A stretch of DNA of 42,195 nt, taken from contig JALWQS010000136.1 in the NCBI GenBank assembly GCA_027083015.1, forward strand, positions 1 to 42,195, written 5' to 3'. A program made the position numbers and the translations under genes. The notes beneath the pieces are model-generated. The model was not told where the DNA came from and searched no databases. It saw only the letters and a program-made list of their open reading frames with translations. Positions 1-42,195 of this stretch are shown one piece after another (positions within the stretch are counted from its first letter, which is position 1; each line of letters starts with the position of its first letter). The DNA is from Candidatus Woesearchaeota archaeon. GTDB lineage: Archaea > Nanobdellota > Nanobdellia > Woesearchaeales > UBA11576.

Positions 1-22
1 TTTGTCTTCAGGATAGGGTGTC

Positions 23-577
23 ATGTCTTTTAAGTTTCTTGCTTTTAGTCCTAGGATTATCTTTTTGGTGGTCGCGCTTTTGGCTGTTGTCATCGTTATC
101 CGTCTCATGATCAATTCTAAGTTTGAGGTTCGTGGTATCCAATCCGAGATTCTTGTTCAGGGTCTGTTGTATGGTCCTGGCGGCATTACCTATTATGATC
201 CTCTTACTGGCAGGATTTATCCTGAGATTGTTGACCCTTCACAGTTTAATGAGAGTAAGTATGATATGGGTTTTCATTTTAGTCCTAATAGTCTTATCAC
301 TGCCAGGATCCTTCTTGTTAAGGAGAAGGAGACTCTTAAGAAGCTTCATTTTGGCAAGTCTAAGAATATGATCTCTAATGTTGATCCTTCAGATGTTGTT
401 GGAGTGACTTATTTTAATAAGGAGTGGTGGGATAATTGGAAACCTTTGGCTGAGAGTAAGATCAGAGGTTTGGGGCGTGTTGATATTGATAATACTGAAC
501 TGCCTATCCTTTACCGTGATGCTGATGGCGGTCTTCACTCTGGTTGGTTGTACATTACCGTCCTTCAGCCTGGTTGA
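23..577 (+). CDS. hypothetical exported or membrane-anchored protein (184 aa)
   Basis: ATG-initiated ORF with the NNT/NNG codon style of all + strand genes here. N-terminal hydrophobic helix (IIFLVVALLAVVIVI) followed by a soluble domain. No family recognised. Confidence 0.6.
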   Translation: MSFKFLAFSPRIIFLVVALLAVVIVIRLMINSKFEVRGIQSEILVQGLLYGPGGITYYDPLTGRIYPEIVDPSQFNESKYDMGFHFSPNSLITARILLVKEKETLKKLHFGKSKNMISNVDPSDVVGVTYFNKEWWDNWKPLAESKIRGLGRVDIDNTELPILYRDADGGLHSGWLYITVLQPG

Positions 578-776
578 TCTTGATTGAAGTTTTTGGTTGG
601 TTATAGGTTATATATGTTGATCGTATGATCATGATGATATATTTGGTGTTTATGATGATTGTTGTGTCATGCTCTCGAAACAAAACCTTGGGAATGCCCG
701 TGCCTTTGGTGCGGGCTTCTTTTCCCAATATTTATTGGGTGGAGGTTTTGTCTGATCGTTTTGAAGGTATCTGACT

Positions 777-1589
777 ATGAGTAAGTATCACAAAAAGACT
801 GGTTGTAAGAAGAAGGATTGGTTAGTGAAACCTGTCGGTAAGAAGGGTTTTATAGCTGATGTTATCGTTGATTTCTGGGCATACATAACTTTTGTTCTTG
901 TGATCATTGTCTTTGCTTTTCTTTATAAGCTGGTGGCTAAGTCTTCTATGGAACGCTTGAGTGATTTTAGGGGTGTTACTTGGTCTAATCATCTTGCTAG
1001 TGTTTATCTTCGTACGCCTATTGAGATAGGTGATACTGATCTTTCTATGGCTGAGCTTATAGCTTTGTATGATTATAATCAGACTCATGAGCGTGTTAAA
1101 GAGACTAAAGCTAAGAAAGAGTCCTGGACCGATTTAGCCGCTGCTCTTAAGTCCACTAAGGAGTTGCTTATGGGCAATTCTATCCTTAAGGGTTCTAGGG
1201 GTCCTTTGGCTGATGGTCTCTTCTCGGTCACTGATGATTTTATTGAGGATAATTTTGACGCTTTTGATACTTGTTATCTTTTTTATATTAAGGGTAATGG
1301 TTTTGAGTATATGAATTGGGGTTCTTTGTCTAAGTGTAAGGCTTATGCGCGGACTCGTGCTGAACATGGAGTTTTTGGTTTTAGTGTCGTCCAGTCGGAT
1401 CTTACTATTGATAATTTCCTTCAGCTTTTGGATGATGTTCCTAAGGAGTCTTATCTGACTTACATTCCTGCTATTGATCCTAGGGAGAAACCTATTGAAT
1501 TGTATGTTGTTTATGATTTTGAGAAGATCTTGAGGCTTAAGGATCAGACCAGCATGTCTGATGATAGTGAGAGTGAAGAGTATGTTTAG
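777..1589 (+). CDS. hypothetical single-pass membrane protein (270 aa), possible class III (pilin-like) signal
   Basis: Basic N-terminus, then KKG|FIADVIVDFWAYITFVLVIIVFAFL, and an acidic C-terminal tail. The stop overlaps the next gene's ATG (ATGTTTAG at 1582-1589). No family recognised. Confidence 0.6.
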   Translation: MSKYHKKTGCKKKDWLVKPVGKKGFIADVIVDFWAYITFVLVIIVFAFLYKLVAKSSMERLSDFRGVTWSNHLASVYLRTPIEIGDTDLSMAELIALYDYNQTHERVKETKAKKESWTDLAAALKSTKELLMGNSILKGSRGPLADGLFSVTDDFIEDNFDAFDTCYLFYIKGNGFEYMNWGSLSKCKAYARTRAEHGVFGFSVVQSDLTIDNFLQLLDDVPKESYLTYIPAIDPREKPIELYVVYDFEKILRLKDQTSMSDDSESEEYV

Positions 1590-3537
1590 ACGTGTTCGTA
1601 AAAACAAGCGGGGCATGATCTTTAACATAGCGGTAGTTATCATTGTCATTATTGTCTTGACTTATGGTTATATCCGTCTCTCTTCTAAGATGGATGTTAA
1701 GCATGAGATCGGTGAGAATCCTTCTATGCTTGTCCTTAAGGTTCAGCAGGGCGAGAAAAGTCTGATCTTTGTTGATTTGGCTGCGAAACTTGCTTTGCAG
1801 CAGGCTCTTTTTGACCTTCAGGATAAGGGTGGTGTGACTTCCAGCACGCCTTGTGGAGAGTATTATGGTTTTAAGATGTGGAATTCTGATTCTGGTCAGA
1901 CCTGTTTCCTTGATAAGAAGGGTTTGGAGAAGGCTTTGCAGCAGTTGTTTGAACCTGCTCTTGTTGCCCGTCTTGCTTCTTACCCTGATGCTGATTTCTT
2001 GATCAACACTCCTCAGGCAGCCAGTATGGCTCGTCAGGTTGAGACAGGCACTCCTGCTGTAGGTCCTGGCAAGACTAATGAATATTGTTCTGCTTCTTCT
2101 GGTTTCCGTAAGGATTTTACTTTTGATGATGGTACTGGACGGTTCCCTGTTGCTGGTGCTCGTGTTTGGGTTCCTAAGGAGGCTGATTGCCCTGGTTCTT
2201 GGCCTTTGGTGGTTTTCCTTCCTGGTTGTGAGTCTGTTCCTCACCGCAGGTTTGGTGATGGTGATCCTTTTGATGTTATTGAGGTCGCTAAGAAGCTTTA
2301 CGCGTCTAAGAAGATTGTTCCTTTGATCTTTGCTTCTCCTTCCCAGACTAAATTTAAGGGTTCTAATTGTGTCGGTGATTCTCTTTTTAGTTTTCCTTTT
2401 GATATGAAGAGGTTTGTTGATGATGTGAAGAAGAATCTTCCTGAAGGGGTTTCTGTCTCTTCTGTCGCTATTGTGGGTCATTCTGCCGCTGGTTGTAGCT
2501 TGAAGGCTGGTCTGTTCGGCGCTTTCAATAAGGTTCCTGATGCGGTTGCTCTTGGCGCTCTTGATACCTGTGCTTGGCCTTCTCTTTTTGCTCAGGTCAG
2601 GTCTAAGCTTGGCTCTTCTAAGCTTCTTGTCGTCTATGGTACTGATCGTAAGGATCGTTCCAAGGTTAATGCGGTTCTTGGCGCTACTTCTCAGATGTCT
2701 TGTCCTTCTGAGACTGATTATCCTGGTGGCGAGTTTGACGAGTGTTATTCTGATGGTCATAACATCTTTACTTTTACTATGAAGAACCCTGATGATAAGC
2801 GTGCTGTTGCTGTTGGTATGGAACAGTTCCTTCTTAGGTTTTTTCCTGCTTCTTCTCCTGATGGTCTTTCTCATTCTCCTGTCGTCGGGGCTAAGGGTTG
2901 TATCTATGGTCAGAAAGTTGCTGCTTGGGGCGATTCTATTACTGCTGAAAAAGCTGGTTGGGTCAGCATGCTCAATAAGAGATGTCCTGTTATGACGTTT
3001 GAAAATCTTGGTGTTGTTGGTCGTTGGTCTCGTACTGGTCGTAAGTTGTTTGAGGAGAAGGTCTTAAGCCAGGGTTTTGATCAGGTTATAATAATGTTCG
3101 GTATGAATGATATTCTTGGTAAGAGCACTGCTGAAGCTATTGAGTCTAATCTTCAGGCGATGTATGATGCTGCTAAGGCTAAGGGTTTGCGTGTTGTTGC
3201 TATGACTGTTACTCCTGCCGGCCCTAGCAAGTATAATAAGGTCACTCCTAAGATGCAGGCTGAACTTGATAAGCTTAATGCTTGGATCCTTGCTAAGCCT
3301 GAGAATGTTGATGTTGTTGTTAATACGTGGCAGCCTCTTAATGCTGGCTCTACGACTAAAGCGGCCAATAAAGCTTATATTTATCCTGATAATATCCATC
3401 CTAATCTTAAGGGTCATAGGATCTTGGCTGATGTGATCTATAATACTGCTTTCCAGCCGGCCTTGCCTTCTCCTGGAGAGAAGAGTTTGCCTTCAGGATC
3501 TTCACCTTCATCGTCGGTAAGAGGTAATACTGTATGA
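1582..3537 (+). CDS. exported bifunctional esterase: alpha/beta-hydrolase domain + C-terminal SGNH/GDSL hydrolase domain
   Basis: N-terminal anchor RKNKRG|MIFNIAVVIIVIIVL. Nucleophile elbow G-H-S-A-A-G (Ser codon 2482-2484) after a VVFLPG strand. SGNH blocks are GDSIT (Ser codon 2935-2937), GVVG, GMND and DNIHP. The start could also be the ATG at 1561 listed in the track. I prefer 1582 because it gives the basic N-terminus MFRRVRKNKRG. Confidence 0.8.
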   Translation: MFRRVRKNKRGMIFNIAVVIIVIIVLTYGYIRLSSKMDVKHEIGENPSMLVLKVQQGEKSLIFVDLAAKLALQQALFDLQDKGGVTSSTPCGEYYGFKMWNSDSGQTCFLDKKGLEKALQQLFEPALVARLASYPDADFLINTPQAASMARQVETGTPAVGPGKTNEYCSASSGFRKDFTFDDGTGRFPVAGARVWVPKEADCPGSWPLVVFLPGCESVPHRRFGDGDPFDVIEVAKKLYASKKIVPLIFASPSQTKFKGSNCVGDSLFSFPFDMKRFVDDVKKNLPEGVSVSSVAIVGHSAAGCSLKAGLFGAFNKVPDAVALGALDTCAWPSLFAQVRSKLGSSKLLVVYGTDRKDRSKVNAVLGATSQMSCPSETDYPGGEFDECYSDGHNIFTFTMKNPDDKRAVAVGMEQFLLRFFPASSPDGLSHSPVVGAKGCIYGQKVAAWGDSITAEKAGWVSMLNKRCPVMTFENLGVVGRWSRTGRKLFEEKVLSQGFDQVIIMFGMNDILGKSTAEAIESNLQAMYDAAKAKGLRVVAMTVTPAGPSKYNKVTPKMQAELDKLNAWILAKPENVDVVVNTWQPLNAGSTTKAANKAYIYPDNIHPNLKGHRILADVIYNTAFQPALPSPGEKSLPSGSSPSSSVRGNTV

Positions 3538-5504
3538 AAGAATGCTGTATAAAAGATTTGATAAGGAGGTTGGATAAGATCGCTTTGTTTATTGATGGGA
3601 AAACTCGGAGTCCTTTGTTTTTGTTAGCTTGTCTTCTCTTGTTTGTTGCTCTTCTTTCTTTGTCTGTTCCTGTTTCTTTGGCTCAGAGTACGAAAACTTC
3701 TTCTCAGGTTTCTTCCTTGTCTTCATCTGCTGCTGCTCAAGCGGGTTCCTCTGTTTCTTCATCTGCTGCTTCCTCTCCCGGACCGTCTTCCCAGATTACT
3801 AAGTTTCGTTTTGTGGCTTGGCCTGATACTCATGTCAGTTGCGGTAAGCATGGTGTTCCTTCTCCTGCTTTGAAGGCTGTCGCTGCTACTATTGATAAGG
3901 TTAAGCCTGCTTTTGTTATCCACACTGGTGATATGATAAATATTGAAGCTCCTGATACTCGTAAGTCTCCTTGTATTGATGTTATGTGGTCTAATTTCAA
4001 GAAGTTTATCGTGACTCCTCTTTTGAATGCTAATATTCTTTTCTTTCCTACTCCTGGTAATCATGATTATCTTTGGAAGGGCAGTTCTCGTTACAAGGAT
4101 GAGTGGTCTGTTCATAAGAATAATGGTTTTAAGGTTGATGGTCCTGAAGGTTATGCTGGTTGGTATTCTTTTGATTATGGTAATTCTCATTTTATCTCTT
4201 TGGTCATCCCTGGCACTCAGGATCTTGTCGCTAAGAAGACTCAGCTTGCTTGGTTGAAGTCTGATCTTGAAGCCGCTGCTAAGAAGCATCCTCAACACAT
4301 TTTTGTCTTTGGCCATTCTCCTCTTTATTGTCCTGCTATGAATTCTAAGCGTTCTCCTTCTGAGGGTGTTTGGATCAAGGATAAGGCTTTTGTTGATCTT
4401 CTTAAGAAGTACAAGCCTGTTTATCTTTCTGGTCATATGCATATTCCTTTTGAAAAGTCTTACGAGGGTATTGATACCATAATTGATGGTATGCTTGGTG
4501 GTGGTAAGAGAAAGATTCTTGGTAGGCCTTTTGCTCCTTTTCAGTATACGGTGATTGATGTTGATGGTCCTGATTATAAGGTTTATCGCATCACTCATCC
4601 TGATTGGGACACTTCTGCTCTTCCTCCTGCTCCTGAAGTCTCTCAGGCTTCTCAGTTTTCTAGCTCTCCTGATGCTTCTCATGGTATCGGTGGTTGTCCC
4701 CCTGGTCAGGAACCTGTGTCTTCAAGGAATTTGCGTTCTCTTTTCACTGCTCCTGGAACTCAGGGCGGTGGTGTTGTTCCTGTCAGTGCTTCTGCTCAGG
4801 GTGCGGTCGTGACTGAGAATGATCCTGGTGTTTTTTGTAGTTATTGTGGTGCTCTTAAGAGCAAGGTTAATGAGATCCAACCTAATACTGATAAGAAGTG
4901 TCGTGGTCAGTGTTGTGTTGCTAAGTGTCCTCCTGGTACCAGGCTTAATAATGATGTTCCTTTGTATAAGCAGTGTTCCCCTGAGATCCGTAAGCGTGGT
5001 TGTAGCGGCGATACCTGTCGTAATGCTTGCGGTCATACGAGTTTTAAGATGATCACTGATGGTCTTGGTTTTAATATTGACATGGATGATTTTTATTGCC
5101 ATGAAAGGCATACTTATTTCTTGGGTGCTCCTGCTGGTTGGAGCGGTCTTGCTAAGGCTACTGAAAAGCTTCATCTTAAGTCTGAACGTATCCGTTCTGC
5201 TGATTGGGAGTCTGTTGTTGCTGCTCTTCAGTCTGGTAAGATAGGTATGGAGGTTATGGCTGATAAGAACCTTCCTGATTCTGTGCGTGAGCGTTGCGGT
5301 AAAGGGACTAATGGTCATTGGATCGCTCTTGTCGGTGCTTCTCCTGATTATGTCATCATAAATGATCCTGCCGGTAATTGTGGTTATGATCAGGAGCGTC
5401 ATATGGTCCTTTCTAAAGAGTATTTTCGTAGGATTGATAAGAATGGCAGGATTATTGTGTGGGAGAAGGGAGAGGGCAGTTCTGGGGGTGAGACCTTTGC
5501 TTGA
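3534..5504 (+). CDS. exported calcineurin-like metallophosphoesterase fused to a Cys-knot and a C-terminal papain-fold (C39-like) cysteine peptidase domain
   Basis: ATGA start/stop overlap with the upstream gene. Signal or anchor ending SLAQ, then a Ser-rich linker. Metallophosphoesterase motifs in canonical order: WPDTHV, HTGDMIN, GNHDY, GHSPLY, GHMHI. Cys-rich block CSYCG..KCPPG from 4836. C39-like order Cys (NACGHTS, codon 5028-5030), His (GHWIALVG, codon 5316-5318), then INDP. Confidence 0.8.
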   Translation: MKECCIKDLIRRLDKIALFIDGKTRSPLFLLACLLLFVALLSLSVPVSLAQSTKTSSQVSSLSSSAAAQAGSSVSSSAASSPGPSSQITKFRFVAWPDTHVSCGKHGVPSPALKAVAATIDKVKPAFVIHTGDMINIEAPDTRKSPCIDVMWSNFKKFIVTPLLNANILFFPTPGNHDYLWKGSSRYKDEWSVHKNNGFKVDGPEGYAGWYSFDYGNSHFISLVIPGTQDLVAKKTQLAWLKSDLEAAAKKHPQHIFVFGHSPLYCPAMNSKRSPSEGVWIKDKAFVDLLKKYKPVYLSGHMHIPFEKSYEGIDTIIDGMLGGGKRKILGRPFAPFQYTVIDVDGPDYKVYRITHPDWDTSALPPAPEVSQASQFSSSPDASHGIGGCPPGQEPVSSRNLRSLFTAPGTQGGGVVPVSASAQGAVVTENDPGVFCSYCGALKSKVNEIQPNTDKKCRGQCCVAKCPPGTRLNNDVPLYKQCSPEIRKRGCSGDTCRNACGHTSFKMITDGLGFNIDMDDFYCHERHTYFLGAPAGWSGLAKATEKLHLKSERIRSADWESVVAALQSGKIGMEVMADKNLPDSVRERCGKGTNGHWIALVGASPDYVIINDPAGNCGYDQERHMVLSKEYFRRIDKNGRIIVWEKGEGSSGGETFA

Positions 5505-6657
5505 CTTGCCTTTTAGGTTTGGTTCTCGTCTGCGTTTTTCAGTATTGCTTTTGTTCTCGCTATTGTCATTTGTAGTTCTTAGTTCGTCGGTTGCTGCTCA
5601 GTATTTTGTTGTTGAGGCTGATCCTTTTGAGTCTCACCCCAACATTATGGATCTTTATGTCAGTAAGCCTAATGTGTTTACTGAGGATCTTTTTCATGGC
5701 GGGATTCCTCAGTATGATATGTACATAGCTTTTTTTGATCGTTCTGGTAGGATGGTCGATTCTTACCAGTTGATGACTGGAACTAATGATGTTCCTTTTG
5801 ATCCTGATGTCAATACTTTCAAGGTTTTTGGTAAGGATTTTCCTGAGAAGGGCGAATCTGCTAATCTTTTGTTGGAGCATTCTGTTGAGTTCTGTAATGA
5901 TAATGGTACTTGTGATTCTTGTCAGGGTCCTGACTGTTCTTTGATCGAGAATTTTCTTTCTTGTCCTTCTGATTGTCCTTCTGGCAGTTATGATTTTTAC
6001 TGTGACTTGCAGAAAGATGGTATTTGTGATCCGGATTGTGATGGTATTGACGCTGATTGTCCTGATTGTGAGCCTTTTTGCGCTGTTGATGGTGCTTCTT
6101 GTGAGGATCTTGGCGGCACTCTTTGCAGTGCCGATGAGGATTGTGTCGGCGGTTATTTTTCTTCTGGTATCCTTGATGAGAATGATGAGCCTGTCACTGA
6201 TTGTTGTATTGGAGGTAATTGTTCCGTGACTGATCCTTTGGTTGCTTTTTGGCAGGATAAGGATGTTGAGAGTGCTTTTCCTACAGAAGCGGAGATCAGA
6301 GAGGATAATGTTTCTGTCGATAGGATTGCGGGTATTGCCCCTTCTGGAAAGAGAGCCGTTGGTTTGGGTGAGAAGTTGGGTTTGCCTGAAGAGGTGAGCA
6401 ATATCGGTATTCTTGAGATTGTTGGTGTTGGAGTTTTATTTTCTGTTCTTGTCGTTTTGCTTCTTTTCTTCTTCCATAAGAGGACTCCTCTTCATTCTTC
6501 TGATCCTGCTACTCCTGAAGGTCTTCAGCAAGAGGTTTCTTTGTTGGTGAGTAAGGGTTATGGTTATTCTGTCATTAAGAGTTTTCTTTTGAGGAAGGGT
6601 TTTGATCCTAAACTGGTTGATGAGGCTATTAAGAGGGATTATGATGCGCGTAGGTGA
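5443..6657 (+). CDS. Cys-rich type-I membrane protein, paralog A (partner of the upstream enzyme)
   Basis: Signal peptide ending VAAQ, then a beta-rich N-domain. Cys/Asp-rich module with a thrombospondin-type-3-like DPDCDGIDADCPDC motif. TM helix IGILEIVGVGVLFSVLVVLLLFFF and a about 65-aa cytoplasmic tail. The start is uncertain: ATG 5443 or GTG about 5487. The track start at 5362 lies deep inside the upstream gene. Confidence 0.7.
   Translation: MAGLLCGRRERAVLGVRPLLDLPFRFGSRLRFSVLLLFSLLSFVVLSSSVAAQYFVVEADPFESHPNIMDLYVSKPNVFTEDLFHGGIPQYDMYIAFFDRSGRMVDSYQLMTGTNDVPFDPDVNTFKVFGKDFPEKGESANLLLEHSVEFCNDNGTCDSCQGPDCSLIENFLSCPSDCPSGSYDFYCDLQKDGICDPDCDGIDADCPDCEPFCAVDGASCEDLGGTLCSADEDCVGGYFSSGILDENDEPVTDCCIGGNCSVTDPLVAFWQDKDVESAFPTEAEIREDNVSVDRIAGIAPSGKRAVGLGEKLGLPEEVSNIGILEIVGVGVLFSVLVVLLLFFFHKRTPLHSSDPATPEGLQQEVSLLVSKGYGYSVIKSFLLRKGFDPKLVDEAIKRDYDARR
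5968..6159 (+). repeat. 192-nt conserved block, copy 1 (Cys/Asp module of paralog A)
   Basis: Hand alignment to 8777-8968 gives 153/192 identical positions with no indels. It includes a near-identical run TGTCCTGATTGTGAGCCTTTTTG...GATGGTGCTTCTTGTGAGGATCTTGGCGG (6058-6116). Confidence 0.8.
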
Positions 6658-8302
6658 TTTTAGGAGGAGGAATGGCTTGAGGACTGCCAGGTTTTTTTTG
6701 CCTGTCTTATTGATTATTCTATTGTCTTTGGTGGTTCTTGGTGATGTTAATCGTGTAGCTGTTCAGCCGGCTTCTGGTTCTTCTTCGGCATCCCAGACTG
6801 GTTCTTCTCAGTCTTCTTCCCCACCTTCTTCTAGTACTGGCTCTTCCCCTCAGTGTGTTCCTATCCCTTACCGGTATGGTACTATCTCCAAGACCATCTT
6901 TGATCTTGTTCTTTCTACTGAGGGTAATAAGACTTCTATCCTTGGTATCTCTCGTGTGCCTATCGCTGTCGGTATCAAGAAGGAGATTAGGGAGTTGAAG
7001 GATGGTGTTGTCTGTAAGCCTCTTCCTGCTCAGCGTAAGATGAGTCAGGAGTTTCTTAAGAGGGTTTATGGTGATAAGCAGATGAATATTGAGCCTCAAC
7101 TGGTTGATATCACTTTTCTTTCTGGGTTTGGCAAGGCTGGTTCTGAAAAAGCTAAGAATATGGAATCCGTGAAGAAGTTTGCTTTTGGAAAGACTGATTC
7201 TATCAAGGTCCATCGTAAGGTTGCTCCTGCTTTTCAGTGTGTTGAGAAGGAGATCATGGCTTCTTGTCCTGGCTGGAATGATTATAAGATTTCTTCTCTT
7301 CAGGGTTATCTTTGGTCTCCTCTTCCTGATAATCCTGATATCTTGTCTGCTTCTAGTTTTGGTATTGCTCTTGATATCTCTTTGGATGATGGGTCTAATG
7401 TTCCTTCTTGTTGGGTTCAGGCTTTTAAGAAGTTTGGTTTTGCTTGGGGCGGCGATAATAGGGAGGTTCCTGCTTATAATCATTTTGAGTTTCTTGGTGA
7501 TCCTAATGCTATTCTTGTCGGTTCTAAACAGCAGGTTTCTTCTGCTTCAGTTGCGGCTCCTGTCTCTTCTCCGTATAGTATCAAGGCTGATGATGGGAAT
7601 ATCATGTGTTCTTATTGTGGTGATATGAAGTCTATGTTTAAGAGGTTGTACCCTGATGATAACCTTATGGATTGTGTTGGTTGGCTTGATTGCTGTCGTG
7701 GTAAGTGTCCTCCCGGCTCTTATATTAATCCTAAGGCTAAGTATTTTTCTCAGGCTGACAAGAGTAATTATCCTATGCCTGCTGAGTGTGTCAGTCAACC
7801 TGCGCCTCCTAAGAAGCAGTACACTTATGGTAATATTGGTTGTGCCGCATTTTCTTGGCGTATGGCTTTGTCTGCTTATGGTATTGATAGGTCTGCGAAG
7901 GACGTTTTTTGCGGCAAATTAAGTAATATTGCTGTCTTTCCTGCTTTTGGTGAAAGTATTAAGCGTGCTTATAAGAATGCGGGCGTTAATCTTAAGATCG
8001 TCCCTTTTGATTGGAACACTATTGTCTCTGAGGTCAAGCAGGGGCATCCTTTGATCTGGGATCTTGATGATAAGGGCTTGGCTTCTACTGATCGTTGTCC
8101 AAAGTCTCGTACCAGTCAGCATTTTATGGTCGCTGTTGGTGCTAGTGATGATTATCTTATCATAGATGATCCTGGCGGTTGGTGTGGCCATAAGTTTAGT
8201 GAGCATATGGTCCTCTCTAAGGATTATTTCCTTAACTCTGCTAAGCATAAGATCATGTATGTTATTTATCCTCCTGGTGAGCATAGTGCAGATACTATTT
8301 GA
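6641..8302 (+). CDS. exported M15/LAS-like (VanY/CwlK-type) peptidase-like domain fused to a Cys-knot and a C-terminal papain-fold (C39-like) cysteine peptidase domain
   Basis: Anchor FFLPVLLIILLSLVVLG, then a Ser-rich linker. SASSFGIALDIS and FGFAWGGDN..AYNHFEF resemble the SxHxxGxAxD and GFxWGGDW..D.xHFE blocks of M15 peptidases, with Ser at the first His position. CSYCG..KCPPG knot from 7607. Cys (GNIGCAAFSW, codon 7841-7843), His (SQHFMVAVG, codon 8120-8122), then IIDDP. Alternative starts at 6620 and 6644. Confidence 0.75.
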   Translation: MMRVGDFRRRNGLRTARFFLPVLLIILLSLVVLGDVNRVAVQPASGSSSASQTGSSQSSSPPSSSTGSSPQCVPIPYRYGTISKTIFDLVLSTEGNKTSILGISRVPIAVGIKKEIRELKDGVVCKPLPAQRKMSQEFLKRVYGDKQMNIEPQLVDITFLSGFGKAGSEKAKNMESVKKFAFGKTDSIKVHRKVAPAFQCVEKEIMASCPGWNDYKISSLQGYLWSPLPDNPDILSASSFGIALDISLDDGSNVPSCWVQAFKKFGFAWGGDNREVPAYNHFEFLGDPNAILVGSKQQVSSASVAAPVSSPYSIKADDGNIMCSYCGDMKSMFKRLYPDDNLMDCVGWLDCCRGKCPPGSYINPKAKYFSQADKSNYPMPAECVSQPAPPKKQYTYGNIGCAAFSWRMALSAYGIDRSAKDVFCGKLSNIAVFPAFGESIKRAYKNAGVNLKIVPFDWNTIVSEVKQGHPLIWDLDDKGLASTDRCPKSRTSQHFMVAVGASDDYLIIDDPGGWCGHKFSEHMVLSKDYFLNSAKHKIMYVIYPPGEHSADTI

Positions 8303-8350
8303 TGTTTGGGTGAAAGATGAAGTTAAGTATGGAAGAAAGATTGGTGTAAT

Positions 8351-9919
8351 ATGAGGTTGAAGTTGTTTGTTTGGATCTTGTATGTTTTTATTTTAGTCTT
8401 GCCTGTCGTTTTTGCTCAGGATATATTTATCTATGCTGATGGTGGGACTGATCCTTTTGCTATTTCAGGTATCAAGGTTTTGAAGGAGAATTCTTTTTAT
8501 GCTGGTGAGTATCGTTTTACTGGTGATTTTCTTGATAACTCTGTTGTTGCTTTTGATTCTGATGGTAATGTTGTTTATTCTACGCCTCAGGGTTTTCAGG
8601 TGACGACTCTCGGCTTTGATCCTCGTATCTCTTCTATAGCTATCTATAATGGTTCTTATTCTTCTTCTAAGGTTCCTGTTGTTGTCAGGAATGTTTCTTT
8701 CTGTGATAATGATGGTGTTTGTGAGCCTTGTAGTTCTTCTGATTGTGTTTCTATGGAGAGTTCTTTGACTTGCCGTTCTGATTGTCCTTCCGGTAGTTTT
8801 GATGGTTTTTGTGATCAGAAGTCTGATGGTTTTTGTGATCCTGATTGTGATGGTCAGGATATTGACTGTCCTGATTGTGAGCCTTTTTGTGTTTTTGATG
8901 GTGCTTCTTGTGAGGATCTTGGCGGTTCTCAGTGCAGTGATGGCCAGGATTGTATCGGTGGTTATTTTGTCGGCGGTCTTTTTGTTGATGGTGAGCTTGA
9001 TACTTCTTGTTGTGTGGGTGGCCGATGTGGCGACATGGAGGAGTATGTTCTGTCTCAGTACATGATTGATTATCATCCTGAAGCGGTTGATGTTCTTCCT
9101 GAGAATCCTTATAAGGGTAAGTCTTGTAAGTCGCTTGGCGGCGTGATTTGTGGTTGGGCGCAGGATTGTGACGGTACTCCTGTTTATACTTTGGATGAGG
9201 AGTCTGAGGATAATACTGATTCTGATGATGGTCCTTGTTGTATCGGTCGTTGTTATACTCCTGATGATCTTCTTGAGGGTGAGCCTGGTTACTTGGCTAA
9301 GGCTGATGCTGGTAGCGTTCCTTTGTCTGTTGTTTCTGAGCAGGATACTGTCAGGTCTGAACCTTTGAGGCGTGAGGTCTCTCCTGATTTTAACGATAGG
9401 CTTTCTCCTGAGGAGCGTGCTGCTTTGGATTCTCGTGATCTTGAGTTTTCTCCTGATGGTGATGTTTTGTTGCCTGTTGATCCTGATTCTGATCCTAAGA
9501 ACATGACTGAAGAGCTTGATTTTATCGCTCTTAAGAATGATTCTTTTGTTGCTAATGCTGAAGACGAAGTTGTTGAGGATAAGAAGGTTGAGGAAGAACA
9601 GGAACAGGAATCTTTTGAAGCGTCTGCTTTGGGTTTTGATCCTTTGAGTTTTATCCTGGCTCTTGTCGGCGTTCTTCTTTTGGTTGTTTCTTCTGTCGTT
9701 ATCTGGCGTGTGCGTGAGAAGCGCAATCCTTCTTCTGCTGTTTCTTCTAATGTGGATCTTCAGGCACATATTGATTCTTTGTTGTCTCAGGGTTTGTCTT
9801 ATGTTCAGGTCCAGAAGTCTTTGGTTGAGCGAGGTTTTGCTCCTAAACTGGTCTCTGATGAGATCAGGAAGAATTATTATACTAAGAAGCGTCTTGCTTC
9901 TCAGGGTAAAGTGGTTTGA
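8351..9919 (+). CDS. Cys-rich type-I membrane protein, paralog B (partner of the upstream enzyme)
   Basis: Signal peptide ending VFAQ. Same Cys/Asp module as paralog A (DPDCDGQDIDCPDC). An extra acidic region, TM helix LSFILALVGVLLLVVSSVVIW, and a cytoplasmic tail homologous to paralog A (RGFAPKLVSDEIRKNYY versus KGFDPKLVDEAIKRDY). Confidence 0.75.
   Translation: MRLKLFVWILYVFILVLPVVFAQDIFIYADGGTDPFAISGIKVLKENSFYAGEYRFTGDFLDNSVVAFDSDGNVVYSTPQGFQVTTLGFDPRISSIAIYNGSYSSSKVPVVVRNVSFCDNDGVCEPCSSSDCVSMESSLTCRSDCPSGSFDGFCDQKSDGFCDPDCDGQDIDCPDCEPFCVFDGASCEDLGGSQCSDGQDCIGGYFVGGLFVDGELDTSCCVGGRCGDMEEYVLSQYMIDYHPEAVDVLPENPYKGKSCKSLGGVICGWAQDCDGTPVYTLDEESEDNTDSDDGPCCIGRCYTPDDLLEGEPGYLAKADAGSVPLSVVSEQDTVRSEPLRREVSPDFNDRLSPEERAALDSRDLEFSPDGDVLLPVDPDSDPKNMTEELDFIALKNDSFVANAEDEVVEDKKVEEEQEQESFEASALGFDPLSFILALVGVLLLVVSSVVIWRVREKRNPSSAVSSNVDLQAHIDSLLSQGLSYVQVQKSLVERGFAPKLVSDEIRKNYYTKKRLASQGKVV
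8777..8968 (+). repeat. 192-nt conserved block, copy 2 (Cys/Asp module of paralog B)
   Basis: See copy 1. The near-identical run lies at 8867-8925. Confidence 0.8.
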
Positions 9920-12639
9920 TGATGATTAAGCTGATGGATGTTCGGATGGGGAACGGGTTTTTTCTCGTTAGAGGTCTTTTGGTCTTTTTCATCTTCTTGG
10001 TTTTCTTCTCTCTTCTTCCTCTTGTTTCTGCTCAGGTTGTCACTGCTGATCTTAATCCTTCTAAGTCTTCTGGTGGTGCTGTCACTGCTCTTTATTGTAA
10101 GGGTGCTGATATGTCTAAGCTTGCTGACACTTCTTTTAAGCGGTGTGCTCGTTTTATGCCTAAGGTTATGGAGTATTATAAGAAGTATGGTCTTGACCAG
10201 CTTGGTGTTGATCCTTTGCAGCTCACTACTGTGATGTTTTACGAGTCTGGTTGTCATACTCGTGAGGAGATGAAGGCTTGGCAGGATAAGTATAAAGGCA
10301 CTGGTAAGGATTTTTATCGTACTTGGCAGGGCGGTCCTTTTCAGGTTGATGATCCTTGTTGGAAGTATTATAATAAGGGTGATAAGTGTCCTACTCTTGA
10401 TATTCAGCTTGAGGAGGGTGTTAAGGAGTATAAGCAGAAGTTTACTCAGGTTAAGAAGTATGCTGAGAGTAAGGGTGTTTCTTTGAAGCCTGAAGAGATC
10501 ACTTGGTTAATCTGGTTTTCTTATAATAGGGGTATTGCTACCAGTAACCTTGCTATCCGTAACATGGCTAAGGGTATGACTATCCAACAGGCTACTGATG
10601 AGGCTTGTCAGTGTTATTATGGCACTAAGGATGGTAAGGTCGCTCCTTGTCGTCCTAAGTCTGGTTGGAATAAGTATAAGCCTTGGTGTACTCATACTGG
10701 TTCTCTTGGTATCCAGTATGCTGGTCGTCTGTGGGAGGGTTATAAGAAGAATTGTGAGAAGTTGGGCGGTTCTTTGGATTCTGGTCCCGTTTCTTTTGCT
10801 GGTTTCCAGCCGGGTGCTTCTGGTGCTGGTGTTTCTGGTTCTGCTGGTTCTTCCGGTGTTTCTCTTGGTCGTCCTTCTCGTCCTGAACATCCTGCTTTTT
10901 CTGTTCCTTTTTCTTTGGATCCTTCTTTTAAGGTCTCTCTTCCTTATGATTTTTCTGTTTATGAGAATATCACTAAGGTTTTGCCCAGGCTTGAGCATTG
11001 CCTTGCGGATATTGATTGTATCTCTCAGAATATCTCTATTATCGAGTCTGAGATGCCTGGTTTTGATTGGATGGCTAAGGAGGGCGGTAATATTCTTACT
11101 AAGGATTTGGATGTTTTTCCTGAGTGGTATAAGTGGGAGCGTTATTGTGAGCCTCCTGATCTTAATGCTTTGACTTCTTTGGCTGAAGCCATCTCTGAAT
11201 GTTTGCGTTCTCCTGAGAAGGATTGTGTCTGTAAGTATGATATTCCTATCGCTGGTGAGAAGTCTAAGTCTGCTGGCGGTCTTCTTGATCTTTTGACTAC
11301 TTTTGGTTTTTCTTCTTTTTCTGCTCCTAAGACTGAGTGGAAGAGCCGTAAGATCGCTCTTAGGAATTCTGGCGGTAATGTTGTTCTTTCTTTGAAGGAA
11401 CCTTCTGATCCTGATGTTAAGCCTCAGGTCGTTGATAATGCTCATCTTATAAGGTTGGATCATAGTTTGCAGTCGCTTTTTGCTCAGTGGTATGGTGATA
11501 AGGATGTTTTATGGTATTCTTCTGATGATAGTGGTAAGTCTTTGGATATCTTTAAGCAGGGTGCCAGGAATTTTTCTATCTTTGCTGGTGGTGAGGCTCC
11601 TTCTCAGAAGGTTTGTAAGCTTAATAATCGTATTGTCAAGTTTTGTGTTGTTAGTGATAAGAAGTTTACTGCTTATGATGCTAAGAAGAACCGTTTTGGT
11701 ATCATGAATATTGCTGTTAAGTTCGCTTATCTTTTTAAGTCTAAGATTTCTGATGTTAAGAATCTTGTTATCAGTGATGCTAAGCTCGCTCAGGATAAGG
11801 TTGTTGTTTCTTGGGATGAGATGATCTCTTCAGATGTTACCAGATATACTCTTTATGTCTCTTCTAATGTTTCTCTTAAGAAGTGGATGGAGGATAAGGA
11901 TCCTTCTGATGTTCGTTCTGAGATTGAATCTTTGCCTGATACCAGGGTTTTGGATTTTGAGGTTTCTTCTAAACAGTCTATCTTTGATCTGCGTTGGCCT
12001 CTTGTTCCTGTCTGTAATGTTTCTTCTCAGACTTGTGTTCCTGAGTTTCCTTTGATCACTAAGGTTCAGGGCGGTCCTTCTTCTGTTCAGCTTATGGATG
12101 ATACTCTTTATTATGTTGAGGCTCTTAAGAAGTATTTTGTCATTCTTCCTGATGTTAAGGATGGTGTTCCTTACACTTTTGCTATTACCGCGACTGATAC
12201 TGATGGTCAGGAGTCTCCTGTTTTTTCTTTTCCTAAGTCTTTTTCTTATTCTGCTGATGATCTTCCTCCTGCTTTACCTTCTTTCTCTGCAGGTACTGGT
12301 CCTGATGGTCTGCAATTGATCATTGATACTCCTACTATGAATCTTGATGGTTCTGATCTTAACCAGTCTGATCTTTTGTGGTATCGTGCTTATTGTTTTG
12401 ATCCTGATTCTGAGGTTATTGACTTGTCTGGTGCTTTCCCGACTTCTAATACTGTGAAGTATAAGGATGGCGATCTGTCTTCTACTTTGATGGTCAGTTA
12501 TGATGAGTGTGATCCTCATAAGAAAGGTTCTGCTTATGTTGTGGTTGTCGCTTCTGATAAGGATCGTCAGGAGTTTAAGGGTCTGCTTGATCCGTCTTTT
12601 GTCCAGAAGGTTATCATTCCTGTTTCTCGTAAGAAGTGA
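9919..12639 (+). CDS. large exported protein with an N-terminal GH23/SLT-like (lytic transglycosylase or goose-type lysozyme) domain
   Basis: The first ATG overlaps the upstream stop (TGATG); the track uses TTG at 9916. Signal peptide ending VSAQ. SLT-like motif order: MFYES (Glu codon 10243-10245), GGPFQVD (compare GLMQVD), SYNRG. A Gly/Ser linker is followed by about 600 aa of beta-rich, FN3-like sequence. Confidence 0.7.
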   Translation: MMIKLMDVRMGNGFFLVRGLLVFFIFLVFFSLLPLVSAQVVTADLNPSKSSGGAVTALYCKGADMSKLADTSFKRCARFMPKVMEYYKKYGLDQLGVDPLQLTTVMFYESGCHTREEMKAWQDKYKGTGKDFYRTWQGGPFQVDDPCWKYYNKGDKCPTLDIQLEEGVKEYKQKFTQVKKYAESKGVSLKPEEITWLIWFSYNRGIATSNLAIRNMAKGMTIQQATDEACQCYYGTKDGKVAPCRPKSGWNKYKPWCTHTGSLGIQYAGRLWEGYKKNCEKLGGSLDSGPVSFAGFQPGASGAGVSGSAGSSGVSLGRPSRPEHPAFSVPFSLDPSFKVSLPYDFSVYENITKVLPRLEHCLADIDCISQNISIIESEMPGFDWMAKEGGNILTKDLDVFPEWYKWERYCEPPDLNALTSLAEAISECLRSPEKDCVCKYDIPIAGEKSKSAGGLLDLLTTFGFSSFSAPKTEWKSRKIALRNSGGNVVLSLKEPSDPDVKPQVVDNAHLIRLDHSLQSLFAQWYGDKDVLWYSSDDSGKSLDIFKQGARNFSIFAGGEAPSQKVCKLNNRIVKFCVVSDKKFTAYDAKKNRFGIMNIAVKFAYLFKSKISDVKNLVISDAKLAQDKVVVSWDEMISSDVTRYTLYVSSNVSLKKWMEDKDPSDVRSEIESLPDTRVLDFEVSSKQSIFDLRWPLVPVCNVSSQTCVPEFPLITKVQGGPSSVQLMDDTLYYVEALKKYFVILPDVKDGVPYTFAITATDTDGQESPVFSFPKSFSYSADDLPPALPSFSAGTGPDGLQLIIDTPTMNLDGSDLNQSDLLWYRAYCFDPDSEVIDLSGAFPTSNTVKYKDGDLSSTLMVSYDECDPHKKGSAYVVVVASDKDRQEFKGLLDPSFVQKVIIPVSRKK

Positions 12640-12643
12640 GGTT

Positions 12644-14347
12644 TTATTCTTCTTTGTTTTTTCTTGATAGTTGTATCAGCAGTACGAAGAGGAATCCTGC
12701 TGCTGGTATTGTAAGTACTGGTATTGCTATGAGTTTCCATGATGTTTCTGGTTTTTCGTGTGAGAATGCTATTGTTTCTGTTTGTTTGTATGCTTCTTTG
12801 TGTTCTCCTTTCAGTTCGTACATGATCTCTTTTCCTTCGTTGAGTTCTGCGAAGTGCCATGCTACTAATGGGTCTTCTTCTATGATCTTTGGTTGTATCG
12901 TGAATGTTATCTCATTGGCGTTTTTTGCGAGTGTTTTTGGTATTTCTTCGTATATCCATACGTCTTTCATCGGTTTTTCTATGTTTATCTTGACGCTCAT
13001 TATTGTTTTTCCTTGGCTTATGTGCGATTCTTTTTTTATCTTGATCTTGTCTTTTGTTCTTCTGTAGTCTTTTAGTGCTTTTTGGAATTCGTTGTTGTTT
13101 TCTCCGTATTGGTCTTCTAATGCTTTTTTTAGCAGTAGTTCTTTTTTTTGTTCTTTTGGTGTTGGGCATCCTTCGTCTGTTTGTCCGTCGCAGTCGTCGT
13201 CCAGATAGTTTCCGCATATCTCCTCTGTCGGTCCTTTGGCGTCGCATCCTGTCCATTTTCCGTTTTGGCAGTGTTCTTTTCCTTCTCTGCATGCTCCTTT
13301 GTTTGTTCCGCATGGTCTTGTCAGCAGTTCATCCACTCTTAGGTTGCAGTTGTTGTCTTTTCCGTCGCATTTTTCTTTTGCGTTGTAGTGTATTTCTGGG
13401 TCGTTGTCGTTGCAGTCTTCTCCTGCTTGGCAGTTTATTCCGTATCCGTCGTTATCGTTGTCTATGCAGGGTCTTGTTGGCACTATTGGTTTTCCTTTTG
13501 TTTCTTCTTGTTCTTTCGGTTCTTTTTGTGCCTGTTCTTTTGTTTCTTCTTGCTCTTGTTTTATCTCTTCTGTTGTCGGTTCTGGGTATTCGCATCCTTC
13601 GTCTGTTTCTCCGTCGCAGTCATCGTCTATGTTGTTTCCGCATTGTTCTTTTTCAGGCCATACTGCTCCTGTGCATTCTCCCCATTGTCCGTTCTTGCAG
13701 GTTTGTGTTCCGTATTGGCATGCTCCTGTATCTGTTGTTCCGCATTGTTGTTCTTCTCCGTCTGTGCATGCGCATCCTTCGTCTGTTTCTCCGTTGCAGT
13801 TGTTGTCTTTTCCGTCGCAGATTTCTGGTTGTGGTGTTATTGCTGTACATCCTGTCCATGTTCCTTGTTGGCAGGTTTCTTCTCCGTACCTGCATTCTCC
13901 TGTCTCGCTTGTTCCGCATTGTCTTGTCAGTCCTTCGTCTGTCTGGTAGTTGCAGTTGTCGTCTTTTCCGTTGCATACTTCTTCTGCTCCTGGGTTGATG
14001 TTTGGGTTTTGGTCGTTGCAGTCGCTTACGAGTGTGTATCCGTCATGGTCTTCGTCTGTGCAGCTTGGGTTTGTTGCGCAGTCTGTGTCTTCGCAGTCTG
14101 TTTTTCCGTCGCAGTCGTTGTCTGTGTTGTCTCCGCAATTATTTTCTGTGTCTGGTTGGCTGCATGGGTACCACTCTGAGCATCCTCCTTCGCATAGTGT
14201 GTATCTTGTTTGTGTTCCTCCGCACCCGCAGTCTCTTATTACTGGTGTGCATTTGGGTTCGTAGTCGCATGTTTGCGCGTGTATTAGTTTTGGTATGCTT
14301 ATTAGTGATAGAATTAGTATTATTGTTATGAGTGCCTCTTTTTTCAT
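12644..14347 (-). CDS. secreted Cys-rich repeat protein (MopE-like putative metal-binding motif repeats) with a C-terminal TM anchor
   Basis: Signal peptide ending IHAQ. Repeated DCNDxNPxINPGAxExCNGKDDNCNxxTDEG modules followed by CGxxxxGxCxxGxxxCxxGxWxxC. A charged EQ/K linker and a C-terminal helix IPAAGFLFVLLIQL plus a basic tail. Uses the NNA/NNC codon style typical of - strand genes. Confidence 0.8.
   Translation of the reverse strand: MKKEALITIILILSLISIPKLIHAQTCDYEPKCTPVIRDCGCGGTQTRYTLCEGGCSEWYPCSQPDTENNCGDNTDNDCDGKTDCEDTDCATNPSCTDEDHDGYTLVSDCNDQNPNINPGAEEVCNGKDDNCNYQTDEGLTRQCGTSETGECRYGEETCQQGTWTGCTAITPQPEICDGKDNNCNGETDEGCACTDGEEQQCGTTDTGACQYGTQTCKNGQWGECTGAVWPEKEQCGNNIDDDCDGETDEGCEYPEPTTEEIKQEQEETKEQAQKEPKEQEETKGKPIVPTRPCIDNDNDGYGINCQAGEDCNDNDPEIHYNAKEKCDGKDNNCNLRVDELLTRPCGTNKGACREGKEHCQNGKWTGCDAKGPTEEICGNYLDDDCDGQTDEGCPTPKEQKKELLLKKALEDQYGENNNEFQKALKDYRRTKDKIKIKKESHISQGKTIMSVKINIEKPMKDVWIYEEIPKTLAKNANEITFTIQPKIIEEDPLVAWHFAELNEGKEIMYELKGEHKEAYKQTETIAFSHEKPETSWKLIAIPVLTIPAAGFLFVLLIQLSRKNKEE
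13150..14140 (-). repeat. in-frame tandem Cys-rich modules (coding repeat inside 12644-14347)
   Basis: At least four to five recurrences of the C-N/D-G-K/x-D-D/N-x-C-D/N-G-x-T-D-E-G-C pattern are seen in translation. Boundaries are approximate. Confidence 0.6.
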
Positions 14348-14488
14348 TTTCTTTTCTCGTTGTTTTTCTCTTTTATATTATTTGTGTAAATGTTTGTTCT
14401 TTTTGTTTTGCTTTTTTTGTTTTGTTTTTAAAGGGTTTTTCGGACTATTTAAAAAGGCCTGATTAACTACTTCAAAGTAACGAAAAAC

Positions 14489-14506
14489 GAAACATTTATA
14501 AATAAG
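14489..14506 (+). promoter_or_regulatory. BRE/TATA-like promoter box (GAAACATTTATAAATAAG)
   Basis: AT-rich box about 50 nt upstream of ATG 14555, with a GGAGGG Shine-Dalgarno at 14541-14546. The same ACATTTATAAAT core recurs at 19996-20009. Confidence 0.45.
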
Positions 14507-14554
14507 TTCTTCTTTTACCTTTTCTATCACAATTAAACCCGGAGGGATGTAAAT

Positions 14555-15604
14555 ATGAGTCTTTGGAAAAAAATTGGTTTGCCTTTGGCATTTGCTGCTG
14601 GTCTTTTGAGTTATACTGGTTGCAGCGATGATGCTTCTAACAATAATAACAACGAGAATAATCCTGTGGCTGCTTTTGATGTTAATTCTGTCAGTCCTTC
14701 TGATGGCGATCACATCAACGGGCCTGTAGACTTCCATTTCGTTGTTCCTGAGGTTGATCCTGATTATCAGGGTTCTGTGGATGGTTCTGTTACTGTTACT
14801 GGTGATAATGGCACTCCTGATGATCCTTCTGATGATACCACTAAAGAAGTTTTTAATGATTCTGTAGTTTCTGGTCAGGGCGTCACTGTAAATGTTGATC
14901 CTGAAACGGTTCTTGATAGGCCTGCTAAGGATGGCGAGACTTTTACTCTGGATGCCATAGTTTCAGCTTCTGACGCTCCGGCTCCTAACTCTCAAGAACT
15001 GACCATAAACCTGACCTACGACAAACCAGCTCAGAAATCAATAAGAGTGAAGAGATGTGATGTCGATGGTTCATTTGTTGGTGCGGCTTTAGGCATCACT
15101 TGTTATTGTGAGAGTGATAATGGTCCTGTTACTGGTTGGAACCTTGACAGTGATCTTGATAATGCTATAATAACAGCAAGTGGAGCAATAACAAGGTCAG
15201 AACTGACTCAGAGTGATGTTGGTCTTCATACCTATAATGTTACCTGCTCTAACGATTCTGAGACGAGTGATGTTTATTCCTTTACTGTTCCTGTTGATGA
15301 ACATAAATCTTTTGTTAATCTTCATTGCGGTGATGGTACTGAGAATGCTTTGTATCTTCCTGAGACTACTGTTGATGCTGTCGCTTCTGCCTGTGGTCAG
15401 GGTTTTGATCCTAATAACAAACCCAATACAAGCTCAGATCCTAATTACATCTTGGATGTTGATCCTTCTTGCATCCCTAGTGTGGATGCTAATCTTAATC
15501 CTGATGAGAGGAAAGCGCAGGAGAACTATAATAATGGGACGACGATCAATGATGTCTATAATAGTTGCACTGTTGATTTTGCTCAGGTAAGATACGCCAA
15601 ATAA
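14555..15604 (+). CDS. lipobox-containing exported protein (349 aa), hypothetical
   Basis: SD plus ATG. Signal peptide with lipobox LSYTG|C, an Asn-rich linker, then Ig-like beta-rich sequence with paired Cys. Confidence 0.7.
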   Translation: MSLWKKIGLPLAFAAGLLSYTGCSDDASNNNNNENNPVAAFDVNSVSPSDGDHINGPVDFHFVVPEVDPDYQGSVDGSVTVTGDNGTPDDPSDDTTKEVFNDSVVSGQGVTVNVDPETVLDRPAKDGETFTLDAIVSASDAPAPNSQELTINLTYDKPAQKSIRVKRCDVDGSFVGAALGITCYCESDNGPVTGWNLDSDLDNAIITASGAITRSELTQSDVGLHTYNVTCSNDSETSDVYSFTVPVDEHKSFVNLHCGDGTENALYLPETTVDAVASACGQGFDPNNKPNTSSDPNYILDVDPSCIPSVDANLNPDERKAQENYNNGTTINDVYNSCTVDFAQVRYAK

Positions 15605-15630
15605 GTCTTTTAATATCTTATTCTTTTATT

Positions 15631-18600
15631 TTATGTTATCCTTACTTTTACTAAACAATCTTCTGTAGCCAAATTCTTAAATTTGATTGTAAAAACTGTA
15701 CCAAGATTTTGAATTGTTTTTAAAGAATCAGCTCTAATATTATTGTCATTCACTAATAATGTAACTTTTTCTTTACACTCTTCTCCCCCGTCTATGTCTT
15801 TTACTATTAATTGGAATGTTCTTTCTGCTTGGGAGTTTTGTGTTATGGTAAATAATCTGTCAAAAATATCTGATGTTTCCTGAATTATTTCATCATAAGA
15901 GGCCACGCAAGTCTTTATGGTTGCAGGAAAGGTTGTTATTGTTGCCCTTGCCTCTGTTGCCCCTACAGGCAGACAATCGCATGTATTGTCTGACTTACAT
16001 TCTACTCCGTCATCACTGTTTGAGCTTGGGTCTAGGAATTGTTTGCATTGGCTTTTTTGATTGCAGCATAGTTTTCCTTCTTTGTTCAGGTAATTGTTCC
16101 ACTCATTGTTTCTTAAGAAAGCATAATTTGAGCTTATGCAGTCGTTGTCGTAACATCCTGTTTCTCCGTCGCAGTCATTATCTATTTCTTCATTACCGTA
16201 ATAATCGTCGCATACTTCTTTTCCGTATCTTCCTGCGTTGTTGGAATAGGGTGCTTTTGGGTTTAGACCTTCTATGTTGTATGGGAATCCTCCTTCTCCT
16301 GCATCGTCTCCGCAGCATTTTCCGTTTGTCCATTCTCCTCCCATGAGCTGGCTGGATCTGCACGCTTCACATAGTTTTTCTGCTGAGTCTGGATCTGAAT
16401 TTTTCTGTCCTGAACATTCTCCGCTTGCTTTTTTGCATGTCCAGTTTCTTGAGTATAAGTGTTTATCTTCAACAGCGTCTGTACAGTAGGGGTCGCTTCC
16501 TAGTATTGCTTGGCTTAGTCCGTTGTATTGGTAGCAGTCTTTTGCATTGCCCAATGGTTTTGTGCATTCTCCTGCTTCACAGGTTGCTCCTTGGAGTAGG
16601 TATCTTCCTTCTTCCTTGCTGAAATCGTATTTGTTTGGGTCGTCTGAACATGCTGGTGCTGCGTTGCATGTTCCGTTGGCTTCTGTTCCGTCTTCTCTTG
16701 TGATGTTGAATGTGTGTTCGTAGGTGTCGTCTGTGTATTTGTAGCAGTCAAATGCTGTTCTTCCCAGGTTTCCTTTGTATTGGTGGCATTTTCCTTCTAC
16801 GCATTTTCCTGGTGGTGTGTATCCTTTGTCTGTTTCGCAGTCTGAGTCGTCGTTGCAGGGTCCTCCTATTGTTATTTCTTGCGGTGTTTTTAGTGCTGGG
16901 TTTGGTCCTTGGCAGGTTTCTATTTCTCCTGTTTTTTTGTCGTCGCATCCTTTGACTGATGTTATTGTCATGTCTGCTGGTCCGTTGCATATGTTTCCTC
17001 TTGTTCCTGAGCAGTGTCTTGAGAATGTTTCTTCTATTATGTCGTTGAAGTATGTTTGCCAGGGGTTTCCTTGTGGTATTCTTGTTTCTCCCATGATTTC
17101 TGCTCCTGTCATTTCTGGGTCGTAATCTTTGATCTGCATTCCGTAGATGGATCCTATTTTTGGTGTTCCTCCGTAGCATATCTTGCTTGGTTTTTCGTAT
17201 GTTCCGTAGGGTTCTTTTTGTATTGCTGCTGTTTGTTTTATCGTGTAGTTTCCTTCTGTTGCGAAGCTTAGTGTTATTCTTTGGTCTGTTATGTCATAGC
17301 TTGTCAGTCCTAACCCGTTCAGTATTACTGCTCTCCGTACAGGATCTGTTGTTAAAGAAAATGGCAGTTCTCCTAATAGGTTTCCGTCTTTGTATATCTC
17401 TATCTTTTCCATCTCATCATTTTCTGTGTCCATAAGGTTTACTTTGTATCGGAAGTAGATGCTTGTTTGTTCTCCTGTTGGCACGTCTTTCGGCACTTCG
17501 AACTTGTCTTCCCATTCTTGTCCTGGTGAGCAGCATAGGTGTGATGATAGCCAGGGGTCTGTCTTGTTGTATGGCCACATGTATTTTGCCAGTGGGTTTT
17601 CGTTGTTCGTGTATGGTAGGCATTGGTATACTGTTACGTTCATCCTGGCTGGTGGTACGTTTACTGCTCTTGCTGAGAGGTTTATCCAGTGTACGCATGG
17701 TATTCCGTTGCAGTTTGCTTTTGTGAAGTTGTACTTGTCTATGTATGCTATGTGTCTTGCCATGTCTGGTGGTTGTTGTGGTAGTGTCAGTACTGCCAGT
17801 ATGTCTGTGAGTATGTATTCAAACGGTTCTTTGTCGTCGCTTATTGAGTAGCCGTTCATTGGTGTGTATCTTGGTTCTGTGCTTCCTGAGGCGTCTATCC
17901 TGTAGTAGTCTTCTTTTGATGCGTAGTAGTACGGTATTTGTTTGCTGTAGGGGTTTGTTCCGTTGATTCTTAGTTGTGGGTAGTCAAGTACCAGTATCCT
18001 TACTTTTTGGTAGTCGCATAGTCCTCCTTCGTCGCACACCCATACTGTTACGTTGTGCGGTCCTATGTCATCGTGTGTTGTGTTGTATGTTGCGTTTCTT
18101 CTTGTTGTTTTGTACGCGTCTGATGTTGTCCATTTTCTTGGCATCTCTTCTGCAGGGTTTTTTTGTTCTATGGATCTTGGGAATCTGAAGTATCTTGATG
18201 GGTGTGTCGGTTCTTTTCTTGAGCAGCTTGTGTCTTCTTTGTTGTGTTCATAATCGTATTTTTCGTCGCATGTCGCTTTCCATCCTGTATAGTAGTATGT
18301 TAGGTTGTCTTCGTCTGGGTCATAGATGTGTTTTTTCTGGAATTCTGGCCTGTCGTCTATCTTGTCTGTGTATGGGTTCGGGTCTATTGTTATTGTGGAG
18401 TTTTCCATGACTACGATGTCGTAGTCTGACCAGTTGACGTCGTCCAGTCCTCCTATCCTGTCTAGTGTTGGGTACCTGTTTTCTCTTACGAACTGGTAGA
18501 CGTAGTTTTCTCCGTTCATCACGCTTGCTGAGTCTTCTATTGTTATCAGGTCGTCCCATAGGCCTATGGCTTTTAGGGGTGTTTTTACGCTTATTTTCAT

Positions 18601-19533
18601 CGCTGGGTCCCAGTGCGAGAATAGTTTATAGTCTTTTGACATGTTGAAGTCCAGTACGTAATCGTCGTACATTGACATGAATGTCGCTAGTTCTACTATC
18701 TTCTTCAGTCTTACTGGTATTCTTTTGTGGAAGTCTGCTACTCTCATCACTGGTTGTCTTCCTCCTACTTCTATCTTTACTGGTATGTAGGCGTCTACCC
18801 ATATGTCTGTCAGTCCTAGTCTTACTGATACGTTCACTTCTCCTGTTGGTGTGACGTTGTATCCTGTTTCTTCTCTTATTGCTGTCCAGTTTGTGCAGTT
18901 TGGTATCTTGTTGGCTACGTATTGTTCTAGTTGCCATTGTGTTGATAGTGTGTCTGTGTATGAGTTGGCCAGGCAGATTACTGTTTGTATTCCTTTTGCT
19001 TTTCCGAACAGATATGGGCTGTTTGGTCCGTTGGTGTCGCATAGTTTTCTTAGTTTTACTTCTCCGAATCTTCCCCAGGTTGCGAAGTCTAGTTCTGGTA
19101 CTTGTTTGCTTCTTCCTGTTCCTCCCGGGTATCCTGGCGGATATGGGTATATCGTGTTGTTGTCTAATGGGGGTAGTGTTTCTCCGTATGATACTTTTAT
19201 CGTCTTGTATGGTGGTCTGTATTGTAGTTGCATGTACTTGTTGGGGTTTGGTGCTGGTCCTCCTTCGTAGTTGTAGATGTTTCCTCCTTGTTGTCCTAGG
19301 TAGATCAGTCCTTCTTCTGCGTTTTTTTCCATGCATTGTCCTACGTAGTAGGGTATTGATCCTGATTTAAGAAGGTCTGTGATGAGTTTTTCTGTCGGCG
19401 CTTCTAGTGTTGCTGTTCTTAACCTGTTGTTTGCCCAGTATATCATCACGAATACTGCTACCATGAGAATTCCTAATAGCATGAACATGGTTATTTGCGC
19501 TTTTTTTGACCTCTTTTTTTTGTTTTTTGTCAT
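15631..19533 (-). CDS. giant (1300 aa) surface protein with a class III (type IV pilin-like) signal, a PKD-like domain and a Cys-rich C-terminal third
   Basis: N-terminus KKRSKKA|QITMFMLLGILMVAVFVMIY fits [KR][GA]|hydrophobic prepilin-type sites. PKD-like block DPDEDNLTYYYTGW...GPHNVTVWVCDEGGLCDY. Many NxS/T sequons. Contains EIDNDCDGETGCYDNDC (about 16136-16190). ATGA overlap with the upstream wHTH gene. Confidence 0.8.
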   Translation of the reverse strand: MTKNKKKRSKKAQITMFMLLGILMVAVFVMIYWANNRLRTATLEAPTEKLITDLLKSGSIPYYVGQCMEKNAEEGLIYLGQQGGNIYNYEGGPAPNPNKYMQLQYRPPYKTIKVSYGETLPPLDNNTIYPYPPGYPGGTGRSKQVPELDFATWGRFGEVKLRKLCDTNGPNSPYLFGKAKGIQTVICLANSYTDTLSTQWQLEQYVANKIPNCTNWTAIREETGYNVTPTGEVNVSVRLGLTDIWVDAYIPVKIEVGGRQPVMRVADFHKRIPVRLKKIVELATFMSMYDDYVLDFNMSKDYKLFSHWDPAMKISVKTPLKAIGLWDDLITIEDSASVMNGENYVYQFVRENRYPTLDRIGGLDDVNWSDYDIVVMENSTITIDPNPYTDKIDDRPEFQKKHIYDPDEDNLTYYYTGWKATCDEKYDYEHNKEDTSCSRKEPTHPSRYFRFPRSIEQKNPAEEMPRKWTTSDAYKTTRRNATYNTTHDDIGPHNVTVWVCDEGGLCDYQKVRILVLDYPQLRINGTNPYSKQIPYYYASKEDYYRIDASGSTEPRYTPMNGYSISDDKEPFEYILTDILAVLTLPQQPPDMARHIAYIDKYNFTKANCNGIPCVHWINLSARAVNVPPARMNVTVYQCLPYTNNENPLAKYMWPYNKTDPWLSSHLCCSPGQEWEDKFEVPKDVPTGEQTSIYFRYKVNLMDTENDEMEKIEIYKDGNLLGELPFSLTTDPVRRAVILNGLGLTSYDITDQRITLSFATEGNYTIKQTAAIQKEPYGTYEKPSKICYGGTPKIGSIYGMQIKDYDPEMTGAEIMGETRIPQGNPWQTYFNDIIEETFSRHCSGTRGNICNGPADMTITSVKGCDDKKTGEIETCQGPNPALKTPQEITIGGPCNDDSDCETDKGYTPPGKCVEGKCHQYKGNLGRTAFDCYKYTDDTYEHTFNITREDGTEANGTCNAAPACSDDPNKYDFSKEEGRYLLQGATCEAGECTKPLGNAKDCYQYNGLSQAILGSDPYCTDAVEDKHLYSRNWTCKKASGECSGQKNSDPDSAEKLCEACRSSQLMGGEWTNGKCCGDDAGEGGFPYNIEGLNPKAPYSNNAGRYGKEVCDDYYGNEEIDNDCDGETGCYDNDCISSNYAFLRNNEWNNYLNKEGKLCCNQKSQCKQFLDPSSNSDDGVECKSDNTCDCLPVGATEARATITTFPATIKTCVASYDEIIQETSDIFDRLFTITQNSQAERTFQLIVKDIDGGEECKEKVTLLVNDNNIRADSLKTIQNLGTVFTIKFKNLATEDCLVKVRIT

Positions 19534-19988
19534 GTTCTCTTTTTTAGTGTGTAGTATTGTGTTTGGTTGTTTAGTGGTGTTCCTTGTATCTTTTTCAGTT
19601 CTTTTATCTTTTCGTTATTTAGGTTTTTTATTGCTTTTATTCCTTTCTTTGTTTTTATCACGAATATCGTTCCTTCTAGTATCAGCTTGTCGGTCTTCTC
19701 TTTTTCTTTCTTGTTCAGTCTGTTGTATTCTTCCATGGCGAACAGTGGGAATATCTCTTCTTCTTTTCTTACTTTGAATTTTCTCAGGTTTGCTTCTTTT
19801 TCTTCTGTAAGTATCTTTTCTTTTGTCATCTTGTTGATGTGTCTTGTTAGTGGTCCTGCGCTTATGTTTAGGGCTCTTGCTATTCCTCTCAGGTGCATTG
19901 CTGTGTTTTTGTTGTTGTAGAATAAGTTCAGTATCTTGTATTCGTTTTCTCTGAATATTGTTCTCATTGTTGAAACGATTGTTTTCAT
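19530..19988 (-). CDS. winged helix-turn-helix transcriptional regulator (ArsR/MarR-like), 152 aa
   Basis: YKILNLFYNNKNTAMHLRGIARALNISAGPLTRHINKMTKEKIL has an HTH-plus-wing pattern. No TM segment. The stop overlaps the giant gene's start (ATGA at 19530-19533). Because the TATA-like palindrome sits only about 12 nt upstream of ATG 19988, the true start may be Met8 (19967). Confidence 0.6.
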   Translation of the reverse strand: MKTIVSTMRTIFRENEYKILNLFYNNKNTAMHLRGIARALNISAGPLTRHINKMTKEKILTEEKEANLRKFKVRKEEEIFPLFAMEEYNRLNKKEKEKTDKLILEGTIFVIKTKKGIKAIKNLNNEKIKELKKIQGTPLNNQTQYYTLKKRT

Positions 19989-19992
19989 TATT

Positions 19993-20010
19993 AGAACATT
20001 TATAAATGTG
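19993..20010 (-). promoter_or_regulatory. palindromic TATA-like box ACATTTATAAATGT
   Basis: Perfect 14-bp palindrome at 19996-20009, immediately upstream of the wHTH gene. It shares a 13-mer (AACATTTATAAAT) with 14491-14503. Confidence 0.4.
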
Positions 20011-20062
20011 TCGTTTCTGATGGCCTTTGTGCTTTTATCGTTAGAATTTTATTTGGAAGCAG

Positions 20063-20779
20063 TCAGCATTCTTTAGTAAGTTTTACTCTTAGCATCTCTG
20101 TGTATCCCATGACTACTTCTTTTGTCCCTTTGCTTATGTTCCTGTATTTTTCTACCTGTTCTTCCTTGACTACATCTTCGCACACTTCTTTGGTCGTTGG
20201 TAGCAGGGTGTTTTTTGGCATTCCTGTTTTTTCTGTATTGTTTGTGAAGTCTGCTCCTATATCGACTAATGGGTCGTATTGCGTGTCTTTCATCAATGGT
20301 ACGATCCTTGATGAGTGAGGTTCTACCAGTAGTTTCATTGGGTTTTTGCTTCTTTTGACTTCTGTTCCGTTATAATAGTCTATCTTATCCAGATATACCA
20401 TCTTTAGTTCGTCATAACCGTTATACACGGTCATCTCTCTTCTTATCCAGTTTGTTTTTCCTTCCACTAATGGCGTGTCAAGCCATTCTTTTGGTCCTAG
20501 TTTTATGAGGAATTTTCCCCATGGTATCTCTATCTCTTCGTTTTTTTCTGGATTGATGGTTTCTGTATGGCATTTCTTTTCTGTTCTTTTTTCTGTCACT
20601 GTGTATGCTTGTGTTTCTATTCTTGGCGCTACCTGTTTTATCTCTTTTAGAACTGTGGATTTTTCTTTGTTTATTGTACATTTGCCGCATCCTGTGAGGG
20701 TTAGTGATACTATCAGAAGCGCTATAAATACCAAGAACAGCCTGGATACTGTCAGAATTCTTTCTTGTCTAACCCCCAT
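20063..20779 (-). CDS. lipobox-containing exported protein (238 aa), hypothetical
   Basis: Signal peptide with lipobox LTLTG|C. It overlaps the upstream CE4 gene by 11 nt. No family recognised. Confidence 0.65.
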   Translation of the reverse strand: MGVRQERILTVSRLFLVFIALLIVSLTLTGCGKCTINKEKSTVLKEIKQVAPRIETQAYTVTEKRTEKKCHTETINPEKNEEIEIPWGKFLIKLGPKEWLDTPLVEGKTNWIRREMTVYNGYDELKMVYLDKIDYYNGTEVKRSKNPMKLLVEPHSSRIVPLMKDTQYDPLVDIGADFTNNTEKTGMPKNTLLPTTKEVCEDVVKEEQVEKYRNISKGTKEVVMGYTEMLRVKLTKEC

Positions 20780-21530
20780 GTTTCCTTATTAGCTCTGCGT
20801 GGCTTATAAAAGTTACGTTTCGCTTTTTTAAGTCTTTTATAAACTGTTGGAATCGTTCCTTTTCTTTTACTATATGGTGCGGGTGGAATACGTAGCTTTC
20901 TGTTTTTCCTTCTTTGTTCCTTAGTATTGAGAAGTATAGTGTTGGCATCTTTAGGTAATAGGTCCATATTACGTCTTCTACTGGTATTCCCATCACGCTT
21001 GATACTGGTATTTCTCCTATCTTCATGTTCTTGACTGATGGGTAGAATAGCCCTAGTCCTGAGATTATTGATGCGTCATATTGGTATCCTTCTTCTTCCA
21101 GTATCTTCAGGCTTTCTTTGTCTATCCTGTGCCATGGTGCTCTGAATCCTTTTACTTTTTGTCCTGTTTCCTTCTTTATGATCCTTGTGCATCTGCTTAT
21201 CTCTTCTCTCTTTGTTTTTTCATCTATTTTCGTCAGTTTTTTGTGGCTGTAGGTATGGCATCCTATCTCAAACCTTTTCAGTTCTTGTATCACGTCTGGA
21301 TATTCTTCTGCGTATTGTCCGGTCACGAAGAATGTCGCGTTTATCTTTTCCTCATCAAGTATCTTGACGATCTCCAGCACGCATCTTTCATCTACTGGTT
21401 CTGTGTCAAAGCTTAGAAGTATTGTTCGTTCTTTTGGTGGTTGTTTGTTCAGCGCTACCAGTAGCATGCTTGTTAGTAGTATGATGAATATTAGTCCTAT
21501 GATGTTGTGTTTTGTCATCTGTTGCATCAT
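20769..21530 (-). CDS. polysaccharide deacetylase (CE4 / NodB homology domain), membrane-anchored or exported
   Basis: N-terminal helix IIGLIFIILLTSMLLVAL. CE4 motifs in order: LSFDTE (TFDD-like), HTYSH (H-S/T-x-x-H), RAPWH (RxPY-like). AGAGGA SD before the ATG. Confidence 0.8.
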   Translation of the reverse strand: MMQQMTKHNIIGLIFIILLTSMLLVALNKQPPKERTILLSFDTEPVDERCVLEIVKILDEEKINATFFVTGQYAEEYPDVIQELKRFEIGCHTYSHKKLTKIDEKTKREEISRCTRIIKKETGQKVKGFRAPWHRIDKESLKILEEEGYQYDASIISGLGLFYPSVKNMKIGEIPVSSVMGIPVEDVIWTYYLKMPTLYFSILRNKEGKTESYVFHPHHIVKEKERFQQFIKDLKKRNVTFISHAELIRKHGG

Positions 21531-21575
21531 AGGTCCTCTGTTATTGTTTTGTTCTGAATCTTATTCCGTCATCTT

Positions 21576-22592
21576 TTATTCTGTCTGTTCTGCTGACTGT
21601 TCTTTTAGTCTTGCTATCTCTTCTTCTGGGTTTGGGTCTGTGTCCACATCTCTTGCTATGAATTCTAACCTGTCAAACATTGCGTTCTTCACCACTCTCC
21701 CGGATAGTTTTACCAGTTGCCCTAACAGGTCTAGTTTTACTGTGTCAAACTTATCTGTAAATTCTCTGTATTGCAGTATCTCTTCTCGTGGTTTTCCTAA
21801 TAGCTTTTCTGCTTGGTCTCTGAAGAATACGCATCTTATGGTTTCTGTGGAGTCGTCTAGCACCGCATTTAGTACGTATGAATAGTCTGGTTCTACTGTT
21901 CCGTGGGTGTCGCATACGTATTCTGTCTCTCTTTGTCTTGCTCTTTTTCCGCATTGCGGACATACTTCGAAGAATCTTGGTTCGAACACCTGGACTATCG
22001 TTCCGAAGAGTTCCACATTATTGTCTGTTTCTTTCAGTTCATTCACGCTTTTTCTGACTGCTTTCGCTCCTGCTGACGTTTTTTGTACTTGTCCGATCGT
22101 CTCGCCTGCTGGGTTGATCTCTACTTCTGACCTGTCATTTAGGTGCAATTCCAGCACTCCGTTGTTTTCTCTTACTGTTGCATCCTTGACTCTTATGATA
22201 TCTCCTTCTTTTACTTCTGCTATCTTTTCTGTTGCTCCGTGCCAGCAGGTTACTCTTATCACTCCTGTCTCATCGCCCATCATCAGGCTTTGTACTTTTC
22301 CTTCTCCTCTTGCATTGGTGAATTCTCTTAAGTCCCATTTGTTCTGTACCTTTCCTACTACTTCTACGTTTCTCATGCCTGATATGAGCTTGTCTATCTT
22401 CATCTTTCCTGTGTATTGTTCGAACAGGTTTATTCCCAGCTCATTGGCTACTATGTGTGCTGCTCCGTCTTTGGATATGAGTCCTGATAGTTGTTCCAGT
22501 TTTTGTTTGACTCTTTCTTCTAGCTCTTCTTGTGATAGTTCGCTTTTTTCTTTTAGTGTTTGCATTATTTGTTCGTAGGTTAGTTTGATCAT
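21576..22592 (-). CDS. replication protein A-type ssDNA-binding protein (two OB folds + zinc finger)
   Basis: OB-fold pattern VEVVGKV...GDETGVIRVTCW. Second OB fold interrupted by CPQCGKRARQRETEYVCDTHG (C-x2-C...C-x2-H), then LDDSTETIRCVFF. This is typical of euryarchaeal-type RPA. Confidence 0.8.
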   Translation of the reverse strand: MIKLTYEQIMQTLKEKSELSQEELEERVKQKLEQLSGLISKDGAAHIVANELGINLFEQYTGKMKIDKLISGMRNVEVVGKVQNKWDLREFTNARGEGKVQSLMMGDETGVIRVTCWHGATEKIAEVKEGDIIRVKDATVRENNGVLELHLNDRSEVEINPAGETIGQVQKTSAGAKAVRKSVNELKETDNNVELFGTIVQVFEPRFFEVCPQCGKRARQRETEYVCDTHGTVEPDYSYVLNAVLDDSTETIRCVFFRDQAEKLLGKPREEILQYREFTDKFDTVKLDLLGQLVKLSGRVVKNAMFDRLEFIARDVDTDPNPEEEIARLKEQSAEQTE

Positions 22593-22749
22593 TTATCCAC
22601 CCCTTGCCTTTTCTTTTTGCCTGCCTTTTTATAGATTTCTGTCTTTCATAATATACTCTTAAAAGCAGCGTTTTTGTTGTTTATAGGGATATCATTATCG
22701 CTAAACTCCTATCACTAATTATTTATACCTCTCCTTCTTTTGTGTTTTC

Positions 22750-23202
22750 ATGCTTTTTAAGACTCATGTTGTTTTTGGTTTCCTTGTAGCTTTGTTTGGT
22801 GTTTCTTATTTTCACCCTGACAACCAGATCCTTTTCGCCTTTATAACTGTGTTTGCTTCTGCTCTTCCTGATATTGATCATCCTAATTCTGTTGTTGGCC
22901 GTAAGTTTCGTCCTGTCTCTTTCCTTTTTGAGCATCGTGGTTTCTTTCATTCTTTCTTTGCTATCGCTTTGTTTACTTTCTTGACTTATGGTCTTTCTGG
23001 TTCTGTCCTTTATTCTTCTGCTTTCCTTATCGGTTATGCTTCTCATATACTTGCTGATGCTATTACTGATGCGGGTATCATGCCTTTTCACCCTATTCTT
23101 AAGTTTCGTCTTAAGGGTTTTTTCCGTACTGGAGCGGCTTATGAGTATATCCTCCTGGTTTTTCTTGTCTGTTTTGTCTTGATTAAGGTTTTTTATTTAT
23201 GA
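22750..23202 (+). CDS. membrane-bound metal-dependent hydrolase, YdjM/DUF457 family
   Basis: Family signature blocks THVVFGF, LPDIDHPNS, EHRGFFHSF and ASHILADAIT within a 4-TM 150-aa protein. TATA-like TTTATAC about 25 nt upstream. Confidence 0.75.
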   Translation: MLFKTHVVFGFLVALFGVSYFHPDNQILFAFITVFASALPDIDHPNSVVGRKFRPVSFLFEHRGFFHSFFAIALFTFLTYGLSGSVLYSSAFLIGYASHILADAITDAGIMPFHPILKFRLKGFFRTGAAYEYILLVFLVCFVLIKVFYL

Positions 23203-23467
23203 TGCTCTGACCTTTATGCGCATGATCTTTGTATATCTGATCTTTAATTATAGCACTAGACGCCCGCATATCTTTCGGTTAGCCTTAGAATGCTTTTACC
23301 CTCATTTTTGGCCCTTTCTGATTGTCTCACTCCCCACTGGACATGTTGAGATGAGCTATTTAAACCTGTGTGGCGTATTATGTTCTGTTGTGTTTGACAG
23401 CTGTCGTGACATGACCTCCGCCCGTTAGGGTTTGAAAAAAGATGGGAATACCAAGGAGGTGTTTTTT

Positions 23468-23743
23468 ATGAAAACAGATGATTTGACTGGTGTTAAGGCT
23501 AATGTGCCTGAAAAAAGGTTTCGTGCTGGCTCTGTTTCGGCTACTATTTGGAAGAATACGCTGGAAAAGGATGGTCGGACCTTTGAGATCCGTTCTATCC
23601 AGTTTGAGCGGTCTTATAAAGATAAGGATAGCGATAAGTGGAAGAGCACTTCTTCTTTGAGGGCTATGGACATCCCTAAAGCTGTGGTTGTCCTCAACAA
23701 GGCTTACGAGTACTTGGTTTTAAACAATCAGGTTGAGGCCTAA
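23468..23743 (+). CDS. small conserved-looking protein (91 aa), possible PC4/Whirly-like ssDNA binder (weak)
   Basis: AAGGAGG SD 8 nt upstream of ATG 23468; the track's TTG at 23432 is less likely. Beta-rich pattern FRAGSVSATIWKN...FEIRSIQFERSYKDKD..KWK. Lies directly upstream of radA. The family assignment is tentative. Confidence 0.5.
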   Translation: MKTDDLTGVKANVPEKRFRAGSVSATIWKNTLEKDGRTFEIRSIQFERSYKDKDSDKWKSTSSLRAMDIPKAVVVLNKAYEYLVLNNQVEA

Positions 23744-23768
23744 ACTATTATATATGAGGTGAGTACTG

Positions 23769-24863
23769 ATGGCTACTGAAGCTAAGAAAACTATTGTAGA
23801 GGATGTTGTTCCTCAGGTGACTGAAATGGATATGTCAAGTGATGATTTGATGGATGATAAGAAGCTGGGTGAGGATCTTAAGGTTGATAAGCCTGAGCCT
23901 TCTAAGAAGACTAAGGACAAAGAACCTGAAAAGGAGCCTCAGATAGAGGATCTTCCGGGTGTTGGCGCGGCTACTGCTGAGAAGCTTCGCGAGTCTGGTT
24001 ATGATAATGTGATGGCTATTGCTGTTGCTTCTATCGGTAAGCTCGTTGAGGACGCTGGTGTTTCTGAATCTGTCGCTCGTAAGATGATCCAGGCTGCTCG
24101 TAATTCCTTGAAGATGGGTTTTATGAGTGGTGAAGAGGTCTTGGCTAAGCGTGAGCGCGTTCACAAGATCACTACTGGCTCTAAGAATTTTGATGAGTTG
24201 CTTGGTGGTGGTTTTGAGACTGGCTCTATTGTTGAGTGTTTTGGTGAGTTCGGTTCTGCTAAGACTCAGGTTGCTCATCTGCTTGCTGTGAATTGTCAAA
24301 AGGATGATCCTTCGGCTGTTGCTGTCTATATTGATACTGAAAATACCTTTCGTCCTGAGCGTATCAGGCAGTTGGCTGAAGGTGCGGGTCTTGATCCTGA
24401 GAAGGTCTTGCGTAACATAAAGGTTGCTCGTGCTTACAATACTGATCATCAGATGTTGTTGGCTGAGAAGATCTCTGAGCTTATCAAGAATGAGGGTCTT
24501 AATGTTAAGGTTGTTATTGTTGATTCCTTGACTGCTCATTTTAGGGCTGAGTTTATTGGTCGTGGAACTCTTGCTGAGCGTCAGCAGAAGCTCAATAAGC
24601 ACATGCATACTTTGCTTAAGCTGGCTGATATGCACAATACTCTTGTGTATGTTACTAATCAGGTTCAGGCTGATCCTGCGCAGTTCTTTGGTGATCCTAC
24701 TAAGGCTGTTGGCGGACACATCGTCGCTCATGCTTCTACCTTTAGAATCTACTTGAGGAAGGGTAAGAAGGGTTCTAGGGTTGCTAAGCTTATTGATGCG
24801 CCTTCTTTGCCTGATGGTGAAGCGATGTTCTTCGTTGAGACTCAGGGCTTGAGGGATGCTTAA
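23769..24863 (+). CDS. radA: DNA repair and recombination protein RadA
   Basis: HhH region [18 protein letters not shown], Walker [10 protein letters not shown], Walker B VVIVDS, and the typical C-terminal [10 protein letters not shown]. Has a about 55-aa acidic/Lys-rich N-terminal extension. GAGGTGAG SD. Confidence 0.95.
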
Positions 24864-24895
24864 GCTTATTGTTTGGGCTTCAGCAAGTTTTCGCC

Positions 24896-24906
24896 TTTTA
24901 TTTTTT
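24896..24906 (+). terminator. oligo-T tract downstream of radA
   Basis: TTTTATTTTTT lies 33 nt after the radA stop, and further T-runs continue to about 24950. Archaeal terminators are typically oligo-T. Confidence 0.35.
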
Positions 24907-25051
24907 GTTCTTACTTTTTGTTCTTATTGTTTTCTTTCTTGTTATTTTTTGGGCTTCTCTGCTTATTTGAGATTGTTTACGCGAAACTCTTGAATATATA
25001 GAAAATATAGAAAAAGATCATTAAAAAATTTCTAAAGATTTTTCAGGACTT

Positions 25052-26026
25052 TTATCCTCCGACGTGTTGTACTGTCAGCGTCTTTTGTATGTACTGGTCG
25101 TAATCGTATGTTAGGTCTATTCTTACCAGTTTTTCTATGTCTGTCGGGTTGTTTATTGTTTGTGTGCACCTTATCTCTCTTGCTCCGTTGAGTAGTGTTG
25201 CGTCTCCTTCATAGGTGCTTCCTGATGCTGCTCCGTTCTGTAATCCTGAACAGGTCAGTCCATCGGTAAGTCCTGTATCTATCTTTACGTGTACTTTATC
25301 TTTGTCTGCGAATTCTTTGCTGCATCCTGATCCTTCTTTATGTACGGTTCCTGTTCCTTTATGCTCTACTTTGAATACGAATGCTACTTTGTTTGCTGAA
25401 CTTACTGATTCTCTGAATGAGGTTACTTGTACTGGTGCTCCTGAGTTTTCTACTGGTTTTTCTTGGTTTATCTCGCATAGTTTTCCTGAGCTTCCTGTTG
25501 TCCCAAGTATGTCTTCCAGTACGCATAGTTTTGTGTTGGCTACTGTTCCGTATTTGTAACAAACATCTGCCCGCACATTATACTGGACGCTTCCTGCTAT
25601 TGTTTTTTGGTGTACGAAGCTGTTTCCTGATGCTGGAAAGTCCAGGCTTATTGTTTCTCCTTCTACTTTTCCGCCTGATGCATCTATCTGCGCTCCTCGC
25701 AGTCCGGTATCGGGACTTTCTGTCAGGTCTGACGCGCTTACTCCGAAATCTGCAGGGTCTATTCCTGTTATGCTTGCTTTTACGTCTGCTCCGTTTTCTA
25801 TGTTATGTTCTCCTACGTTTTTTAGTACTAAGCTGATCGCGAATGGTTGATCTTTATCCATGATCTGGTCTGGAAGGCTTCCTGGAGCGAATGATAGGTC
25901 TAATCCTTGTGTTCCTCCTACGAATCTTGCTCCTGCTGGGCCTGTCTCTTTTTTTTCGTTTCCCGAACATCCTGCTAAGAGTGTTAGGATTACCAAAAGC
26001 ATGATTGCAACTTTTAACTTCCTCAT
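25052..26026 (-). CDS. lipobox protein, envelope-module paralog A (324 aa)
   Basis: Signal with lipobox LLAG|C and an AAGGAGG SD. Shares five ordered sequence blocks with 26077-27015 and 27116-28270 (for example GTQGLDLSF, LKNVGEHNI, CYKYGT..KLCV, SGAPVQVTS, RIDLTYDYDQYIQK). Confidence 0.75.
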   Translation of the reverse strand: MRKLKVAIMLLVILTLLAGCSGNEKKETGPAGARFVGGTQGLDLSFAPGSLPDQIMDKDQPFAISLVLKNVGEHNIENGADVKASITGIDPADFGVSASDLTESPDTGLRGAQIDASGGKVEGETISLDFPASGNSFVHQKTIAGSVQYNVRADVCYKYGTVANTKLCVLEDILGTTGSSGKLCEINQEKPVENSGAPVQVTSFRESVSSANKVAFVFKVEHKGTGTVHKEGSGCSKEFADKDKVHVKIDTGLTDGLTCSGLQNGAASGSTYEGDATLLNGAREIRCTQTINNPTDIEKLVRIDLTYDYDQYIQKTLTVQHVGG

Positions 26027-26076
26027 TTTTTTAACCTCCTTGATTATGCTCTTCTTATGCTCCTTGATTACGTTCT

Positions 26077-27015
26077 TTATGCTCTTCCAAAGTCAAGGTT
26101 TTCTATCTCTACCTGTTTAGATATTGAGTTTTTGTAACCATATACCAGTTCTATCCTTAATGGTGTTTGGTATGCTTGTCCTTGTGTGGATCTTGGTGTT
26201 TGGCAGAATATTGTTGCTTTGCCGTTCACCAGCCTTACTTCATTGTTTGATGGTTGGCAGGTTACTGGTTCTCCGCTTCCTAATGATACCATATATTGTA
26301 TTTTGTTTATATCGTTGTATGTTAGTGATCCTGGACAGGAGTTTAATGCGTTGATGTCATAGGCCATTCCTTTTCCTGCTCCTCCGACATTTGCTATGTG
26401 TATCCTGAAGAACATGCCTCTTGGCGTTGCTTGGCTTTCCACGCTTTCTACTGCGACTGGTGCTCCTTGGCTTCCTGTTCCTATGACTTTTTGTACGTAG
26501 CATGCTTTGTCGCTTACTGTATCTTGAGGATTGGGATCTATACATACCATTGGTGTTGCATAGGTCTTGTATGGGTAGCACGCTGTCAGTAAGAATGTTG
26601 GTTTGTAATTCGGCATTTCTGGCGGTAGTACGATGTTTTGTGCTTCCATCTGCACTGTTGTGTACCCTCCTTCAGGGTTGAATTGTGTTTTTCCTTCTAG
26701 AGGCATCTGTAGTGCGAAGGGGTTTGGTGTTATAGGCAGCATTGTTGCGTCATAGCCTGATAGGTAGAACATTGCGCTTTGTACTGTTGTTGTTCCCCGA
26801 TTCTTTACTTCTACTAGGAACGTCAGTGGTCCTCCGGTGTATACTTTTACTGGTGGTTGTTCTGGTGTGAATGTCATGACCAGTCCTTCTGTTCCTGTTG
26901 CTGTGAATGCTGCGCTTGTTGGAGGTTCGTTTTTTCCTCTCTGGTAACCGCAGCCTGTTGTTATCAGTAGCACTAGAAATAGTGAGAATACCCATATTTT
27001 TTTGTTTGTTGCCAT
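26077..27015 (-). CDS. lipobox protein, envelope-module paralog B (312 aa)
   Basis: Lipobox ITTG|C. Paralog blocks GTEGLVMTF, VKNRGTTTV, CYPYKTYATPMVCID, QGAPVAVES, RIELVYGYKNSISK. Confidence 0.75.
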   Translation of the reverse strand: MATNKKIWVFSLFLVLLITTGCGYQRGKNEPPTSAAFTATGTEGLVMTFTPEQPPVKVYTGGPLTFLVEVKNRGTTTVQSAMFYLSGYDATMLPITPNPFALQMPLEGKTQFNPEGGYTTVQMEAQNIVLPPEMPNYKPTFLLTACYPYKTYATPMVCIDPNPQDTVSDKACYVQKVIGTGSQGAPVAVESVESQATPRGMFFRIHIANVGGAGKGMAYDINALNSCPGSLTYNDINKIQYMVSLGSGEPVTCQPSNNEVRLVNGKATIFCQTPRSTQGQAYQTPLRIELVYGYKNSISKQVEIENLDFGRA

Positions 27016-27050
27016 TTTAAGCCTCTTTTCTCATATTTCTCTGTTTTTGT

Positions 27051-27067
27051 GTATAAAAATGTTTCGG
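27051..27067 (-). promoter_or_regulatory. BRE/TATA-like box (minus strand CCGAAACATTTTTATAC)
   Basis: About 40 nt upstream of ATG 27015, with an AGAGG SD in between. Resembles the GAAACATTTATAAAT box at 14489. Confidence 0.4.
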
Positions 27068-27115
27068 TAAAATCATAAGAATCGGTGAAAGCGCCTTTAT
27101 TAGCTCTTACTTGTT

Positions 27116-28270
27116 TTATCCTGGACAGCAGACGTTTGTTTTTCCTCCCGGACAGTATCCTACCTTACATCCCAGTCCTTCTATGCAGCTTGCATCTCCG
27201 GTTGGGCATTCAGCGCTGACGTCTTTGCAGCTGTAACCTTCAAATGTTGAGCTGCATTTTCCTTCACCTTTTGTTCCTGTTCCTATCATGTTCTGACAGT
27301 CTGCTGCTTCTCTTCCTCCTGGTGGTGGTTGTATCTTTATCTCTTTTATCAGTTTTTGTAATATGTAATACTTCATCTTTATCACTAATGGTGTTGTGTA
27401 TGCTCCTGCGTTTTTGTCTACATATGTGCTGCATATGATCCCTGATCCTTTTTCTTTGAGTTTCATGGTTTTTGCTGGTTTGCAGGTCAGTTTTTTTCCT
27501 CCTAAGCTTACTTCTATTTCTGCTTCGTTGATCTTTGTTACATCATCGCATGCTACGTTTGGGTTGAATACTGATACTCCTTTTCCTGCGAATTTCTTTA
27601 TGTTGATGCTTATCTCTACTTTTGTTTTTTCTCCTGTTTCTATGATTTGCGGTTGGCTTATTGACCAGACTCCTACTGGCCCTCCTTGTCCTCCAGATAA
27701 TGTGTATGCTCTCATGTCGCATTCTTTCTTGTCGCCTTTTTGTCTTTTGTAGTATAGTGTGTCTATGCAAATATCCTGTTGCGCTGTTGTTTCGTAATAA
27801 TAGCAGGCCATTGCTTGTAGTTTTGCTGTGTAGTTTTTTCTGAAGCTTCCGTATGGTATGCATACGCTTTTCATCGGAAATGTCAGTACATCTTCCTGTC
27901 CTTCTTTTAGGTATTGGCTTTTTCCTTCCAGCATGAAGTATTTGGTGTTTGAGTCTGTGAATTTGAATGCTTCTGCGTCTGGTACGCTTATTTTCATCTC
28001 TGCTCTGTCTACTATATTGTAGGCACCCATATTCTTCACTTTTATTCCTAGACTGAAGTCGGTTCCTGAATACATGGAATCTGGTGGCATCCCTCTCATT
28101 ATTGACATGCTTATTCCTTGTGTTCCTTCTCTGAAATCATACGTGGGTATGTCTTGTCCTCTTCCTCCGAAGAACTTGCTGCATCCTGTAATTAGCAGAA
28201 ATGTCATCATGCTTAATGCCAGGATTATTGTCATGACCCTTTTGTTTTTGTTGGTTTTTTTGTTTCTCAT
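27116..28270 (-). CDS. lipobox protein, envelope-module paralog C (384 aa) with an extra Cys-rich C-terminal tail
   Basis: Lipobox LITG|C. Paralog blocks GTQGISMSI, VKNMGAYNI, CYYYETTAQQDICID, QGGPVGVWS, VIKMKYYILQKLIK. Has a C-terminal CxxxC-rich about 60-aa extension. Confidence 0.75.
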   Translation of the reverse strand: MRNKKTNKNKRVMTIILALSMMTFLLITGCSKFFGGRGQDIPTYDFREGTQGISMSIMRGMPPDSMYSGTDFSLGIKVKNMGAYNIVDRAEMKISVPDAEAFKFTDSNTKYFMLEGKSQYLKEGQEDVLTFPMKSVCIPYGSFRKNYTAKLQAMACYYYETTAQQDICIDTLYYKRQKGDKKECDMRAYTLSGGQGGPVGVWSISQPQIIETGEKTKVEISINIKKFAGKGVSVFNPNVACDDVTKINEAEIEVSLGGKKLTCKPAKTMKLKEKGSGIICSTYVDKNAGAYTTPLVIKMKYYILQKLIKEIKIQPPPGGREAADCQNMIGTGTKGEGKCSSTFEGYSCKDVSAECPTGDASCIEGLGCKVGYCPGGKTNVCCPG

Positions 28271-28372
28271 AGGATTCCCTTGCCCTTCTTCTTTATGATG
28301 ATTTGCCTGTTTTACTGTTCTTAGTCAATACATTTATATTCGCTATTATACTGCTTATTCGCTCTTTATCTT

Positions 28373-31123
28373 TTATTTTGCAGGGGTTAATATGCTGTCA
28401 CAGAGGAATATGGCCGGATTTTTTGGTGTGTTCTCTGCTCCCCAGGACCAGCCTGCTGATTTGAATGCTGATACGACGCATGTTGGTATGTCTGTTTTTA
28501 CCTCTGTCCCTGTCTGTCCTCCTGGGTTCTTGGCAGGATTTATCTCTATTTGTATTCCGTACGCTGCTAATGAGGGGTATTGCGGGAAGTCTGGATCTGG
28601 CATGTTTTGGTATCCTTTGATCGGTGGTTTTTTCTCAAAATAATCTGCTCCTTCTTTGCAGTTCTGTTGGATGTTGCTTTCTGCCTCTTCTAGTTTAGGT
28701 TTTGCTTTTTTGTTTATTTTTATCTTTTGTCCGAAGAAGGTGGTTTCTTCTAGGTTTGTTCCTGGCTTTCCTAGTTGCTTTTGTAGTTGCTCGTGTATTG
28801 CTTTCAGCACATCATCTGAAGAAGCAGCTTCTTCTTTTTTCACGCCTAATTTTGTTGTTAAGCTGCTTGTGCTTCCTTTTACGGTTACGGTTTTCGCTTT
28901 TACTTTTGGGCATTTTTTTCCGTCTGGTGTTAGTATATCGACGATATTTTCTTTCTGCACTATATAATTGTAGCTGACATGTCCCAGGAATGTTATTCTT
29001 TGCGCTGTTCCTATTATATCTTCTGGTGATCCTGAATATTCAAACTGGCAGCTTGGCATCACTTTTTGCAGTCCTCTTCCCAGGTCTTTGAAGCTCAGTT
29101 CTTTCCAGTAGTCTTTTCCTAAGGTCATCTTGTTTCCGCTTATCTTCCATTTTCTGCATAGTTCTGGTACAGGTCTTAGATTCTTGGGTATTATTATTGT
29201 CATCTCGTTGACGCTTCTTAGCCAGCCGTCAAGTTCGTTTTCTAATGCGACGCTGAGCTTGAGTTTTTTCTGTGATTTGCCTGTCGTATCTATGCCTATG
29301 AGTGAGCTTTGTTCTGTTATCATGAACAGTGCTATCGGTCCTTTGTCTGATATTGACCTGTAATCTTCTATTTCTGGATGTAGTTCTTTCATTGCTGATT
29401 GTACTGCTGATAGACTTCCTAGTTCTATGTCTTTTGATTTTGCGTATTCTTTTAGTTCTTCCTCAAGGTAGGTGTTGTCTATTATGTAGTTGTTCAGTAC
29501 GGAATCTGTTGTCAGGTCGTCTGCTTCTACTGTTATTGTTACTGCCATGTCTCCGCAGGTATACACGTCAGGATAACAGGTTATTTCCTCGTCAAAATTA
29601 TCTCCCGATAAGGATGTTGGACTTACTGTTTGTGGTTCTCCTGCATAGAAGTTTACATCTCCCCCCACCTTATCTGATCCTGCGAGTTTTTTGAAGCTTA
29701 GTTCTCGTGGTTGCATGTGACAGACCACTTTTGCTTTCATAGGTCTTTTTGGGCTGAACCCATGTACTCTTGCGCTTATCTCTAATGGTTCGTTTTGGGT
29801 TATCTTTTTCGGGTTTGGTAGGTAGGAGTCTTTTATCTCTATTCCGACGAACCTTTTTTCGTTCTCTACTTTTCCTTCTACTCGCTGTCCTGTTGCTTGT
29901 TGTATGCTTTTTTTGTATTGTGTTTGGAATCCTCTTACTGCTTTTTGTATGAAACTTTGGCTTTCGTGCGCTCCTTCTGCTGCTGTACCTTTGGCTCCTT
30001 GTGCTGATATGGATGCTACCTTTCCTGCGACCCACGCTGCTGGGCTTCCTATCGCTGTTCCTGGCACCCCTATTAGTCCTACTATCAGAAATAATGCGAT
30101 TGCTATTTTTCCCATCCCTGATGATAGGAATCCTTTTTTTTCATCTTCTAATCCTGCTATTCCTGCAGCGAAGTTTATTTTGTTGGGTTTTCCTGATCCT
30201 CCTGTTCCTCCCGCGCTTGATATTCCAGAACTTCCAGAACCTCCTGATATGCCGGAACCGCCTGTCGTGATTTTCGTTGTTGCTGGTTTGCTTGAGGCGC
30301 CTCCTGATCCGCCTAAACCTCCAGAGCCTCCTGAACTTCCCGAACTTTCTGTTTTGGGTATTGCTTGTACGCTTCCTGGTGTTCCCGCTGATTGTTTTAT
30401 CTGTTGCGCTTGTGATTGTAATTGTTGTGATTTTTGTGATTCGCTTACTATCTTTGTTCCTAATTGTTGGTTTGCTTGTTCCATTTTCTTGTCTCGAAAA
30501 GCATGTCTGACTCCTTCCATGATGCTTAATGGTATTCCTACAACGTCTGCTCCCGGTATTGCTGCTGCTGCGTCTATTCCCGCATCAAGTTTTTCGTCTC
30601 TTTGATAAGCGCTTCTTGCTGCTTCTGCTTTTGCTATCTGTGCTTTTTTTGCTGCTATCTCTGCGTCTCGTTGTTTCTTTGCTTCTTCTAGTTTTTTTAG
30701 TGATTGTTCTAATTGTGCTTTTTGGTTTTTTAGTGGTGTAGTATCATATTCTGGTGGAGCATGTTCTATCTGTTGTTCTACCCGGTCTATTTCTTGTTTC
30801 ATTTCTTTTATCTGTTGTTCAAGAGGTTTTTCTCCTTCTTCCATGCTTTTTTCTTCTGTCTTTTCTTGTTTTGCTTGCGCTCCTAGTTCTTTTGCTTTTT
30901 GTATGTCCGACACTGCTTCGCTTAGCTGTGATGCTACATCTTTGATTCCCATACCTCCGGGTTTTGATGCTGGTTCTCCTCCTGCTCCAGGAATTCCTTT
31001 TGCTTCGCCAGCTTTGGCTGGCATTTTCTTCGGGATTTTTGTAGGGATCTTTACTCCTGCTTTGTTAAGTAGTAATTTTTTCAGAATTCGTTTTCCTTCG
31101 TCTATTGCTGACAGACTGTTCAC
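28373..31123 (-). CDS. 916-aa bitopic membrane protein: cytoplasmic coiled coil + Gly/Ser-rich region, TM, ectodomain related to the three lipoproteins, C-terminal degenerate M15-like module
   Basis: No N-terminal signal. Heptad-rich charged region (EQQIKEMKQEIDRVEQQIE...), a GSGG low-complexity stretch, and TM helix IAIALFLIVGLIGVPGTAIG. The ectodomain ends RITFLGHVSYNYIVQKENIVDI (compare RIxLxYxY in the lipoproteins). The tail SLAAYGIQIEINPAKNP...GWSWGAEN resembles M15 blocks without the metal ligands. The start is GTG 31123 as listed in the track, and it directly abuts a GAGG, so the exact start is uncertain. Confidence 0.7.
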   Translation of the reverse strand: MNSLSAIDEGKRILKKLLLNKAGVKIPTKIPKKMPAKAGEAKGIPGAGGEPASKPGGMGIKDVASQLSEAVSDIQKAKELGAQAKQEKTEEKSMEEGEKPLEQQIKEMKQEIDRVEQQIEHAPPEYDTTPLKNQKAQLEQSLKKLEEAKKQRDAEIAAKKAQIAKAEAARSAYQRDEKLDAGIDAAAAIPGADVVGIPLSIMEGVRHAFRDKKMEQANQQLGTKIVSESQKSQQLQSQAQQIKQSAGTPGSVQAIPKTESSGSSGGSGGLGGSGGASSKPATTKITTGGSGISGGSGSSGISSAGGTGGSGKPNKINFAAGIAGLEDEKKGFLSSGMGKIAIALFLIVGLIGVPGTAIGSPAAWVAGKVASISAQGAKGTAAEGAHESQSFIQKAVRGFQTQYKKSIQQATGQRVEGKVENEKRFVGIEIKDSYLPNPKKITQNEPLEISARVHGFSPKRPMKAKVVCHMQPRELSFKKLAGSDKVGGDVNFYAGEPQTVSPTSLSGDNFDEEITCYPDVYTCGDMAVTITVEADDLTTDSVLNNYIIDNTYLEEELKEYAKSKDIELGSLSAVQSAMKELHPEIEDYRSISDKGPIALFMITEQSSLIGIDTTGKSQKKLKLSVALENELDGWLRSVNEMTIIIPKNLRPVPELCRKWKISGNKMTLGKDYWKELSFKDLGRGLQKVMPSCQFEYSGSPEDIIGTAQRITFLGHVSYNYIVQKENIVDILTPDGKKCPKVKAKTVTVKGSTSSLTTKLGVKKEEAASSDDVLKAIHEQLQKQLGKPGTNLEETTFFGQKIKINKKAKPKLEEAESNIQQNCKEGADYFEKKPPIKGYQNMPDPDFPQYPSLAAYGIQIEINPAKNPGGQTGTEVKTDIPTCVVSAFKSAGWSWGAENTPKNPAIFLCDSILTPAK

Positions 31124-31195
31124 CTCTTTGTGCCTGAGCGCTTAAATGATTAAATAAATGGTTAAATGAGTGGGTTGTTCTTTGTTTCTTCTTTC

Positions 31196-32443
31196 TTACT
31201 CTTCGTATACTTCTAGGTTTTGTATCTCTAATGGAGTTTCTGGAGATATCTTTATTGCGTTGTTGCCTTCTGTTACGTAATCGTCAAGATTTTTCTCAAA
31301 CTCCCTTTCTGTCTGGTACAGGTTAGTCTCTCTTCCGTTGATGTTTATCTTTGCTGATTTCGTATCTTCTGAATCTACGAATGTGATTTTCATCTTTACA
31401 TGTAATTGGCCGTTTTTTAATGCGTCCATGTCTTTTTTCGGCATCTCAAAGAAGTATGTTGGTTGCACTACTGCTTTCATCTCTGATGTTATCCTTATGA
31501 GGTCTATCAGGTAGCTTCCTTCTTCGCTTTCAAACACGATCTCATTTTCTCCTTCCCTTAGGATTTCCGGAGGGAACTCTATTGCTACTCTTCCTCCGCA
31601 ATCAGGTATGGCGTAATGTATTGATTTTTGGTTTATAAGAACATTGAGTTTTCCTGTTCTTCCTGTTGTGCAGTCTGGTGTGAATCTTAGTATTGATCTT
31701 TTGACATTTGCTTTTTCTGTCGCTGATACTATGAATATGTTTCTGCTTTCTTGTCTGCTTGTATCTTTTATGTCTGCTGTTACTTGTAGGTTTTCCATCT
31801 GGAATATGTTTCTTCTCCAAAATGCCCATCCGGTTTTTTCTGCTTCAAACTCTATATTGTTTGCTCCGTTTAGCAGGTAATTATCCGGTAGTTTTATCGG
31901 TTCAGGATTCTCTTGTGATATTGTTCCTGAATAGACTTCATTTCCGTTTAATCTCACTATCAGCGTTCCTTTGTGTTTTGAGCTTCTGAATGTTAGTAAG
32001 GCATTCTTTGTGTTTTTTACATCGTCTACATTGAAGCTTATTGTTGCTTTTTTTTGCCCGAATATGCTTGATTTTACGTATATGCTATTGGTATTCTGTA
32101 GTACCTTTGATTGTGTTTTCGAGTATAGAGTTAGCGCTGGTATGTTATGTTCTATCTTTTCTGCTTTTATGGGGCTCAACACTCCTGGACTTGCTTTTAA
32201 CAATGTTCCTTTTATTGCTCCTCCTGCGCTTGTCATGCTTGTTGTTGTTCCGTTCCCTTCTAGTATCTGGTCTCTGTAACTTGGTGGTATGAATAAAAGA
32301 TAGAATATGATCAGTAATGCTAATACCGCTACTAGTGTTGCTGCTGATGAAGCGTCTTGTGCTTTTTTAGAAATTTTTTGTTTAAGGATGGTTTTTTTAA
32401 TAGGTCTTTTTTGAGAATTGACTATTCTGGGGGCGGGTTTCAT
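31196..32443 (-). CDS. 415-aa exported or membrane protein with a class III-like signal and three repeated beta-sandwich-like modules
   Basis: ISKKA|QDASSAATLVAVLALLIIFYLLFI has the same KKAQ tetrapeptide as the giant protein. Three repeats follow the pattern L.F....G.L.V.(L/I)NG..(V/I)......(I/L)....(L)..G.N.I.F. AGGTGA SD. Confidence 0.7.
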   Translation of the reverse strand: MKPAPRIVNSQKRPIKKTILKQKISKKAQDASSAATLVAVLALLIIFYLLFIPPSYRDQILEGNGTTTSMTSAGGAIKGTLLKASPGVLSPIKAEKIEHNIPALTLYSKTQSKVLQNTNSIYVKSSIFGQKKATISFNVDDVKNTKNALLTFRSSKHKGTLIVRLNGNEVYSGTISQENPEPIKLPDNYLLNGANNIEFEAEKTGWAFWRRNIFQMENLQVTADIKDTSRQESRNIFIVSATEKANVKRSILRFTPDCTTGRTGKLNVLINQKSIHYAIPDCGGRVAIEFPPEILREGENEIVFESEEGSYLIDLIRITSEMKAVVQPTYFFEMPKKDMDALKNGQLHVKMKITFVDSEDTKSAKININGRETNLYQTEREFEKNLDDYVTEGNNAIKISPETPLEIQNLEVYEE

Positions 32444-32599
32444 ATGATGTCACCTTTTTCTTTAAATACTGACACTTCAAAATGAATATCTTTATATATT
32501 TAATTCTTTCTGTTTTTTTGGGTTTAGAACCTCTGAAAAGGGTTTTTAGGCGTGTTAAAATAAGATGAGCAAATTTTTTGTCTTATTAGCTGATTATGA

Positions 32600-33667
32600 G
32601 TGATTTTTGTGAAGATTGTTGATTTTCAGAAGAACTCTGCAACTCTTGTTGTTGAGAACATGGATGATTTATGGTATCTTTCTGCTATTATTGATGCTGG
32701 CGATATTGTTGAGGGCAAGACTTTTCGTAAGATCAAGCTTGGTTCTTCTGATGATCGTTCCCAATCGGTTGTTAAGAGACCTGTTTACCTTAAGATTAGG
32801 GTAGAAAAGGTTGAGTTTCATAAGTATTCTGACATTCTTCGTGTTTCGGGCAAGGTTGTTGAGGGTAAAGATGATATTCCTAAGGATTCTTATCATACCT
32901 TTAATCTTGAAGTTAATACTAAGTTTACTCTTACTAAGCCTGAATGGCTTAGGTTTCATAAGCAGAAGCTTGAGGAGTCTGCTAAGGAGTCTCCTCCTTC
33001 CACTCTTATCTGCGTTTTTGATCGTGAAGAGGCTTATTTTGCTCTTATGAAGAAGTATGGTTTTGAGGTTGTTTCTGAGATCAAGGGTCAGGTTCCTAAA
33101 AAGGATCAGGACAGGTCTGTTACTAAGAATTTTTATGATGAGATTATTCATCAGCTTCAGGAGTATAAGGAACGTTATGACCTTAAGAGCATTGTTCTTG
33201 CTTCTCCTAGCTTTTGGAAAGAGGAACTTTTGAAGAATCTTAAGGATGCTGGTCTTAAGAAGATTCTTGTTCTTGCTTCTTGTTCTGGTGCTGATCGTTC
33301 GGCCATTAATGAGGTTATCAAACGCCCGGAGGTTCATTCTGCTTTGTCCAGGGATCGTGCTTCTCAGGAGATGGCTTTGGTTGACTCTCTTCTTTATGAG
33401 ATCTCTAAGGATGGTAAGGCGGTTTATGGTGTTGAAGAGACTAAAGCTGCAGCTGATGCGGGTGCGGTTCTTGATCTTCTTATTACTGATTCATTTATTC
33501 AGAAGTCTCGTCAGGATGATAAGTTTGGGCCTATTAATGATATTATGAGAGTTGCTGATAGGTCTGGTGCCCTTATTCATATTATCTCTGGCGAGCATGA
33601 TGGCGGTCGGAAGCTTGATGGTCTTGGAGGTATTGCGGCTCTTTTGAGGTATAAGCTTAATTTGTGA
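32600..33667 (+). CDS. pelA: protein pelota homolog (aPelota, mRNA surveillance / ribosome rescue)
   Basis: N-terminal LVVENMDDLWYLSAIIDAGDIVEG and overall eRF1-like three-domain length (355 aa). GTG start at 32600 or 32609. Confidence 0.9.
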   Translation: MIFVKIVDFQKNSATLVVENMDDLWYLSAIIDAGDIVEGKTFRKIKLGSSDDRSQSVVKRPVYLKIRVEKVEFHKYSDILRVSGKVVEGKDDIPKDSYHTFNLEVNTKFTLTKPEWLRFHKQKLEESAKESPPSTLICVFDREEAYFALMKKYGFEVVSEIKGQVPKKDQDRSVTKNFYDEIIHQLQEYKERYDLKSIVLASPSFWKEELLKNLKDAGLKKILVLASCSGADRSAINEVIKRPEVHSALSRDRASQEMALVDSLLYEISKDGKAVYGVEETKAAADAGAVLDLLITDSFIQKSRQDDKFGPINDIMRVADRSGALIHIISGEHDGGRKLDGLGGIAALLRYKLNL

Positions 33668-33726
33668 TTTTTGATGTGTGTTTTTTAGACTATTGTTATG
33701 TTGGTTGAAAATCATGGAGGGTTATT

Positions 33727-33990
33727 ATGAAACATTTTAAGGCTTTGATCGGGGATTTGATGTTTGATCTTGAAGAGGAGGGTGGTTGGAAGAAAAGGTT
33801 GTTTATTTTTCATAAGAAAAATCGTTGTCTTGTGGTTAATGTTGCTGATAAGCAGGAACATGTTACGAGACTTCCTAAGCGTCTTCCTTCTGTTAAGGAC
33901 TTGAAGAAAGGTAGGTATATCCTGTTCAGATGTAAAGGTAAAGATTTTGTTTATGGTACTGTTGAGGAGGTTTGGAAACGTATTGTTTGA
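33727..33990 (+). CDS. hypothetical small protein (87 aa)
   Basis: GGAGGG SD 4 nt upstream of the ATG. + strand codon style. No family recognised. Confidence 0.5.
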   Translation: MKHFKALIGDLMFDLEEEGGWKKRLFIFHKKNRCLVVNVADKQEHVTRLPKRLPSVKDLKKGRYILFRCKGKDFVYGTVEEVWKRIV

Positions 33991-34013
33991 GTTTCGTCTT
34001 TGGACTTATCAGT

Positions 34014-34025
34014 CTTTTTTATTTT
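34014..34025. terminator. oligo-T/A tract between convergent genes
   Basis: CTTTTTTATTTT lies between the stops at 33990 (+) and 34033 (-). Confidence 0.3.
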
Positions 34026-34032
34026 GTCAGTT

Positions 34033-35118
34033 TTATCTTGTTAGCACCTTTCTCACTTCTCTTACCATCATCAGCTCTTCGTTTGTTGGTATTACCATGA
34101 CTTTTATCTTGCTTTCTTTTTTTGATATGATTGTCGCGTTTTTCTTGTTTCGCTGTGTATCTATCTTTATTCCTAAGTAGTTGAAGTGGCTCATGACTCT
34201 TTCTCTTACGTAATGTGCGTGTTCTCCGACTCCTGCTGTCCACACTATTGCATCTGTGCCATCCATCGCTGCTATGTATGCTCCTATGTATTTCACTATC
34301 CTATAACAGTAGACTTCAAATGCTAGGTGGTATTGGTCTTTTTTGAACCTGTTCTTGTGTATGTCTCTCATGTCGTTTGTTCCGCATAATCCTAAGAGTC
34401 CTGATTTTTTGTTTAGCAGCTCGTCCATCTCTTTTGCATTAAGTTTTTCTTTTTTTTGTAGGTAGGTGATTATTGCTGGATCTATATCTCCGCTTCGTGT
34501 TCCCATCACCAACCCTTCCAGCGGTGTGAATCCCATCGTTGTATCGACGGATTTTCCTCTATTGATTGCGCAGATGCTTGCTCCGTTTCCTATGTGACAG
34601 GTTATCAGTTTTATCTCTTCTAACGGTTTTCCCAGTTCTTTTGCTGCTTCGTGTGCTACATATTTATGTGACGTTCCATGGAAGCCGTATCTTCTTATCT
34701 TGTGTTTCCTGGCTAGTTTTTTTGGTATTGCATAGGTGTGTGCTCTGTCAGGTATTGTCTGGTGGAATGCAGTGTCGAATATGGCTACCATCGGGACTCC
34801 AAAAAGTTTTTTGCATATCTTGATCCCTTTTACTTCTGGTACGTTATGTAGTGGCGCTAGTTCTGATATCTTGTCCAGTTCTTTTATTCTTGCTTCTGTC
34901 AATAATGTGCTTTCTGAATGCGTGCCTCCGTGTACTACCCTATGTCCTATTGCGTCTATCTTTATCTTTTTCTTTTCCAGCAGTTGGATTATCTTTTTTA
35001 TCCCTTTTGTGAAGTCTTTTACTCTTTCTTGTAATCCTCGCAGTATTCTTTTTTCTTCTCTGTAGACGTCGTATTTTATTGAGCTTGATCCTATGTTCAG
35101 TATGAGTATTGTTTTCAT
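34033..35118 (-). CDS. ackA: acetate kinase
   Basis: ILNIGSSSIKY, GHRVVHGG, LAPLHN, FDTAFHQT, YGFHGTSH, CHIGNGASI and GTRSGDIDP are the canonical Ack/ASKHA blocks, in order. Confidence 0.9.
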   Translation of the reverse strand: MKTILILNIGSSSIKYDVYREEKRILRGLQERVKDFTKGIKKIIQLLEKKKIKIDAIGHRVVHGGTHSESTLLTEARIKELDKISELAPLHNVPEVKGIKICKKLFGVPMVAIFDTAFHQTIPDRAHTYAIPKKLARKHKIRRYGFHGTSHKYVAHEAAKELGKPLEEIKLITCHIGNGASICAINRGKSVDTTMGFTPLEGLVMGTRSGDIDPAIITYLQKKEKLNAKEMDELLNKKSGLLGLCGTNDMRDIHKNRFKKDQYHLAFEVYCYRIVKYIGAYIAAMDGTDAIVWTAGVGEHAHYVRERVMSHFNYLGIKIDTQRNKKNATIISKKESKIKVMVIPTNEELMMVREVRKVLTR

Positions 35119-35133
35119 CTTTTCCCTCCTTTT

Positions 35134-35290
35134 GATTGTTCGGATTGAATGTTTTGATTGGATTGATTGTATTGGTTGGCTGTTTTGGAAGATTGTTTAT
35201 GATAAACTATTTAAATCCTGCTTTCTCTGGCTCTTGCTCAGTGATTGCTTGGTTCGGATTACTTGACTTACATTGGTTGATCCCGGATTG
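35134..35290. promoter_or_regulatory. GATTG-rich divergent control region between ackA and acs
   Basis: Eight top-strand GATTG copies (35134, 35143, 35156, 35161, 35165, 35191, 35243, 35286). TTCGGATT occurs twice (35139-35146 and 35253-35260). A TATTTAAAT box lies at about 35209-35217. Confidence 0.3.
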
Positions 35291-35349
35291 TTTGATCAGA
35301 ATTATTGTTTTTCGATCATATGCAATATTATGTTTTTGAGGTGAGTTTT

Positions 35350-37104
35350 ATGGAAGATGGTGTGGAAGAGAAGACGGAAGATAAGATTATTGTCAAGGAT
35401 GTTTCTAAGCTTAAGAAAGAGCCTAATATGAAGGATTATGATGAAGCTTGTGCTTCTTTCTCTGAAGATACTTATAAGAAGGAGATTGAATTTTTTGATG
35501 ATGGCACTCTTAATGCTGCTTATAATGCTGTTGATCGTCATCTTAAGACTCCTTTGAAGGATAAGACCGCTCTTGTTTGGATCGGTGATGATAGCGAGAA
35601 GACTTTTACTTATAAGGAACTGGCTGAAGAGTCTAACAGGTTTGCTAATGTTTTGGCTAAGCATGGTGTTCAGCGTGGTGAACGGGTCTTTCTTTTTCTT
35701 CCCAGGGTTCCTGAGTTATATATCTCTTTTCTTGGTGGTATGAAGTTTGGTGCTGTCGTCGGTACTTTGTTTGCTGCTTTTGGTCCTTCTGCGATTCTTG
35801 ATCGTGTCGGTAATGCTGAAGCTTCGGTTCTTGTCACTAGTCCTGAGCTTAAGCCTCGTATTGATGAGATCCGTGATCAGATGCCTGCTCTTAAGCACAT
35901 AATCGTGACTGGTGATTATGAGCCGGGTGATGGCGAGTTAAGTTTTGATAAGGAGATGGCTTCTGTAGGTCCTGATTTTGATATTGTCCATATGCCTCCT
36001 AAGGAACGGGCTTATATGCTTTACACTTCAGGTACTACTGGTAAGCCTAAGGGCGTTATTCATTCTCATTATGATATTCTTCATCAGCATCTGACTGCTA
36101 AGTGGATTCTTGATCTTCATGAGGATGATGTTTATTGGTGTACTGCTGATCCTGGCTGGGTGACTGGTATCGCTTATGGAATTCTTGGCCCTTGGTCTAA
36201 TGGTGTCACTAGTATTGTTGATGGTCGTCGTTTTGATCCTGAGAATTGGTATAAGGTCATCCATGATCATAAGGTTTCTGTCTGGTATACTGCTCCTACT
36301 GCTATCCGTATGATGATGCGTGAAGGTCCTGAGCTTGCTAAGAAGTATGACCTTTCTTCTCTTAGGTTTTTGGCTTCTGTTGGTGAGCCTTTGAATCCTG
36401 AGGCTGTTTGGTGGTCTCTTGAGAATATTGGTCTTCCGTTCCATGATAATTTTTGGCAGACTGAGACTGGCGGTATCTTGATCGCTAATTATGCTTCTAT
36501 GGATATTAAGCCTGGTTCTATGGGTAAGCCTTTCCCGGGTATAACTGCTGCTATCGTGGATAAGGATGGTAATGAGAAGCCTGTCGGTAAAGCGGGCGAT
36601 TTAGCTATCAGGCCGGGTTGGCCTTCTTTGATGATTGAGATCTGGAAGAATAAGGAGAAATTTGATGAATATTTCCGTAATGGTTGGTACATCACTGGTG
36701 ATAAGGCTCGTGTTGATGAGGATGGTTATTTTTGGTTTATCGGCAGGGCTGATGATGTCATCAATACTTCTGGTCATCGTGTCGGTCCTTTTGAGATAGA
36801 GTCTGCTTTGATTGAGCATCCTGCTGTTGCTGAAGCTGGTGTTATCGGTAAGCCTGATGAGCTTCGTGGTGAGATCATTAAGGCATTCATCACTCTTCAG
36901 AAAGGTTATGATCCTTCTGATGATCTTATGGAAGATATAAAGAAGTTCATTAAAAAACGTCTTGCAGGTCATGCTTATCCTAAGGAGATTGAGGTTCGTG
37001 ATTCTTTGCCTAAGACCCGTTCTGGTAAGATCATGCGTCGTGTCCTTAAGGCGCAGGAGCTTGGTGAGGATATTGGTGATACTTCTACGCTTGAAGATGA
37101 TTGA
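35350..37104 (+). CDS. acs: acetyl-CoA synthetase, AMP-forming (AcsA-type acyl-adenylate enzyme)
   Basis: GAGGTGA SD before ATG 35350; the track start at 35305 has no SD. Motifs YTSGTTGKPKGV, WQTETGG and GRADDVINTSGHRVGPFEIESAL, with a C-terminal PKTRSGKIMRR. Confidence 0.85.
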   Translation: MEDGVEEKTEDKIIVKDVSKLKKEPNMKDYDEACASFSEDTYKKEIEFFDDGTLNAAYNAVDRHLKTPLKDKTALVWIGDDSEKTFTYKELAEESNRFANVLAKHGVQRGERVFLFLPRVPELYISFLGGMKFGAVVGTLFAAFGPSAILDRVGNAEASVLVTSPELKPRIDEIRDQMPALKHIIVTGDYEPGDGELSFDKEMASVGPDFDIVHMPPKERAYMLYTSGTTGKPKGVIHSHYDILHQHLTAKWILDLHEDDVYWCTADPGWVTGIAYGILGPWSNGVTSIVDGRRFDPENWYKVIHDHKVSVWYTAPTAIRMMMREGPELAKKYDLSSLRFLASVGEPLNPEAVWWSLENIGLPFHDNFWQTETGGILIANYASMDIKPGSMGKPFPGITAAIVDKDGNEKPVGKAGDLAIRPGWPSLMIEIWKNKEKFDEYFRNGWYITGDKARVDEDGYFWFIGRADDVINTSGHRVGPFEIESALIEHPAVAEAGVIGKPDELRGEIIKAFITLQKGYDPSDDLMEDIKKFIKKRLAGHAYPKEIEVRDSLPKTRSGKIMRRVLKAQELGEDIGDTSTLEDD

Positions 37105-37165
37105 TGATGTGAACGATTAAGGTTTTTCTTGTATTGTTTTTATTATTTTTTGATGGTTTCCTGGT

Positions 37166-38200
37166 TTAGTTCTGGTTTTCTTTTTGTTGTTTCTCTTGAT
37201 GTTGCGCTTCTATCACTGTAAAGGCCGTTATGTGAACTATCTCTTCTGCTTTACATCCTCTGCTCAGATCATTTACTGGTTTATTCAATCCTTGCAGTAT
37301 CGGCCCTATTGCTTCTGCACTTCCGAAATAGGTGGCTAGTTTGTAGCCTATGTTTGCTGCTTGTAGGTCTGGGAATATTAGTATGTTTGCGTCTCCTTGT
37401 ATCTTTGCTTGTGGACATTTTATCTTTGCCACCCAGGGTTCTACTGCTGCATCTAGTTGCATCTCTCCGTCTATCACTAAGTGTGGCATCTCTTCTTTTG
37501 CTCTTTCTATGACGATATCTGTCGCTTCTATCATCTTCTTTGCTAATGGGTGGTGTGCGCTTCCTTTTGTCGAGAATGAGAGCATTGCCACTCTGGGTGT
37601 TATTCCGAATCGTTCTGCTGTCTTTGCTGTATCTAAGGCGATTCCTGCAAGGTCTTTTGCGTCTGGTTCTATTGTCACTGCTGCATCTGCGAATAGCATT
37701 ATCTCGTCTTTGTATTTTATGAAGAACACTCCTGATACCTTGTGGAATCGTTCATGAGTTTTTATTATCTGTAATGCTGGCAGTATTGTATGTGCTGTGC
37801 TGTGTATGGCTCCTGATACTAGCCCATCAGCGTCTCCTTTGTGTACCATCATTGTTCCGTAATAGATGGGTTCTTGCATGTATTCTTTTGCTTGTTCTGG
37901 TGTTAATCCTTTGTCTTTCCTTAGTTCTACAAATTCTTTTACGTAGCTGTCCAAGTAATTTTTGTTTTCTTCACAGGTATGGTTGACTATCTGTACTTGT
38001 TCGTGGTTTATTGTCAGTCCTAGTTCTTCTATGCGCTTCCACAGGTCTTCTGGTTTTCCGATAAGTATTGGTTTTGCTATTCCTTCTTGTAGGATCTTTT
38101 CCACGGCTTTTAGTGTTCTTTCTTCTGTGGATTCCGGAAATACTATTCTTTTAGGATCTGCTTTTGCTTGTTCCTTTACTTTTTCTAGAAAATCTTTCAT
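37166..38200 (-). CDS. pta: phosphate acetyltransferase
   Basis: PTA_PTB family blocks RIVFPES, YYGTMMVHKGDADGLVSGAIHSTA, FADAAV and ANILIFPDLQAANIGYK. Confidence 0.9.
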   Translation of the reverse strand: MKDFLEKVKEQAKADPKRIVFPESTEERTLKAVEKILQEGIAKPILIGKPEDLWKRIEELGLTINHEQVQIVNHTCEENKNYLDSYVKEFVELRKDKGLTPEQAKEYMQEPIYYGTMMVHKGDADGLVSGAIHSTAHTILPALQIIKTHERFHKVSGVFFIKYKDEIMLFADAAVTIEPDAKDLAGIALDTAKTAERFGITPRVAMLSFSTKGSAHHPLAKKMIEATDIVIERAKEEMPHLVIDGEMQLDAAVEPWVAKIKCPQAKIQGDANILIFPDLQAANIGYKLATYFGSAEAIGPILQGLNKPVNDLSRGCKAEEIVHITAFTVIEAQHQEKQQKENQN

Positions 38201-38267
38201 TTTTTTGCCTCTTTTTTTATGTTTTTAAATCTTTATTTGTTCTGGGCGTTTCATCGCCTGTCAATTT

Positions 38268-40295
38268 TTACGCTGCTTGTCTTTCGTACCGTCGTGCTTT
38301 TGTCTCGAATCTTCTTGCTTTTTGTTCAAGAGCTAATGTTTCTTCTGCTTCTTTTTTGAGTTCTTCTGCTTGTTTGATCTCTGTTCTTATCGTCACTCTA
38401 CACGCTTCGTTGAGTGTCAAGCCTACTTCTAACTTAATATTTTTTAGTCTTTTACTGTTTTCTTGTAATAGTTCTCTGTGCCTGACCGCGTATCTGTATG
38501 CTTCCTCCAGGTGCTTATATCCGCTTGCTATGAAGCGGACCATGAATTTTCCTTTTCTGTATGCTCTTCTTGTTATTTGTTCTTCCAGTTCTTCTGTTTT
38601 TAGTATCCTTGCCATCTTATTTTTTGATTTTTTGTTTTGGTCTACTGCTTCTGCCATCTGCGTCAGTTCTTCAAAGGCTCTTGATAGGTATAGGTACATC
38701 TTGTTCAGGTATTCTGCTGTTTTTGAAAGGTATGATAGTTCTTTGGCTACTTGCGCCATATCTTTTATCATTGGTTCTAGTTCGTTGAGAGTGTACATGT
38801 AGGCTATGTCTTGTAGTTCCCATAGCTTTTCAAACATTGCAACTGTTGAGCTTGTAATTGCGGATAGTGCTTGATCTGGTATCTCTTCTGCTTCTTCCTT
38901 GAAAAGGTGTGCATATTTATTGTACTCTTCTTTCAGACTCTTTGCTGCTTTGTCGAATTCTTTTTGGAATTTTTGTAGTTTTTTTTCGTGCTGTGCTGCT
39001 TCTTCTTCTATCTTATCGACTTGCGCGAGATCCTCATCTTCTCTCATGTTTATCTTCATGAGCCGTTGTATTATCGCTTTTGTGTATCCATCTATCTGTT
39101 TTAGTTTTTGGTGTGCTTGTTTTAGGTCATCATCTCTTTTTTCTAATAATCTTATTCTCTCGCGTGCGTCTGGTGATCCTGAGTTTTCTGCTTGCTTTCT
39201 TGCCGCGTCCAGCCCTTTTGTGTTCCTTTCTATCTCTTTTTCTATGGCTTTTATCATCTTATCGATGCCTTTCTTGATCTCTTTATAGTAGGATTTGCTT
39301 TCGTGAAGTTCTCTTATCTCTATTGCTGCTTTTTGTATTACTTCTGCGCATGTTCCGAATATCTTGTTTGCGTGTTCTTTGAGAGTTTCATCTGCTAGTT
39401 TGTCTTCTACCAGTCGGTTTGAGTCTTTCAAAACCTCTTTTGATGCTGAGAGTATGATCTTTTGTTTGTCAGTATCTATTATGTGTGGCAGATTTCCTGA
39501 TTTTGCTAATTGTTTCTTTAGTTGTTCCGTGGCTTCGCGTATTCTTGCGATCAGTTCTGAATCTTTTTCTTCTATTTCTGTTTCTTTCTTCTCCAGGATA
39601 TCTGCTGTTTCCGAGAGTTTTTTTCCTGCTGCCGCAATTTCTACTTCATGCTCTTCTTCTTCCAGGTTTCTGGCTTCTCTTTCTGCAAACCGGTCTTTTA
39701 TCAATCCTGCTTCTCTTAGGATCTTGTCTTTTGACCAGTCATAACTTCTGTCAGCTATTCGTTTCATCCCTTTTATGATCTTTCTTTCTTTTCTTGCTGG
39801 AACTCCTTCTTCTTTCTCTATCTTTGCTGCTTCTTTTGTCCCGTATGTTCGCTCTTTGCTTCTTTTGAGTGCTGCTTTTCCTAATGCTGTTGTGATTGCT
39901 ATGAATCCTAATAGCACGTAGACATTTACAGAGAGCAGGTATCCTAAGAATAGCATTGGTATTAACATCATGACAACGCCTTTCATCTCCCCTTCCCTGA
40001 TTTTTCTCAATAGCATAACTCCTAAATATATCAGCAAGATCATTGATAGGAGTCTTATGTTGAATCCGAATATCATTGAAAGTGTAAAGACCAACATCAC
40101 TACAGGCCCGCCTATCTTTTTTCCTTCTTCTTTTCCTTTTCTAAGTTCGTTGAATATTATGAATACTAGAACTATTGATAAGAAACTGAATATTCCTCTT
40201 AAGCCCAGGGAGCTTGGTGTTTTTCCCAGAAGGTCTAGGACTCTTTGTCTTCCTGTATTAAAGACTGCATCGGCATATGAGATGGTTATTGCCAT
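38268..40295 (-). CDS. polytopic membrane anchor + about 500-aa cytoplasmic coiled-coil protein, hypothetical
   Basis: Four hydrophobic helices in the first about 150 aa, then continuous heptad-like charged sequence (E/K/R/L/A rich) to the C-terminus. No family recognised. Confidence 0.7.
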   Translation of the reverse strand: MAITISYADAVFNTGRQRVLDLLGKTPSSLGLRGIFSFLSIVLVFIIFNELRKGKEEGKKIGGPVVMLVFTLSMIFGFNIRLLSMILLIYLGVMLLRKIREGEMKGVVMMLIPMLFLGYLLSVNVYVLLGFIAITTALGKAALKRSKERTYGTKEAAKIEKEEGVPARKERKIIKGMKRIADRSYDWSKDKILREAGLIKDRFAEREARNLEEEEHEVEIAAAGKKLSETADILEKKETEIEEKDSELIARIREATEQLKKQLAKSGNLPHIIDTDKQKIILSASKEVLKDSNRLVEDKLADETLKEHANKIFGTCAEVIQKAAIEIRELHESKSYYKEIKKGIDKMIKAIEKEIERNTKGLDAARKQAENSGSPDARERIRLLEKRDDDLKQAHQKLKQIDGYTKAIIQRLMKINMREDEDLAQVDKIEEEAAQHEKKLQKFQKEFDKAAKSLKEEYNKYAHLFKEEAEEIPDQALSAITSSTVAMFEKLWELQDIAYMYTLNELEPMIKDMAQVAKELSYLSKTAEYLNKMYLYLSRAFEELTQMAEAVDQNKKSKNKMARILKTEELEEQITRRAYRKGKFMVRFIASGYKHLEEAYRYAVRHRELLQENSKRLKNIKLEVGLTLNEACRVTIRTEIKQAEELKKEAEETLALEQKARRFETKARRYERQAA

Positions 40296-40564
40296 GTTGT
40301 TCCTCTTTTTGTTAAAAGATATGTTGTTCTCTTATAATTTTTTTTGATAGTTGCCTTTTTTCTTTATATTATTTTGCTATGTATTTTTCTTATGGTGATC
40401 ACCACCTTATTTTTATAAAATTTATAAGGTATTTTCTTATTTTTCTTGTCTCCTGGTAAAAAGTTTTTTAAGTCATTATTTGTGCTTATACTTAGGGAGT
40501 GAAAAAACGTAACATATATTAAGTAGTAGTATTAAGTTAACCTATCTTAGTGATAAATAATAAC

Positions 40565-40613
40565 AAAAACTTTGATGGTTGCTTTCAAGGCTTGATAGGC
40601 AGTCAAAGTTTTT
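40565..40613. promoter_or_regulatory. 11-bp perfect inverted repeat upstream of the TrmB-family gene
   Basis: AAAAACTTTGA (40565-40575) and TCAAAGTTTTT (40603-40613) are separated by 27 nt and end 31 nt before ATG 40645. Confidence 0.4.
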
Positions 40614-40644
40614 GAAGACATCAAAAAAGGGGGAGGTCATAAAT

Positions 40645-41454
40645 ATGATTGTAAAAGAAGAATTTCTAAACAAACTAAGACGTTATTTCTCATTAAACCT
40701 TTACGAGGTTAAGATTTGGACTGCTTTGCTTTCTCGTGGTGTTTCTACTGCTGGTGAATTATCTGATATTGCTAATGTTCCTCGGTCTCGTTCCTATGAT
40801 GTTCTTGAAAGTCTTGAAAAGAAAGGTTTTGCTGTCACTAAGCTTGGTAAACCTATCAAGTATATTGCGGTTCCTCCGGAAGAGGTTCTTGAGCGTGTGA
40901 AAAAACATATGAATGAGCAGGCTCTTGAGAAGGTTAAGAGGCTTGATGAGCTTAAGGGTACTGAAATTCTTGATGAGTTGTCTGCGCTTCATTCTCAGGG
41001 TATTGACCTGATTGAACCTTCCGATCTTTCTGGTTCTTTGAAAGGCCGTCACAATCTTTATAATCATCTTGAGATGATGTTGAAGAATGCTAAGCATTCT
41101 GTTGCTATACATACGACTACTCAGGGTTTTTTGAGGAAGGCTGAGGGTCTTAAGCCGGTGCTTGAGAAGCTTAAGAAGCGCGGTGTTAAAGTCAGGATTG
41201 CTGCTCCTTTGACTAAGGATTGTAGTAAAGCTGTTAAGGAGCTTTCCGGTTTGGCTGAGATCAGGAATTCTTCTTCTAAAGCCCGGTTTACTATTGTTGA
41301 TAAGAATGAGCTTGTCTTTATGATGATGGATGATAGTGAGGTTCACCCGACCTATGATGTTGGTGTTTGGGTTAATACGCCTTTCTTTTCCAATGCTTTG
41401 GAATCTATGTTTGATTTGGCTTGGAAGAATATGAAGCCTCCCGGAAGATTATAG
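40645..41454 (+). CDS. TrmB-family transcriptional regulator
   Basis: GGGGGAGG SD before ATG 40645. N-terminal LNLYEVKIWTALLSRGVSTAGELSDIANVPRSRSYDVLESLEKKGF is the TrmB wHTH signature. The C-terminal about 150 aa form an effector-type domain. Confidence 0.8.
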   Translation: MIVKEEFLNKLRRYFSLNLYEVKIWTALLSRGVSTAGELSDIANVPRSRSYDVLESLEKKGFAVTKLGKPIKYIAVPPEEVLERVKKHMNEQALEKVKRLDELKGTEILDELSALHSQGIDLIEPSDLSGSLKGRHNLYNHLEMMLKNAKHSVAIHTTTQGFLRKAEGLKPVLEKLKKRGVKVRIAAPLTKDCSKAVKELSGLAEIRNSSSKARFTIVDKNELVFMMMDDSEVHPTYDVGVWVNTPFFSNALESMFDLAWKNMKPPGRL

Positions 41455-41569
41455 ATTCAGCATATAGGTTTACTACTAGTCTTATTTTTTGATTGTTTTT
41501 GTTCTTCTTTCTTAACTTCACGATAATTTTTCAATAACTTTTTTAAACAGTGCTGAATTCTCGTTTTCC

Positions 41570-42195
41570 ATGGAGTTTAATGAGATTGTTGAAAGTTTGC
41601 ATCCTCTGGAGAGGAGAGTTTTGCCTTATCTTGATAAATGTAGTTCTCTTTCTGAATTGGCTAAGGCGTCTGGACTTTCTGAAGTTGAGGCTATGCGAGC
41701 TCTTCAGTGGCTTGAGAATAAGCAGGCTCTTCATATATCTACAGGTGTTCGCGAGATTGTCAAACTTGATGACAATGGTCATGGTTACCTGAAGGATGGT
41801 TTGCCTGAAAGGCGGTTTTTAGAAGCGATTAAGGATAAGGAGCTTTTATTGGCAGATATTGCTAAGACTGCTTCTTTGTCTAAGGAAGAGCTTAATGCTT
41901 GTATTGGTTTGTTGAAGAAGAAAGCAGCTATTGAGTTTGCTCACGGTAACGTTTCTATCACTGAACAGGGCAGGAAGATTCTTGATAAGGAATGGCTTGA
42001 GGAACGTCTTCTTAAGAGATTGGATTCTGAGGATATCGAATTAGGGTCTCTTGCTCCTGAGGAACGGTTCGCTTATGATATTTTTGTCAAGCGTAAGGGT
42101 ATTGTTCAGCTTGTTGTTAAGCGCATCAAGACTTTTGAGCTTACAGATTTAGGCAGGCGCTTGGCTTCTGTTGATATTAAAGAGGAGAATACTAT
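41570..42195 (+). CDS. pheS: phenylalanine--tRNA ligase alpha subunit, N-terminal part (runs off the window)
   Basis: Open frame from ATG 41570 to the window end; it is absent from the track because it has no stop. LHPLERRVLPYL...LSEVEAMRALQWLENKQAL plus repeated wHTH-like segments are typical of the archaeal or eukaryotic-type PheRS alpha N-terminus. The catalytic core is not in the window. Confidence 0.7.
   Translation, partial: MEFNEIVESLHPLERRVLPYLDKCSSLSELAKASGLSEVEAMRALQWLENKQALHISTGVREIVKLDDNGHGYLKDGLPERRFLEAIKDKELLLADIAKTASLSKEELNACIGLLKKKAAIEFAHGNVSITEQGRKILDKEWLEERLLKRLDSEDIELGSLAPEERFAYDIFVKRKGIVQLVVKRIKTFELTDLGRRLASVDIKEENT

Follow-up and report, generated by a model that had tools for sequence, protein, structure and literature searches.

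A gene cluster conserved across a lineage of Woesearchaeota (DPANN archaea, small and of symbiotic type) encodes hydrolases that probably work at the cell exterior or close to it, with bacterial peptidoglycan as the most likely substrate. Enzymes of these kinds serve bacteria and phages in cleaving the bacterial wall. It lies in a window of 42 kb, the whole stretch of DNA that was analysed, and comprises eight co-oriented genes (g0 to g7, Table 1), of which g1 to g7 overlap or follow each other closely. The initial annotation had placed an extracellular toolkit against the wall of a partner or prey organism at 777-12639. These limits hold for g1 to g7, but the conserved cluster begins one gene earlier, with g0. 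The predicted export and the murein-hydrolase families likewise stood, while the sequence fits attack, harvest and attachment alike. An archaeal host is confirmed by genes for RadA, RPA, an eRF1-family protein and TrmB in the window, and homologues carry the names Woesearchaeota or Nanoarchaeota.

Table 1. Genes and other features of the window discussed in the text (positions in nt; TM, transmembrane)
Feature	Position	Strand	Description
g0	23..577	+	184-aa protein, N-terminal TM segment aa 12-30, without known domain
Hairpin and T-run	696..716	+	GC-rich, between g0 and g1; 9 pairs, 7 of them G-C
g1	777..1589	+	270-aa N-terminally anchored protein; TM segment aa 29-47
g2	1582..3537	+	N-terminal anchor; conserved ~400-aa domain (~1700-2900); SGNH/GDSL esterase (2926-3423)
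g3	3534..5504	+	Signal peptide; calcineurin-like metallophosphoesterase (3810-4448); Cys-rich linker; C39_2 papain-like domain (4953-5372)
g4	5443..6657	+	Type I membrane protein: signal peptide, small N-domain, Cys/Asp-rich module, TM segment, UBA-like cytoplasmic tail
g5	6641..8302	+	Signal peptide; Ser-rich linker; degenerate M15/LAS-like domain (Pfam-matched part 7343-7489); Cys-rich linker; C39_2 domain (7805-8173)
g6	8351..9919	+	Second anchor-type Cys-rich membrane protein, UBA-like tail
g7	9919..12639	+	Signal peptide; divergent GH23 (goose-lysozyme/SLT-like) domain (~10081-10773); ~600-aa conserved region including an FN3-like part
h12 and h13	20063..21530	-	h12: lipoprotein-like, 238 aa; h13: membrane-anchored polysaccharide deacetylase (PF01522, 3.9e-29)

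The junctions of the seven plus-strand genes between 777 and 12639 were re-read in the sequence and agree with the packed arrangement reported before. Genes g1 and g2 overlap by 8 nt (ATGTTTAG, 1582-1589), g2 and g3 meet in ATGA (3534-3537), and g6 and g7 in TGATG (9917-9921). The ATG of g5 at 6641 lies ahead of the g4 stop codon (6655-6657), and a gap of 48 nt separates g5 from g6 (8302 to 8351). An ATG for g4 is present at 5443, upstream of the g3 stop codon (5502-5504); because of the N-termini of the orthologues, TTG 5497 or TTG 5506 is more likely the true start. With one strand and short or overlapping junctions, g1 to g7 form a candidate operon, and the same tight packing was found in the clusters of relatives. 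The hairpin between g0 and g1 is the strongest terminator-like site within 1-14500 and the only strong hairpin with a T-run in this region. It may be a terminator and, as such, may mark the start of the g1 to g7 transcription unit. A hydropathy scan revealed one N-terminal hydrophobic segment in each product, in line with the signal peptide or anchor assigned to all of them previously, and an additional C-terminal TM segment in g4 and g6. All products of g0 to g7 are predicted to be exported or membrane-anchored.

A search for synteny in related genomes had been suggested, and the cluster including g0 has syntenic counterparts in at least eight further genomes or metagenome contigs (loci L002, L003+L004, L005, L007, L008, L010, L011 and L012), usually beside the same deacetylase-RPA-RadA neighbourhood. 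In L007, L010, L011 and L012 a g1-like gene directly follows an orthologue of g0, the conserved first gene (40-48 % identity). Orthologues of g4 are present at every syntenic locus, and a g6 orthologue directly precedes that of g7 in L002, L008, L010, L011 and L012. The h12-h13 pair adjoins the g7 orthologue in L002, L008, L010 and L011; a functional link of h12 and h13 to the cluster is possible. The presence of domain families typical of murein hydrolases was confirmed and extended by the relatives: in the orthologous clusters, the enzyme genes of the same slots encode M23, NlpC/P60, intact M15 and PF11860 muramidase domains, and the C39 slot of sister genomes is taken by M23, by NlpC/P60 or by an M15 domain that is intact. 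At syntenic loci the same domains also occur fused into single proteins of 1239-1891 aa.

The GH23/SLT-like domain read by eye in g7 finds its support in deeper searches only. As a single sequence g7 matched nothing in Pfam or PDB, so the support is transitive and comes from the family profile and the relatives. A profile search yielded 87 relatives; among the 59 scanned, 21 matched Pfam SLT (PF01464, best 8.6e-11) and eight Lysozyme_like. The family profile matched goose lysozyme (E = 9e-5), MltC (7e-4) and also FN3 domains, and the catalytic Glu-Ser, GxMQVD and (A/S)YNxG motifs of goose-type lysozyme and the family 1 lytic transglycosylases (GH23; 153l, MltC 4c5f, MltE) line up with g7. The three closest homologues share the corresponding motifs E109-S110, G138-G139-x-x-Q142-V-D and S201-Y-N-R-G205 without any change; across the family (n = 59) E109, G139, Q142 and Y202-N-R-G205 are invariant or nearly so. 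For the AF2 model (pLDDT 68.8), lysozyme-like structures head the Foldseek list (g-type lysozymes, MltE/MltF and phage endolysins or lytic transglycosylases), all of them weak matches with TM 0.3-0.5 and none at E<=0.001. Compared with these enzymes, g7 is highly divergent, escapes the Pfam SLT model, has a Cys-rich GH23 domain (about 10 conserved Cys) and is fused to the conserved C-terminal region of ~600 aa. In the relatives GH23 co-occurs with M23, Amidase_2, VanY, NlpC/P60, LysM and Glucosaminidase. Elsewhere in the wider GH23 family, Amidase_2 and LysM are present as well, the latter in one of the 59 distant g7-family members.

Both papain-fold C39-like domains with a Cys-His-Asp triad, noted before in g3 and g5, scored above the PF13529 gathering cut-off of 24 bits (g3: 34.5 bits, 3.7e-8; g5: 32.7 bits, 1.3e-7), and C88, H181 and D197 are invariant across four sequences. 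A sequence search found no solved relatives of these domains. The bacteriocin-processing C39 peptidase is an N-terminal domain of ABC exporters and cleaves double-glycine leaders. An assignment to this peptidase proper was rejected, since g3 and g5 are without an ABC transporter domain and their domains are C-terminal and extracellular. The suggested link to Pei-type pseudomurein peptidases fell away, as none of the seven proteins matched Peptidase_C71 in a Pfam search at E<=0.1.

Of the M15/LAS-like peptidase blocks reported for g5, the homology to M15 stood, but the first zinc-binding His is lost and the score stays below the cut-off (PF13539, 6.3e-5, 23.9 bits, cut-off 25); the orthologous domain in L002 reached 36.8 bits with the same model. 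The zinc-ligand positions (H-x6-D ... H) were mapped by alignment to Ply500 (2vo9), which places a Ser of g5 at the first His. These positions read S/D/H in g5 and P0005, S/N/Q in P0006, G/N/H in L002, N/D/H in L010, S/N/Y in L011 and A/E/I in a second copy in the window (28373-31123). Among the copies compared, the triad is intact (H/D/H) only in L008, in a protein without other peptidase domain; the degenerate copies within the cluster are each followed by another peptidase-type domain. Because a metal ligand is lost, the M15-like domain of g5 is probably not a peptidase. The dLytM factors EnvC and NlpD contain degenerate, non-catalytic peptidoglycan hydrolase domains and share with g5 a wall-hydrolase fold without metal ligands that is kept beside active hydrolases or acts together with them. 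They belong to M23, whereas the g5 domain is of the M15/LAS type and may have a binding or regulatory role.

In g2 the SGNH esterase was substantiated by PF13472 (3.2e-20, 73.8 bits, cut-off 32.9) and by alignment of GDSIT, FGMND and DNIHP, the GDS, GxND and DxxH blocks, to solved GDSL acylhydrolases in the PDB (3e-8). Its nearest solved structures are putative acylhydrolases and GDSL-like/SGNH hydrolase proteins, with acetyl xylan esterases as weaker matches; no peptidoglycan O-acetylesterase (Ape-type) is named among these nearest PDB structures. The alpha/beta hydrolase proposed from GHSAAG did not pass the motif level. GHS(A/G)AG is conserved in the N-domain of ~400 aa, as is an HG motif, but the window protein has Asp in place of the candidate catalytic His, and Pfam gave no match to an alpha/beta hydrolase. 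The domain profile produced a short match to the esterase 3doh (E = 0.002), and the AF2 model has a pLDDT of 44, a confidence at which Foldseek matches are meaningless. It is thus an unproven candidate alpha/beta hydrolase. The calcineurin-like, binuclear metallophosphoesterase of g3 was verified with PF00149 (3.9e-14, 54 bits, cut-off 21.5), and five metal-binding motifs are readable in the translation: DTH, GDMIN, GNHD, GHSP and GHMH (DxH, GD, GNH[DE], H and GHxH). Its assumed action on wall phosphodiesters was not borne out: among solved structures it comes closest to purple acid phosphatases (E = 4e-4), and no specific tie to the wall emerged.

The paralogous membrane proteins g4 and g6 alternate with the enzyme genes, each following a C39-carrying one. 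The family alignment contains about 20 invariant Cys, and the tail resembles the UBA domain of CBL (E = 0.005). g1 had no match in Pfam or NCBIfam; its orthologue in L007 is 49 % identical, and in L008 a g1-homologous module and a PF11860 N-acetylmuramidase domain (8e-34) are joined in one protein.

From these families a division of labour can be proposed. The g7 protein would cut the glycan strands, and the C39-like domains of g3 and g5 would be endopeptidases for stem peptides or cross-links. The M15-like domain of g5 would be non-catalytic, possibly a peptide-binding module ahead of the active peptidase. Acyl groups that stand in the way of glycan cleavage, such as O-acetyl, could be stripped by the SGNH esterase of g2. 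The g3 phosphoesterase could free phosphate from wall-linked or released organophosphates, and g4 and g6 might keep the enzymes at the archaeal surface or arrange them there. The purpose would be to open, grip or digest bacterial walls, be they those of a partner, of prey or of dead cells. If true, this would nourish an organism whose biosynthetic capacity is small. The M23, NlpC/P60, intact M15 and PF11860 domains in the enzyme genes of the relatives point to murein, not pseudomurein, as target.

The SGNH, Metallophos and C39_2 families are broad and lack specificity for murein, which counts against the murein reading and in favour of general scavenging, outside the cell, of substrates other than cell walls. 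The esterase, phosphatase, proteases and a lysozyme- or chitinase-like glycosidase would then have no special relation to murein and would degrade dissolved or detrital organic matter, for instance glycoproteins, chitin-like glycans and organophosphates. Purple acid phosphatases, the nearest structures to the g3 phosphoesterase, are phosphate-scavenging enzymes. The degenerate M15-like domain fits scavenging as well and weakens the murein reading, as does the result of a Pfam search of g1 to g7, which detected no recognised cell-wall-binding domain (LysM, SH3, PG_binding). Further points against murein are that some GH23 members act on chitin-like glycans and that g7 by itself has no significant match in Pfam, PDB or Foldseek. 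We consider scavenging unlikely nonetheless, given the murein-specific families that recur in the same slots of the orthologous clusters and the conserved GH23 catalytic motifs. Rather improbable is also a self-directed remodelling of the envelope, in which the enzymes would work, autolysin-like, on the surface polymer or glycoprotein layer of the archaeon itself as it grows and divides, and not on another organism. Vertical inheritance and the fixed chromosomal position by the housekeeping genes for RPA and RadA suggest a core function rather than a patchy weapon, and anchored partner proteins with cytoplasmic tails as well as the neighbouring membrane-bound deacetylase would suit envelope maintenance. 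Against it, the M23, NlpC/P60 and PF11860 muramidase domains of the orthologous clusters are murein-specific in bacteria, and domain searches found no wall-synthesis gene within the 42-kb window. Moreover, no archaea outside the Methanobacteria and Methanopyri are known to make murein-like walls. For this absence see also PMC12352652.

A target on an archaeal host, for example the pseudomurein or another envelope of a methanogen, appears very improbable. The C39-like domains share the Cys-His-Asp chemistry of the Pei enzymes, but the beta-1,3 talosaminuronic linkages of pseudomurein resist lysozyme-type enzymes. An association of Woesearchaeota with methanogens has been proposed (PMC9723730) and would favour such a host; the missing Peptidase_C71 match at E<=0.1 and the accessory domains of the relatives, which are of murein types, argue against it. 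Bacterial murein remains the preferred substrate.

Extracellular murein-degrading proteins have already been published for Woesearchaeota/Pacearchaeota (Castelle et al. 2021, PMC8204110; Vigneron et al. 2022, PMC9723730; Strock et al. 2025, PMC12352652), among them fam00969 in the first and GH23 in the second report, and were first noted in AR20 by Castelle 2015. The toolkit idea of the initial annotation is therefore not new; archaeal exported murein hydrolases are known in general and the cluster is a further probable example. The literature searched yielded no description of the conserved cluster layout and of some of its parts. The proteins of Castelle et al. (2021) and Vigneron et al. (2022) stem from the same archaeal lineage, are large and exported with a GH23/SLT-like domain, and led to a like inference of binding or degradation of bacterial walls, with possible episymbiosis or predation on bacteria. 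They are single proteins identified by annotation, whereas g7 closes a conserved multi-gene cluster with an esterase, a phosphoesterase, Cys-peptidases, a degenerate M15 domain and anchor proteins as partners. Strock et al. (2025) described modular archaeal peptidoglycan hydrolases (PGHs), e.g., the M23-PG_binding_1 proteins of Halogranum, and found Nanoarchaeota especially rich in PGH-type domains (PMC12352652). Secreted PGH-type catalytic domains and domain shuffling are common to these archaea and the cluster. Their survey required a recognised cell-wall-binding domain in the same protein; g1 to g7, without LysM, SH3, PG_binding or similar, are not modular PGHs in this sense. The PGHs of that survey are patchy and plasmid-enriched, whereas the cluster described here is syntenic and chromosomal across the lineage.

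The cluster g1-g7 most likely encodes a set of surface-exposed or secreted enzymes directed at bacterial peptidoglycan, a reading built on its observed gene content, signals for export, homology and synteny. Translation of the window gave seven open reading frames on the + strand of the region, and the tight junctions that the initial annotation had described between them were borne out by direct reading of the sequence. g1 and g2 overlap by 8 nt (ATGTTTAG at 1582-1589), g2 and g3 share ATGA (3534-3537), the ATG of g5 at 6641 lies 5' of the g4 stop (6655-6657), a gap of 48 nt separates g5 and g6, and g6 and g7 meet in TGATG (9917-9921). A g4 start at ATG 5443 would create a 62-nt overlap with g3; TTG 5497 or TTG 5506 is more likely, judged by the N-termini of the orthologues and an SD-like GGGGGTGA just upstream, and the g3/g4 junction is tight with any of these starts. 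Just 5' of g1 lies the strongest combination of hairpin and T-run within the first 14.5 kb. The annotated range g1-g7 stood, but the conserved cluster begins one gene earlier: outside that range, orthologues of g0 are located directly 5' of g1-like genes in four related loci. A hydropathy scan detected a single N-terminal hydrophobic segment in all seven products, in line with the signal peptide or anchor expected on each; g4 and g6 possess an additional C-terminal transmembrane (TM) segment. A class III (prepilin-type) signal was considered by eye for the KKG/KRG-hydrophobic N-termini of g1 and g2 and rejected, neither matching the strict FlaFind-type pattern. NCBIfam provided no useful family names for the cluster proteins. 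The host is an archaeon, as initially supposed: besides the cluster, the window contains genes for RadA, an RPA-type ssDNA-binding protein, a TrmB regulator and a protein of the eRF1 family, and NCBI lists homologues of the cluster products under the names 'Nanoarchaeota archaeon', 'Candidatus Woesearchaeota archaeon' or 'Candidatus Nanoarchaeia archaeon'. The Woesearchaeota are part of the DPANN group (kingdom Nanobdellati in NCBI taxonomy). RadA was located on an ENA metagenome scaffold (ERZ23491061 JOHN19-1_SAMN10217895).

Coordinates of the features in the window
Feature	Positions	Strand	Type
g0	23-577	+	
Hairpin and T-run	696-716		
g1	777-1589	+	ORF
g2	1582-3537	+	ORF
g3	3534-5504	+	ORF
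g4	about 5443/5497/5506-6657	+	ORF
g4 tail	6480-6657		UBA-like, predicted cytoplasmic
g5	6641-8302	+	ORF
g6	8351-9919	+	ORF
g6 tail	9740-9919		UBA-like, predicted cytoplasmic
g7	9919-12639	+	ORF
Segment between g7 and lipoprotein gene	12644-20063		insertion relative to L002, L008, L010, L011
Cys-rich exported protein	12644-14347	-	
349-aa protein	14555-15604		
1300-aa Cys-rich protein	15631-19533	-	
Winged-helix regulator	19530-19988	-	
Lipoprotein, polysaccharide deacetylase and RPA genes	20063-22592		
RadA	up to 24863		
Three lipobox-like proteins	25052-28270	-	
Second M15-like protein	28373-31123	-	
Acetate metabolism genes	34033-38200	-, +, -	

Most of the enzyme assignments made by eye were recovered in profile searches. 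The SGNH esterase of g2 matched PF13472 in the Pfam search (3e-20) and solved GDSL acylhydrolases (3e-8); the latter alignment covers the GDS, GxND and DxxH blocks. PF13529 (C39-like) exceeded the gathering score in g3 and in g5, and the alignment shows an invariant Cys, His and Asp, confirming the two Cys-His-Asp domains; no solved structure related to them was reached with their sequence profile, and they are not C39 domains of the ABC-exporter type. The metallophosphoesterase fold of g3 also stood (PF00149, 4e-14, all five metal motifs readable in the translation; closest solved structures purple acid phosphatases, E=4e-4), but its connection to phosphodiesters of the wall was a guess only. 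The g2 N-domain stays a candidate alpha/beta hydrolase. The elbow-like GHS(A/G)AG, HG and DTC motifs are kept in five sequences, but the sole conserved His candidate is replaced by Asp in the window protein. The fold evidence consists of a single short profile match to the esterase 3doh (E=0.002), and an AF2 model from two sequences (pLDDT 44) yielded generic alpha/beta proteins in Foldseek.

The GH23/SLT-like domain seen in g7 had no direct counterpart: neither g7 alone nor a 3-sequence N-domain profile gave a relevant Pfam or PDB match. When 1.84 billion representatives were searched with a profile, 87 relatives were retrieved, and among 59 of these that were scanned 21 had a Pfam SLT match and 8 Lysozyme_like, in company with M23, Amidase_2, VanY, NlpC/P60, M15_4, LysM and Glucosaminidase domains. 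The profile of this 59-member family recovered goose lysozyme (E=9e-5) and MltC (7e-4), and its alignment placed YES, GGPFQVD and SYNRG of g7 on the catalytic E-S, GLMQVD and AYNAG motifs. An AF2 model of the N-domain with moderate pLDDT (68.8) was compared by Foldseek to PDB and BFVD; g-type lysozymes, MltE/MltF and phage endolysins/LTs ranked at the top, none significant, yet consistent with one another. The GH23 assignment was accepted on transitive evidence, the family profile and the SLT matches of the relatives. Conservation extends over the C-terminal ~600 aa of g7, part of which is FN3-like. There is no support for the cluster stemming from a virus or prophage, since the viral-contig scan revealed no relatives of the GH23 domain. 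In another contig (ENA ERZ27297709), a 1215-aa M23 and GH23-like protein of the g7 family (P0018) adjoins an RPA gene and is preceded by two DNA methyltransferases, ORF6N, PDDEXK and GIY-YIG genes; this region may represent a virus or mobile element that integrated at the locus of the cluster.

The M15/LAS-like blocks of g5 proved to be homologous to M15 but not an evident peptidase. Homology is argued by PF13539, with 23.9 bits in g5 against a cut-off of 25 and 36.8 bits in the orthologue of L002. At the zinc-ligand positions H-x6-D...H, fixed through alignment to Ply500 (2vo9), g5 reads S/D/H. Degenerate ligands also occur in six other M15-like copies, and among the compared copies only that of L008 has an intact H/D/H set, in a protein with no further peptidase domain. 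Behind each degenerate copy of the cluster comes a further domain of peptidase type, namely C39-like in the window, the relatives' proteins P0005 and P0006 and L011, or M23 plus NlpC/P60 in L010; in L002, a Cys...His region was read by eye. The M15-like domain thus reads as a fold retained after loss of catalysis, perhaps serving as a binding module. The g5 alignment had no match in a first scan of metagenomes. One of the six copies is a second dead M15 domain of this genome, at the C-terminus of a 916-aa protein whose N-terminal part is charged and coiled-coil-like and which has one TM segment (aa 340-358); the three zinc-ligand positions of this domain are all substituted (A/E/I).

g4 and g6 are paralogues, and their family is present in every related locus. 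The order is signal peptide, small N-domain, Cys/Asp module, acidic linker, TM segment and cytoplasmic tail. Some 20 Cys are invariant in the module, which also has many Asp and gave faint TSP3-like matches. The conserved tail of ~45 aa (LQxxIxxLxSQGYxYxQI...KGxDPxxVDxEIxKxY) matched the CBL UBA domain (E=0.005) as well as a designed three-helix miniprotein (E=1.7e-5). Both genes follow an enzyme gene carrying a C39-like domain. No known domain was detected in g1; in L008 a g1-homologous module occurs as a fusion with a PF11860 N-acetylmuramidase domain (8e-34).

Synteny in relatives had been proposed as a check, and the order g0, g1, g2 N-domain, enzyme genes, anchor, g7 was indeed conserved in L002 (MAG DeMMO3_27), L008 (868-kb contig), the Woesearchaeota MAGs L010 and L011, L012 and the partial contigs L003+L004 (GCA_964590795.1), L005 (GCA_042571825.1) and L007. 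A scan of genome contigs re-found L002 only. In L002, L008, L010 and L011 the cluster adjoins genes for a lipoprotein, a polysaccharide deacetylase and RPA that match those of the window, and RadA is near in L002, L008 and L010. From genome to genome the enzyme domains occur in different combinations and fusions: Metallophos, DUF218, GDSL and M15-like in L002 (1486 aa), Metallophos, GDSL, M15, M23 and NlpC/P60 in L010 (1477 aa), FGE-sulfatase, several GDSL and M15 in L008 (1891 aa). Genes that are separate in the window are thereby linked into one functional unit, and murein-specific families come to occupy the slots of the window enzymes. Two FGE-sulfatase-like domains of the giant L008 enzyme (2905-8580) and the DUF218 (SanA/ElyC-type envelope) domain of the L002 enzyme (177-4637) are absent from the window.

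Within the insertion at 12644-20063, the Cys-rich exported protein next to g7 carries five metal-binding repeats of the MopE type and ends with a TM segment near the C-terminus; it also adjoins g7 in L003. The 349-aa protein has a lipobox-like Cys, and the N-terminus of the 1300-aa Cys-rich protein (KKAQ-ITMFMLLG...) resembles an archaeal prepilin-type signal. Three tandem genes (324, 312 and 384 aa) with lipobox-like N-termini (LLAGC, ITTGC, LITGC) had no Pfam match; their products are probably paralogous surface lipoproteins, given a weak mutual similarity of 23-29% identity in tblastn. Acetate kinase, AMP-forming acyl-CoA synthetase and phosphotransacetylase are found together, a bacterial-type Ack-Pta pair in a DPANN archaeon. 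The strands of the window (1-42195) differ extremely in composition (+ strand: T 40.6%, A 18.6%, G 22.2%, C 18.6%). Third codon positions have T~0.60 and A~0.05 in + strand genes and A~0.57 and T~0.07 in - strand genes, hence the bias follows the DNA strand and not gene orientation; it does not switch inside the window. The bias is absent from the closest relatives, L003 and L004, and weaker in L008 (AT skew -0.28, GC skew +0.23). A whole-genome disparity of G/C, not A/T, is known from CPR Microgenomates (PMC7143001).

For an enzyme set acting on peptidoglycan we infer substrate and division of labour from the domains: the GH23 domain of g7 would cut the glycan and the C39-like domains of g3 and g5 the peptide, SGNH esterase and phosphoesterase would be accessory enzymes, and g4 and g6 would organise the set at the membrane. 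The purpose may be killing, host attachment or digestion of dead walls. Pseudomurein had been considered as target because the Pei endoisopeptidases are Cys-His-Asp peptidases as well. This link was rejected in the Pfam search, which gave no Peptidase_C71 (Pei) signal in any g1-g7 protein, and pseudomurein resists lysozyme-type enzymes; for both reasons it is an unlikely substrate. That the archaeon remodels its own envelope with these enzymes appears unlikely. Attack on bacterial peptidoglycan could also be part of a lineage-defining host-interaction apparatus, in which hydrolases paired gene by gene with Cys-rich anchors form one wall-opening machine at the surface. The UBA-like tails would link the outer complex to the cell interior, the dead M15 domains would grip stem peptides, and Woesearchaeota would attach to bacterial hosts and feed through their wall. 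We consider this rather unlikely; if true, it would be cross-domain episymbiosis, to our knowledge undemonstrated so far for any DPANN archaeon.

Whether any DPANN archaeon has a bacterial host instead of an archaeal one is an open question (PMC8204110); Castelle et al. suggest that large exported proteins of this archaeal lineage may bind or degrade the walls of bacteria and that some of these archaea may thus live as episymbionts on bacteria (PMC8204110). Vigneron et al. 2022 reported GH23 genes in Woesearchaeota MAGs and proposed a 'vampiristic' lifestyle (PMC9723730). The core idea of a wall-hydrolase toolkit is thus already published; the enzyme set noted by eye largely stands, with a degenerate M15 domain and an unproven alpha/beta hydrolase, its interpretation is supported in part, and new is the architectural detail, a gain in detail and testability rather than concept. 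The cluster, the anchor family and the degenerate M15 pattern did not turn up in searches of open-access papers. With their UBA-like cytoplasmic tail, the Cys-rich membrane proteins g4 and g6 would represent a new family, and a dead M15 domain appears to be kept ahead of active peptidase domains that can replace one another (C39-like, M23, NlpC/P60). As the cluster is conserved, exported and syntenic, it offers concrete proteins for expression and localisation, including a GH23 domain missed by standard annotation. Surveys by single-sequence Pfam searches or wall-binding domains would under-count archaeal wall hydrolases. Strock et al. 2025 found that about 5% of archaeal genomes encode modular PGHs, with Nanoarchaeota prominent among them, and showed killing of bacteria by halobacterial M23 enzymes (PMC12352652). 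Their survey demands a recognised domain for wall binding, absent from the window proteins, and their PGHs are patchy and plasmid-biased (PMC12352652), whereas the cluster described here is syntenic and chromosomal.

Follow-up and report, generated by a model that had tools for sequence, protein, structure and literature searches.

Gene Content and Organization of the Locus

The window analyzed here, a stretch of 42,195 nucleotides, originates from a Woesearchaeota (DPANN) archaeon, a member of an uncultured, very small-celled lineage, and contains the archaeal markers RadA, RPA, Pelota and TrmB. ORF calling found five genes on the − strand at 25052–32443, separated by 50–102 bp, exactly where a preliminary description of this DNA had placed a five-gene cluster:

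31196–32443, − strand: p415, 415 aa; signal of prepilin-like type, a single membrane helix, then three beta-rich units that match jelly rolls
28373–31123, − strand: p916, 916 aa; variable cytoplasmic N-terminus, one transmembrane (TM) helix, conserved ectodomain and lineage-specific tail
27116–28270, − strand: lipoA, 384 aa; lipobox ITGC and Cys-rich C-terminal tail; position orthogroup 65/66
26077–27015, − strand: lipoB, 312 aa; signal helix, ~20-residue linker and two tandem Ig-like (CARDB-type) domains
25052–26026, − strand: lipoC, 324 aa; lipobox LAGC; paralogous over its full length to lipoA and lipoB; position orthogroup 66/66
32444–32599, no strand assigned: intergenic, between the divergent genes p415 and Pelota; TATA-like, AT-rich element, with GGTGA ahead of the p415 start codon (sequence inspection)
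24864–25051, − strand: region 3′ of lipoC with several oligo-T runs (sequence inspection)

The divergent region may have promoter function, and the oligo-T region is likely an archaeal terminator of the cluster, with termination predicted from the T runs. Possible internal promoters were also seen, on inspection of the sequence, in the 50–102 bp gaps.

Sequence and profile searches of Pfam, NCBIfam and PDB returned no family matches for the five proteins, and none of them was found in viral contigs, PHROGs or PADLOC defense families. We found no paper describing the five-gene module. At the sequence level, the cluster encodes a previously undescribed set of predicted membrane-anchored surface proteins, none assignable to a described family, as had been proposed. 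The novelty claimed for the module holds for the gene set and not for its component folds, which the models and their matches place among known ones: Ig-like CARDB-type sandwiches and carbohydrate-binding-type jelly rolls.

Conservation and Phyletic Distribution

The order Pelota/p415/membrane protein/lipoA/lipoB/lipoC is kept in 43 complete loci. The remaining related loci are incomplete solely through contig ends; judged where the contig is long enough, the order is fixed in essentially every one, which bears out the proposal of a co-conserved unit. The divergent Pelota–p415 arrangement is conserved among related loci as well. Genes flanking the module in relatives are housekeeping genes and are reshuffled, with RadA lying downstream here and RFC in most others.

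A relative is present in 251 species-representative genomes, the lipoprotein profile yields 3596 clusters at 50 % identity, and all named homologs belong to Woesearchaeota or Nanoarchaeota. Gene order, as well as the orthogroup found at each place in it, is maintained over ~60 genomes at identities as low as ~20–37 % (median 36–37 % for p415, lipoB and lipoC). Each lipoprotein position forms an orthogroup of its own: in 197/198 cases the best hits in another locus fall at the same position. This separation argues for non-redundant subunits, and the sequence comparisons support lipoA, lipoB and lipoC being ancient, non-interchangeable paralogs.

p415, a Predicted Jelly-Roll Protein with a Prepilin-like Signal

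Two regions of p415 are distinguished:

32282–32371, − strand: residues 25–54; SKKAQ followed by a hydrophobic helix ending in PP
31199–32209, − strand: residues 79–415; beta-sandwich units 79–228, 229–325 and 326–415 (DSSP of the model)

Homologs of p415 form 59 clusters, confined to Woesearchaeota/Nanoarchaeota, and are labeled “hypothetical” wherever named. With its short basic N-terminus, [KR][GA] motif and hydrophobic helix at residues 34–52, p415 carries a predicted class III signal, and cleavage is predicted. The motif reads [KR][GAS]Q in 46/58 orthologs and [KR][GA]X in 9 of the 12 that remain. Residues of the membrane helix are nearly invariant among orthologs; such conservation exceeds the needs of a plain anchor, which suggests that the helix may make a contact inside the membrane. 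In the AlphaFold2 model, built as a monomer only, this part consists of helix 33–51, a PP break and helix 54–61, and is shorter than in typical pilins. Genes for a prepilin peptidase, an ATPase or a platform protein are absent from the cluster, and none is conserved among its neighbors. Elsewhere in the window, a 1300-aa protein encoded at 15631–19533 also has the SKKAQ motif.

Apart from the N-terminal helices, the model is all-beta (pLDDT 87.7, >90 over most of residues 79–415). The three internal repeats suggested earlier are well supported for repeats 1 and 2, which match each other by hhalign (97 %, E 5e-11); repeat 3 is weakly related by sequence and forms an all-beta unit in the model. 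Foldseek matches comprise accessory domains of GH35/GH2 beta-galactosidases and the carbohydrate-binding domains of BcsB (E 8.5e-9 to 1e-4), the alignments with BcsB spanning ~410–500 columns at E 2.6e-6 and weaker. Weak CBM-like Pfam matches were obtained for 9/47 members of the p415 family (best E 5e-4), with CBM_35, GH2_N and CBM_17_28 each matched by a single member; p415 itself has no Pfam match to a curated CBM family. According to the model, p415 has a beta jelly-roll fold of the carbohydrate-binding type, and glycan binding is predicted.

Lipoproteins LipoA, LipoB and LipoC

The genes lipoA, lipoB and lipoC encode predicted lipobox lipoproteins with an N-terminal Sec-type signal, basic and hydrophobic, for which lipid attachment is likewise predicted. 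The lipoboxes of lipoA (ITGC) and lipoC (LAGC) are canonical, and that of lipoB (TTGC) is atypical in having T at position −3. A lipobox-type [GAS]-C closes the hydrophobic region in 63–65/66 orthologs per gene, the strict motif [LVI][ASTVI][GAS]C is present in 39–48/66, and in alignments A1 and A2 the lipobox Cys never varies. The frequency of the [GAS]-C motif, together with conserved Cys pairs, supports an extracytoplasmic location. Lipoproteins and AliA homologs have been reported as common in DPANN (PMC12462473).

The paralogy of the three proteins, asserted in the preliminary description, is confirmed by BLASTP (A–B 3e-25, B–C 1e-12, A–C 4e-9) and by hhalign profile–profile comparison (E 1e-73, 2.5e-45 and 1.1e-38). 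Similarity of lipoA to lipoB extends across about residues 1–320, and the five motif blocks said to be common to the three lipoproteins are all present, in order, in the three-way alignment. The AlphaFold2 model of lipoB, a protein with 79 homolog clusters, shows two tandem Ig-like beta-sandwiches (pLDDT 91, pTM 0.84); two beta-sandwich domains each are assigned to lipoA and lipoC by homology. Almost all Foldseek matches of lipoB are tandem Ig-like domains, including integrin thigh/calf, MG, PapD-like and WxLIP domains. Weak matches to CARDB (PF07705) occur in 8/70 members of the lipoprotein family (best E 5.9e-4). Pfam searching with the proteins of the window itself gave no match to this domain even at E ≤ 1. 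No CBM signal was found in the lipoproteins.

The Membrane Protein p916

The large protein of the cluster is divided into the following regions:

30392–30940, − strand: residues 62–244; coiled-coil-like cytoplasmic region, outside the family core
30179–30346, − strand: residues about 260–315; Gly/Ser low-complexity tract (sequence)
30047–30112, − strand: residues about 338–359; single strong TM helix, hydropathy peak 2.47 at residue 340
28934–29959, − strand: residues about 389–730; conserved core of the ectodomain; includes YxY and two Cys pairs, likewise conserved
28919–29371, − strand: residues 585–735; distal half of the ectodomain, homologous to the lipoprotein C-terminal domain
28424–28783, − strand: residues 781–900; degenerate M15_4-like module, lineage-specific

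A word-based homolog search was swamped by the Gly/Ser tract; with an iterated HMM search, 61 related ORFs were detected, each a homologous gene at the equivalent position. Within the core, column occupancy is 0.8–0.98 over most of residues 389–730 and lower in two short stretches. Residues C468, C516, G633, C656, Y718 and Y720 are conserved at 92–98 %, and C692 at 72 %. The last lipoprotein block had been recognized in the p916 ectodomain as RITFLGHVSYNY, and its YxY is indeed 92–95 % conserved across the family.

The preliminary description had gone further, proposing one ectodomain fold used four times. For the distal half this stands: residues 585–735 match the C-terminal domain of lipoA by hhalign (93 %, E 2.7e-7, 90 columns), that of lipoB at 40 % over a short span of 36 columns, and that of lipoC at 16 % over much the same span as lipoA. 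Comparison of alignment A4 with A2 (39 %, E 3e-4) also supports the relationship. The N-terminal half of the p916 ectodomain has no similarity to the lipoproteins detectable by hhalign, so that the shared fold is established for half of the ectodomain only.

The coiled coil, Gly/Ser tract and TM helix are present in p916 as described but are not general, the family core being residues ~389–730. The cytoplasmic coiled-coil and Gly/Ser part is confined to this clade and a few others, and residues 62–244 yield only weak matches of the coiled-coil type (Enkurin, an SMC-related protein and LmuB). Relatives have three hydrophobic segments when close and 4–8 when distant; these N-terminal membrane regions are neither conserved nor homologous between clades and have no Pfam match. 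The preliminary description had offered three speculative readings of the module, a surface lattice, a cell–cell contact plate and a trans-envelope conduit; such variability of the transmembrane part weakens the last of them.

Comparison with Known Envelope Systems

Archaeal S-layers, including SlaA/SlaB of Sulfolobales and lipid-anchored Ig-like glycoproteins, resemble the module in consisting of Ig-like beta-sandwich surface proteins whose membrane anchor is either a lipid or a TM segment carrying a coiled coil. Archaeal S-layer proteins are typically rich in N-glycosylation sites. In contrast to typical S-layer glycoproteins, the module ectodomains are depleted in sequons, with 2 observed and ~13 expected from shuffling; they also differ in being small two-domain subunits in four fixed paralogs rather than one large lattice protein. 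Pfam, NCBIfam and PDB searches gave no sequence or profile similarity between the module proteins and S-layer families, and the sole S-layer structure among the lipoB Foldseek matches is the weakly matching Deinococcus HPI (E 2e-3). Among DPANN, candidate S-layer proteins likewise have an Ig-like character and no known homologs (bioRxiv 10.1101/2023.10.27.564410).

The lipoproteins share with CARDB the VxxKNxG motif and the Ig-like sandwich; however, their two-domain layout with GT[EQ]G, CYxY..C, QGAPV and YxY blocks is specific to the family. The protein p415, in turn, resembles BcsB and the GH35/GH2 accessory domains in presenting tandem jelly rolls on a membrane-anchored, extracytoplasmic protein. 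Unlike the beta-galactosidases, it lacks a catalytic domain, and unlike BcsB, it has no flavodoxin-like domains, no C-terminal TM anchor (its own is N-terminal and prepilin-like) and no partner BcsA. Identification of p415 as BcsB was ruled out, as the protein is all-beta and N-terminally anchored and no synthase is encoded in or near the cluster.

In the Sulfolobus bindosome, sugar-binding proteins carry class III (prepilin-like) signal peptides. Its substrates parallel p415 as non-filament surface proteins of the sugar-binding type with a [KR][GA]-X signal, but they have the ABC substrate-binding fold instead of jelly rolls, and the module cluster contains no Bas-type ATPase or membrane protein. 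SusE/SusF of Bacteroidetes and the WxL/Csc loci of Firmicutes also encode, in adjacent genes, paralogous surface proteins of beta-sandwich type that are presumed to assemble into a complex at the surface, and WxLIP is among the lipoB Foldseek matches (E 2.6e-4). However, these systems belong to another domain of life and another membrane, show no sequence relationship to the module, and include SusC/D, WxL or LPXTG partners that it lacks.

Proposed Role of the Module

From the gene set, its paralogy, synteny, folds and signals we infer physical association of the proteins, glycan binding and a coat or adhesion role. Our preferred, still tentative, reading is that Woesearchaeota inherit the cluster vertically as a cell-envelope module specific to their lineage, which would serve as a coat or attachment platform with a lectin-like subunit. 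On the external side of the cytoplasmic membrane there would be four related ectodomain proteins, three of them tethered by an N-terminal lipid through a flexible linker of ~20 residues and the fourth, of the p916 family, anchored by transmembrane segments. They may assemble into a defined hetero-oligomer of tandem Ig-like domains on the surface. The p415 protein would insert via its prepilin-type signal and highly conserved membrane helix, displaying three predicted jelly rolls whose ligand could be a glycan, either from the cell's own envelope or from the wall of a partner cell; the complete assembly would then act as the coat or platform. In this clade, a long cytoplasmic coiled coil may have taken the place of most of the membrane segments of p916. 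One point against an envelope or adhesion role is that the module proteins are small and fairly well conserved, as S-layer and host-contact proteins commonly diverge rapidly.

Glycans could alternatively be the cargo, with the module forming a capture and uptake complex similar to SusE/F or the bindosome and gathering polysaccharide for a transporter. The CBM-type jelly rolls of p415, its prepilin-like signal despite not being a pilin (a combination also seen in sugar-binding proteins of Sulfolobus), the tandem genes for paralogous beta-sandwich lipoproteins and a fermentative organism with Ack, Pta and AMP-forming synthetase genes nearby all fit this idea. However, neither the cluster nor its immediate surroundings contain a conserved transporter, ATPase or glycoside hydrolase, the lipoproteins carry no CBM signal, and the membrane regions of p916-family proteins are unconserved between clades and reduced to one helix here, making uptake unlikely. 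A role in assembly or export of an envelope polysaccharide, in which p415 would guide nascent glycan like BcsB and the p916 family would act as channel or polymerase, is still harder to accept. The BcsB alignment, the 3–8 membrane segments of most p916-family members and a polysaccharide deacetylase gene in the window speak for it; it is opposed by the missing glycosyltransferase or synthase in the cluster, by membrane regions that are non-homologous across clades and have no Pfam match, by the sufficiency of one helix in this organism, and by the absence from p415 of the flavodoxin-like domains and C-terminal anchor of BcsB.

Least probable, to the point of being hardly credible, is a fibre-assembly system with the Ig-like lipoproteins as PapD-type chaperones for a pilin-like p415. 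The prepilin-like signal and Foldseek matches to PapD-like, CsuC and VAP/MSP domains (E 7e-4 to 2e-3) recall such systems, but these matches are weak (TM-scores 0.2–0.45) and stand among many Ig-like ones, the cluster encodes no usher, assembly ATPase or platform protein, and the short, PP-broken helix of p415 is unlike that of filament-forming pilins. It is also rather improbable that five independent surface proteins are neighbors by chance, with no joint complex or function. Gaps of 50–102 bp with possible internal promoters would permit this, and the Ig-like and CBM-like folds are generic and leave the function unfixed. Against it, one domain is common to four of the five proteins, and order and positional orthogroups persist in ~60 genomes down to ~20–37 % identity, where shuffling of the kind seen for the flanking RadA and RFC genes would be expected.

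A bolder version of the coat-or-platform reading, which we regard as doubtful, makes the module one obligatory envelope machine that marks out the order Woesearchaeales. Its CARDB-type ectodomains, three lipid-anchored and one transmembrane, would build a heterotetrameric ring or lattice, with a pilin-signal lectin as the crown. If true, this machine would be the lineage's substitute for a classical S-layer and/or its docking platform for partner cells, and in this clade a cytoplasmic coiled-coil scaffold would be linked to the platform through the TM subunit.

The M15-like Tail of p916

The C-terminal tail of p916 resembles Peptidase M15_4 (PF13539), a VanY-like D-Ala-D-Ala carboxypeptidase, in that residues 854–897 align with the core of the Pfam model; the match (E 7e-4, 20.5 bits) is below the curated 25-bit cut-off. 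The family is expected to carry the motif SxHxxGxAxD. Inspection of p916 and of its paralogous copy in the window shows no His at the expected position of the motif in either (SLAAYGIQIE and SASSFGIALD), and the module is probably non-catalytic. A search for a PDB relative gave none. The degenerate M15-like module had been listed as part of p916; it does have a real paralog in the window, residues 176–286 of the protein encoded at 6602–8302 (BLASTP E 1e-13), but is found in at most 5 % of the p916 relatives compared, and such a cell-wall-peptidase-like tail may have been acquired in this organism.

Gene Organization and Genomic Context

Five consecutive ORFs occupy 25052–32443 of the minus strand, exactly where the preliminary description had located them, and are separated by intergenic gaps of 50–102 bp:

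31196–32443, minus strand, ORF p415
28373–31123, minus strand, ORF p916 (membrane protein)
27116–28270, minus strand, ORF lipoA (lipobox protein)
26077–27015, minus strand, ORF lipoB (lipobox protein)
25052–26026, minus strand, ORF lipoC (lipobox protein)

An AT-rich TATA-like element lies 5′ of p415, in a region shared with the divergent Pelota gene, and oligo-T runs follow lipoC; judging from the sequence, they may serve as promoter and terminator, respectively. Genes for RadA, an RPA-type single-strand DNA-binding protein, Pelota, TrmB-type regulators and an Ack-Pta pair mark the window as archaeal, and wherever homologs of the studied proteins are named, they belong to metagenome bins of Candidatus Woesearchaeota or Nanoarchaeota. 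Scans of the whole window for tRNAs and Rfam families gave no match. Acetate kinase, an AMP-forming acyl/acetyl-CoA synthetase and phosphotransacetylase are found together at 34033–38200, and Pta-Ack is kept beside Pelota in several related loci.

The plus strand of the window (1–42195) contains 40.6% T and 18.6% A, an extreme strand asymmetry. Four-fold degenerate sites are 78.6% T and 3.4% A in plus-strand genes, and 70.3% A and 5.3% T in minus-strand genes read on their own coding strand; the bias therefore tracks the DNA strand and not gene orientation. It creates many long spurious ORFs on both strands. Whole-sequence AT skew is also large in some related loci (e.g., −0.31 in L061, −0.27 in L076 and +0.24 in L004).

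Occurrence and Gene Order in Related Genomes

A pattern scan restricted to one genome per species detected relatives in 251 species-representative genomes. Labels on the best 80 loci read Woesearchaeota, Nanoarchaeota or simply “archaeon”, while many loci beyond these are titled “uncultured Methanosarcinales”, which we take to be a mislabel. The exact arrangement of minus-strand Pelota, p415, a p916-family ORF and three lipoprotein genes is present in 43 of 82 loci, and nearly all others show the same Pelota-to-lipoprotein pattern cut by a contig end; a few loci carry a fourth lipoprotein, and in one the genes are dispersed. The flanks, consisting of housekeeping genes (Pelota, RFC, an aminoacyl-tRNA synthetase), are more variable than the cluster itself. 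Across a major archaeal order the five genes are passed on jointly as a fixed set, which bears out their initial treatment as one module.

In 197 of 198 cases, a lipoprotein has its best match in another locus at the corresponding position, indicating that the triplication is older than the radiation of the compared genomes and that all three copies have been retained. Median identity to the window proteins is 36–37% for p415, lipoB and lipoC, 27% for lipoA and 20% for the p916 core. An exhaustive profile search with the lipoprotein family, which has no curated model, yielded 3596 clusters at 50% identity (E ≤ 1e-3), 1801 of them scoring below 1e-30.

The family was not found in viral contigs, and PHROGs and PADLOC gave no phage or defence match; matches to LmuB were dismissed as coiled-coil noise.

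Some distant relatives possess larger clusters. Locus L003 (4702–9820) encodes an extra lipoprotein paralog followed by 853-aa and 500-aa proteins without a match, all between the membrane protein and the lipoB ortholog, and loci L049 and L065 carry four lipoproteins each. Pfam searches with the extra genes of expanded clusters gave no functional hint.

Relation to Known Families

Pfam and NCBIfam searches with the five proteins produced no match above threshold, and PDB sequence and profile searches returned none for p415, lipoB, the p916 ectodomain, the p916 tail or the family profile. Literature searches found no paper describing the five-gene cluster. The earlier impression that these proteins fall outside any described family therefore holds. 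The folds of the module proteins are ordinary; the module is new, widespread and unannotated, yet of a kind already known, namely archaeal surface protein assemblies.

In DPANN archaea, lipoproteins are reported to be common and AliA-type lipidation enzymes to be present (PMC12462473); candidate S-layer proteins are described as Ig-like without known homologs, and lectin-like surface proteins have been noted (bioRxiv 10.1101/2023.10.27.564410). The module resembles these cited examples in combining Ig-like with lectin-like surface proteins, but stands apart as a set of five genes in fixed arrangement that encode small paralogous subunits.

Lipoproteins lipoA, lipoB and lipoC

In each lipoprotein, a basic and hydrophobic signal ends with a lipobox-type cysteine (ITGC in lipoA, TTGC in lipoB, LAGC in lipoC), and [GAS]-C occupies this position in 63–65 of 66 orthologs for each of the three genes. 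The five ordered motif blocks listed in the preliminary description are all recovered in a three-way alignment, and the paralogy it proposed is supported by both BLASTP and profile–profile comparison:

lipoA–lipoB: BLASTP 3e-25, profile–profile 1e-73
lipoB–lipoC: BLASTP 1e-12, profile–profile 2.5e-45
lipoA–lipoC: BLASTP 4e-9, profile–profile 1.1e-38

These values place their mutual paralogy beyond doubt.

An AlphaFold2 model of lipoB, built from an alignment of 70 sequences (pLDDT 91, pTM 0.84), comprises a signal helix, a ~20-residue linker of lower confidence and two beta-sandwich domains. Its Foldseek matches in the PDB are almost exclusively tandem Ig-like domains, including integrin alpha-V thigh/calf, macroglobulin and PapD-like domains, WxLIP and transglutaminase barrels; a differing inter-domain angle keeps the TM-scores low. 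The sole recurring Pfam match among the 70 family members is CARDB (8 members, best E 6e-4), consistent with the VxxKNxG motif of these lipoproteins. Together, these structural and sequence matches indicate that lipoA, lipoB and lipoC are CARDB-type Ig-like surface lipoproteins outside every curated family.

The lipoA protein possesses a Cys-rich C-terminal tail (residues ~320–384; 27116–27310, minus strand) containing ~11 of its 17 cysteines and not present in lipoB or lipoC. The lengths of lipoA orthologs range from about 283 to 410 aa.

Membrane Protein p916 and the Partly Shared Ectodomain

A word-based homolog search with whole p916 returned two matches only, since its low-complexity and coiled-coil part swamped the search. 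The family was recovered by synteny, taking the ORF between p415 and the first lipoprotein at each related locus. Every locus has such an ORF, of roughly 430–1065 aa, and iterated HMM searches link 61 of 63 of them to p916. Conservation is limited to residues about 389–730, a core containing two conserved Cys pairs, N-x3-G and YxY. The coiled coil and the M15-like tail, both pointed out initially, prove to be local additions: the former belongs to the ~335 coiled-coil-like and Gly/Ser residues before the single TM, and the C-terminal 185 residues, M15-like module included, occur in ≤5% of relatives. This M15-like module scores under the Pfam cut-off and lacks a histidine where the motif would require one, yet is genuinely paralogous (E 1e-13) to a stretch of a C39-like/M15-like protein encoded at 6602–8302.

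Three hydrophobic segments are found in close relatives of p916 and four to eight in most others. Because the N-terminal regions form unrelated clade-specific groups, a conserved enzymatic or transport membrane domain was rejected; those of polytopic relatives gave no Pfam family match or functional hint. The protein p916 has no N-terminal signal and a 335-residue head before its first TM, and the conserved Cys pairs and lipoprotein-like sequence follow the TM, which makes an N-in, C-out topology likely.

Domain-wise profile comparison (hhalign) matches p916 residues 585–735 to the C-terminal domain of lipoA (93%, E 2.7e-7, 90 columns), with weaker matches to lipoB (40%, short) and lipoC (16%, much the same span). 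Whole-profile comparison of the p916 and lipoprotein families gives 39% (E 3e-4) over the QGAPV/N-x-G stretch, and the residue order N..G, C, C, YxY is identical in both. The N-terminal half of the p916 ectodomain gave no hhalign signal against the lipoprotein N-domain. The proposal that one ectodomain fold is used four times is therefore supported for the distal of the two p916 ectodomain domains; the other may or may not share it.

Lectin-like Protein p415

Archaeal class III (prepilin-type) signals follow the pattern [KR][GA] before a hydrophobic helix. The N-terminus of p415 fits this: its short basic tail closes with SKKAQ and leads into a hydrophobic helix; [KR][GAS]Q is found at this position in 46 of 58 orthologs and [KR][GA]X in 9 of the remaining 12. 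The helix and the adjoining PP-x-x-R motif are nearly invariant. An AlphaFold2 model (alignment of 47 sequences, pLDDT 87.7) shows the N-terminal helix and three beta-sandwich units, of which units 1 and 2 recognizably repeat each other (hhalign 97%, E 5e-11) and unit 3 is weakly related to the others by sequence. Foldseek matches include the galactose-binding-like accessory domains of beta-galactosidases from families GH35 and GH2 (E down to 8.5e-9), as well as carbohydrate-binding domains of BcsB. Recurring weak CBM-like Pfam matches occur in 9 of 47 family members, and CBM_35 and GH2_N matches in single members. From the model matches and the SKKAQ pattern, p415 is best described as a lectin-like protein with a prepilin-type signal. 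Pfam searches with longer p415 variants gave no functional hint.

Proposed Role

Woesearchaeota rank with the most widespread of the uncultured archaea, and to our knowledge there is no experimental information on their cell envelope or their contact with partner cells. The module comprises four extracytoplasmic beta-sandwich proteins that are related to one another, one of them transmembrane and the other three bearing a lipid-type anchor, and a lectin-like protein with a prepilin-type anchor. Because the paralogs are non-redundant, share a domain and accompany an invariant p415 helix, we hypothesize that the five proteins form a defined hetero-oligomer on the membrane surface, in which p415 may bind glycan. 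Such an assembly could act as an envelope coat or attachment platform. Small subunits, fairly good conservation and sequon depletion (2 observed versus about 13 expected) point against a classical S-layer.

As alternatives to a coat or attachment platform, the proteins might capture glycans, aid polysaccharide export or assist fibre assembly in a chaperone-like manner, or they might be mere neighbours, a reading to be set against their inheritance as a unit. A transport or synthase role of the membrane subunit is unlikely because the membrane part of the p916 family is not conserved. Were these only surface proteins of a generic Ig-like type, annotation would still gain three or four new domain families; they would be of greater interest as the envelope or contact machine of Woesearchaeota.

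Occurrence in 251 genomes, about 3600 lipoprotein clusters and a housekeeping-gene setting make the module a strong candidate for a core component of the Woesearchaeota envelope. It offers concrete objects for metaproteomics, for labelling with antibodies or in cryo-ET, and for tests of glycan binding, and lipoA, lipoB and lipoC would provide a clear example of archaeal lipoproteins as fixed, paralogous subunits.

Other Predicted Exported Proteins Encoded in the Window

Two more lipobox proteins without a family match are encoded at 14555–15604 (plus strand, YTGC) and 20063–20779 (minus strand, LTGC), and lipoproteins seem frequent in the source organism. A 1300-aa protein without a Pfam match (15631–19533, minus strand; N-terminus RSKKAQITMFMLLGILMVAV) has SKKAQ as in p415 with a hydrophobic stretch directly after, a textbook prepilin-type signal; a winged-helix regulator (19530–19988) adjoins it. 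A run of membrane-anchored or secreted enzymes at 1561–8302 (plus strand) might be a set of tools for attacking cell walls or membranes:

1561–3537, plus strand, GDSL-type lipase
3534–5504, plus strand, metallophosphoesterase with C39-like peptidase domain
6602–8302, plus strand, C39-like plus M15_4-like protein, partly paralogous to the p916 tail

Two large signal-peptide proteins (522 and 907 aa) without a Pfam match and a Cys-rich 567-aa protein containing four MopE-type putative metal-binding motifs are encoded within 8351–12639 (plus strand) and 12644–14347 (minus strand).
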